In this document: positions 1-64,000 of the stretch, piece by piece
Numbering within the stretch: position 1 is the stretch's first letter
Layout: every line of letters starts with the position of its first letter
Notes under the pieces: generated by a model
What the model saw: only the letters and a program-made list of their open reading frames with translations
Told to the model about the DNA's origin: nothing
Database searches by the model: none
DNA from: Blasia pusilla
Taxonomy: Eukaryota
DNA length: 64,000 nt
Direction of reading: 5' to 3'
Assembly (NCBI GenBank): GCA_050084515.1
Contig: CM114271.1
Span: 6,634,001-6,698,000 of the forward strand
Made by a program: the position numbers and the translations under genes

Positions 1-754
1 GTGTTTGGGTGCAGATCGGCGATGAGTTCGTGACCTACTGAACGTACGCTTCCGCAACACTAAAGATTGACGTTCAAGGAGAGTAGGGGCGCAACAATTG
101 GGCTTGACGAGAGCCGATGTGGAGCGTTTTCCATTCCGAATACATACATCCTTGGGTGGAGCGAGTGCCACACAGTATATCACCCGACATGAGGTCATGG
201 TGAGGATTCATCCTGGACACCCTACAAATAAGTCTATGGTGCGAGCCAAGGTGATAGTAACTGATGCAGAGTCCTATGACGTCTTGGTTGGTGGAGTAGT
301 GTTGTACCCGATGGGGTTTTCCCTGGATCGTTGGGAGGAGTCAGCGTCCTATAGACCAGGATGGCAGTCAAATGACGGGCGCCTTAGCTCATTACCCAGT
401 CGATTTACAAGTGCAGTGATTGAGCGACGGCCAGGAGAGATGGCGAACTTAGCAGCATTTAGCAGCGTCATCACTTGGCCTATTGACTTGATTGAGGGAC
501 ATGTCCATGTAGAGGATACTCCCGTTCTTGACATTTCTATGGAGAGGAGTATCATGGTAGCCGCATCAGTCCGTGGAGGAGAGGTGCCGCTTTGGGAGCT
601 TTGACGCTTAGCCATTGAGCATGTGCAGACTGCGTGGAGCGAGACCTTTGCCCCAAAGGATGACGGATCAGAGGAACCCGAGGTAGCCGAGAGTGCTATG
701 ATGACGCCCTTGGATACCACACCCATTATGTGGCGCATCCAAGAGGAGGGTATT

Positions 755-1690
755 CAGATGTTGGATCTCTTTGGAGGGATCAACCTTGGGTTAGCTGTTG
801 TTTTGGAGGCAAGAGTACGCGTGCAGTAGTACTTGTATGTGGAGATTGATCATGTTACGAGGCGTGATTCACTTCACCATGTGGGGAAGTTACGCCTCTA
901 TTTTCCTTACTTATTGTCTGCATCCGCTGTCCAGGGATACCAAAGTTCCCTACCGTGGGATATTTCATTGCTGGGGGCACAGGACTTGGAGCGGATAGGG
1001 GCCATAGATTTGGTCATTGCTGGTTGGCCGTGTCAGGGCCAATCGCGTGCTGGATGAGGTAGCGGGCTAGTTGACACTCGGTCCATGTTATTCTGGGAGA
1101 CAATGCGGATTGTGCGACACTTGCAGGAGCATCAGTCCCGTTCTTTACCATACATTTTGGAGAATATGCCAATCTTTGGCAATTCGAGATCACTGGCGGT
1201 GACGAGTGCAGATCATGTGCGTGCATGGATGGCTCGCCAAGATTTTTGGATGCGACGAGTGTAGGTTCTAGACCACACTGCTCGCATCTTTGGTGGTCCC
1301 ACATGAGGTTTTACGGAGGGCGTATGCTCGCGTGGAGCGTCCCTCCGATTTGTTGGTGGATTCTATTCTACATCCAGCTCATCGAAAATAGGTAGGTAGG
1401 CATGATGATCGACCGCCGTTGAGTGTGGTCAACAGGATTGGCATGCCACGGGCAGCCTTTCCCACATTTGTGAGTTTTTCTGCTTCCTATGCATTCCAAG
1501 AGGCTGAACCTAGCTAGGTTTGGGATGACCAGGTAGAGAGGTTGGTGGAGCCCAACGTTGATGAGCGAGAGCAAGGGATGGGATTCCCCACATGAATGAC
1601 GATAATACCGTCACTATCACAAGCATCACGACGTCATGTCTTGGGTCAGGCGATGGACCTGAACTGCTTGACATGGATTTTCACCTTAGT
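755..1690 (+). pseudogene. DNMT3-like DNA (cytosine-5) methyltransferase domain embedded in Gypsy pol
   Basis: Motifs in canonical order across stops and frameshifts: I LDLFGGI, II YVEID, III WDI, IV DLVIAGWPCQ, VI YILENMP, VIII FLDATSVGSRPHCSHLWW, IX EPNVDEREQGMGFP, X RRHVLGQAMDLNCL. Confidence 0.88.
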
Positions 1691-2069
1691 CATAGCTGAG
1701 CAGCGTCTTTTGAGGATACGATAGATCACAGCTATTGCACGGGTGAGCCCCATGCCTACCGAGACGGTGGAGGCAGTGGCTGGGGGCGAGATCCATCATG
1801 GGTGATCGGGAGAGACACCCTTGGACTTCTTGGGATGTTTTGCAGGTACGCATGGAGATGATAGCCACAATATCAAGCGCGATTTCGGGTACTGCACGTG
1901 GAGAGGAGAGTTCTGTTGTCCATAGCAACCACCAACACCCGCGCCGGAGAGTCGTACCGTAGTCACGATGGAGACTTGGGAGCTAGATATGGGCCCTAAG
2001 TTGACATGAGGAGAGCAGCGCCGGATACACCGGTTCCTTAGGAGTTATAGGAGGTGTTTTGCATTTAGT

Positions 2070-4559
2070 ATGCATGATTTGGATACGCTGAAGGGTCAAG
2101 GGATCTGTATTGAGTTATCGAATGACACGCCGATCTTCCGACAACCCTACAGGTATAGTGATATGAAGAGGGATTTGATTCAAAGTAGAATTCGGGACTT
2201 GGTTGGAGCAGGACTAATGAAGATGTCACATAAAGAGTATACATCTGCCACTCTCATGCCCACCAAGAAGGATGTGCAAGCCAATTGGACGGATAGGCGG
2301 ATGTGTGGAGATGACCGACCTATCAATTCACAGACGAAGTCCGATAGGTATGCCATGTCCATCCTTGAGGAGATCTTTGATGCAATTGGGCATACAAAGG
2401 TCTTTTAGTTCATTGGATTTGCAAGCCAGATACCATCAATTTCCTATCTGATTGGAGGACAGGCAAAAGACGGCATTTTAGGGCATCAATCCTCACGAGA
2501 ATGATTGTTTGTATTAGTGGCGGTTCTTACCATTTGGGTTAAAGAACGCCCCGGATGAGTTTCACAGGGTCATTGATAGGATCTTGGCAGGTCTGGATTT
2601 TGCTAGGTGTTATATTGATGACATCGTAGTCTTTAGCGCCATTGTTGAGGAGCATGAGCGACATCTAGAGGAGGTGTTTTGATGATTGCAGTTATATAAG
2701 CTCAAGCTACATCCAGGAAAATGCAAGTTCTTCTACGACCAGATTGAGTAGTTAGGTCATATGATATATCCAAAGGGCCTTGGTGTGCATCAGACGAAGG
2801 TAGAGGCTATTTCACGTATTCCATGCCCTACATATGTGGGTCGAGTTCGTGCATTCATGGGATTGGAAATTTTCTATCAATGGTACGTCAAGGGTTTTAG
2901 TTCGATTGTAAAGCCACTAACCTTGCTGACCAATGTGGATCAAGAGTGGCATTGGGGGGATGAGCAAGAGAGAGCATTTCAGATGCTCAAGGATAGACTG
3001 ACGTCCGTGCCCATATTGAGGAGACTGATCAGGGGGCGTCCTTTCCAAATGCATACCAATTGGAGCATGTTTGAGCTTGGAGCCGTGCTCACCCAACATG
3101 AAAATGATAGTAGAGAGTTTGTGGTGGCTTACGCTAGTCGCTCGAACAATGCTGTAGAGGCGAAGTATACTTTGTACGAGGGTGAATGCTTGGTTGTAGT
3201 GTGGGCTGTTGCACATTTCAGATGTTATCTATTTAGCAATCCCTTCACCATCATAACTGATCACCAACCACTTAAGTGGTTGATGGAGTCCGACAAGCTT
3301 ACAGGGAAGCTTGCGAGGTGGGCTCTTTTGTTGCAAGAGTATGACTTCCATGTGATGCATAGACCTGCAATGCTCAACCAGCATGCAGATGGTTTGAGCC
3401 GTAATCCATGCCCGAGTCAACGAGATGCGATTGGAGCTCATTGGCACGGTGAGAGTGATGAGAAGTTAGTGTCAGGATGGCACACGTCATCCTATTTGGG
3501 CTTGTTGGCTATTGGGAGCCAAATTGTTGAGACAACGATGGCGAGGTCTGATGGAGAGTCCTTAGATCCAGAGGCCGATGAGGAGACGATAGGTGGCCGA
3601 GACATTCATGGCAATGGAGTGGTCTTGGAGTACCTGCGTACTGGCAGCGTCACGAGCACAGTGGGTGCTAAAGAGCGGGATCAAATCCTACAGCGAGCCA
3701 GACGGTTCCGGTGGGAGGGGACACATGTGTTGCAAGTTTGGGAGGATGGTAGAGTGCGGGTGGTGCCTCATCCTTTGCACAGAGTACGTTTGGTGTGTCA
3801 TGCCCACGAGGAGTTGGATCATTTTGGAGTGAAGCGGACGTACAACTTGCTCCAGATACAATATTGGTGGCAAGGCATGCACACTGACGTTCAGTAATTT
3901 GTTGCCAAGTGCATGGTGTGTGATCGAGTCCGAGCATCGTTCAATACTCCGACTCCATAATTGCATCCACTTCCGATCATGGATTTAGGTTATAGCTGCA
4001 GTTTGCCTTTGACGGAGCGCCATAATTGTTATCTGTTGGTGATGGTCGAGCACTTCTCGAAGTGGATAGAGTTGGTTGCATTGCCTGACAAAGCGAGTGA
4101 AGGAGTAGCGTATGCCTTCCTAGATCAAGTGTTGAGTCATTACGGCGCACTAGCTGAGGCGTTGACAGACCAGGGTATAGAGTTCATGGGGAGTTTGATG
4201 CCTTGCATTGTGTGATCACGCGTTGATCGACCACTGCATTACTTTGCAAGATTATCCTGAGGCGGATGGACTAGCAGAGCGGGTTGTGCAGACGGTGAAG
4301 AGAGGATTACGCAAGTATGGGTTGGAGAGAGGTCACCTAGGAGATTGGGACCTCCAGTTGCCGTGGTTGGCAATATGATACAGATTCAGCAGGCAGGCAG
4401 GCATCTTTAGCGGCTTTCTCACCGTACTTGCTTTTGTATGGCCGAGAGCCAAATTTACCTGCGGCCATTTGTCGAGATGTTAGTGAGATGTTGAACCTTG
4501 ATGACCCTCATGTTTAGATGCGAGCATGTTCTCATATGATTGAGTGGTTCCGGAGAGTG
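2070..4559 (+). pseudogene. Gypsy reverse transcriptase / RNase H / integrase
   Basis: ORFs 2070-2408, 2761-3897 and 3961-4215 plus the intervening stop-interrupted frames carry RT, RH and IN motifs. Confidence 0.92.
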
Positions 4560-6830
4560 GGAAGTCTACGGCAATGGGAACAAAAATGCACTTGGAGCAA
4601 AAACAAACATATTTTTTGTGCTTATCAGAGTAGGAGTATTGGACCCGCTTGACCAGGTTCCACTGCATGGAGTTTTTAAAGGGAGTTTCTTGAGAGGGGG
4701 TAGGCTCTTCCCATAAATGAAGCAAACATATTTCAGAGCTCGTCAATACTTAGGCTATTTCTCCACCTTTCCTTTTACTCAAACCTTATGCAACAACATT
4801 AATATGTACACAAGTACACACAGATAAATTACCTTTCCAAGTTGCACATGGTAATGACTAAAACTCAAAGACTCAACTTTGAATATGAACACCTTAAAGA
4901 CAACATCCTTATATAGAAGAGGAGCGGTAAGAGGAGAGGAAGAGAGGAGAGAGGAGAGAGGAAACTACCTTCAACCGAAATAGATACTTTTTTTTGAAGA
5001 GAGTTTCCGTCGGGTTGAAGAGAGGAAAATTTTTGTTTGAATTTTTTTGCACTTTTTTGTTCATATATTAAGCGATCCCTACAGCTTTTTTTTTTTTTTT
5101 CCTCTTCCATATTTTGGCAACCCCTCTGAGTCCGACGAGTTGCAAATTGCACAAAATTTAGAAAACTGAAAAATCAGTGGAATCATAAGTGTGGAACCAA
5201 TCACTTTTTCCATCCAAGGTCTGGAAAAAATCTATCATTTGCCCAGGGCTGAATAGAGTTCAAGCTCAAAGTGAAGGTTGAGAAAAAAATAAAAGTACAA
5301 TCTAAAACCTCATTTTCCATCCTCAAAGTGGTTTGTTTAAAATACTTCGAACTTCTTAGAGGGACAGAATTGGTTGGTGGATTCCTACTCCTACCTCCGA
5401 CTCTCTTAAAACTACCAGCAACACATAGTACATGTGCTTACAAGGGAAATACCTTTTGCCACTTGTCTCTCTTTGGACAAAGTCATCACATGAACATGTG
5501 GGAAAGCAACACATGTGCACCACATACACCCCTATGACACTTGAATTTACAATGTTGTTCCCGACCCAATACATCCTTCTTATTCCATTGCCACTCAAGA
5601 CATCTTTCGTGGCGATGATCTCCATTTTTGCCTCCCGAGCTGATGCAATTCGCTTTGCTCTCTCCACCGTTGGCCTGCACATTCTGTTTCTCTTCATCCC
5701 ATTTCTAGACTCAAACAGAAATAATGGATTGAGATCATCCACGTTCTCCGGGTACATGTTGACATCAATATTGGGTTGAATACAAAATGCAAAGGTCTCT
5801 GTAATGCGAACATGCTCCGAACTTCCCCCGTCTACGAGTCTGAAACCGGCACTTGTAAGATTGTCCACTTCGTCTTGAGTGCAGTTTGTGCCTGCGGCGA
5901 TGGGCCAACTCGTGGGGGTATTCCTGGGAGCTCCAATGGCAGCCGGATAAGACTTTCGGAAAGCGAAAGATTCATTTGGGCAGAAGAAGTACTTCAATTG
6001 ATCCCCGGTCCTCGTGAAAGGATCAAAGGTTTTGAGTCCCCAAAACCTGTGCAAAGGTTTTGTGCGTCGATCCTTATCTGATTCTTATTTGGGAAAGTGC
6101 CGCATGCTCTCCTAATGCCATCAAATCCTGCCCTGCAGGTGGGTCCACGTCCTGGGTTGCTCCGAGATATATGCCACTGTCTTAGGTTGCAATCCACCTC
6201 CATTACCGGAATCCCATATTGTTGAACCACCCCAGTGACAGGATGTTACGAACTTCCAACAACTGAGGGCTTTTGAAATAAAACATTCACTCATTTTGGA
6301 GAAGTAACTCCATCACGGATTTGGGACCGGTCCGGGGTCCCCGAATATCTGGGCGGTGTAATTTCCTCATCCAAATCAATCACCGGATTCGTTCCTCGAT
6401 CCTGCCTCTTCACCTGTCTGAAGTCAAGATACTTATCTGATCTCCACGAGTCTCGTTCGGACTGCTCTACCACCATCTGTATGGGATGTCTTGAAACCCG
6501 CCCACGAATATCCCCACCTATGTGTACGTCTTGCTCGAGTGGAGTTCCAGCTACGTACCGGTTGAAGGCTTCGACATACAATTTTTCATCACCAGATCTC
6601 ACACCCGCCCTGACATAGAGCTCGTAGATCGACGGCCCCTTTCCTTTTGTTATGCCTTTTGTGAGGAAGATATGGGATGTTGCAGACTGTAGCATTGCTC
6701 TTGCCTGGTCTTGTTGGCATGCCTCCACAAGTGAAATTCGTTGGCATACTGGTGACGACATCCTAGAGGAATGAACACTTTCTGCTCCACTTGTGTTGGG
6801 GCAGAGGGCATTTTCATGAACGTTCAATCC

Positions 6831-7290
6831 CTGCAACGACGGCAATGTTAGAAGGGAACGAAAATAACTCATGAGTCAAAGAAATAAGCGACCTGTAGGA
6901 ACCAGATGGGTTGTAGGCCCAAGATATCCCATGAACGACTCTGCAACCCGTTGGGTCTCGACGTGTTGTAACCTTAAATCCACCTACTGCAACCCGTCGG
7001 AACCGGACGGGTTGCAAGGCCGAGGCATCCCATGAACGACTCTGTGACCCGTCGGGTCCCGACGGGTTGCACCAAACATCTGGATGCAACCCGTCGGTTT
7101 CCGTCGGATTGCACCCTCGGGCAACCCGTCGGTTTCCATCGGGTTGCACACTCGGGCAACCCGTCGCATCCGACAGCTTGCTTGGTTTCTTCCGTTTGAA
7201 ATCCATATAGTTCCCACGCTTCTCACCCTGAGCTACAACTTTACAAGCAATTCTCAGCGTGAGCTTGACAAGACAAAATAGTGAACTCAC
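6831..7290 (-). other. Spliceosomal intron in MULE-1 transposase, filled with palindromic repeats
   Basis: Minus strand CAG|GTGAGT donor, CTAAC branch-like site and TTGCAG| acceptor. Splicing joins ...NFMRQ to GLNVHENALCPNTSGAES in frame. Confidence 0.8.
6890..7185. repeat. Cluster of ~7 copies of the 27-bp palindrome GCAACCCGTCGG-N3-CCGACGGGTTGC
   Basis: e.g. gcaacccgtcggaaccggacgggttgc at ~6989. Confidence 0.9.
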
Positions 7291-9245
7291 CTGCCGCATG
7301 AAGTTTCCCCATTGTCTCATACGTACAGTCCACCAACTCAACCAAGAGCACAACTCTTTGTACTTCCCCTCAATCGCATGCTTCCTCCACCACCCATGAA
7401 GTTCTTCCTGGCATTCCATGGCCTGCTTCAAGGTTTTGCTGTCCTTGCAGCGTTGGAGTAGAGTGACATGCTCTGTCCTCTTATTCTCCTTGATGCAAGA
7501 TTTGGTGTACCGGATCACAGACTTTTGCCAATGGAAAGCATCCGACCTTTCCCTCTCCGGTTGAACCTCTCCACCCCAGAACACTTCCCGGATAGCAATC
7601 CACCCAGGTTGTGCATTGTCCACCATGAACCCATAAATTTCCGGAGGTGGCCTTTTGTTTTCCTTCACCACCTCCAATAAGAGTAACCAACACATCTTCA
7701 AACTGCCAACGTCTTCTGCCTTTACTTCACAAACAAATATAGTTTTGAGTCCCTTCTCCACATGGTCATAAACGTGAGCACCCATCGTCAACCATCCGTT
7801 CAGCATTCTGTAGCAAATATCAAAGCTTACCCAACTCCCGTAAAGATCTTCCCCTTCCCTCATTCGATCTATAAGATCGAGGCCACTCGACGGACCTGTC
7901 GTTGACATTTTGAAGACATAGGCCCTAGATCCCTCGCCTCCTTGGCCCATGAACTAACATCTCTAAATGAATGGAAATCTGGAGTTGGCCTTGATTCTGG
8001 CGATGGCATCCATTTCGGCCGTCTTTCCATCCAGAACTCGTATTTGACGCAGCACATTCCGGAAGCATTCAGGATCAGCGAGAAATGCGAGATTCTCCCA
8101 GAGTTGTTTCTCCTCAACCGCCGTAATCTCGCCCTGTCCAGGGATTCCAAGAAATTGTTCACAAATTTGTGATGCCGTTGTGAGCTTGATCACTCCGGGC
8201 TTTGAACCCGGAGAGTTTCTGTAGACCTCGGCTACTTTCTTCGCCACATCCTCCTTGATGTGTCTTTGAATTGCATCGGTCACAGGATGAGTGTGGGAGC
8301 CAACATGGAATGCCAGCCTTGTATACTCTGACGTGGAGCCCATGCATCGGTCAATGAAAAATATGTATGCAGGACACGCTCCAACGCAGAAGGGCGATGA
8401 CTGACAATGAGGACATCGATGGCCTCCCGGCGGTATGGTGGCACCGACCTCGTATGGAGTTTCTGCATTCTTGGGAGGGAATTGCGACGTATTGACTCGC
8501 CCGTTGCGCTCTAGATACGGGCATGTTGGACTTCTACACTCCAAGGCTCCCACGCATTGGCGGCGGGAGACAATCCAAGGACCATCTAGAATTGAAGCAC
8601 TGGTCCATTGAAGCGTGCACCATCGATGACAATCAGACTTTCTGTCCATACCCTTCACGCGTCCTCCATCCTTCTTTTGAGCAGGAGCAGCAAGTGGAGG
8701 CAACTCAAAAATGCAATTACCATCGTACGTGGGCGGCAGCTCATCGACAAGAATGTGCTTGAACATTTTCAAGGCCAAAGACGAAATCAAACTATTGCTT
8801 GATACTCGCAAGAGGAACGAGTAGGCGGACAGAGTGCCCGATTGGTGTCCGACAGATCCGCTGAGGTTGATAACATCCGGAATCTCTTCAGGAAGAACAA
8901 CATTGTTCTGGCGGCGGTTGGAGTCGGCCGGATCTGCAGAGCTTGGAGTTGCAAACGTAGAGCTCGGAGCACTAGGAAATTCTAGACCGTCTACTTGGGA
9001 AACAGACGAATTCAGGGGCAGGCCGTAAACTCTGTATTGACCATTTGCTAGAGGTAGGAGATTCCATACTTTACGGTCTGAGGTCACTGGCTGGACCGTC
9101 TCACCTATTATGTCTTTCGTACCGTCCACCCTAACATCTTTGGATACAAAGATGGTTCCAATTTGGAGAAGAAATCGAACAGATAGAAAATTTTCATCCA
9201 CTACTATGAAAGACTCACAAGCTTGGGGTCGAATGATTTCTGATT

Positions 9246-9550
9246 GAGGAAGGGCCGCCAGATGATTGCCACAAGTGAGCTTAACATAATTATCCATTCC
9301 CAGAAATTTCGTACGGGAGGAGGGTGAGAATGAGAAAGAGAATGAGAATGAGAATTTTTAATTTATAGTGAATAGGAAAACATATACTCCTGACAGAATT
9401 TTGAGGAAGGGCCTCCAGATAACTGCCACAAGTGAGCTTAACGTAATTATCCATTCCAAGAAGATTCCAACGGGAGGAGACTGAGAATGAGAATCAGAAT
9501 CAGAATTTTTAATTTATAGTGAATAGGAAACAAATACTCCTGACAGATTT
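9246..9550 (-). repeat. ~157-bp tandem duplication of the transposase TATA box, leader and first ~18 codons
   Basis: Two diverged copies of gaggaagggcc...aattatccattcc...atttatagtgaataggaaa...tactcctgacaga. Confidence 0.9.
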
Positions 9551-9669
9551 TTACTGACAAGATGAATTCGATGGGTGACATTGTCTGACACAATGGATCC
9601 AATTCTGTAACACATTCAATTCTGTTGCAATATGTTACCGGATTTGGGAAGCAGAGGGTTGCGCATCAC

Positions 9670-10260
9670 ACTTGGAACCCGTCGGAGTCCTGGTAACTCA
9701 AAAATTACCCGAAGCTAACCGAAGCCTATAACCCGTCGGCATCGGACGGGTTGCACGCTTCTGCTAAACATTGTCGAAGCGAGCAACCCGTCACTCTCCG
9801 ACGAGTTGCTCGGATACCACTCCTTCTTGCCCGAAGATGCCGGAGGCGTGCAAACCGTCTGTTCCCGATGAGTTCCGCGGGTGCCTCACCTTTTTGCCCA
9901 AAGACGGCGAGGCGTGCAACCCGTCGCCCTCCAACGGGTTGCGCAAGGGCCTCGCCTTGTGGTGCGGCCAGCCGGACTCCGACGACTTGCACGGGAAGCC
10001 CTCGTTCTTAACCCTTGATGAGGGAAGCGTGCAACCTAACGGTCTCCGACGGATTGCCCAAGATACGTCCCGTTCCCGTCCCAAACACGGCGGAGGCGCG
10101 CAACATGTCGGTCTCCGACGGGTTGCGTGGGTACCTCGCGTTCTTTTCCGAAGACGACGGAGGCGCTCAACCCGTCGGTCTCCGACGGGTTGCTTGCGCA
10201 CGTGGCGACGTTCCCAGGATGGCAGAGCCGCGCAACCTGTCGGACTCCGACGGGTTTCCA
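9670..10260. repeat. Array of ~10 copies of the 27-bp palindrome in the divergent promoter region
   Basis: Copies at about 9730, 9783, 9850, 9916, 10031, 10100, 10167 and 10232, plus partial copies. Confidence 0.9.
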
Positions 10261-10347
10261 TTTTTCACGTCCGAACTTCCGTAACATCCGGCAGGTCGGC
10301 GTCGAAAGGACGACGGGACCCAACGGTCAGCCCAACGGCTAGAAAAG

Positions 10348-10355
10348 TATAAATA
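10348..10355 (+). promoter_or_regulatory. Putative TATA box of the MULE-1 accessory gene
   Basis: TATAAATA just downstream of the palindrome array and ~275 bp upstream of the ATG at 10624. Confidence 0.5.
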
Positions 10356-11829
10356 GGGCAGAAATCGCTCATTTCCGGTTTCTCATTTCGCGATCTTCAT
10401 TCCTCACTCTCCCGCGCAGCAGCTGATCAGATACGAAGGGGCATTTCACACGGCGACACATCGCGAGTCGATAGGAGGGAACGAGAGCGAGATGGTTCGA
10501 CTGAGCGATCGCGGGACGATTCGAGCTACCCATCAAGGCGATTCGAGCTCCCCATCTCGACATCAGCAAGGCAACTGATCAAGGGATTCCTCGTGGATAT
10601 AGGTGGAGGCATTTCTGGAAAAAATGACGAGGAAAAAATCACAAGCCAATAAGTCTGGGAGCTTCACTCCGAAGTCCATTAGGACTCCTACGTTTGCTTC
10701 TCGTGGGCCTCGTTTGGCGAATGAAATTAGGCAGCAAGAAATCGAGGAGCGGGAAAGGGAAGCGGAGATGCACAACCAAGTGCTTCTTGCTAGACGTGTT
10801 CAAGAGGCGCTAGATAAACAGAACGCAGAGGCTGAGACGTCGCAGGCCTTGAAGAAAAGGATCGCCGACGAAAAGAGAGAAAAGAAGCGTCGACGCAGCG
10901 TCGGTGAGGAGGGGAATTGGCTAAAGCGAGGAGGGAAAAGCGATAGCCATTGGCGATAGCCACCGCCCAACCGCAAGTGTTGAGATGCGGAAATGTCCCC
11001 ACGAAGTCCGGGACACAATCAACATAGTGGAAACGCCAGAAGTTGAAATCGATGATGACGAGGTCATGAGGACCGCCAGCGTGGAGATGGTGGACATGGC
11101 CGAAGAAGCCGGAGAGCGGTCATTCTCGACTCCAAGCCCGGTGGAGGACATCAACCTCTATCGGATCGACGAGTTCCCAGTCGATTTTCCAGCTTCTATC
11201 TCAGACAAGTTAGCTGGTCAAGAAACCGACCCCATTTTCGAGCGGGTAAGAGAGGATCTGGGTTTTTTGAATTATGTGAATTCCAATTCATTGGGAATTC
11301 AGTGTAGCTTATTTATCTTGTCCCGGTTCCGACAGGTGGTAAAGCAGATGGCACTCATTGAGGGCCACAACGCCCCGAGGATTCCACTCTGCCGATTGCG
11401 GAAAATGGAATACGTCGGCGAAATTCAGTCCGACGAGGATATCACGAAGCTTAAACAATCGGCGGCGACAACATCCTACATCGACAGCTTTCCTCCCTTC
11501 TATGTTCAGCCTTACGACGAGCATGGAACCCAAGCTTTGGTTACGGAGGAGGACTTGGAAAAGCTCGACACATTCTGGAGGATGCGAGACCAGGATTTCA
11601 GAAGGCAAGTTTAGGGCACGGAATTCAGCTGGATGAGGAATCTGCATTTCTTCATCTGGGATGGAAATCATAGGTTCATGGCGTGGACCAAGTTTGCGGA
11701 GGAGCGGCCCAACTCATTGGAGGCACATTTCTGCGTGAAGGCAGTGGTCCTTCACCCATTCCCTCATCACATGGCGACGGTGGAGATGGCAATGTATGCC
11801 ATGAACACGTGAGTATCTTTAACACTTAC

Positions 11830-12485
11830 GCAACTCGTCGGACTCCGACGAGTTGCTCGATTGATGAATGGGTTAGGTTTGTTTTTGCCGAAAGCAACTC
11901 CTCGGACTCCGACGGGTTGCTCGATTGCACGCTATTTCAGATGTTTTTTTAAGAATGCAACTCGTCGGACTCCGACGAGTTGTTTGATTGACCACAGATT
12001 TAATTAGTTTTTGGCCCAAAGCAAACTGTCAGAGTCCGACGGGTTGCTCGACTCGCCGCCTTGTCAGGATGTTTTTTGAAGAATGCAACTCGTCAGACTT
12101 CGATGAGTTGTTCGACAGACTGCAAGTTTAGAAGGTTTTTTCCCCAAAGCAACCCGTCGGAGTCCGACGAGTTGCTTGCCTCGAAACTATTTTTGGCCGA
12201 AATCAACCCGTCGGAGTCCGGCGGGTTGCATTCGGAAGTTGGTTTCCCAAATTTCGCGTCAAATTGCAAGTTTACATTCAATTACGCAACCTGTCGGACT
12301 CCGACGGGTTGCTATGTTCGCGTTAGTATGTTCAGTTGCACAACCCGTCGGAGTCCGACGGGTTGAAACCAGGCATTAGCAAATCTGAATGCAATCCGTC
12401 GGACTCCGACGGGTTGCATCATTTAGCTCGTTTCTAAAATCCGACCTTGAGCTGTGACGACCCGTCGGAGTCCGACGGGTTGCAG
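11830..12485. repeat. Intronic array of ~11 copies of the 27-bp palindrome
   Basis: Starts at 11830, 11894, 11957, 12021, 12085, 12149 (63-64 bp period), then ~12203, 12286, 12340, 12391, 12457. Confidence 0.92.
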
Positions 12486-14659
12486 GAACCCATGTAATTT
12501 CCTGACGGGTTGAGTTTGGATGTGCAGGATTGTATCGGAGGGGAATGTCACCCACCATGGATCGGGATCGCGATCGGGTGAAGAAGGTGCTTACGACGCA
12601 CCCGGGAGAGTACAGGGGTTTCTTGGGCGATGCCCTTGTCAATCAGATGCTTGCAAAGGGTGCTCAGATTAAAAAGAAAACTTGGGCAAATAAGTTTATT
12701 TCCCAAGATGCAGCCGTAACCATCCTTTGCTGGTCGAAGATACAGGCCGCGAAGAAAAGCGCTCCAGTGGAGCTGCAGGGGAGGGAGAAGGTATCTGCGT
12801 CTGAGCGTGCCAAATTCATCCAAGCTACAGTATCTGTAGCAACGAAATACACGGCGAGCAAGATGCAGCGATACATCAGCATTCTCAATCCCGAACTTGG
12901 TCCGGAGTTCTACAAGGAGCTGAAGGCGATTATCAAGCGCCAGCGGGAAAGGGATGAAGATCCGCATGGTCGGATTGGGGAGAAAGTGTCCCTGGATCGC
13001 GTGCATCGGTTTGCGTTGTCCGGCATAAGCGAGTTTAGGAGGATCCGACTAATGAAAATCAGTCTCGAGGGCTCAGAGGCCTAGAAGAGGGCGGCACACC
13101 ATCCTCCGGGTGTGTCCGATCCAGTGATCTCGCACTGGCTATGCGAATGGTCGTTCTGGGATGCGTTGCGGGTTATCGGGAAGTCCGTGCTGGAAGGTCT
13201 GCAAGCAGAGCTCGAAAGATTAGAGCCCATCCCGGATGAAGCAAACCTTGAAAGTTCTGGAGATTTTGAGGTTTGGCTCGACGACATCCGGGACAAGCCA
13301 ACCAAAAACCCAAGATTCAAGACCATGTTCAAGGTTTGCGTCCTCCCTCAAGCAGAGCTTGACGAAGAAGTAGAGGGGAACAAACGGGATCAAGCGAAGA
13401 AGAAGCGAGATCTATAGGAGTAGACGGCCGTTTCTGTTCGACTAAAAGCTGCCCAACGGATGGTCTTCAGGTACCTCGTCCAGTGTAAGAATGGAGGTAC
13501 ATGGGGAAAATTACCGATAGCCTTGAAATTGTGGGCTTCGCCGCGGGATGCAGAGACATTCTCCATGTACGACATGGAGATGGGGCAGCACATGTCCGAT
13601 TCGGAGGTGGAGAATTGCCCCATTTGGCTCGACTTCAACGACCCTGAAGACATCACCGATAAGGACTTACGAGTGCTTCATGATGCAGTGGCCTCAGGAC
13701 AAGACGACATCCCCAATTTCGTCCAGCCTGAAGACTTCTTCATAGGAGATGCAGAAGAGCAGGCCCACGAGACAGCTGAGTTGGCTTCCAAGGTCCGCAC
13801 AGCCAAAGACAAATCCACAGCGGGTCTCAAAGGCAAGGCGAGGGGAGGGAAAAATTTAGAGGCCGAGTCTTCCCAAAGAGAGGCTGAAGATTCAAGGCCA
13901 GAGGCGGAATCGTCCGGGCGAGCGAGGAGAGAGGGTCGGACCAGGTCCGCGAAAAAAACCCCACCAGAGTCTGAGGTCATAGAGACCCCGACAAGCCGTC
14001 TGCACACTAGGGAAAAGCGGAAGCGAGAGGTGTCCGGGTTGTCCCAAGGAGAATATAGTCCATCAACCTTGGGAAGACATAGACAAACAACGACCCGGAC
14101 AAGCGTCCTCCTTCAGTTCACTCCTTTACTGGATGAGCTCAAGAGCTTCAGTTCTCAAGCGTCGACACCAGCCATCAAAAAATTGACAACACTGGGATAA
14201 AAGCTCCAACGAAACGGGCACGCTGCCTGGACGGTGAATGGAGTGGTCGAAGAGGTTGCGGTGGATCTCTTGATCGCCGATCTGCCCTCGGGGTTGCGAC
14301 TTTGGGGCGAGAATCCGTCGGACGAGGTACCTGAGTGGAATGTGCCCCTCTCTTATGACCAGATTGCGCTTTTGTTCTCCTTTGCAAACGCCTATCTGAG
14401 TGACAGGGGCTGCTTCTTGGTGTTGACTGGAGGGAGCGTTGACCCTAAACGAGCTCTTCAACCTCCAATGCGTCAAGAGGTCGCTTAAGTGGAGGACGGC
14501 GCAATCGTGGATCATAAAAAACGAGTACCCACTCCGATCCGCGACGAGTCAGATTCGGGTAAGGCTCAATTCCTGTACTATAATTTCAATTATATTTTAA
14601 TGATGTGTATAATGAGTGTTCATCTCCGTTGAGTGAGTATAATGAGTGTCAATCTGGGT

Positions 14660-15012
14660 TTTTTTGTCCGTGAGCAACCCGTCGGAAGGCGACGGGTTGT
14701 TGGCTTAGAGCAGCCCATGCTCGGCTGAGAGCAACCCGTCGGTTTCGGACGGGTTGCATCTTTCCCACATACAAAGGGAAAACTGCGGTCTACCTGCAAC
14801 CCGTCGGAACCCAACGGGTTGCAGTTGCTTTTGGTTTATCCCAGTTGCTTTTGGTTTTTGGATGCAACCCGTCTGATAGCGACGTGTTGCTCTCAGGCGA
14901 GCATGGGCTGCTCTAGGCCAGCAACCCGTCGCCTTCCGACGGGTTGCTCACGGACAAAAACAACGGAGCCCGACGGGTCGGTCCGGGACAAAACAACCCG
15001 TCGGACTCCGGA
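14660..15012. repeat. Intronic ~100-bp inverted repeat built from palindrome units
   Basis: 14660-14760 is the near reverse complement of 14861-14961, with another palindrome copy at ~14796 between the arms. Confidence 0.88.
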
Positions 15013-17601
15013 CCGACAAAGTTGATCCAAAGTCGATTATTGAAAATGTTCTCAAGCCGACTTCTTTAGTTCTCGACATTGTTTCCAACGTCTTTGATTT
15101 GAGATGGACCACTCCTACGTGTACTGCTTTGTTCGGCCCGAGCACAATTTCCAGGTGTTCAAGATCCAGAATCCTGTGGATCCATGCTCAGATGGGTACA
15201 GCTTAGATAGTTTGTACAATTCCCCCCCCCAGGAATTTACATGCAAGACAGTACCCCACTTCTAGGAGGAAGGGAAAAGTCGCCAGCCCTGATGCAAATG
15301 CTCATCGAGCTCTGCTCAAGGCCGGGTGACTTGGTGTTTGACTTAGTGGGACTTTTAGGGGCAAGTATCAAAGGGGCCTGGCAGAGTGGCATGAACATTC
15401 TCTGCCTCGAGGGAAGGCAGGAACTGTTTGACCTTTGCAAGGAGGCAAAGGCAGAATACGAAAGGCTCGTTGGGGCATACAACTCTCCACCGAAGCCGAG
15501 AGCTCCGATCCCAGAGCCACCCTTGGTAGTGACTCCATCGTCACTTCCAACGATTCCAAAAATCAGGAGGGCAAGGCCGAAAGTAATTTTGCAAGAGCTT
15601 TCGGACGATGACGAGTGAGTTCAAAGAACTCAACGACCCAGCTTGACTGCAGCGTTTGGAGTAGGGAATTTTTTAATGATGAGGCAAAAGATTTCATAGA
15701 ATAGATCAAATGTACAGTTCCGAGCTTTTTTCGGATGATATAAAGCAGAAGAATTTTTCGAACGATGGTGGTGCTTGTAAAAGTTTGCTGATCATTTTTT
15801 GTCTTTTCGAATGTGATCGTCTATGTACTCCGCGGACTTCTATTTTGCAACCCGTCGGATTTCTCTTGCTTGCAACTTTTCACTTTTTGACCACTGCACC
15901 CTTTTTACCACTTCCGGGCAACCTGTCTGATTCCGACAGGTTGCCTGATCGGACTCTTTCCCTGTTGGTCCAACTTAAGAGGCAGTCTGGCGGGCTTCTT
16001 CCCTTGGCACCTTCCCCTCAACTCGTAAAGGCAGGCGTAGGCTTCTTTTCTTCTCTCAGACGTGTTGGATTCCTACTACCTATGTGATTGCCATAATGGT
16101 ATTACCGGGGACGGAGCACATATTGATACTGGATGGGTGTCACATTGCAGAGCGTACAAGGTATACTGCCGAGGAAGGCGGTGGGACTCGAAACAGGTTA
16201 CATGGGACCGTTATGGTGTACCTAGGGGGGGGGCCAAGGCTCTCGAATTTGCCAACATTTTCGATCCCCGTCTACAATCGGCCAGAGGAGCCACTTGTAT
16301 CCTAGGACATTCCTTTGGTATTGTCACCGAGGAGAGTTAGGAGTAAATTTGTAGATGACGAGGCTGAAGAAATCATAGACTAGGTGAAATGTACATTTCC
16401 GAGGTTCCTTCGGAGGTAATAAAGGACGAGATTTTTTCAACCCATTATGGTGTTTGTAAAAATTTGCTGGAATATTTTTTTGGACTTGTGGATTGTGTTC
16501 TTTTAGCTACTCAGAATTACAATTCTGCAACCCGTATGATTCCGACGGGTTGCAACTTTTTGCTTTTTGCCCACTGCAACTTTTTTACCATTTCAGCAAC
16601 CTGCCGGATTCGGCAGTTGATCGCTTGAGTGATCGGACTCTATCCCGGTGAGACCAACTTCTGACGCATTGTGGCGGGCTTCTTGATTTTTGGCTCGTTC
16701 TCCTTCATTCGTCAAACCAGTTGTAGGCTTCTTTTCTTATCTAAGATGTGCAAAATTCCTACTACCTGTCGGATTGCCATTTCGGATTCCCAACCCGTTA
16801 GATCGTCGTGGGTGCAGGGTGGAAGAAAATCACTTCTAAAAATCTTTCCTTTCTTATGGTGAGCTTTCTTACGGGTTGGGAGGGGTGCAGCTTCTCGATT
16901 TCTCAGCCTTAGGATCTGATGTGTTCACATTTCACAAATTTCACAAATTTGGTCTTGAGCAGACACCATTTATAACCAACAGAAAGTTGGTTATGGGGCA
17001 ATTTAGGGGAGGCCATGATGCAGGCAACAATCCCTGCAAAAAGAGAGGTTGGCATCCGGGTGGTCCTCCAACAAAAATACCAAGGGCACTGATTTTTGTT
17101 GACCGAGACAGGGAATGTTAAGAAACTTAGGCTCACATGGAGAGTGATGGAAAAATGTTTAGGGTGGTTTTATGATGTCTCCTTTTTTCTCACCCCCAAG
17201 AAAGAGGAAGTTTTTTTAGGGCCAAATGTGGACCACTAAATACTCTCTTCTAAAGATTTCCTGAATTTGAAAGCAAACAAAAATTTCAAATATGTCAAAA
17301 AGTTTTGAAGAGAGGAGGCGGATTTGGCCCCTTTTTTTGAAGAGAGACTCTCGTCTCTTCCTCTCTTCCTCTCCTCTCTTACTCTCTCCTGCCAGAATAC
17401 CAGCCCCCTATATAGAAGATTGTTGTGAATATTGCAATTACACTTCCAATCTCCAAATAGCATGCACATGGCTTGTATGTTCACCAACATAGAGCACAAC
17501 TATCCCCAATGGAACAAATTAGATCACCCATACTTATCACCTTTATGGTCAAATCTCTCTACTTCTTAAACAATATACATCTTTCTTCTACCTCTTGCTA
17601 G

Positions 17602-18021
17602 TGTGAGAATAAAAAATGTGACTAAATCACTAAAATATGTTATAAATTTTGGAAATACAAGTGGTCTAGTTCATTCATGCACTAATAGTAAAGCTTCCAT
17701 GAAACCTAAAAATGAAGATAACTTGATATACAAGAATACCTTGTTGTTGCAGCTCCTCGATTATTTGACTACTTGGGAAATAAGAGTTTTGACCCATTTT
17801 ATTTATTTCTATTAACGAAAGTTTTTCATTAGATTTCCCTGCACCCTGTTGCAATATAGGGTAAGATCATCATAATAATGCTATTCCATAAACCATCTAC
17901 GTCATATTACGATGACTCCTCGGATGTCGGAGACGATACCATCGATCTAGGCTTCTCCTAATATAAGGGTGTCAATCATATTAATGATGCACAACGAGAA
18001 GTGGATGTCGAGAATCCAACA
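17602..18021 (-). mobile_element. Copia-family LTR (same family as 48231 and 53590-58296)
   Basis: tgtgagaa...gtgactaaatc...gagaatccaaca; on the minus strand TGTTGG...CTCACA. Confidence 0.85.
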
Positions 18022-18038
18022 ACACCCCGCGCCCAAAG

Positions 18039-18238
18039 AAAAATAGGTAAAAAAACCCTAGTTTCCCGAGTAGTGAAATAGTCGGGAGCCGCAACAGTAG
18101 TGCATTCTCGTATGTCGAGTTATCTCCATGTTCAAGTTCCATCGAAGCTCTTCTGTGAGCGCACGGACGGACTAGGCCACTTTGTATCTTAAGTTTTATA
18201 AAGATTTTAGGTATTTCGTCACTTCCTGTTTTCTCATA
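18039..18238 (+). mobile_element. Inverted partial copy (3' half) of the same Copia LTR
   Basis: Closely matches 58105-58296 (gtatgtcgagttatctcc...gagcgcacggacggactaggccactttgtatc...ttctca). Confidence 0.85.
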
Positions 18239-19929
18239 GTTTTATCTTAGTATCCAACTATTTTATACGGGTAGAAATAGAGATTATTTTCCATATTATT
18301 TTGATCCACCGACAATACTATTTCATCTAACCTTGTTTTTCCTGTTATTTACGGCCCCAGCTTAAAGCCCATAAATTGCGGTTCCCTCTCAAGTGCGTGC
18401 AAAACACAATATTTCTGCAATCGCACCACAATGCTCCACAAGATCCATACTATGACGTGGAAAAAGATTATTGGATGAATAGGATTAGGTTCTTCACGTA
18501 TTCGTCGTCTTCTGTATTCATATCTTACTGTATTGGCCATCTTTATGTATTAGCCGTAACTCTTACTTGTTGCGTGGATTTGTATTAATTGAGTATTGTA
18601 CTATTGGCCATCTTTATATATTCTTCGTCATTCTCTATTATCCATGTTTATGTATTGATGGTCATTCTTACACTCTGACTCTTACGAAGGTTCGTATTAA
18701 TGGGCGTATTTCTTGTATTCTTGTATTGAATTGTTTTGATATTTATGGCATTTATTATTGATTCCTCTAGTAGTTTGTGGTTTTCAAAAATTTAATACCT
18801 CTGTATTGATTTGCTATGTATTATAGCATTTCATTGTCTATCGTTTTAATTTTTCTATAAAATGATTATACTCTATCATTAACTATAATTTTTTTTCATC
18901 TGCCCAGTTTTCACACTAATGTATTCATCTCTCCCCCACAACATTAAATTGAAATCAAATTTTTTTCTATGGAAAATGGAATTTATCTAATCAACCCAAA
19001 AGTTTATATCGTGAACTTGTTCGTATTATATTTCAAAACTTTTATTTTCATGGGAGTAATATCGGATCAATATAGTATGTATATTGAACTCTGTATCGTA
19101 CATGCTATTGTATTCTTCTCCTCTATAGTCTCTCCATAGGTTTCCATGGGTTTGTATTGAATATACTCTCCCCGTGTCTCCCGGTGGTTTGTATTGAAGG
19201 CAAACATATCTCCCATCCCTAAATAATGACTCCCTCTCTAGGCATATATATCTCCCATGCCTAAGTAGAGTCTCCCTCTAACATGTCTCTCTATTTGGAT
19301 TGAAGACTACTACATACACGGAGAGACACAAAGAAGCACATATTTGCTTAAGTGGCTCCCATACAGACTTTTCTTCCTTTAACCGCCCCCATACAAAATC
19401 TCTTGCTTGAACATCCCCTTTGAACTGCCACGTCAAAGTTCCCACCGGTTAATACAAATGTTTTTCTACGTCATTACTATAGCAAACAAGTGTTGGATAC
19501 AAGAACAATCTCGAGTTAGGGTTCGTCAATCTCGAGTTAGGCCTGTTGATCATGCAAATCGTGATCAACACTCGTGCTTACACTCTCGGGCACATGTTAA
19601 TTTGTTTACTAATCAGTATTTAATGTTCATCAGCTTGATTAGAGAATGGATGGCACCGAGCTACCCAAAGATCCTGACCTCTCATGTCCAGTTGACGATT
19701 TGCCAGACCTGAGCAGACATCATTTTCATGTGGATGACAAGGGATTGTTTGGTTCAAGTTGCAAACACCAGAACTGTGGATCTTATCAACGAAGGCTACC
19801 ATCAAGAGAGTCTTCGGTAGCTTTCGCGTTATGGCGAGCATCCACATCCAAGAACAATCCCTGTCTTGAAAGGTTCAGTTTGGAAGAAGGTAAAAATATT
19901 ATGGGATTCCAAAGCTAAAAATTTAGTGG

Positions 19930-20770
19930 CCGTCGAAATAGCCGTTGAGATGGATATTTGATCCAGAAATGATGATTATTGTTGCAATAGCCGCCACTAT
20001 ATTCGAAATAGCCGTCGTTGTAGATTTTTTGTTTCTTGAGAGGTGAGCCTACTGAGAATAGCCGGAAAAATATCCACTGTTGTAGTTGTTTTCATTTCCT
20101 AAGAGCTGAGCCTACTCATAATAGCCGCCGTTGTAGTTTTTACAATTTTCCTAAGAGCTGTGCCTACTCAGAATAGCCTCAGAATTAGCCATGGTTGTAG
20201 TTGTTTTGTTTTCTTCAGAGCTGAGCCTACTTAGAATAGCCGCCAAATTAGCCACCGTTGTAGTCTTCTAGTTTTCCAGAGAGTTGCGCCTACTAAGAAT
20301 AGCCTCTGAATTAGCCGTCGTTGTAGTTGTTTTGTTTTCCTGTGAGGTGAGCCAACTTAGAATAGTCGCCGTTATAGTTGTTTCGTTTTCTTGAGAAGTT
20401 GGCCTACTCATACTAGCCTCCAAAATAGCCGTCGTTGAAGTAGTTTTGTACTCATGAGAGGTGAGCCTAGTCAGAATAGCCCCCGTTGTAGTTATTATGT
20501 AATCCTGAGAGCTGAGCCTACTCAGAATAGCCGCCTAAATAACAACCATTGTAGTTGTGTTGTACTCCTTAGAGGTGAGCCTACTCAGAATAGCCGCAAA
20601 AATAGCCGCTGTTGTAGTTGTTTTTTACTCTTGAGAGGTGAGCCTGCTCAGAATAGCTGCCTAAATAGCAGTCGTTGCAGTTGAGAGGTGAGCCTACTCT
20701 GAATAGCCTCCATTGTAGTTGTTTTGTACTCATGTGAGAGGTGAGCCTACTCAGAATAGTCGCCGTTGTG
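19930..20770. repeat. Degenerate ~45-62 bp tandem repeat with GAATAGCC core
   Basis: Repeated gagaggtgagcctactcagaatagcc...gttgtagttgtttt. Confidence 0.92.
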
Positions 20771-21350
20771 GATATTAGGTGGACGAAATATAAGTTTTCA
20801 TTTACGAATGGTATTGGCATGGCGCAGTCATTAGCCGCAGTGAAAGTTATATCGATTAACAACCTTTGGGTCATCATGTGCAGTAAGGAGGCCTGCCTAG
20901 CCGATACAATTGAAGCAAGTGTTCCGCAACTTCGATGAGTTTGAGTTTGCACCACATTGTTGGTGCTCGCTGAATTATGGAGCGAAGCATTGCGCACGGA
21001 GCAATAAATGGTATCGACTTAGAATATGTAGATTTGGCACAAAGATCAAAGTCAAAGGTCTCCCTGTTTTCAATCAGGACAAACCCGGTAGCGGTTTGAA
21101 GAGTTCAACAAATGGGCAGGACCATCAAGAGGAGGATACTCACGTGAAGAAATCTCGTTTCATATGCCATTCATCTTTGCAAGACATAACCACGAGCGTA
21201 CATAGTATTTACAACATGTCCCGCAATGGAGGATTGGAAGAAAATGTTCAGGAATGTTCAACGGCTGCTAATCGCAAAGGAAAAAAGTCGGAAAATATTA
21301 GGGGGCGGTTGGTAGAAAATGGCACGATGTCAACCAAATTGCGGTAAATG

Positions 21351-22064
21351 TGTGTGGACCCTCGGCGTCTAAACTCAACAAGCGGTTGGTTGCTGAAGAT
21401 ACGACGTTTCATACCCTTTGTCAAGACTTTTTGGGATAGATCGGAGAGATCTAGAAGAGCGCCTTCGCGAGTAGAGGAGGAAAAGCTCAGGTTGTCGAGG
21501 ATGACCTGCTGAGGTCTCTGTAAACTTGAGAGAGCAGGTTTCCTCTTCGTTCCGGCTCATTTGGAGCCATATTGAGTACATAGTCAACTTTCTATTTTAG
21601 GTAAGTACCATTTTGAGTATATGGTCAACTTTCTATTTTTTGTAAGTAGCCTTTGACCTCCTACATGAGGTCAAGAGCCAAGGAGGTGACTTAGGATCGT
21701 AGGTTACCATGGAGAGAGCATTAGGGAGGGGAGGGGAATACCTCAAGGAGAGAAAGCTTGAAAACTCATTCTCTCTTTGTTGAACCTCTTGGCATGAGGA
21801 GGTGGAGCTATGGTTCCTTGCCTTGGGAGTGTAACCCAAGCCTTTCATAAGGAGAGTGGGTTTGGTTTGACATTGAGAGAGAGTGCACACATTTGAGAGC
21901 TATGGTGTTGAGAGAGATTGGATCTACTTGAGTTATTGGAGATATTTTGGTACTTCTTGTCTCGTTGTTCGGATGCCATGAGTTAGCATGGGATCGTGCC
22001 TATTTGTCGATAGCGATATATGTTGTGTAGCGATATGTATGCCCATGACATATTTTCCCTAACA
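21351..22064. mobile_element. Possible solo LTR inserted in the 5' part of the MULE-2 transposase gene
   Basis: TG...CA bounded (tgtgtggacc...ccctaaca), non-coding, interrupts coding-like sequence; no TSD found. Confidence 0.35.
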
Positions 22065-22079
22065 CTTTCCGCCAACACT

Positions 22080-24600
22080 CCATGGAATTGCTAATTGGAG
22101 ATAATTGGGGACATAGTGAAGAATTTCAGGACCCAATTATATTGAGGCTCGCATGTGGAATGGGCGTCTTGTGGCGACCTCAACATAGTTAGAGGCCTAA
22201 CCAACCATTGTTCAAGAATTCTTTCTCAGAACCTATGGTTAGCTCAAACATTCGCATAGAGAAAAGGAGAAAGAGTGATGAAGTTAGAGTCCCCGCTGCC
22301 AGAATGGGGCATGTGGTCAATTTGCTAGGTACATATCTTCAGTGAAGGGGAACGGCGCACCACGTAAAGATGAAGTTTGCGAGTGGAGGGTCCTTTGCCA
22401 ACGGCATAAAAGTACAGGCCTATGTGAGATAACGGGGTGTAATTTGAATCATACTTGTACGGGGCACATTCATACATGGAGGGGTCCTACCCACAAGGCA
22501 AAGTGGTTATCAATGGTATTAGAAAATAGGGTTGTAAATCAACCAAGCATCCCTGTAGGTAGCCTTGTAGAAGTCCTTGCGTAGATGTACAAGAAGCGGA
22601 CCACTTACTTCCCTGCTTGGAGATGCAAAGAAATATGCCAAGATTGGATGAATCGGGATGAACGGGCAAGTTTCCAATTGATTCCTTCTTTCATACAAGC
22701 AGTAAAGGAAGCTGACACCTTTGCTACTGCTGCTTGGGATGTTTGGGACTTAGAATATGCCACCTTCAAGAGACTATGTATTTCTCCCTCCGACATGAAG
22801 AACATCATTCCTTATGTGCAGCAGGTAGTTGGCTTGGATGCATGCCATACAAAGAATAATAAGTATCCCATGCAGATTTTCATTGCATCCATGTTGGATG
22901 GAAATGCCAATTCGATCATTTTGGCATTTGGCATATCTCCTCTTGAGAACAATAAGGAATGGGAATGATTTTGTGCACATCTGAAGAAAGCCATCCCAAC
23001 CTTAGATGATCCCAAAATTTCTTTTATTTCTGATAGACAAAAGGGTCTTTTACACGCGATGCGTACAACATTCCCCCAAAATATACATAGCATGTGTGCC
23101 CAACATATGAGACAAAATATTTGAACACGGTATGGAAAAGTTGCAGAAGAAGTTTTCATTGCCTATCTTTATGCCAGAACCATGGAGAAGTAAGAAATCA
23201 ATCCATTTCATTATTCCTTACAATTTGCATATGTGAGTCTTGTATATTCAGTAATTGTATTTTGCATAGGCTTTGACTATTTCCGGCTGCTATTCCGTAT
23301 ATGACGGCGGCTATTCATAGTTATGATGATGGCTATTCATAATTAGGATGGCGGCTATTCCCTATAGGACAATGGCTATTCACAGTTAGGACGGCGGCTA
23401 ATCATAGTTGGGACGATTGCTAATTTGAAACCTTGTTAGGACGGCGGCTATTCTCAGTTAGGATGGCTGCTAATTTGAAACCTTGTAAGGATGGTAGAAA
23501 TTTAGGGCTAAATCGGCGTCTAAATTCCAACCTTGTTAGGACGGGGACTATTCTTAGGACGTCGGCTAATGACAAGTTATTTTTGAGTTTTTCTATTCAA
23601 AGTTAAGATGTGGTGGCTAATGACAATTGAGGGTCTTGTTTTCTAGGTATGACACGTGGATTAACGAATTGGAGGGGCATCATATTCAACGAATAGCTGA
23701 TACGGCCTCATACATATGAGAGATAGGACCAAAGAAGTTTGCAAGATGTGCATTCCCTTTGTCACGCTATGGCAAAGTGAGTTCAAATCTTGTAGAGGTC
23801 ATAAATTCCGCCATCAAACCTATCCAGGAGGGACCTCCGCTTGTCATTTTTTGTGAGTTGTGGAATTACATGATGAAAACTTAGGCAGAAAGAAAAGTAG
23901 AGGCATGTCAACCTGAGAAGTTCTCAAAAAATTTGACTACTTATGCACTTATTTGTTATCGAGAGAATGAAGCCAATTGTCAAAGTTTTGATGTACTAGG
24001 CTTAGATGTAACAAATGCACTTGTCACTTCCATAACTAGTAGGCACCAATTTTGTGTCCGATTGCATCCTTAGTGTAGTTTTTTATGCTTAGAGTTCCAA
24101 GATACTTGTTGGCCATGTACGCACGTAATGGCTTGGGATGTCATTACAGGAGTGGACTCAAAAAAACTTGTTGATCCTATCTGGACTGATGTCTTCATCA
24201 GGCAGATCTACAAAAGCAGTATACCAGTTGTGAAGAGTGCTAAACTTATACCATCTTGGGATTTTCGACCTCCCCTTCCAACAGTTTGGCGTGGTAGACA
24301 TCATTATGTGCGCATTCTTGGTGGGAGAGGTGGCGAGATGCAAAGAGGACAAGGAGGTGGTGACGAGATTTCTTATCATGTACATGAAGAGTTTGTGAAT
24401 GAAGATGATGTTGGGAGTGGCCAGCAGGGGTATATCCCACCGCGAGGTCCTTCAGGTATTCCTAATGGGCATAGGGCACCAACAAATCAAAATGGGCAAA
24501 AGGCTGCCACACTTTTGAAAGACGTTGTAGACATTATGCACTTCAAGGGCATAACCGGAAAAGCTGCCATTTGTTGAAAGCAGACCAACTTGCATGGAGA
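22080..24600 (+). pseudogene. MuDR/MULE transposase with SWIM and CCHC knuckle
   Basis: VVGLDACH, LDGNANSIILAFG, ENNKEWE*F, FISDRQKGLLHAM, CAQHMRQN, YGKVSSNLVEVINS, degenerate SWIM (FQDTCWPCTHVM), RCRHYALQGHNRKSC. Intron ~23190-23648. Confidence 0.9.
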
Positions 24601-25239
24601 CCTATACCTGATGTCCCAATACGAAGACGTCCTAATGCAAGTCAATTTTTTGCAGAGTATGGCAATAAGAGTAGGTTTTACTCAGGAGTTGAAAGTTTAT
24701 ATTCCCAAGAGAATGCAAATACTACTGAAGAAGTTAATGTGCATGGTATCAAGGGGAATTTTGATGCAGTCAATAGTGGAGAATGTTTCCACTCCCATGG
24801 ATATTGGTAATAAAGCCTCTAAATCCATACCAAATAGTCTAGTATTTCCCAATGTTTCCCTTATTTATGGGAAATATGAATCTGATGAAGAGTATGATGA
24901 CTTTAAGGAGCCAAACAGTGGCATATCCTTGGCACGACTTGACATGAAGTGGACAGTTGTGACTGATATCCAATGGAACCCAGAGGAAGAAGCGTTTTAT
25001 AGTAGTTTGGCAGAGGAAGTTGCGAAAGAATGTCATATCGCATCTCAAAATTTATAAAGTCGGATGGAATTATCTTTTGAAGCCTATTTATTTCTTGGTA
25101 TGCAAAATTATGAAGTATGTTCTCAATGACGTATTTCTCTCAAAGTGTCGTAAATATTCACAAACCAAAATAGAAAATTAACATGCCAAAGCCACGGCTT
25201 AAGAGGAAATGGGCTTAGAGGCGGGTATTCTAGATGGCT

Positions 25240-26165
25240 CCTAATCACAGTCCTCGCAACTGATCTTTGGACAACTGCTAATCACAGGCCTGACATCTAC
25301 CTTATGAACGGTTGCTAATCACAGGATCGACGGGTATTCTCTCAATGATGATGGCTAATCATAGGCCGGCAGCTATTCTCTCTTCTGGACGGCTACTAAT
25401 CATAGGGCGGCTATTTTGTGGACGGCTGCTAATCACACGCCGGTGTCTATTCTGTGGATGATTGCTAATCACACGCCGACGGCTATTCTCTGTTCTGGAT
25501 GGCTGCTAATCATAGGCCGTGGCTATTCTCTATTCTAGACAGTTGTTAATCATAGGCCGGCGGCTATTCTCTGTTCTAGACGGTTGCTAATCACAAGCCG
25601 GCGGCTATTCTCTGTTGTGGACGGCTGCTAATCATAGGGCGACAACTATTCTCTATTCTGGACGGCCGCTAATCACAGGCCCGACGGTTGATAATTAGAG
25701 GCTAGTGGCTATTCTCTGGATGGCTACTAATGACAGGCCCAACGGCTATTCTCTGGACGACTGCTAATGACAGGCCGAGGCTTTTCTCTGGACGGTTGCT
25801 AATCATAGGCCAGAGGCTATTCTATGTTCTGAACGGCTGCTAATGATAGGGAGAGGCTATTCTCTGGACGGTTGCTAATAGCAGGCCCGATAGCTATTCT
25901 CTGTTCTGGACGGCTGCTAATCACAGGCCCGACGGCTATTCTATGTTCTGGATGGCTGCTAATCACAGGACGGTGGGTATTCTCTGCTATGGACGGTTGC
26001 TAATCACAAGCCGGTGGCTATTCTCTTCTATGGACGGTTGCTAATCACAGGCCGGCGGCTATTCTCTGGATGGCGGCTAATCACAGGCCGATTGCTATTC
26101 TTTGGACGACTGCTAATCACACGCCTGCGGCTATTCACTATTATGGGCGGCAGCTATTCTCTAGA
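25240..26165. repeat. ~35-41 bp tandem repeat array with GGCTGCTAATCA / GGCTATTC cores
   Basis: Repeated ggacggctgctaatcacaggccggcggctattctctgttct. Confidence 0.93.
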
Positions 26166-26169
26166 GAGG

Positions 26170-26850
26170 CTGCTCATCCATTTTCCTTTTCGTCTCTCTA
26201 TTCCCTTTTTTTCCCCTCCCTCTCCTCCCTTGCTTCTTTCTCCCTTCCCCCCTTACTTTTTTTTCTCCCCCATTCCCTTTCTTTTTCCCTCCCCCTCTCC
26301 CTCCCTTTTTTTTTTCCTCTCTCTCCTTCCTTTATTTTTTTCCTCTCCTTCCCCTATTTTCTCTTCTCCTTCCTTTTTTTTCTCCCTTCCCTCCTCCCTC
26401 GCCTTCCTCTCTTTCCTATGTTTTGCTCCCTCTCTTTTCTATATTTTCCTCCCTATGCTTCCTTCTTTTTTTCCTCTCATTCCTTTTTTATTCTCCTTCC
26501 CTCCTTCCCTCTTCTCCCTTCATTTTTCCTCCTTCCCCCACCTTTTTTTCCTCCCTCTCCTTCCTTTTCTTTCCTCCTCCCTCTCCTCCCTTCATTTTTC
26601 CTCCCTCTCTTTCCTATATTTTCCTCCCTCTCCTTCCTTTATTTTTTTCCTCTATTTTCTCCTTTCCTTCCTTTTTTTTCCTCCTTCCCTCCCTCTCTTT
26701 CCAATATTTTCCTCCCTCGCCTCCCTTTATCTATCATCACTTCCCTCCCTTATGTTTTCAACCCCCCCTCCCTTTTTTTCCCTCCCTCTCCTTCCTTTCC
26801 TTCCTCTATTTTTTTCTCCCTCCACATACTAGTTTTTTCTTCCTCTCATA
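26170..26850 (+). repeat. ~680-bp polypyrimidine (C/T) low-complexity tract
   Basis: Nearly purine-free plus strand; produces spurious F/S/P/L ORFs. Confidence 0.95.
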
Positions 26851-28439
26851 ATTTAGCCGTTGCTCAAGTGCGCGTAAGGGATTCTGGCCGGCCTGCGGCT
26901 ATAGTGCATACTAGGGGACGGGCTGGCCTACGGCTACGATGCCTTGCTAATCCATGGACTACACGTGGCGGTAGTTTCTTGAAGCTCGAACTTTGAGAGA
27001 AACCTTCGATGGAGGCATGCGAGTGGGCCGGGGGCAGGCGCGGCTAGGCCGTGGATGATCTTTTCAAATTTCAGGTTTTCCTAATCCTCATTTATGGCAA
27101 CTAATTTTAGGTTTCAATAGCCAATTTGAGGTCGAATTGATGGTGTCAAGGCAGCTAATGTGTGTTTATTTACTTGCAGGGCTACCACATTTACATCAGT
27201 TGAGGCCAAATGAGCTCGATTGGTTTCGGAATTTTGATGCACTTTGGGCTATTTTAGAATCTTGATTTTTTGGAAAATGGCAGGCTTTAGCCACAGCCAA
27301 CGGCTAATTTGCAGCTGCAGTCCGTGGTAGATTTGACATGATTTAATATTCATCAACTCTAGGGTCTCCAGTGAGGCCGGAGGCACATTTTAGCTTAATT
27401 ATAGGTAACCTATGCTTCTTCTACTTCCTCTTCTTTTTCTACTTCATCGTCATCTTCTACTGCTATTGGGTTTGTCATGTCTCTTGCTTCATGCTTGGGC
27501 TCCTATTGTGCCAACCTGATTTCATGCCTTTCCTTCTCCTCGACCCAAGGTGCTTGGGTCGAAGCCTGTATGCACTCTTGACCCACACGGAAGCAATGAG
27601 AGACAATTGATCTCCCTGTGTTGGAGAGCCCTTACCCTCTTCACCACTCTGCCTATGTCATCAGAGACGAGCACCTCAACCAATCATATCAGATCAATTC
27701 ATTATGAGCGAGAGAATCCTGGAGATTGGCAACAGGCCAAAATTTAAGCGGCTGATTTTCACTACCTTAGCAAGACCTCAGAAAGCTTATAAATTCTGAA
27801 GTATAGTGACTCACAATCCTGTATGGAAGAGTAGCATCCAAGACTCGGATGGCAGAGTACCATCCAAGATCGATCGGAGAAGCTCGAGATCTTTAGCAGA
27901 TTGCGTAGAAAAGGTTATTCATAATCTTTAGCAGATTTTCATTTCATCCCAATTCTCATTTCTGTGAGACATACCCAAATTCATAAGCATGATTAGAGTT
28001 GCTAGTCTCATGGATGGACACGTATTTTCCACCATAGCTTGAACACTTAGGGAAGCCAAAGATGTACTATGGGTTGTGAAGAGATGGGTCACAACTCAAG
28101 ATCATCCCAAAACAGGCAATTGCAGTGACACTGAAGATCCTCAATGGATGGTCATGATCCAAGTTTGTCCTTAAAGATGCTAGTGTACATTAGGATTCCC
28201 CTGAGTTTTGGTGGTTCAGCTTGTTGACCAGCCGTCAGTGAATGTAATGTATACAAGTCATGGGACATACTGACACTCACAGAAAAGGGACCAATTGGGA
28301 TACTTAAGCAGTGCTTCAGCCACACAAAAAAAAGGTTACAATAAGAGAAGTATCGACCTCATATGCTCATACTTGATTGTGAAACAAACTAAAAAGCAAG
28401 GAGTTTAGATGAAATCTCCGGCTGGTTCCAAGGGTTGAA

Positions 28440-30330
28440 AACAACTTGTGGGTAGAAAATATGTTGCCTTGAGGTGTCTGCACGACTTGCAATGTGTCTC
28501 ACATATAGGCCAATGGCTTTAGGTTTTAGGTGCTTGTGTGCTTGAAAGAGATACCTTGTGCTCTGGTTTCTCTCCGGAAAGGGAATAAGTGAAGCGCTTA
28601 AACCCAAAATGAGAGATGGATGGATCTCTGCATAGGTATATACATGCCCCCCCTCACTCCTTTCCCTTACCCTAAAAATGTCTTCTCCATGAAGGGAAAT
28701 CATGGCTTTCTCTGCTTCCTCTATGCCCAAAAACTCCACTACATCCTTGCTCTGCAACCATGTAGGGCGTTCACTTGGAGAGAGTAAGACATTAATTTCT
28801 GAAATAAACCCTTCGTTTAGGGTCAAGGACTATATTTAACCCTCAACAGAGCCCTCAAAAGTTGCCCACCACGGCTACTTATATGCAACTCTTGCTTCTT
28901 CAGATCCATTACTACCTCGACCGGAATGATAACAAACAAGCTCTCAAATCAATGAATAACACTAGATTTATGGCAACTCATCTTGTATTTAACTTGGTCT
29001 GGACACCATCTCACTGAACACACATAGAATCCATGCTTCAGATAAATCCATAGATTGATAAGTTCAGACAATATTGTGCTGACATTCTTGCAATTAACAT
29101 AAATATTAAAGTTGCGTCATATACTTGAGCAAATTTTGAGAGTTCATGGAGTCTGGCAGACGGATTTTACGTGCCACTTTTGTTGCCTTCTCTGTTGATA
29201 GTGTCCCAATCCATTTCCCATTCACAAATACTTTTGTGACAGTAAGCAAGGTGGATGGAGAGACTTCTTGAAGAGACACAATATCATGAGTTCCTATAAC
29301 TTGAAGTACATGTGCTTTTGAAGTATAGGTGCCACTGAGAGAAATTCATGCATACCGGTAGCTAATCACAATCGGAGGCTAATTCAGGGAGTCCGGCCGG
29401 TGGATTTTACTTGCCACTTCTACTGCCTTCTCTGCTAATAGTGTCCCAATCCATTTCCCATTCACAAATGCTTTTGTGACAATAAGCAAGGTGGATGGAG
29501 AGACTTCTTGAAGAGCAAAATATCATCAGTCCCTAGAACTTGAAGTACATGTGCTTCTGAAATATAGGTGCCATTGAGAGAAAGTCCTGCATACCGGAAG
29601 CTAACACACTCGGCAGCTAATTCAGGGAGTCTGGCTGGCGGATTTTATGTGCCATTTCTGTTGCCTTCTCTGCTAATAGTGTCCCAATCCATTTCCCATT
29701 CACAAATACTTTTGTGACAATAAGCAAGGTGGATGGGGAAACTTCTTGAAGAGACACAATATGAGCAGTTCCCAGAACTTGAAGTACAACTGCTTGTGAA
29801 TTATAGGTGCCATTGATAGAAAGTCCTGCATACACAACTCAGGTGTTCTAGCAATTAAAGAGTGCCACAAGTATTTTCACAATTAAAGCCTTAATTCACG
29901 CAGCTGACAAAATATAGAGATCAGATTTTCTCTCTTCAAATAAAAAACAACATTCGAGTTTTTCATCATGTCATGACTTTTCCAGTTACCACTTGAGAAG
30001 GAGTTTTTCATTCCTTTGGCGATCATATTGTATACAAAATACTTCTCAATGGGTTGAAGATCATGATTCTTGGCCAATAGCCTTTGAATCCTCTTCTTCA
30101 TGGTGTTTTGAACATGCCCCATCAGCTTGCAGAACTCGTGACTAATTACCTCTCCAAAAAACTCCACTTTCTTGTTCTTTAAATCATCCTTGTCCATCAG
30201 CTTTTGATGCCTTGGATAGCATAAACAAAGATTCCTCCCATATACCCCAAGAAAAGAGCCTTACTTTGTTCATCTTCACCCATATGGGGCAAAACTCTAG
30301 AGGATATTACTCCTCTCCATGTCTCCTCCA
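28440..30330 (-). pseudogene. Fragment of RNA polymerase second-largest subunit, Pol IV/V (NRPD2/NRPE2)-like
   Basis: KALFLGYM, DKDDLKNKKVEFFGE...LQPIEKYF...SFSSGNW, TKVFVNGKWIG, VEFLGIEE, YTYAEIHPSLILGLSASLIPF, RYLFQAHKH..AIG...RADTSRQHIFYPQ. The Q.xKH segment matches NRPD2-type (RVLYQSQKH) rather than RPB2-type (RNTYQSAMGKQ) sequence as I recall them. Confidence 0.8.
29140..29833. repeat. ~239-bp tandem triplication inside the NRPD2-like fragment
   Basis: ccatttcccattcacaaat...ttttgtgaca at ~29211, 29451 and 29689. Confidence 0.92.
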
Positions 30331-30429
30331 CTAGCAAAGTCTTCTTGGTAGTTTTGGATCCAATGTTGTACATTGCTAAAAGTGAAGACTGCTACTGGCA
30401 AGCTATATGGCACTGAAATTAATTTCTTG

Positions 30430-33400
30430 CGGGGACGACATCGAAGTCAGACTATGGAAGAAGGGTTCCCCTTAAAATATGTTATTTATCGGACAAACTT
30501 TGCTAGGTTGGAGGAAGTTGTAGATAAGGAGATGGCTATTATCATGGGAGTCGGCAGAGTGTGGGAGGCGGATTGGACCGTCTGTGATAAGGATATGGTC
30601 ATAAACTTCTTGAGCATGTTCAACCCACACAATTCCGAGGGGAGGCTTTGAGGGAGCTACAAGCATACAATGTCAAATTATGCCTTATGTGTCTCTCCAA
30701 AACTCATAACAACTGCTTTCCAATTCAAGAACCTTGGCTCATTTCTATCTATAGAGCACCAATACATTGATCAAGAGGAGCCAAGAATTTATTCCAAGTA
30801 TCTCACCAAGTTGGAGAAAAATAGCCACGGCTATAAGCTAGGGTGTTGTGTCAGAGAACTTTCGGGGACTACTTTTACAAATGAATCGTTGCTTTCATAT
30901 GAAAGAAAACCCCGAGTGTGTCCCTGCAAGCATGTTATCCATGCCATGCCGAGCTTGGAAAGGGATTCCGGTGGATTGGGCAACCTATGTCTACAACAAA
31001 CTCATGGTTGATATCAAGCATGTTCTTTGACCAAGATCCAAGCAAGAGAAAGTGAGAGAAAGCGGAGTTGGAGTTATTTTGACCATTCTCTTCAACCATG
31101 GTGATGATCCGAGTCTACATGAGGTGATAGTAGCAGAGGCCCGCCTAGTATCACATCCAAAAATGAAAGGGATGGCAAAGCTAGACGAGACTCCACCGAC
31201 CGAGCCCAAGAATCCTCGGAAGAGGAAAATTGCATGAAAAGGAGGAGAGTGAGCCCAAAAACAAAGCACAACGATTATGTATCAAATTGAAGATACTTGC
31301 CAATGACACTACTACAGGGAAGGCACCAACTTCATATGATAGCGATGATTTCATTACTCAAAAAAGACAACTGAGGAAGAAAAGTTCCTTACATGGAGCC
31401 GAGAAGGAGTTCCACAATCGAAGATAAAGAATCCCAAGTCTCGACCAAATCCCAAGGAAAGAAGAAGGTGAGGTTCTTACCATTTGTATTCATTTTGTCT
31501 AAGTTTGGTGGCTATATGCACAGACGGCGACTATTCACAGTCAGGAGCACTTGCAAAAATTAACTTTCCTAGGGCTGTTTTTCACAAAGAGGTTGTGAAG
31601 TTGTCGCACTAACATGCATTGGCTGCTATTCCCAACCGTAGAAGTAACAAAGACTAACATGAACTCGCATCTATTCTCTGCCAAGGGGAAAGACGACTAA
31701 TAGCAAAGCACGGTGGTTATTCTCAGACAAAGGGCAGAGTGACTATTAGCAGCCAACGGCGGCTATTCACAACCATGCTACAAGGCCGACGTCTATTCTA
31801 GCAGAGGCCGGAGGCTATTATCATTCTCTAGAGGTCGAGTAATAGCAGCCGTCGCCGACTATTTAGAGCCATTGTCCAAGGCTAGAGGCTATTCAAAACC
31901 TTTGGACAAGGCTACTAGAATGAACCTTTGGACAAGGCATTCTTTCTTCAGGAAATATATAAGAAGATTTATATTTTTGACTCCTTTGTTTTTCATTTAC
32001 AGGATTCTCAATCTTGCCCAGAGATTCGCCAAAAGAGGAAAGAATCGCTTTCTCGAGAAGCAGAACCCAATTGGGTCTCTTCCTATGCCAAAGGCTTGAT
32101 AGGTTGTGTATGAAGACTTGCTATCATTTCATTTAGCAATTGTGAAGTTTGGAGTCTTATTAATTTACTTTTTTGGGTGCTACAGAATACTACTGCGGCT
32201 AGTTGACCTCGCTGTGCAAGGTTGGCGATTTCAAGGTTGGGTATTGCAATAGCAAAGCCTGCACGTGATAGCAATGTGATTGTGGAGGAGCATATTTCAG
32301 GCCTCCTTGGGGCTTCAAGGGAAAGTGAAGGTCTAAAGGAAGCCCATGTTGAGGAGGAGCAGGGTGAACCCGTCTCTGAGGTGGGTGTCATTGATACTGA
32401 GAAGGTGATAGATGAGGTGATCAAAGGCATCATAGAAGAACTGCATACTGCTGAGAACAAGGCAACTGAGGAGTCAGAATATCAGTCATTCAATTGGAGG
32501 ATAGTGAAGCAAAGGAGCATGACAAGAAGGATGCGTCTATCCCTCTGACCAATCCGAATGACACTGACATCAATAGGCATGATTCACCTTCACCTGTAGA
32601 TGGAGTGAAGAATGGAGAAAGCAAAGGGAATGAGCAATGACAGGATGGTATCGATGCCTTGGATTGGCAAGAATTTGGGAGTATGCCTAAATTGAACACT
32701 CAGAAGGTAGGAGCTTGGGAAGTGCCCAATATTTCTCAGTTCGGGCCTTCACAACCCGGTTGGGAGTCTCTAGGCAGAAAAGGGAAAGGCACGGGAGAGA
32801 TACATATGAAGAACACTATAGGGGGGCCTCATGGGAACATGGCAAGCGGAACACCATGTGCTCACCCTAGAACAACTTGTAGACCCCACCTTTTAGTGGA
32901 GCCTATGGTGATTACCCAAGGCTCTCAAACCATGGACAAGTTTCTTGTGAACAAAATGAGTCAAATTGAGCATGTGTTCACGGTGGATCAGCAATTGCAA
33001 ACATATAGTGTCCATGAGCTGCATTTGATAAACCGCTTATGCTAGAAAGAGAGCGTGTACCATGTGAACACCTATGTGCAGAGTGAGGACTCCACATGAT
33101 GGTTGAATCACGTGCGGTCCAAAGCGCTAGCAATGGTACGAACACGCGATGCTCCACAACCCAAACCATCAAGTGAAGATGGTGTACTCCCTAATGTTGT
33201 GGGAGCTGAAGGTTTGGAGGGAGAAGAAGATGGCGTAAATCAAATAAGGTATTATAGCACTCTTCAATTGCCCATCTTCTTTAACATGGCCTCTATTTTC
33301 CAATTGTTTTTCCGCAAACCGCAGTAAGTTCTTGTGGATTTCTTTTTTGTCTTAGTAGAGGAGTCAAGATGTAGGTGAGAATTTACAGCATACTTCTTGT

Positions 33401-33960
33401 GTTTTTGCTATCGCCTATTCAGTCGGTGGCTAATCACACCTGGCGGGTAATGAGAATCACATGATTTGTGCTTGGCACAAAGTGCAACTAATCACAGTCG
33501 GCGGCTAATTTCTATTGGAGGTTACTTGATGTAGAGGTTCCGTTTGTCTTTGGATGTAGGGACCAATAGAAGATGTACTAGAGGAGGACTTGGGTGTGCC
33601 CCAATGAGGGTTTTTGATCGATGAGTGAATCATACAATTATAGATTAACCATTTGGGGATGCCCGCGGAAGATGTGGTGCATTTGGAGTGTTGGGAGGAC
33701 AAAATCAATCTCACCAAGCAAACCACAGCTAGAGTAGACAAGTATGTTGAAGTTTTGGAGCTAAGGCACACAACTCTTCTCGCTGAAAGAGGAGATCTCA
33801 TTAGCAAGTTAGGAGTGATCGGCTATGACAACAAAGGTGGGTGGGAAGAGGCCTTGCGTAGAGTCACAACCTTGCAAGATTCAGCAGCAAGGAATTAAAA
33901 GTTTATTCGTGATCTCTTGAGTAGGCTAGGTGTGTCATCAGAAAGCTTGGATGAGGCATC
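30430..33960 (+). pseudogene. Degenerate MULE-2 accessory gene (plant-transposon/PMD-like N-terminal region, acidic and coiled-coil C-terminus)
   Basis: Fragmented ORFs (MVINFLSMF...VSPKLITTAF...VDWATYVYNKLMVDI...GVILTILF). Motif-filled intron-like gaps at ~31470-32000 and ~33325-33560. Confidence 0.45.
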
Positions 33961-34149
33961 ATGTTTATAGCGGTTGGATTCTACAAGTCCAAGCATATAA
34001 TCAATTTTGGTAAAGTTCCTTTTTGTTTTATGGTGAAATTGTGACCACATCCATGTTGTATAATGTACATCATGTGCTCGAATTTGCATCCATTTTTTAT
34101 TCAAAGGAAGAAATCTAGTAATAAGGCTAGACGTCAGATTCACTTGGCT

Positions 34150-34400
34150 AAAGCTATGACACATTTCCACCCTAGACCTGCGGCTAAAATGGTACTTCCT
34201 CTCCCCGTTGGCTGAAACTTCATCAGCTCACTACAATGCCATGACACACTTCCACCCTAAACCTACGGCTAAAACCTGCGGCTAAAACGGTCCTTCCTCT
34301 CCCCGTTGGCTGCAACTTCTTTAGCTCACTGTAATGCTATGACACACTTCCACCCTAAACTTGCGGCTAAATCGGTCCTACCTCTCCCCGTTGGCTGAAA
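34150..34400. repeat. Subterminal ~85-98 bp tandem repeat x3
   Basis: gctatgacacac/tttccaccctaaacctgcggctaaa...cctctccccgttggctg. Confidence 0.9.
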
Positions 34401-37192
34401 TGGTAATGGTCCCCAAGCTCATGTTCAAAATTTAGGATTTCCCGCCACTATTCCTACCATAACTCAAATATGGTCAAAACCATAGGTAAGTACCCAAATT
34501 CGTGTACTAGAATAATTACCGGACTTCCCGGCAGCTAGTCTCCCGTGAATGGGTAAGAGCCCCACTCTAGCGAAAGATATGGTGGAGGGCCACTTAAGCA
34601 ATATAAGTAGGGCAAGGAGCCACTTAAGCAAATACATGCACAAATAAGGGACACAAATGGTTTGTGTCCCTTCTTCGTGTCTTTCCTTCTAGGTTTTTAT
34701 TGAAAAATTATGTTAATGCTTTATAATACATTTTTAAAATTTTGTATATTGGGTCTCTTTTCTATCTACGTGTACACTCCCTTGCATTTTCGTATTATTA
34801 TCCTTTCAATAATACCCCACCCCACGTTTGGGGCGGCCACACTAGTTCTTTTTTTCTACCGAGTTATCCGTCTCTCAAGTTTATTACTCACAAATCTTCT
34901 TTCATTAGGAACCCTGTATCGGCCGCATTCTTGTTTTCGCGTATGGTACACCATGCGATGCACGGGTATAATGCGCGATTTATGACGGTCTCATTCGCAA
35001 TTCGGAAAGTACTTGTACATCGCCTCTCATCTCTACTTAATCGTCTCCCAATCAATTGCTTAAAGAGGTTCTTCGCCGTACTTCACGTCGCTTCGAGCCC
35101 TAGGTTCGTGCTCATCTAAATTTATAATGAAAGGACATCGTATTTAGTGTGTCGCCTCGGGATCGTGGCTAAATTCCTTGACCCTACTTCGAAGAGTTGC
35201 CGTCAGTTGCGATCGTCGGTTTTCCTCCGACACTCTGTAGGGTCTGATTGGTCATTTCCAAATACTTGCCGGTTTTTTTCATTTTTTATGAAGAAAGTTC
35301 AAGAAACTGCATTTCGCGGATCGGATTTTTCCAAAATGTTTACTGGTCGGATCGGAAATTATGAAAATTTACCGGCTGGAATTCTCCGTGGTGGTTCTAG
35401 GCGCCCATAGGTTGCCGTAAGCTGACCTGCGGTTACCCTCCTCGGCGAACCAATAGCCGACCCGCGGGGGACGGTGCTAATAACTTCGAACGGGACTCTG
35501 CCAGTTAAGCAGGAAGGATTATTCAAGTTTTCGCGGGGTTGTTCGCAGATTCTCGCATTTACTGAGCTGCCGATCTTACGTGTTACTCACACGTAAGATC
35601 AGCAGAGTGAGGGGATTCGGGGTGAGCGCAGGGAGCCGCGTGGAGTTCGGGGTGGAGGTGGTGTGAGTCGTTAAAGTTCGGGGAAGCCAAAGAAGACGCT
35701 ACATCAGGAGGACGTGCACGACGCCGGCTTCTTAGTCGGACGGATTAGAGTTTCACAGTAGTCAGGATTCAGGAAAGGGGCGGGGTGGACGTTGACCTCG
35801 TAAATACAAGGAGGCGACGAATGTTGTCCGTTGGATGGCCGGAGCCTGCGAATGACTACTGTCCGCTCGGTGAGCCGGTCCCGGCGAAACGGGCACTACA
35901 AGCGTGGCCAAATGTTGTCCGGGTACGTCCCTAAGTATTAGTACTGTGAAACTCCTGAAGATCTCACAGATCCGACGATGGTAATCCATCCACGAACCTA
36001 TTTTCGTGGCCGCCACTAACATCTGTCGTCCACAGACTCGAATCTCAGCACCGAATTTAGACGAATCCGTTAACCTTCACGAATATGACGCCATATCAAT
36101 TAGCACGGCGAGGCAACATTAAGATTTCCGATTAATCCAACGGTGCTAGTGGCATCACGAATATCCCCGCGATCACCGTATGTTTTGACAAATGGGGTAT
36201 CCCCTTCAGCCGTCCGATTTCTCATCCAAGGGTAAGGAAGGTCACGACAATTTCGGTCCCGCCGATATCGCCCCGGGCGACAAAATTTATTGCGGGTGGC
36301 GGAGGAGGAGTATGCGTCGAGGGAACTACAGCTCATGCAGTGCCGAGGGAAAGATCGGAAATTACGCGATGAATTTGAAAATGGGGAGGAAATGGGTATG
36401 ATTGCGGCATAGCCGAACTGGATCTCAGAATTTGAAAATGATAAGGGTTGAGCGGCACCGGCCAGAGCACAGGGGCCGCATGTGAGGGCCGACTTTGTAT
36501 ACAAATTGGAGAGAGAGTAGACGGACTTGCAAGTCTGCTTTGAGAGTGGGAGGCGATCTGATGAGGTGGACGGGGACTCGGTGGAAAGTAGTGAGATTCA
36601 TTGATTGATTGATTCATTTATGAGGATAGAGGAGTTGAGAGGCCTGAGGGCTCGGGCTCGGCTTGTCCCAGGGAGAGGGGCGCAAGTGGCGTCTTGGCAG
36701 ACTGGCATTTGTGGTTTATAGTCGGCCCAGTGATTGAACCTGATGGTTGGTGGTTGGAATTGGGCGTGTGGATTGATGAGCAGAGCTTAAATTTGTAGTC
36801 TGGTGAATCCACTCCTCCGAGAGATACCCATACGCACTATCTCAAGCTCAAGTGCTTGGGATAGTGCGGATCTGTTTTGCTTTCCCCCTTGGGTATGGCT
36901 TTGAGAGTCGCTGCCATCTTCCCATCTTGGGAGACGGGTGTGCGTCTAACTCGATGAGAAGATAGTCGAGTCCGTTGGTATTTCGCCGACAACTCCGACA
37001 GTGAAGCTGAGGGTCGCGGCTTAGTGAATTGCGAGGGATTCCATTTGGTCATCCAGCACCTGAACCTGCCTGTTGTGTGCTGGTTGAAGCCTATAAGAGG
37101 ACGGAGGCGGGATCAGCAGCTTTTCCTGCTTCATTGTGAAGTAAAATCTTTCAGAAATCATTCTTTCCATTTGGGTTGCGAAGAATTTTGCG

Positions 37193-39269
37193 ATGGATAG
37201 TACGGACATGGTGGCGGAAGACGATTTCCACCTGAACGCTCCCAGGGTTCCGCTCAAACATCAAGTGGATCTCGACAAGGTCAGATTCGTTCCTCTGCTA
37301 CTGATCGTTCAGGGCAATCGTGGTTTGATGGTCTATTGTGACTAGATCCATAAACCCCCCCTACGTTCTCGCGATCGGATCCAAACCCCCTCGGCGAGTT
37401 CTTTTATCAGTTGTAGAGTTGCAGCTCAACTTCAACTGAGGGCCCTATCGGGTGCTGCTGTGTGGTTTGACAGCCCGTTCAACAAGACTTCGATGGGGTT
37501 TAGGATCCAGCTCAAGTGCCAGCACCGTAGATTGTCGTCCCGTTCTCAGTCTCACGAATCAATTGTACGAGATACCATGTGATTTACATGAATCTACAAG
37601 GAAGTTTGGGTAGATCCTGACCGCTTACGGGAAGCCACCTCTCGTATCTGAAGCTCACTCCGTTTTCTTCATCCTGCGTACCCGAGGGGTTGTTTGCTCG
37701 GGTGGGAGGTCCCGTTAGAGATGGGGTTGTGTTGATGTCTGGCATACCTGTTCACTGGGCTCCCTTGATGCAGGATGACGAAAGCTTGAGAAGATGGAAG
37801 GAGCAATTGTTGGGCAGTCTCCAGTTAGATGCGATTGATGGTACGTCTCTAATTTCATACCCAGTGTAGGTTGATGCACCTTGGATGCCACTGTCTGTCC
37901 TGTCGTTACGACTACCCTAGCTCCTATCTACAGCTGCTGTCGACCTGATATTCACCTACTTTCGAGAGTGAAGATGCCCGTCCCGACGTCCTCATACGTC
38001 GCTTGCATTGTATTCCCGTCGTCTCGAATGTGCATATGCACCCATACCTGTCCCATTCGTTGATCCGTGTGGATGATAGAGGTTGCCAATATTGTCCCTG
38101 ATGACTGGTAGACGATGCATATTGGATGCAGTGAATGTGGAGTCTGAAGTGAAGTTTCTGACGATTGGCATGATACGACCGGGAATGCCTGACACTACAT
38201 TCAACCTACCTCTCGCTCCATCTCGTCGTCCAACTTTTACTTTGAAGGAGAGCAGCGTGTACAACCTGAGGTTTTCATTCACGGTGCAGCGTAATCTTGT
38301 TTCAGGGTTGACTTATGTCAACAAAGTATGGAAAAGCGGTTTGTTAGGTGCGTGTCAGCCTCTTTGTACTTGTTGCGTTTCTCATTGCGATGGGCAGATA
38401 GTGTTCGTTTTGAATGATTTTCCATGTAGATTTCGTGTGGGTTACTGTTGTTTCGGACGCCGTGACGGAAAAGTCCCGTAAATAGTGTTAACTTCTTCAA
38501 TGGCGCAGTCGACAAAACGTCTGTCATGCTTGGGACTTTTGCTCCTCGAAAGGAGCCGTACATACACATCATGGAGGAAGAAGAAACGCCCTCAGGTGTC
38601 TTGGCCCGTGGCTCATACACGGCCAAAACCAAGGTGAGTCATCAGTCCTGTCCGAATAACACGACAAGGTTCTGTCCCACTGGGATCGAAATGTTGGTGT
38701 TTTCCCCCGGGTTTGGGTGTGACGCATGATATGTCCTTCGTCTACCATCTCCCCAAACGTCGTCAATATGGCTAGTCTTCCTCAACATGTCTGTAATCAA
38801 ATGGTGGCGTCGTCGCAAAATACAGCTGCCCCCGGGAGAACACATGAGCCTGAAGCGAAGCTGTCTTAGACGGAGCCGAGCTCCTGGACCTGAATCCATG
38901 TGTAAGCACGTCCTGGTCTATGTTTAGTTCCGCAGGACGTCGACGAGGCTAGCTCAACTTTGAGAGGCCGGTGTCGAATCGGATCTGTCCTCGACGATTC
39001 ATGTGAATCGTTGTCTTTCGCTGATTTTCCGCTCGATCATGTTGTGTCTCCAAAGTATTGTCTACTAGCTTCTTTATCCTATTTCCTGACGTGTTCTGGT
39101 TAAGGTACCATGCGGCCTTGGATTCTTGATGTTGTCGTGGACTGGACCCGAGTGAGTATGCGTTACCTACTCGTTACTGATTGCGGTCCCTACCGATTTG
39201 CAGTTTGTTGACGACGACGGTTCGTGTTACTTGGAAATTGACTACTCTTTTCAGATTGAAAAGAAGTGA
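37193..39269 (+). CDS. Rho GDP-dissociation inhibitor (RopGDI), 5 exons, 186 aa: 37193-37279, 37774-37840, 38132-38347, 38509-38633, 39204-39269
   Basis: All introns GT-AG and exons total 561 nt in frame. DKDDESLRRWKEQLLG, FTLKE.S.Y.L.FSF.V..N.VSGL.Y.N.VWK.G, MLGTFAP..EPY, EETPSG.LARGSY.AKTK, FVDDD..CYLEI.YSF.I are RhoGDI signatures. Confidence 0.95.
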
Positions 39270-42200
39270 ACATGGAAGTATGTTATTGGTCTCTTTAGAT
39301 CATGGGTTCGCATCAGATTGGTCAAGAGGTCACACAGGAGCTGCAACCTTCTCTCAAGGAAGTTCTAATCGAAGTTCTAACCTCCGCAAGGAATTGCAAG
39401 TTGTGTTTTATCCGTCTCCATAGTCGTTGTGTCTCGCTGTAGTTAATTCTAGCAGTGGACTCATCTGAATCTGATGATAACACCTTGGATGTGATCACGA
39501 GATGGTGTCCTAGCACGAAAGTGGTGGTTTAGTTTTGCATGCAATCGGTTTCTGATTCCATTTTTAGGGTGGAAATAGTTCGTGAGGATATGTGAGATCT
39601 CATGTAAGTTTGAGACAACTCGGCTGCATTTTCAGCTTTGTGCAGGTGTAATAGTATCTTGTGTAAAAAATGCCCAATAAATCATCGCGATTTGTCTGAC
39701 CAAAGTCAATCGATGCCCTGCGTCTTTATTGGCTTTTGATAGTTCCTCCGTCTTACCTTACGAGCGCAGAGTACTGGACTTTTCAATTTGTATGGAAGAG
39801 GAAGGTCGTATTTTCAAGCATGATAATATCAGAAGCTCCTCGTGGGATCGTGGAGCAATTAGTGACGAGTGCCCTTGGCTGTCGATTTCTGCAAAGCGGT
39901 GTCACAGTGGTGTTGCCTTGTTCCAAAATATTTGCAGAAGATTAGTCCCTCACATAATTTACGGGAATCCCGTGAGGACTAGACTAGGTAAACATTGCTG
40001 GAGAGCTGGGATTGGCTTCGTTATGATGAGAGATAGTACAGGACCCCGGAGGTCTTCACTCTATACACATTTTTCCTCTCTTCTGATCACACTGAAACCC
40101 GATCCCTGGGGTCAGGGGTAACAGATGGGTCTACGGTAGGTAGCCTTTAAGTTACGAGGCTCGAGCTACACCTGAATTTAATTTCTTCCGTTGTAAGCAG
40201 TGGAGACAAAACCTAACTAATGGCAGTTTGATTTTTAAACCTGACATGCGGGGTGTACCTGTCAGTCGCATGATTTACTAAAACAAATATGAGAGGGGTC
40301 AGAAGCTTACCGTCTTCCTTCCAAAAATTCCTTTCTGGTCCGGAACATTGGACTCTTTTTCGGTACCCTCTTTCTAGGGGAAGGAGATGTTTTCGATGGG
40401 TGTGAAAGGGAGGGGAGACCATGGTCAGCCGCAGGCAGTCACTTAAGTCTGGCGGTAGCCGGTTCTGCTGGGAGTACAGGTTGATATGAGACTTCGAATG
40501 GCGGATCTGTTAAATCGATAGCGGCTATGGGTGGAGCTTGGGAAATCCGGATCGGTCACAAGTCACTACACCGTTAATCACGTATGCCGAATGGATGGAT
40601 TAGACAACGGATGTCAGTGCAATAAGGCGACTGTTGATTTCAGATTCCGTCCGTTTCTTATCCGTTCCCTCATGGACGGATGAGTTCAGGCTTCCTAGCC
40701 CTAATGGACACTACGAAATGGAGTTCGAATGTTTGGAATGGGGAGTGGAGGGTGTGTCCCAGGGCTGTGGAGAGGGTAGAGCGTTGCATTAACCATGGAG
40801 GATTGTTATCTTTTACACTTGGACATCAACAAGTATGCAGTATGTTGTTCGGGCAGGGCACGGGTGACAGATTTACTCTTCTAATTAATTAAAAATTATA
40901 ACCTTGTAGACTCTGAAGTGGACTTGTTCCGTTGAATTTTTCTTTCCTGGTCATGCGTTTTCTTGCTGGTTGGTTGCCACATGATTTGAAAATTAAATAG
41001 GTCGTCCAATAATATTATAGAAAAGGAGTTTGGATTCATGAATTAAGTATTTTTGATTTGGAACCGGTTTATGTCCAAATCCATTCTCGAGATTACATCC
41101 TTTTTCACACTAGTAAAGCCACCTGGCCTCGACTTCTATTGTAGGAAGAAGATTGTGCCTCCTTTTCTGGCCTTGTGCTCGCATGTAATCCTCGGGGGTT
41201 GGGCGGAAGTGGATGATTGAAAAAAAATATTTATAAAAATGAAGTGATAATAATTCTAATAAAAAACTAAACTTCAAAAAAGACCAATCAAAAATAAAAA
41301 ATTAATAAGTGGAAGAAATAGACATAGGAAATGATGTAGTGTCTATTGAAGCATGAACATTGCCATTGGTAGATGTAACATTTAACTTGGACAAAGGATA
41401 AGAAAAGTCAAAATAGGAAAATTTTTTCTAAAAATATATTTATAAGAAAAGGTAGAAATACTGTACATAACTAAATACCCTCTATTTTTGCCAGGTGAGT
41501 CATCGATGATGGATGGTTGTAATTATTCCATCGAAGGAACATTCATAATAACTTCAATAGAATTCAATAGAACTATTTTAACATGTCTTCACTTTTGTCC
41601 TTGAGCTCTCACAATTTAATGTACATCACGTAACCATTGTGGGTTCAATGGATTTGGAAGTCTACAGCACAATCAGGAAAAATATTAAAGTCACACAACA
41701 AATCTAGAGTGTGCATATATGTTTACTAGATCATTATATAATCATAATGCTAAGCAGCATTACATTGGAGATGACAAAGTCGTTGAATGAGTTACAAATC
41801 ACATATCTTGAAACGCCCTTGAAGCGCCCTTCTATTTCTTTGAGATGTAACCCTTCTAGCCTTCTTCTATGCAAGCTTCTCTGTCTCCTCCAAAATCTGC
41901 ATAGAAGATGGTGGACTACATGAAATGTGGTGATCATGCTCCACATTAGGTAAAAGGACTACATTGGTGATGTCCGCGAATGGTCTTTTTTTATTCCGCC
42001 TCGATTGGTTCCTCTTGAGATTCATGCATCTTGTGACAAAATCAACCATCCGACAAAAATATGTATTTTCAATATATCAAAAAATATTAGAAAAAAAGAG
42101 ATTTTTTTTGCAAAAAAACTTAAACTAAAGTCTTGATACGTGAATATTATATTCTATATTAAAAAATAGAGCAACACATAGCTTAAGTTTTTATAAAAAT

Positions 42201-45200
42201 CTGAAATGAGAAAATCATTCTAACGGGCAATGAGACTCAGCCGTACTCATCTCACTTGAGCCCTCAGAGCAAATTGTATGACAATCACTAATTTCCCATG
42301 ATCCCGATCCGCAACAATCACGTACAAATGAATGGCTAGATGCTATAGGGTCCGAGGAAGGGATGCAATCATGTGTGGAATCTATATCTTCTTCTCCCTC
42401 CTAACGTCCAACTACTCCTTGTGAAATAGAATGATGATTCGCCACAGGCGTGGTTAAAATCCTAGATGCACTCTTGTCATAACTAGAATTCTCATCATTT
42501 CTCAAAGGGCTAATACTAATATTAGGAGCATTAATCCCATTTTCGAAAAGGTACATAGCTAGGACTTGAAGCCTTATCCCTGTTTTCAAAAATCAGCGAT
42601 GGAACATAGCCAGGACTTGAAGCATTATTCCTATTTTCAATGATCGGCGATGGAACATACTCCGGACTTGATATTTGTATCACCTCTACGATGTCGACAT
42701 CTATAAGTGTATAATCCCTTTCTTGTTCATCGAGAGGAACGTAGAACTCACCATCGCTAAAGCATAAATCTTCAACACTCATTTATAAAGTATCGTGCAT
42801 TATCCATACAATTATTTTATGAATGAGGCTTGAGGGACGTTTCTTGACGGGAAACTCGTTTGTTGTAGATAGAGTCTAACTGGAACAATGTGGATGAAAT
42901 TCAAAGAATTCTTGGTCGAACTGGCCTTTCGACACTAGAATATCCCCTGGCGCATGTTTTTCTCACTGAACGCCGCCGAGGTTGTTTTACTATTCTTTTA
43001 GCTCTACAATGTCCTCTAGCTTGATCATGACGTGAAGTGAGCATGCGGATTCTCACTTCATGCACAGAATTCTTGAAGACGAAGAGAGAGATGGGACACT
43101 GCTACAGTCTACTTCTAGCGAAAGTCCAAGGATAAACCTGAAATGTGAGTAGTGCAAACAGACGATTGTCTTCGGTACTTTTTCTCGAGGTAAAAGAGGA
43201 TCGAGTCTCCCACCTCTGAAGATAATAATCCCGTATTCAAAATTTTTTGAAGTTGGAGTCTAGGAGCGGTACGAGGACATCAGTGGGAAGTAAGAGCTGG
43301 CCAAGCTCCTCTCTACAATTTCTCTCAAGAAATGTCGGCTCTCAATCTAGCTTACAGATTCTCAAATTCCAGTCAGAGGATCCATGTTAACTTTCTCCTC
43401 TCAAATCCTTAAGTTCCACATGATGAGTTTCTCATCGTGTGGAACTTAAGGAATCAAGTAAAAGACAATGTTACATAGGTCTGCCTACACAGAGTTGATC
43501 AAAGACTCCCCGTGATTGCGATACGCCACCGTGAATAAAGTGAATCAAGGACGCTCTATGATTTGTTGACACATAGATTTAGTGCGGCTAGTTCTCCGCT
43601 CCTCTGAAGCAAATCAGAATGGGAAATCGCAAACTTACAAAGTCTGATATGACAAAAATTACTTCGTGCACTAACAAGTCATGAATTCTTGGAAGTCATT
43701 TGCAGCTAGCTTGTTCGAAGATTTTGTGAGCGAGAGAGCGCTTATCCTCTTTCACATAGAGAAACCCGCGCGGAAGTAAAACAATCCAAACCAATTCCTA
43801 CTTTGATACAGAGATTTACCCTCTTGGGTCGATAAGCTTTCTACAAATTTTCCAACACCTTGATGCTGCCTCCACTTTTCCGCCATCTTCTTCACCACCA
43901 TCTTCTTCAGTTCCCTGACACCTACGTTGAGTCTACTCCAACTTAGAGACGCGGATAATTTATGTGCAATGAGCTAGAGCTAGGAAGTTCACATGTGTCT
44001 TAATACGGTTGGTTACATAAAAAAGGTTCCTCTTTTACTTCCGAACTGACAAGTGTCCCAAGTAAAAAAAAAAAATCATGTCTCATTCAAATATAAGCCG
44101 TTCAAATGGAAGCCCTCCGAACTTTCCCATAGATTTGATTTCTTTTATTTGTTTTAACTTTTTCTTCAAAGCGGCCATTTCAAGATGATTGCTTATGGAG
44201 GGCTTCACTTCTTTGGGAAAAAAAATAACCATAAGAGGTAACCCCCCTCCCCTCCTTGCATTATATTATAGATAGTTTGCAAAAAGATAACAAACTATGG
44301 TCTTTGCTATTGCAGTACGGGAAATTATCAAAATCCAATGTTAATACTACTCGGACTTTTTACGAGCATCCGATTATCATCTTACTTTTTGTTAGCTAGA
44401 TTAGATGGAGTACCAAATTTTCCAAGAAGATAGCAACTTTATATACTTATAATTCCAAAAATTTTGAGTAAAACATGAACACATGCGTCATTGTAGTATA
44501 CAAATCTTCTTACTTAAGCTCCAATTGAAGTTACCTAAAGTTTCTCTTTGAATGTCTTAGCTTAGGAATGCTGAAGTACACACAATACTATGGTGCATGT
44601 GAATGTAGCTCCATTCCAAATCTCCTGCATGGACTTTTTAAGTGAACAGTCGATTAGGTATGGTCAAAGAAAAGAGACATGGATTCTCACATAAAAGCTA
44701 GATGATCTAATACACGGTGATCTAGACTACTTTTCAAGAAATCAAGATTGATAAATTCGGACACACAAATTTATTTGTCATCACTCGACATTGTTGTGCA
44801 TATTGGCCCCAGATTTAAAGGAAGAGTGTATGGACCTCTTTGCCCATCGAGATGTTTGACTCCAACCTTCAAAGCAAAGGAGGTTAGGATAGTAGGCCAA
44901 AAAGCCATAGTAGATGTCTTGGGCTTTCTCAAAGTCGTGTATGTGAATTCCATTTTGATGTTATAAATTCAATAGACCATCTTATTTTTTGTATGTTAAG
45001 GCACTTGCATTCCAAACATGTGGATAAGGAGGGCACATATGCCATGGTGACTTCAACGATACATTAAATGTTGCCCATGCAATTATTGTCCCAAAAGTAA
45101 GCTTGCGTTGTAGAGACTTTGTCGAGGGCTTGATATGAGTCAATGTCAACCCTTTGAATATCATGAAAGAACACAAGAGGTGGATTCGTGAACATATTTG

Positions 45201-47029
45201 TGATAACTCCAATAGCAACATCCTCGGGATAGTGACGCGATGCTAAAGCCTCAAGATATTATGAATATTAAACATTCCACGTGAAGACGAGAAGGGGGCT
45301 TTGATGGAATTGATGACGCTCTTGCAATTCAATATTAGTATAAACACAACATGAAAATGTCATTTACTACAATGAGGCTATTTCCAAGCTAGGCGAACAT
45401 TTCTGCCTAGTATTGTCCACACCTTAGTTTCTTTGTAATCTCTTGGAACTTGGCAACAACAGATCTATCTCCATGGATGCCACCTATGACACACACACTT
45501 ACGAGTTGACATTGCTTCTTCATTTACCTATTGTAGATTTCAAGATTAAAAAAGGTATGAGAAGAACAATTTCTATACCTTGATGGCCAAATTTCTTTAG
45601 TAATACCTTGTATTTTCTACAAAATGTATTTTTTGTTCACACTACCAATGAGGGACATAGTTTCGTTTAGAGAAGTCTCAAGCACATATGATATTTTTTC
45701 AGATGTGTCCGACACTTACGTGATGCTTATTCATTGTTCGTTCTATACGTATCTTTCCACAAACACGTTTGTTTAGATACATGTAGTGTTTTGAACTCAT
45801 TGTTTATCGTGTTCATAATACCAATTATTGATGTTGCCTTGTATTGATAAGTTCCTTAATGGGTTGCCATTCATATGGACTATCCTACAATGACACTAAT
45901 TGAAGATTTGGTGGTGACCTTATCGCATATTAAGGATTAGGTACATAGGAATTTAGAGACAAATGAGCAAGAAGGTTGCACAGTAGATTGGAAGCCATCA
46001 TGTTATATATTTGATAATTTGAAAGAGGACCAATCCACTACCAAAGAAGTATTTCTTGGTGTTCCTATCGACATATTTCTATAGTATGTTTGAAAGAATT
46101 GGTCAAAGACTTTGCATTAATATGTATGATATCTAATCACAAGGGCTGAAATGAACACAAATTTGAGTCGTGTGATGTATTCACATGATGAAGATATTCG
46201 GTTTGTACATTCTCATAATGCCCTTGTCTTGTATGGATTGTTAACTTCATATGACGTGGAGGCTTAACACTAAAATATTGGTATTGCATATGCCATTGAT
46301 ATCTCTTATAGATTCATTCCCAAGTGGGTTGGAACAGAACGACACTTTCAAAAGTACTATGTGAACTATTGGGCAAAGGGATACGGTAAGCATGCTCATT
46401 CCAACCAATACACTACCGCAACGACATTGCCATAGAAAGGTGACACCACACTTTGAAGATGCATTGTACATCCAACATGTTCACTATGCCAATGAGGCAT
46501 AGTGGGCATCCCCTAGGAGATTTCCTATTTGATTCCACAATCAAAGGGGATCAATAACCATAACAAGTTATAACTATCTTGTAGAATTCATCATAGTTTG
46601 ATTTTGAGATTGTGAGCACCTCCAATAGCAATTTTAACGTTGGAAAATCAATTATTGAAGAAAAGCTATGCACTTTGCTCTCTACTAACCAATTTTGATT
46701 AGTTCTTTGATATAATTGGTCAATTTTTGCAAATTTTAGGTCAATCTTTTGTAGGAATGGTTTATGGTTTAATTGGAATAACGTAGGGCCGAAATTATAT
46801 TTATGAGTAACATCGTTCTCAATGGATTATTCTTCAACGTACAACAATCACAAGTAAGAAGTTAGAAGAGCATAATTATGATCTCTAGAAGTTTCACAAT
46901 ACATAATATCTCATGGATTAAGAACTATAGGATCTTGTTACAAGTGGTGAGGCTAAGTTACAAGATGATTCAACATATTTGAATATTATGCCTAGAACAA
47001 ATCCGTTAGGCAAGTAATCCTCTATTTCT

Positions 47030-47350
47030 AAAAAATGATCAATTTTCCAAATTGATCATATTCAACATTTTGACACGCCAAATGAGGCTTGGGGTACACT
47101 GGAAAATATATAATAGACATTTTAAAGGCTAGAAAGTTTTAATTCAAAAAAATAATTGAATAAAATAAGAAAGGGTCGAAAGCATTAATGACTATTTTTT
47201 GAATATTTCACATATTATTGATCGGTTGAATAGCGTTGTAGTAACTATAGAAGATGGTGATATGATTTTGTTCACTTTTTAAGGCCTTCCAAAAGAGATA
47301 TCAAATGTTTCAAGAATTTGTCCCACTATGAATTAGTGAGTAGATACACA
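47030..47350 (+). pseudogene. Highly decayed Copia gag relic
   Basis: DTPNEAWGTLENIY and downstream gag-like remnants. Confidence 0.5.
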
Positions 47351-47642
47351 TAGTCGACAACATTAGCTCGTCTTGTATGCAAAAGAATGCTCTATTTGCG
47401 TGTAATAGATAAAAAAAAAGACTATGTTGAAGATAGAAGCTTCCGTGGTTGTGGTGAATATTTAGCATATGTAGGAAGACGTACTCAACATAACTTCACT
47501 CAATCAATTTTGAAGTAGTACCAAACACAATCACAACGTGGTGATGATAGAGACCAAGTTGCATATGGACAAAGTCCGTATTCGCGAAGATGTCAATGAT
47601 TAATAGTAGGTTTAATTCTTGAAATATTCGATACTTCTCTCT

Positions 47643-47644
<2 letters not shown>

Positions 47645-47739
<95 letters not shown>
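47645..47739. repeat. (GA)n microsatellite, ~47 units
   Basis: Direct reading. Confidence 0.98.
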
Positions 47740-47741
<2 letters not shown>

Positions 47742-48230
47742 CTTAAAAGACTAGTAAAGTGAATAAAATCAAACCATCACCTTCTATAATCATTCCAATG
47801 CTATTCAACTTATTAACAATATGTTTGATACTAAAAGGCCTTGAAAAGTAAATAAAATCACAACATCATATTCTAAAATCATTCCAATGCTATTGAATAG
47901 ATCAAATATATGTCTTATACTCAAAGCATAATCATTGATATTTTAAGATCATTTCCTCACTTTGCTCAATTGTTATTTCAATTGATGCTTTTTGGCCTTT
48001 AAAGATATTTGAAAAACTTCTCTAATGCATCCCAAGGCCCCTTTGTATTATCAACATCTTTCCTTTAAAGTATCAACATCTTAAATATCACCAATCATTA
48101 GAAAACTATTTTTAAAATGTAATGGATAACTTCCCTTCTACGTTTATTCCACATATAAATATTCAAGTTGGTTGAATCATCTTCTGGTTTGGCCTCATTA
48201 CCTACAACAAACTCTCATGGTTCTTCATGA

Positions 48231-48528
48231 TGTGAGAAAATAAAATGTGACTAAATCACTGAAATATATTACAAATCTTGGAGATACAAAGAAGCCTAGT
48301 CCATCCGTACGCTCACTGAAGAGCTCCAATGGAGCGTGAACATGGAGATAACTCGACAAACGAGAATGGGCTACCGCTGCAACTCCCGACTATTTCACTA
48401 ACGAGTAAATTAGGGTTTTTTGCCTATTTTTCTTTGTTTCTATTTATAGAAATTATATGGATTTTCCTCATACAAGGGGGGCGATCACATTAATGGTGTT
48501 GAGAGAAGTGGATGTTGAGAATCCAACA
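48231..48528 (-). mobile_element. Internally deleted Copia solo LTR
   Basis: tgtgagaaaa...gagaatccaaca; flanks CATGA / CATGC (4/5 TSD); same family as 17602 and 57871. Confidence 0.85.
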
Positions 48529-50779
48529 CATGCATGATAAATTATTTCATGCAAAACTACCAAACATTATAATTATGTTTATCTAGCTTATCATCTATGA
48601 TTTCTGTTGAGATACTCCATCGTGAATAAATTTACTTACAGATCATAATATCATACTCCTCATTGCTACAATTGAAGCATAAATCACTCCTACTCATAAA
48701 TTGACCAAAATAATTAGTTGAAATTGGCGTGTAGATAGCAATCTACACAACTTTCCTTCATTACTTGCATTTTCCTGCATTTAAATTGCTATTGCAAGAG
48801 CTCAAATAATCAGAATTGAAAATTTTTAGATGCATAGGAAAGCTCTCAACAAGCTCTACAATATGGCTAGAAGTGATATTTAAAATTGCTCCAATTGCTT
48901 ACAACCAAAATTTTTGAATCAATCGAGAAAACCCTTAAAAATGCCTCTAAAGTTTCATCATCTTCAAAGCTTGACGTGAAATCTTCTACCATTGAGCTCT
49001 AACCAAAATTTTCCTTTCCCACAAATAAAATTTTTACTTCTCTTGCCTCTCTTTTGTACTCATATACCAAGAATTTCAATAGATATTCTCCTCTCCTGTT
49101 GAAACTTAATTAGAAAATTACGAATTAAGCTTGATTAATTAGTATGACACTACCATGGAGAATTAAAGTTTGCACAAAAAGAACAACTGAGAGTTGATCC
49201 CCTTCTCAATTATATAGGGTATGTACAAGCAATCCATATTGTAATCATAGCCAAAGTCTCTAGCTCTAGTTATACTAATTGTGGTTAACTAACCTTATTA
49301 TAGATAATCATGCTTAATAAATTAACAGAGATTATACTTTCCTTATTTGTATGAGTATCAAATATAGCAATTTACATGGTTTGTGAACTGCTTTATAACT
49401 CAATGTTCAATAATATCAAGTATGGACATCTTTATTTACGTAATTTGTCTCAAAACTTGACTTGTGGAGGTAGAATTGTTGGGAGATTGCTATTTAAACG
49501 CTTGTTGTGAAGGGGGCGCGATTTTTTTTGTTTCTTGGAGGCACGTAGTTGGGACTATGAGTGGTGCATTTAGCACCAATGTTTGAATCAGGCTAGGAGG
49601 TGGAAACATCTAAAACATGATGCGTTAGTGGGTTCCCATTAGATCAAACCTTGACATTTGGATGCAAACCTATATCAACAAGCATGCGGCCCCATTTTGG
49701 GTTTTGAGTTTTATAACTTCGTATGGTTTGGAGAATATAGTCGAATATAGTTTGGAGTTTCGTATTGGAAATTAATACATCCGGAGGGTAAGAGGGCGTG
49801 GCTAGAATGAGCCTATTAATGGGACAAGGCTAAAAATAACCCTAGTTAGACTTGAAATAACCCCATTGAGAGCATTACCCTGATTCAATGGATACATATG
49901 CATCCAAACCATAAAAAGTTCATATCCATGGTTAAAAACCTGTGGAGTATCTTGCATTCTCCAAGCTTTGCGTTCAGAATCACCTTATTGTAGGGGTCGG
50001 ATCGAAACATCATATCAAGATTAGTGATCTTAGATCTTTAATACACTACTTTAGACGTCCTCTTGGTGACTTGAAGGAACATCTCTAGACCTCCTGCCGA
50101 TAAATGCTTAGTATGAATTGTAGTTATATTAGCTCCAATTTCTAACCTTAGGATTAGAGCATCCCTTGGCCATGTGACCGGACTTCCCACAATTGTAGAA
50201 ATTCATTTTGGCATTTCATGTCTTCAAATATGGAGCCCCTTTCGGCTTCGTATTGGAGTCCACTTGTTTTGCTGATGGGATAAGAGACTCTCCCTTGTCT
50301 AGGCCCTCTTAGATGCCCCTTTTTTTTTTCTGTACATTCGGGAAAAAAAATCTGCTTGATTGATGGTTGGATTTGGACCTCATTGTCCCCAATCTACTCC
50401 GCTAGTTTTAGAAGTTATGCGCAAGTCTGCATTAACTCAAACATTTGAAAGAGGGGTTTTTCATCACTTGGATTTAGCCCACTAAAGAAGATAGCCTTCT
50501 TAGAGAACTTGTCCATTTTAGGCAAAGAGCTTCATTCTGCATTGGACTCACACACATAAGCATTTCAAATTGAGGAATTACTGTATGCAAAAATCTTAAA
50601 TGATGAATCAACGTACAAACGAGTAGATGAATATGAGGAGCTTGCTAAAGCTTGCAAACCCTTTTTCCCTACAGCAAAAATCTCTATTCAAACTTTTTTC
50701 ATATTGTTTTTTAACATCCAAACCACCCATAAAATTCCAAAAATTACAATTGAAAATTTCTTGAAACGACTTCATAGAC

Positions 50780-51010
50780 TAATCCTACCATGTTATTATG
50801 TTGCAAAAAAATATATTGCTTATGATACAAGAGTATTCATACGTGTCTTGTTGGATGTGCTTTAATCTGGTTTACATGACCTTGTAGACGCACAAAATTG
50901 TCCATTATGTGGGAAGCCTAATCAAGTTCAAGAAAATGGGTAGAACATTGGTACCATGTAAGATAATGCCAACATTTTCTTATCATTCCTAGAATAAGAC
51001 GTAAGTTTAA
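50780..51010 (+). pseudogene. Possible CACTA/EnSpm transposase N-terminal relic
   Basis: SIHTCLVGCAL...DAQNCPLCGK...VPCKI...IIPRI resembles the IHAC..DC...CP.CG...P.K...P.IPRL pattern. Confidence 0.5.
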
Positions 51011-52914
51011 ATGTGGGATGCTATCCAAATCATTATCTTAGACCCCTTCGAATCAAAGCAAGGATGGTTTAGTAAGACATATTGTTGATTACAAGTATGG
51101 AATTATATGGACGTTCTCTATCCAAACTTATAAGGCTTGTGCAAATGCTCACTAGAAAAATAGAGGATTTCTTCTGGTACTTGTCCTTTTCAAACAGGAA
51201 GGAATTGTGAGGAAAAAGGATATAAAAAAATTCATGCTCATGGCTATCAGTCAGGCAAATGATATACGTGACAAACATTCACATTTGACGTGTTCAATGA
51301 GAGAAAATTTTCTTAGGTGAAAAGTACCTCCAAGCTAGATGTATGGCATGATGTGGTGGACTACCGTAGAAACGATGCAGCATACACATGCCCATGTACC
51401 AATGAAGGGTGTAGTTTAAGTTTGCACAACTTTGTAAATCCTTGTGGTTAATTGTGTTTCATTTTTTGGGGCTATTGCTCAAGGATTTTGGGTCGATTTT
51501 GAACCTGAAGGATCTCTAGAAATGCTTGTGGTTTATTGTATTTAGGGTCAGTGATATTTGTATTAAATAGTGATGATTACCAAAGGGCAGCCAATGAACA
51601 TCCTCAATCCTCGCAAGTTAGATGCCATATGTTGTGTGGGCATGTTGAAATGGACTTATCATCCTTCTAAAGTACACGCTTTGGAAGCAAGGTGAGAGAA
51701 TTGGAAAACTTGGTCTAGAAGCATGATGATAATGGAATATCTATTGATCAAAATAATGTAGATATACTGGAAGATATGGCAAATATGGTGAAGACTCAAT
51801 AAGCAAAACACGGTGAACCACAAAGGACCATCACCAAAGATGTTCAAGATATGATGGAGAAATGGATTGTCATAGTAGATGATGCGTAGGGCGAGATAGT
51901 ATCGAAGCCTTGGAGGGGTCTTGTACTTCCCTATTTTGAGAGGTCATATGTGACATATTCTTAGGAGGTGACCTATGAGTGTAGATCACCCTTCCCTTTA
52001 TGAGGAGTGGCAAGCTTGGAGAGGTTGATCCTACAATCCTTGTGTGCAAACACTTGGGCCTATAGGATCAAGGGTTAGTTAGTAGTTGGTCTCATGACAG
52101 GATCGCATGTGTAGTTGTTAGGGAGGTAGTACTTTGTGTATTTGAGACTGTTAGTGACCTGCTAGTAGGGAGGTTATCTGTGTGTATATGTCACCCATAG
52201 AGGTGTCCACGGGGGTATACCTTGGATGAAGCTCATTCAGAGCTCATCTTCCTTAGGATCATACATATGTTGGAATTCGTGATACAGTGCACAATGCATG
52301 TATTGAGCCTCGATTCTCTCTTGAAGAGTGGGCTAGGATTGATCGAAGATCACATACATTAAGAGTTGTTTGTAGACTTTCTCCTCTTTCTCCTACTATT
52401 AATGTAGTGCGTATCATTAATATGGATGTTTGGATGAAGCATGGTTGATTGCAGATTTCATCAGAGTTCACAATTCATATCAACTTTATATTGGGGTTGT
52501 TTAGTCATTCATGTGTAGATATGTTAGGATTCATACTGATGGATCTTAGACTTGTATGCATGACAGCCAATGCATGTTGGCAGTGATTTCTATTCTAAAC
52601 ATTTCCTTGGTGTTCCATTCCAATATATGCTCATAAAGCACTTGTTTCAACTCTTGCATAAGGATTTAGGGTCAATTTTGAACATGAAGGCTGGGATTTA
52701 GAAAAAAACTCACGATGATGATAATATTAATGATATTGCTATCCACCTCTCTAAGCCATTTGTGGGAAATGCTAAACAAGATCTTCGATATCACTGACGA
52801 TTGGATTGGCATGACTGTATGCATGAAAGATGGAGAACAAAAAATGGAGGTAGGATTCAACCTTTTGTTAAACGATATCAAGTGGAGTCCTTCTATTAGT
52901 GATACTCGGGCACT

Positions 52915-53589
52915 TCTCAAAGTGGATAGAGTTGGTTGTATTGTCTGATAAAGCAAGTGAGGGAGCAACATATACCTTCCTAGATTGAGTGTTGAATCAT
53001 TATGACATACTAGATGAGATGTTGAAAGACCAAGGTACAAAATTTTGAGGGGAATTTCAAGCCTGGTGTGATAACGCGCTAATTGAATATTGCACTACTT
53101 CAGGAGATTATCTTGAGGCGGATGGATTAGCGTAGAGAGTTGTGCAGATAGTTAAGAGAGGTTTACACAAGTATGGCTTGTAGAGAGGTCTCCTATGAGA
53201 TTGGGATGTACAATTTATGTGGTAGGCAATGAGATACGGATTGAAGTGACATGCATTCTCAACGTCTTTTTCACCATACTTATAATTGCTTTATGGCCAA
53301 GAGCTTGATTTACATGCGGCCATTCCTCGCAATGTTGGTGAGGTGTTGAATCTCGATGACCATGATATATGGATACGAGCATGTTCTCATATGAGTGAGT
53401 TATTTTTGGAGAGTTATATCCATGGCATTTGAGAACTTGATGATTACACAATATCGGGATACTTTGAGTTATGCGACTATATGAGGAGGTGATTTTTGAT
53501 CAATCATCTAGAGGTTCATCAAGAAGAATATATTTACTTGCGATAGACGATATGTACAATGTTGGACGTGCCTCAAGGCATACCATCTT
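52915..53589 (+). pseudogene. Gypsy integrase core relic, same family as 3960-4559
   Basis: Direct nucleotide similarity (aagtggatagagttggttg, gaggcggatgga, gagcatgttctcatatga). Confidence 0.88.
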
Positions 53590-56500
53590 TATTAGATTCT
53601 CAACATCCACTCCTCTGAGCACCATTGATTTGATTGGCCCCCTTGTATGAGGAGAAGCCTAGATCGATGGTTCCGACTTAGACGTCGAAGGAGTCATAGT
53701 AATAGGTGGTTTACGGAGTAGCGTTACTAGGTTTATCTAACCCTATATTGCATCAGGGTGCGGGAGAGGAGTGGATGTTGAGAATCCAATACCCCCCCTC
53801 AATATCCATTCTCATGTGGACTACTGTCTTGGACCTATGCCAAGACCCTTCAGATGTCGGTGAAGCTGATCTTCGCTCAAGGCTTTCGTGAAGATGTCTG
53901 CATGGTTATCCTCTGTTGGACAATAGACTAACTTCAAAACCTCTCTCTCGATCAATTCACGAACAAAATGGTACTGGATCTCTATATGCTTCGTACGAGC
54001 ATGAAACACAGGATTATGTGCTATGGCAATGTAACTCTGATTGTCACACCACATTATAGTAGCACTTTCTGGTGCTTCTCCTATGTCCTCCAGTATCCAT
54101 CTCAACCATACTGCTTCACAAGAAGCATAACAAGCCGTCTTGTACTGTGCCTCGGTAGAAGAAAGAGCCATTGTAGGTTGCTTCTTGTGACCCATGACAC
54201 CACACCGATCCTACCAAGAAGCAATAACTAAACTGATCTTGAGAATCTAAATCTCCGCCTAACTGAGTCACAAAACCTGTCATTTCAGTCCCTGCTCCAT
54301 AGGTGATGCCGTACTCGATAGTGCCTTTGATGTACTTCAACACACGCATCCCTGCCTTCCAATGGTTCTCACGAGGCTTAGTTGAGAACCTACTCAATAC
54401 TCCCACAGCGAAGCTAATGTGTGGTCTACTGTTACACAAAAATATCAAACTGCCTACAAGCTTTCTGTACATCTTTTCATCTACCAATGGTGAAACATCC
54501 TCCATCGAGAGTTTTAACTCTACCTCCATTGGCGAGACCACTGCCTTACACTCGGTCATCCCAAATACCTTCAAGATTTCTCTAGCATACTTCTGCTGAG
54601 AGAGAAAAATAGAATCTGACTGTTGCCAAATTTCCAGTCCTATAAAGTAGTGCAGAAGACCTAAATCTGACATTTCAAACTCAGATTCCAACACTCCCTT
54701 CATTTCCTCTATTTTCTTACTATGGTCTCCTGTGATGATCAGATCATCCACATACAAGACTATCAACATATACATCCCATCTTTGCAAAACACATACAAA
54801 TTTGCTTCTGAAGGACTCTTCATGAGACCCTTCTCTCGAAAGAATGTATATATTCGTTGATACCATACCCTTGGGGCTTGCTTCAACCCATACAATGCTC
54901 GATGAAGTAAACAAACTTTCTCTTCTGATCCGGGTGTCTCAAAACCTGGTGGTTGAGAAACATATACCTCCTCCTTGAGACTCCCATTCAGAAAAGCAGA
55001 CTTCACATCGTATTGGTATACATGCCAACGTCTTGTTCCTGCAACCGCTAGAACAATTCGAATGGTTGTCATCCTTGCAGTGAGAGCAAAAGTCTCATAG
55101 TAGTCAAAGCCTTCGATTTGTGAGCATCCTTGTGCGACCAACCTCGCTTTGAATTTATCCAATGTACCGTCCGACTTGTACTTGGTCTTGTACACCCACT
55201 TGGTGAGTATTATCTTCCTGTCCTCTGGATTTTCAACCAAAGTCCAAGTTTCATTTCTCTGAATAGCGTCCATCTCCGTATGCATGGCCTCTCTCCATTG
55301 AGGATGAGCCAGGGCCTTATCCAAGCATGATGGCTCTTCCACCTTCAAGACCTATGTCATCAGGGCCATGTTGACGAGATGTGCGGAAGCTCTATTCTGC
55401 TCCTCTAGTCTCTTGGATCTCCTTGGATGTGTAACAACTTCATCAGTTGCTAGTGGATCCTTACCATCCAAGAGCTGCTTTATCCACTTAGGGTATGACG
55501 ACCGTAGTGGAAGAGCAGGTTGCTCTTTGTAATCATCACCAAAATCTTCTTCTTGATGATCGTGTAAACATCGTGGTGTGCTCGTGGGTTATCTCTTCGT
55601 TTGATGATAATGTGGACGGACCATCGATATCCGCCACTTGACGCAGGTGTTTCTAGAACACCACGCCACGACTCACAAGCATCTTCTTTCCTCAGACACC
55701 AAAGGCGATAAGCTTTAGACTCATCATTGTATCCCATAAAGATGCACTTCTGCTCTTGACTCCAACTTGGTCCTCGATGCTTGAGTGAATATGTACAAAA
55801 CACTCACTACCAAAAGTCCTGAAATGTTGGACTGATGGTACCTTACCTGAGTATGATTGATGAGGAGTCATGCCTTGCACTGACTTGGTAGCACTTCTAT
55901 TTAGAATGTATACGGCAGTATTAACATCTTCAGCCCAAAAGCCTTCTGTCAAACCTTTTGCTTTTATCATACATCTTGCCATCTCCACCACTGTATGATT
56001 TCGACGCTCAACAACTCCATTTTGTTGTGGTGTATGTGCCGTGGTTAACTGTCGCTTGATTCCATGCTCTCCCAAATATTTGTTGAATTCTATTGATAAG
56101 AATTCTCCTCCTCGATCGGTGCGAAGCTTTTGTACCTTCTTTCCTGTCTCATTCTCAACCAGCTTGTGCCATACTTTAAATTTTCCAAAAGCACTTGCCT
56201 TATCACGAAGGAAATACACCCACATCTTCCTACTATAATCGTCGACAACTAAAAAAGAAGTAGGAAGAGTTGATACATTTCAGCATGTATCAACTCTAGA
56301 GGAGCCTTTGCCCTATTGTGGACTCTTGTGGAAATGGTTGTCGGTGTTGCTTGCCCATCATACAAGCTTCACAAGTATCCGACACTCCAGAAATTGTTGG
56401 TAAATCAGCAACCATGCCAGATTTCTGCATCTGACTTAGTAGGGGAAAGCTTAGGTGACCAAATCTTTCATGCCACAACTTACTGCTACTAAGATCTGTA

Positions 56501-58296
56501 CCTACACTTGTCGTGAAAGCATACAACTCGTAGATATTTCCACGTCGTATACCTTCACCCACTACTTTCCCATTGGCATCCTCAATGACTGCTCTAGTTT
56601 TCTTGAAACAAACTTCTAGGTCACGATCACATAATACTGCCACTGAAATCAAATTTCGCTTCAACTCTGGTACGTACAATACATCAGTTAACTTCTTTTC
56701 ATCTCCTTTTTGTGAGACTAAAGAAATTGTGCCTTTCCCTTCTACAGGGCACTTTGCATTATTCCCAACAAGAATAACGATGGGCCTCAGAGAGGTCAGA
56801 AGGAGCTATACCAATCCTTATGATTGGTCATATGCCTAGATGCTCCACTATCGAGCACCCATGCATCTTCACTCTTTGTCTTAGTGGTATGTTCTGCCTA
56901 TGTGCAGAACTCTTCTATTGCTACCCAAGCATCTACTTCATGTTCTCCCAGTTCTACATAATTTCTAGACTCCTTCTTAGGTCTTAAACAACCGTTCTTC
57001 TCATCCTGACTTCTCTTCCTACAATCTTTGATAAGATGACCTAGCTTACCACAATAAAAGCATTGAAGGATTTTCTTGGAAATTTCTTCTTGACATTTGA
57101 ACTGTAATCATGATTTCTACCTCTCTGTATGTTGGCAGTAAATGCTGCGTCACTTCCCTCTTTTGCTTTGAAGCGCATTTCCTCTTCTACCAACATTGCA
57201 CTAAATTGTTCAAAAGTAAGCGGCGTGGGTCTTACTTGAGTATTGATCTGATGACTAAATGTCATACCTTGGAGGCAAAATCCTTATGCACCGGCGTGCC
57301 AAATCTTTGCTAGACTTTGAAATTCCCACGGACGCCATCTAATCTTGAAGATTCTTGATCCTTGTCAAAAATTGCTCCGCGCTTTCTCCTTCTGAAAATT
57401 TCTCGGACGTAAGCTGATTCTCCAAATTCTGAATCCGAGTCTCATTCCTCGTTTCATACTGATTCTTCAAAATGTTCCACGCCAAAGAAAGAAGTGGTTG
57501 TATGTTGAATGAGAGTCATGACAGAATTAGTTACATTCGTGACAATCGCATATAGAGCATCAGCGTTTCTGCGTCTCCATGCCAATAATACAACATGATC
57601 GATATCCCCAGATGAAGATGAACTTGCAGAACTCAAACTAGCTTGTGGATTTGAATCGACCCCCGTGGCCGCTTTCCCGGATCTCAAATGATTCGAGAAC
57701 AGTTCTCATTTTGAACTTCCACAACGTATAGTTAGACCCATCTAACTTCCCTTCACCCGGAGGAGGGCGAGCACGAATCGACGAAGAAGTAGCCATCTCT
57801 CAAGATTTTGTGCAAACACACTAGATCGCTTGAGATACAAAATCTGGAAAAACCTCATCGCTCGATACCATGTGAGAAAAGAAAGTGACTAAATCTGAAA
57901 TCTTTACAAAACTTAGAGATACAAAGTGGCCTAAATCCGTCGTGCGCTCATAGAAGAGCTGATGGAATTGAATCGGGAGATAACTCGACATACGAGAATA
58001 GCTACATTTGCGGCTCCCGACTATTTGACTACTCCGGGAAAACTAGGGTTTTTACCTATTTTTTTTCGTTTCTATTAATAGGCAAAATTTTTCTATTAAT
58101 AGAAACGAATAAAAATAGGTAAATAGTAGTCAAATATTCGGGAGCCGCAGCGGTAGCGTATTCTCGTATGTCGAGTTATCTCCCAGTTCAGGTTCCATCG
58201 AAGCTCTTCTGTGAGCGCACGGACGGACTAGGCCACTTTGTATCTCTAAGTTTTGTAAAGATTTCAGTGATTTAGTCACTTTCTGCTTTTCTCACA
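53590..58296. mobile_element. Ty1/Copia element with 5-bp TSD (ATCTT) and inverted interior
   Basis: ATCTT at 53585-53589 and 58297-58301. Outer LTR parts in + orientation. Met-type PBS (57859-57870), gag-pol and PPT (53792-53800) on the minus strand. Confidence 0.9.
53821..57796 (-). pseudogene. Copia gag-pol (gag, CCHC, PR, IN, RT, RNase H)
   Basis: CFYCGKLGHLIKDC, WVLDSGASRHMT, LWHERFGH, LRTDRGGEF, PQQNGVVERRN, KARLVAQG, LYGLKQAPR, LYVDDL, HARTKHIE; frameshifted. Confidence 0.95.
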
Positions 58297-58595
58297 ATCT
58301 TGAGAGTGAATGATGTCTTGCCATGTGGTGTTGTCGTATTGGAGGGATGCGATGGTACGATTTGTAAGGACCATGTGCATAACTCTGCGCCATGCTACCT
58401 TCCTAATATTTACGATAGATTTGATCCAAGATTAGCAATAGTTCCTTTAGGCTTGCATTCTATGTTGTGTGGGATTCTATGTAGTGTAGCCACTAAGCTA
58501 GTATGTGATGGCTGTTCGAGAGACTGGCATATGGTTTGTCTGACGCCACCTCTCACTAGGATTCTTGGGGGACGATGAATGTGCTCCAAATGTAA
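58297..58595 (+). pseudogene. Continuation of the Gypsy integrase C-terminus ending in a PHD finger
   Basis: LCG...LVCDGCSRDWHMVCLTPPL..I.GGR*MCSKC (C4HC3 pattern); joins to 53589 across the TSD. Confidence 0.82.
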
Positions 58596-58636
58596 ATAGA
58601 GTAGATACTAGGTAGTCATAGATCTAGAATTGTGTT

Positions 58637-62110
<3,474 letters not shown>

Positions 62111-64000
62111 TCGCCATGGATGGTGAACATGGAGCTGAACCTATCTTCCTCGTGCTCTTAGTGAGCCAAAAATTCTTCTATAGTGGAGCCTTATTTTTGT
62201 GATGTGTTTAAATCTTTGTGAAGCGTTCGGAGGATGCCTGCATGGCCAAACAGTTTTGTAGACACTCTAAAGACGGCTGGTTTCAAGAACATTGCTATCC
62301 CGGGCGGCATGCCTTGCCTCCATGTTCATGGGGATAGTGGCTTAAGCGATCTCAACAAAATCCTCTTCTTTGTCAGAGTCATTGGAGTTAATAATCTCCA
62401 TATCTAGACCTTCTTCCACATATGGAAACCACTCAAAGGAAAACATGGAATGGAATAGGGATGTGTTTAAAGGAAGGTGCAAAGTGGATATTGCACACTC
62501 AATTCAAAGCTTAAGTAACCAAAACTCAACCTTGAACCAACCTACCGCATGATTGCATCAACTAGGCTGTCTGTGTCACTTTCTCTCTCATTTTGGCGAG
62601 TATCACAAGTTTACTCTTCTTTTTCCAAAATTTGTAATTATATTTAAACCTTGGGAGATAGTACTACTCACTATTGTACTAGGCATATCGATAGGATTGA
62701 CACATGCCATTGAAGAAAATAATGGCATCTCAACCTGTTGATGTTTAGTCCCCAATGTGAGATCCTAACGATAAGGTTCATGCCTATCTATCACCGACAT
62801 TGCAAATAAGTGATGGAATGTCGTGAAACATCTCCAACATGGCTTGATGAAATTTGTCCATGGGGATGGCCAAAGGAAGAAGCTTCCGACCACACTCAAT
62901 ACATGCCTTGACAATAGTGTGACAATAGTAGGGCCCATAAGTGCGCCCTTAAGTTCCTCTTTGGCCTTGTCAAATTCATTGACTCGGGCTAAGCATGCCC
63001 ATGATGTTTATTGGGTTCTAGCATCCTATGGGCCTCAAATGCAATAACAAGGTTAGTCATTGCAAGCATGGGGACGTGAGAGCCTATGACCTTTCAAGCA
63101 TGTTCTTTGGCTTTGTTCAAGACAACCTCTTTTGGTAGGCCCACAATTGCAAGATTGTGCCCCTAACTTTGATATTGGCATCGGATGGCACGGCATATGT
63201 ATCTGTATGGAATGCACTTTGGGGTGAGAAAAATGAAAGACACGGCCCAAAAGTTCACTTTCAAACTAAATGACAACCCTAATATGGCATATGCCTAGTT
63301 TAGCCATAAATTGACTATGGAAATGCAACACAAACTACCCTCATCTTCGTCTTCATCTTCTTCACCTTCGGTATTTGCTTCCACCTTTTTTTTCTGAGTG
63401 TGCTGAGGTGTTCCAGACAAAGGCCTTAACCAATGGCCAACAATATGCAAATTGAAAGTCTCTAGCAATCGGAAATATTCAATGAACTTCGAGCACAAGC
63501 CAATTTCTTGTGCTCAATGGAATATCAATAATGCACCCAATTCCCTGGCTTTCTGCTGGAAGGAGGTTTGAGATGCAGGTTTCTCTAGAGCAGGTGGGCT
63601 CTTGCTCATGAATGCAGAAAACATACTAAGATTATGAAAAAGAATACTATCTTTCTCCACTTCTCCCTTAAAAAATAACATCGAGGTAAGTACATTAACA
63701 CACATACACAGAAGAAAATATCTTTACTTTTGATAACAAGCATACGTTGCTAATTCAGTACGACCAAAATAACGGAAAGACAAACTTGGGTGCGTCAATA
63801 AGTACAAAATAACATCTTAGCGTATGTAGGTACTGTTTGTTTAGCAAAATAATAGCCAAGCGGTTTAGAGATGAAGGAGCATGGCCTACAACAATGTCAA
63901 CTATGAATACAATCTACCTCGTTTACATCATGGGCTCAAGGACCATGTAAAAGCATATCTATCCTTAGACAAATAAAAAAAATCCAACATGTATTTGCTA

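What the first reader, a model, noticed from the sequence alone, without database searches (positions are those of the whole stretch)
5118..16620. ~35-40 copies of a 27-bp parS-like palindrome confined to the introns and promoter of the ParB-MTase element: candidate protein + cognate-site anti-silencing system
Seen: GCAACCCGTCGG-N3-CCGACGGGTTGC (perfect 12-bp arms) recurs, by manual count, ~35-40 times. Copies fall in the transposase intron, the divergent promoter, both accessory-gene introns and the flanks; I saw none in exons or outside the element. Established: ParB dimers load on palindromic parS sites, and Arabidopsis VANDAL MULEs encode VANC proteins that bind short motifs arrayed in their own non-coding regions and cause sequence-specific loss of methylation. 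Inference: the ParB-MTase protein binds these CG/CCG-rich palindromes and spreads along or marks its own element, giving a VANC-analogous self-recognition system built from different parts. Binding by the transposase Zn domain is the alternative.
Basis: partly seen in the sequence, partly recalled or inferred. Interest (0 to 1): 0.9.

Follow-up and report, generated by a model that had tools for sequence, protein, structure and literature searches.

The report
Palindrome arrays inside a Mutator-like transposon
A decayed 12.5-kb jumping gene carries about 35 copies of one 27-base mirror-symmetric DNA word, all in its non-coding parts; they look like docking sites for a protein the element itself encodes, but no binding has been shown.

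Summary
No copy matches the consensus GCAACCCGTCGG-N3-CCGACGGGTTGC perfectly. There are 28 copies at 3 mismatches or fewer and 35 at 7 or fewer, against 0.07 expected. All lie in 5117-16553, and 0 of 35 lie in coding blocks.

The host is a 12,484-bp Mutator-like element (4921-17404) with a 10-bp target duplication. Its two genes are divergent and both are decayed. The arrays sit in a transposase intron, the shared promoter, two gaps between coding blocks of the accessory gene, and the 3' and left ends.

The arms stay 81% identical between arrays, while the spacers fall to the shuffled baseline (39% against 40%). The palindrome itself is therefore under constraint, which fits a sequence-specific dimeric reader.

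The binder is unknown. The "ParB" label got no alignment-based support: Pfam 0 of 15, hhalign 0.2%, and both AlphaFold models were poor. The methyltransferase-like part scores below Pfam's cut-off and lacks the catalytic DPPY motif in 0 of 58 relatives. The only named relatives are multi-copy Riccia (liverwort) proteins.

The idea has precedents: VANDAL/VANC in Arabidopsis, and a 2025 red-alga preprint proposing ParB-like accessory proteins that read tandem inverted repeats. I rate it a new variant of a known kind. It is interesting but untested.

The parts
4921..17404 (.). Whole Mutator-like element, 12,484 bp; a decayed copy
   Evidence: It is flanked by the direct repeat TATATAGAAG at 4911-4920 and 17405-17414, and has imperfect GA-rich inverted ends. 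No part of it recurs elsewhere in the window. The family is highly repeated in organism A: 160,860 contig pieces in run X1 and 10,001 in X3 laid at 85% likeness or more.
4911..4920 (.). Left target-site duplication; the right copy is at 17405-17414
   Evidence: Read from the end sequences printed. A length of 10-11 bp fits the 9-11 bp typical of Mutator-like elements (recalled).
4921..4958 (.). Left GA-rich terminal inverted repeat; its partner is 17348-17390, and the right end carries about 14-18 extra terminal bases
   Evidence: Local alignment of the left end with the reverse complement of the right end scored 51 over about 40 nt.
5356..9296 (-). Transposase gene. Coding blocks are about 9296-7291, 6830-6291 and about 6240-5356. 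It has an N-terminal Cys/His-rich region, DDE-like residues read by eye (SFDICY, MVDNAQ, GAESVH) and a C-terminal SWIM-like finger.
   Evidence: ORFs. SWIM scores E 0.0032, 17.4 bits against a 19.6-bit cut-off. Logan proteins P0003 and P0004 align to 8832-7237 at 38% and 37% identity. Stranded RNA is in the sense orientation. The Pfam MULE domain was not detected.
6888..7181 (.). Array 1: 6 palindromes plus a degenerate seventh (7156/7170), inside the putative transposase intron 6831-7290
   Evidence: TRF finds a period of 35. The intron boundaries GT (7290) and AG (6831) were read. An RNA joint skipping 6003-7180 ends exactly at the last half-site.
9674..10258 (.). Array 2: 9 palindromes with a period of about 67 bp, in the intergenic region between the divergent genes. 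TATAAATA at 10348-10355 lies 90 bp downstream.
   Evidence: The dominant RNA strand switches between bins 9040-9463 and 9888-10311.
10625..15618 (+). Accessory gene, now a pseudogene. The 5' block 10625-11246 has an uncertain frame. The WDGNHR block is 11336-11808. The long middle block, about 12528-14558, includes DLPSG. The last block, 15233-15618, has a motif-I-like stretch PGDLVFDLVGLLGAS.
   Evidence: Riccia homologues P0042 and P0006 align to 11327-11809, 12563-14440 and 15238-15519. In-frame stops lie at 11612, 13082, 13415, 13421 and 14198. N6_N4_Mtase scores E 0.021 on the last block.
11830..12513 (.). Array 3: 11 palindromes plus a half-site, period 64/128 bp, in the first gap (intron A) of the accessory gene
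   Evidence: All 11 have ACT or AGT at the centre. DNA contigs of other copies differ in unit number: joints 11860>12067 and 12177>12368.
14674..15004 (.). Array 4: 5 palindromes plus 2 half-sites in the second gap (intron B, 14559-15232). It is organised as a foldback with 100-nt arms.
   Evidence: The inverted repeat 14661-14760 / 14861-14960 is 93% complementary. The RNA fold gives dG -240.8 kcal/mol, z -25. RNA depth there is 0.03-0.07.
15847..16607 (.). Palindromes and half-sites of the 3' region (15847, 15918, 16527, 16596), inside two diverged copies of a 450-bp unit
   Evidence: The duplication 15651-16094 / 16333-16780 is 73% identical.
5007..5143 (.). Left subterminal half-site (5007) and palindrome (5117-5143)

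Best explanation
The 27-bp dyad is a cis-acting recognition site of this transposon family. A sequence-specific protein encoded by the element reads it as a dimer. The arrays lie in the bidirectional promoter, the introns and the 3'/subterminal DNA, so the protein can find its own copies and control their transcription or chromatin state, as VANC does for VANDAL elements.

28 of the 35 sites surround or interrupt its gene, and the element's termini lack the site.

Shown: the sites exist, are family-specific and non-coding, are conserved against diverged spacers, and vary in unit number between copies; both genes are transcribed in the sense orientation in family members.

Inferred: any protein binding, which protein binds, and any effect on silencing.

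My odds: some sequence-specific reader about 0.7; an element-encoded reader about 0.55; the accessory protein specifically about 0.3, which is the confidence given here.
For: - **Number.** 35 copies against 0.07 expected, and 28 at 3 mismatches or fewer against 0.00.
- **Confinement.** 69 of 70 half-sites lie inside the element. 0 of 35 palindromes lie in coding blocks, although 56% of the element is coding.
- **Constraint.** Arms are 77-88% identical within arrays and 81% between arrays. Spacers are 45-53% within arrays and 39% between, equal to the shuffled baseline of 40%. Positions outside the 27-mer show no consensus.
- **Sequence rather than hairpin.** The sequence itself is kept, not just complementarity, and G-U against A-C mismatches show no strand-consistent RNA pattern.
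- **Dynamic arrays.** DNA contigs of other copies skip or add units, as reported for VANC targets (PMC5735166, passages).
- **Position.** Array 2 lies where the transcribed strand switches, 90 bp upstream of a TATA box.
- **A real accessory gene.** There are 35 representative relatives, and 21 of 21 hits to the WDGNHR region are Riccia sorocarpa paralogues on many contigs. WDGNHR and D-[LMIV]-P-x-G are conserved.
- **Precedent.** Tandem inverted repeats lie next to a ParB-like accessory gene in red-algal Plavaka transposons, and self-binding was proposed there (10.1101/2025.02.11.637652, section 8).
Against: - No binding data of any kind exist.
- No DNA-binding domain was detected in the accessory protein: Pfam gave nothing and the Atlas gave nothing for the middle domain.
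- ParB identity is unsupported.
- The transposase has Cys/His-rich regions that could bind DNA instead. A Mutator transposase alone can activate cognate copies (10.64898/2026.08.24.746577, section 7).
- The 6 sites in the transposase intron and the site at the left end do not point to the accessory gene.
- The window copy is a pseudogene, so its sites are partly decayed: 48 of 92 changes from the consensus are C>T or G>A.
- Sites within an array share descent, so the evidence amounts to about six independent clusters, not 35.
- Co-variation and genome-wide restriction could not be tested.
Confidence: 0.3

Rival explanations
1. The transposase reads the dyads through its N-terminal Cys/His-rich region or its SWIM finger. 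The arrays then act as internal regulatory or transpososome-assisting sites, and the accessory protein plays no part in recognising them.
For: - The transposase has conserved Cys/His-rich blocks shared with P0003 and P0004 and a SWIM-like finger.
- 6-7 sites lie in its own intron. One palindrome and one half-site lie 86-200 bp from the left end.
- AtMu1c transposase alone binds its element and activates cognate copies (10.64898/2026.08.24.746577, section 7).
Against: - The terminal inverted repeats are GA-rich and lack the dyad.
- The last 800 bp at the right end have no site. In AtMu1 the binding peaks are at the terminal repeats.
- 28 of 35 sites cluster around the accessory gene.
Confidence: 0.2
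2. The arrays are a structural by-product or a target of silencing, with no dedicated reader. In this view hairpin-prone palindromes expand by slippage and unequal exchange. When transcribed, they and the 300-nt foldback in intron B yield double-stranded RNA and small RNAs that draw RNA-directed methylation onto the element.
For: - Each dyad folds as a DNA hairpin of -12.9 to -13.7 kcal/mol, z -5 to -7.
- Intron B holds a foldback with 100-nt arms, dG -240.8 kcal/mol, z -25, and has almost no RNA-seq cover.
- Unit numbers vary between copies, and an RNA joint ends exactly at a half-site.
- The arrays are the most CpG-dense part of the element (0.086-0.119 per nt against 0.054), and they decay by C>T and G>A changes.
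- VANC target repeats are also RdDM targets (PMC10398659, abstract).
Against: - Structure alone would preserve complementarity, not one sequence. Yet the arms stay 81% identical across arrays whose spacers are at random level.
- Only one clear compensatory variant lineage is seen.
- Array 2 lies in a promoter with little RNA cover.
- This reading is compatible with a reader also existing, so it is a weak rival.
Confidence: 0.15
3. A host transcription factor reads the sites. Each arm contains CCGAC, which I recall as the DRE/CRT core bound by DREB/CBF AP2-type factors. The element would then have accumulated inverted pairs of a stress-response element to tie its expression to host signals.
For: - CCGAC / GTCGG is present in the consensus arms.
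- Array 2 lies just upstream of a TATA box.
- Transposons that recruit host stress factors are known (recalled; not checked here).
Against: - Conservation covers all 12 bases of each arm, far more than a 5-6 bp core.
- The base before CCGAC is mostly T or C, not the A or G of the recalled RCCGAC consensus.
- Most sites are in introns, not promoters.
- A host motif should also occur outside the element, but 0 further dyads are seen in the other 51.5 kb.
Confidence: 0.08

Closest known systems
VANDAL21 (Hiun) / VANC21 sequence-specific anti-silencing in Arabidopsis (PMC5735166, passages; PMC10398659, abstract)
   Same: Both are Mutator-superfamily elements with an accessory gene beside the transposase. 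In both, a short motif is enriched only in the element's own non-coding DNA: introns of the accessory genes, the region upstream of the transposase, and the terminal regions. In both, the motif is arrayed in tandem repeats that gain and lose units between copies.
   Different: The VANC motif is 9 bp (YAGTATTAY), not palindromic, and arrayed in one orientation. Here the motif is a 27-bp dyad spaced 35-83 bp apart. No similarity of the accessory protein to VANC was shown or tested. VANC binding and hypomethylation are experimental; nothing here is.
Red-algal Plavaka (EnSpm) elements with accessory genes PAG2 (N6-adenine methylase + SET) and PAG3 (ParB-like N-terminus + 2OG oxygenase) and tandem inverted repeats next to PAG3 (bioRxiv 10.1101/2025.02.11.637652, section 8)
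   Same: Both are giant eukaryotic DNA transposons with accessory genes of ParB-like and DNA-methylase-like type, and with tandem arrays of inverted repeats close to the accessory gene. The authors propose that the ParB-like protein binds and modifies its own element. They report homologous accessory genes in Chondrus Mutator elements.
   Different: The host lineage differs (red algae, against relatives here in liverworts). The transposase superfamily differs in Bostrychia. The two domains sit in separate genes with other partners (SET, 2OG), whereas here both motifs are in one protein. Homology between PAG2/PAG3 and this protein was not tested, as no sequences were on hand.
Plasmid and chromosome partition sites: ParB-parS, and SopB with the tandem sopC repeats of plasmid F (recalled, not checked here)
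   Same: Dyad-symmetric sites read by a dimer, sometimes in tandem arrays with a fixed period.
   Different: No ParB_N domain, helix-turn-helix domain or CTP-binding motif could be shown. The dyad core occurs only as 3 single copies in one genome of each of 185,579 prokaryote species, and once in 241 million metagenome records. There is no partition context.
Beta-class N6/N4 DNA methyltransferases (Pfam PF01555), including prokaryotic ParB-like-nuclease/methylase fusions (recalled) and Marchantia MpDN4MT1 with its TSPPY motif (10.1101/2021.02.12.428880, passages)
   Same: The motif order is permuted: a motif-IV-like D-x-P-x-G comes first and a motif-I-like stretch lies near the C-terminus (DFAGGWG in Riccia). 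Pfam hits to the last 50 profile positions fall just below the cut-off (E 5e-5 to 9e-6). 6 of 6 weak tblastn hits fall in plasmid DNA methyltransferase genes.
   Different: The catalytic (D/N/S)PP(Y/F/W/H) motif is absent in 0 of 58 family proteins. D-[LMIV]-P-x-G stands in its place in 22. All Pfam scores are below the gathering cut-off, and hhalign gives probability 1.5%. The protein is probably a pseudo-enzyme or has a changed substrate.
AtMu1c transposase as an autonomous sequence-specific activator (bioRxiv 10.64898/2026.08.24.746577, section 7)
   Same: A Mutator-family protein binds motifs in cognate copies, causing hypomethylation and activation. This is the model for the transposase rival.
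   Different: Binding there is at the terminal inverted repeats. Here the termini lack the dyad.

Membership tests
Mutator-like element (MULE) | 9-11 bp target-site duplication | tested here: met
   TATATAGAAG (10 bp, possibly 11) directly flanks both ends.
Mutator-like element (MULE) | Terminal inverted repeats | tested here: inconclusive
   The GA-rich ends align over only about 40 nt with gaps, and the right end has about 14-18 extra terminal bases.
Mutator-like element (MULE) | MULE/MuDR-type DDE transposase domain | tested here: inconclusive
   Pfam found no family in 6814-7953 or 7963-9357, nor in P0003 or P0045. D, D and E candidates were read by eye only. SWIM scores below its cut-off (17.4 against 19.6 bits).
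VANC-type transposon anti-silencing system | Element-specific motif arrayed in tandem repeats in the element's own non-coding DNA | tested here: met
   Genome-wide specificity was tested only within this 64-kb window.
VANC-type transposon anti-silencing system | Accessory protein homologous to VANC | not tested
   No VANC sequence was on hand. The accessory protein has no Pfam family.
VANC-type transposon anti-silencing system | The protein binds the motif and causes loss of DNA methylation | not testable with these tools
   This needs EMSA or DAP-seq and methylomes.
ParB/Srx superfamily (ParB_N, PF02195) | Detectable ParB_N domain | tested here: not met
   0 of 15 members hit at E<=10. P0001 gave no hit. 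hhalign against a plasmid ParB gave probability 0.2%. The PDB profile search gave 0 hits. The prokaryote scan gave 0 confirmed relatives. The only leads are the WDGNHR motif and an Atlas ParB_N cluster at rank 26, score 0.92.
ParB/Srx superfamily (ParB_N, PF02195) | ParB/Srx fold | tested here: inconclusive
   The AlphaFold model had mean pLDDT 38.0, too poor for a fold search.
ParB-parS partition system | Helix-turn-helix domain that reads parS | tested here: inconclusive
   Nothing was detected by Pfam or by the Atlas. No usable structure was obtained.
Beta-class N6/N4 DNA methyltransferase (PF01555) | Pfam score over the gathering cut-off (26.7 bits) | tested here: not met
   The window block scores 15.2 bits. 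Riccia P0042, P0043 and P0040 score 23.7, 24.8 and 26.2 bits.
Beta-class N6/N4 DNA methyltransferase (PF01555) | Catalytic (D/N/S)PP(Y/F/W/H) motif | tested here: not met
   0 of 58 family proteins have it. 22 have D-[LMIV]-P-x-G at the corresponding place; the window has DLPSG. A plasmid enzyme has TDPPY there.
Beta-class N6/N4 DNA methyltransferase (PF01555) | SAM-binding glycine-rich motif I near the C-terminus | tested here: inconclusive
   7 of 58 relatives have a motif-I-like match, DFAGGWG in those seen. The window copy reads DLVGLLGAS. The AlphaFold model had pLDDT 43.8.
Plavaka-type PAG2/PAG3 accessory cassette | Sequence homology to PAG2 or PAG3 | not tested

The most novel reading that the evidence does not exclude
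A bryophyte Mutator-family transposon has turned a prokaryote-type ParB/Srx-plus-methyltransferase fusion into a reader of its own DNA. The catalytic tetrapeptide of that fusion is replaced by D-x-P-x-G throughout the family. The protein would load as a dimer on centromere-like arrays of a 27-bp dyad (period 55-67 bp) scattered through the element's promoter and introns. From there it would either spread to keep the element free of silencing, or place an unusual mark. 17 of 35 dyads have GANTC at their exact centre; I recall GANTC as the site of CcrM-type beta-class adenine methylases. This would be a self-recognition system built from plasmid-partition and restriction-modification parts, convergent with VANC.
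Probability: 0.15. Interest if true: 0.85.

Novelty: new variant of a known kind. Interest (0 to 1): 0.55.

Why it matters
Only one transposon self-recognition system, VANDAL/VANC in Arabidopsis, has been shown experimentally. A second was proposed from sequence alone in red algae.

A third lineage is seen here, with its only named relatives in liverworts. The layout is the same: an accessory gene plus private motif arrays in promoter and introns. The parts differ: a long dyad site and a methyltransferase-like pseudo-enzyme. This suggests that transposons repeatedly evolve ways to recognise themselves.

It also gives a concrete, testable pair of one 27-bp site and two candidate proteins, in a group where DNA methylation biology is unusual.

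Tried and rejected
- **No genome or earlier notes.** No genome is held for the window. Earlier scan notes were empty. Genome-wide restriction and co-variation were therefore not testable.
- **Protein searches.** P0002 in the word-index search at near length gave no hit. The full HMMER search then gave 35.
- **Structure.** Both AlphaFold jobs gave unusable models, pLDDT 43.8 and 38.0. No fold search was run.
- **PDB sequence searches.** None.
- **ParB tests.** Pfam, hhalign against one plasmid ParB and a scan of prokaryote genomes with the DGNH[RQ]... pattern (19 pattern matches, 0 confirmed) were all negative.
- **Methyltransferase tests.** tblastn against phages gave none. Against plasmids it gave only E 0.05-1. 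hhalign gave probability 1.5%.
- **Atlas.** The middle domain gave no usable hit.
- **Dyad core in public collections.** There was 1 GC-rich bacterial contig among the metagenome records and 3 single sites in prokaryote genomes. These are unrelated and at chance level.
- **Rfam.** 0 families.
- **RNA hairpin under selection.** Rejected. G-U against A-C mismatches run 29:17 overall, and in the wrong direction in the minus-strand gene's intron.
- **Separate MITE.** Rejected. The flanks are not conserved, there is no target duplication around units, and spacers are at random level.
- **Sequencing runs.** No RNA holder was listed.
- **Complex prediction.** Not run, because the report claims no protein-protein contact.
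- **Literature searches.**
  - 'ParB + methyltransferase + Mutator-like' gave 1 paper.
  - 'DUF3723 + ParB' gave 0.
  - 'ParB-like + N6_N4_Mtase + eukaryot' gave 0.
  - 'ParB/transposon/accessory gene/Chondrus' gave only the Bostrychia preprint as relevant.
  - In these searches I found no paper on such arrays or this accessory gene in bryophyte transposons.

Full report
**1. The observation**

The consensus GCAACCCGTCGG-N3-CCGACGGGTTGC has no perfect copy in the window. There are 28 copies at 3 mismatches or fewer: 8 with one, 13 with two and 7 with three. The expectation from 100 shuffles is 0.00. All lie between 5117 and 16553. Allowing up to 7 of 24 mismatches gives 35 non-overlapping copies, against a mean of 0.07 and a maximum of 1 in 100 shuffles. 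A handful of orphan half-sites add to this (5007, 7156/7170, 9674, 12502, 14970, 14993, 16596).

Of 70 half-sites at 2 mismatches or fewer, 69 lie in 4900-17400. 'Perfect 12-bp arms' describes the consensus only. One copy (11830) has fully complementary arms, and it is a variant; 337 of 420 arm positions pair overall.

**2. The element**

The same 10-bp word, TATATAGAAG, flanks 4921-17404, and GA-rich imperfect inverted ends lie inside it. A 10-11 bp target duplication fits a Mutator-like element (recalled).

On the minus strand lies a transposase with three features:
- a Cys/His-rich N-terminal region;
- D, D and E candidates read by eye;
- a SWIM-like finger at E 0.0032, below Pfam's cut-off.

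Pfam did not detect a MULE domain. Two unnamed Logan proteins are 50% and 47% identical over its core and align to 8832-7237.

On the plus strand lies a long accessory gene that diverges from the transposase. Its reading frame carries five in-frame stops (11612, 13082, 13415, 13421, 14198) and probable frame changes. This copy is therefore a pseudogene.

The element is not repeated elsewhere in the window. Its neighbours are a Ty3/gypsy fragment and a copia-type element.

**3. The family in sequencing runs**

Laid on public runs of the coded 'organism A', the element drew 160,860 contig pieces in X1 and 10,001 in X3 at 85% likeness or more. All 30 bins were covered, including the arrays, although the arrays were among the shallowest bins. 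These depths are not copy numbers, but they show a highly repeated family whose other copies also carry the array regions. Contigs of other copies skip or repeat units inside the arrays (for example 11860>12067, 12177>12368, 6889>6999).

Two stranded RNA runs gave low cover, mostly from copies 85-95% alike. First mates lie on the plus strand over the transposase and on the minus strand over the accessory gene. That means sense transcripts of both genes if the libraries are of the usual kind. The strand switches between 9040-9463 and 9888-10311, which is where array 2 lies.

**4. Where the dyads sit**

| Place | Palindromes | Coordinates |
|---|---|---|
| Left end | 1 | 5117 |
| Putative transposase intron (6831-7290) | 6 | 6888-7147 |
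| Intergenic region; last site 90 bp upstream of TATAAATA at 10348 | 9 | 9728-10258 |
| First gap of the accessory gene | 11 | 11830-12483 |
| Second gap of the accessory gene | 5 | 14674-14947 |
| 3' region | 3 | 15847, 15918, 16527 |

 None of the 35 is centred in a coding block, although coding blocks make up 56% of the element. Because sites within an array share descent, the independent evidence is about six clusters.

The two gaps of the accessory gene are bounded by blocks that align to full-length Riccia homologues: 11327-11809, 12563-14440 and 15238-15519. RNA depth is near zero over 14552-14975. It is not reduced over 12008-12431 or 6920-7343. The only RNA joint listed in the transposase gene is a non-canonical skip of 6003-7180, which ends exactly at the last half-site. 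So 'intron' is well grounded for the second gap, likely for the first, and open for the transposase.

**5. Evidence of constraint**

Positions outside the 27-mer show no consensus (at most 17 of 35), while arm positions are kept in 25-35 of 35 copies.

| Comparison | Arms | Spacers |
|---|---|---|
| Within arrays | 77-88% identical | 45-53% |
| Between arrays | 81% | 39% |
| Shuffled spacers | - | 40% |

 The palindrome itself is thus maintained while everything around it has randomised. The sequence is kept, not only the pairing. Mismatches show no strand-consistent G-U bias (29 against 17 overall, and in the wrong direction in the minus-strand gene's intron). This argues for recognition of DNA sequence rather than an RNA hairpin.

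Of the 92 changes from the consensus, 48 are C>T or G>A. The arrays are the most CpG-dense part of the element. That fits decay of methylated DNA.

Rfam has nothing here. The dyad core is essentially absent from 241 million metagenome records and from one genome of each of 185,579 prokaryote species: 1 and 3 single hits in GC-rich bacteria.

**6. The accessory protein**

A full HMMER search with the 657-residue middle part found 35 representatives. None scored better than E 1e-29. Every named one is a hypothetical protein of Riccia sorocarpa or R. fluitans. A second search with the WDGNHR region found 21 of 21 hits in R. sorocarpa, spread over many contigs. That is what a transposon-borne gene looks like.

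The family conserves WDGNHR, a long domain of unknown kind, D-[LMIV]-P-x-G and, in Riccia, DFAGGWG.

The methyltransferase reading is weakly supported:
- Pfam N6_N4_Mtase scores just below its cut-off in three Riccia proteins (23.7-26.2 against 26.7 bits) and 15.2 bits in the window.
- 6 of 6 weak tblastn hits fall in plasmid DNA methyltransferase genes.
- The motif order matches a beta-class enzyme.

Against it, the catalytic (D/N/S)PP(Y/F/W/H) motif is present in 0 of 58 family proteins, and hhalign gives only 1.5%.

The ParB reading has no alignment-based support:
- Pfam ParB_N: 0 of 15.
- PDB profile search: 0.
- hhalign: probability 0.2%.
- Prokaryote scan: 0 confirmed.
- AlphaFold: pLDDT 38.

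What remains is the DGNHR-type motif (its resemblance to ParB/Srx is recalled) and language-model leads: DUF3723 clusters at 0.96 and a ParB_N cluster at 0.92, rank 26. No DNA-binding domain was found.

**7. What it most likely is**

The data fit arrays of a private recognition site read by a dimeric, sequence-specific protein. The parallel with VANDAL21 is close. [quoted passage not shown] Its motif is enriched only in its own family. The motif regions are tandem repeats in the introns of VANC21 and VANB21 and upstream of VANA21, and they gain and lose units (PMC5735166, passages). The same regions are RdDM targets (PMC10398659, abstract).

A 2025 preprint on the red alga Bostrychia reports Plavaka transposons with an N6-adenine-methylase/SET gene and a ParB-like/2OG-oxygenase gene. 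It reports tandem arrays of inverted repeats next to the ParB-like gene, and proposes that this protein binds and modifies its own element (10.1101/2025.02.11.637652, section 8).

Which protein reads the dyad is open. I favour the accessory protein because 28 of 35 sites surround or interrupt its gene and the termini lack the site. The transposase has the only visible Cys/His-rich candidates for DNA binding, and a Mutator transposase alone can activate cognate copies (10.64898/2026.08.24.746577, section 7).

My odds are:
- some sequence-specific reader, 0.7;
- an element-encoded reader, 0.55;
- the accessory protein, 0.3;
- the transposase, 0.2;
- structure or small-RNA by-product only, 0.15;
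- a host factor (the CCGAC core is recalled), 0.08.

**8. Verdict**

It is a new variant of a known kind. Interest is moderate to high, because it offers a concrete site and two candidate proteins in a lineage where no such system is known. It rests on one decayed copy and on correlation only.

Noticed in passing
window 14661-14960: Intron B of the accessory gene is a near-perfect foldback: arms of 100 nt, 93% complementary, 100 nt apart, each arm holding two dyads. As RNA it folds at -240.8 kcal/mol (z -25). RNA-seq depth there is close to zero. It could be a source of hairpin small RNAs.
   Followed up: partly
window, centres of the 35 dyads (for example 12161-12165): 17 of 35 dyads have ACT, AGT or ATT as the central triplet, so the exact centre reads GANTC. 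All 11 in array 3 do. I recall GANTC as the site of CcrM-type beta-class adenine methylases. The link to the methyltransferase-like domain is speculative.
   Followed up: no
window 6003-7180: RNA reads of two runs (8 and 11 reads) join 6002 to 7181 with non-canonical ends (CC..TG). The skip removes array 1 and a transposase coding block, and it ends exactly at the last half-site. It may be a deletion derivative that is expressed, or a template switch at the palindromes. No DNA contig showed this joint.
   Followed up: no
window 15651-16094 and 16333-16780; 9244-9402 and 9401-9552: There are two internal tandem duplications. One is a 450-bp unit in the 3' region (73% identical), each copy with a dyad and a half-site. 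The other is a 159-bp unit (86%) that duplicates the 5' end of the transposase gene, including its start codon.
   Followed up: no
window 14976-16671: Sense RNA depth is 9-18 here, against 1-3 over the upstream accessory-gene blocks. At 15627-16109 the expressed copies carry different sequence (loose ends on both sides). This could be 3' bias, a separate transcript starting after array 4, or fragments of the family that hold only this part.
   Followed up: no
window 2752-4215 and 54116-56279: There is a Ty3/gypsy-type fragment (RT_RNaseH, integrase zinc finger, rve) just left of the element, and a copia-type fragment (RVT_2, rve) far to the right. The region is a transposon-rich neighbourhood.
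   Followed up: partly
window 25963-26996: Three overlapping open frames of 228-330 codons lie on one strand in a stretch with strong skew (GC skew -0.30, AT skew -0.35 at 26001-28000). No Pfam family was found. It is probably low-complexity repeat DNA.
   Followed up: no
proteins P0042, P0043, P0040, P0051 (Riccia sorocarpa): UniRef labels several Riccia family members 'Trimethylguanosine synthase'. Pfam here finds only a below-cut-off N6_N4_Mtase match at their C-terminus, so the label looks like an automatic mis-assignment.
   Followed up: partly
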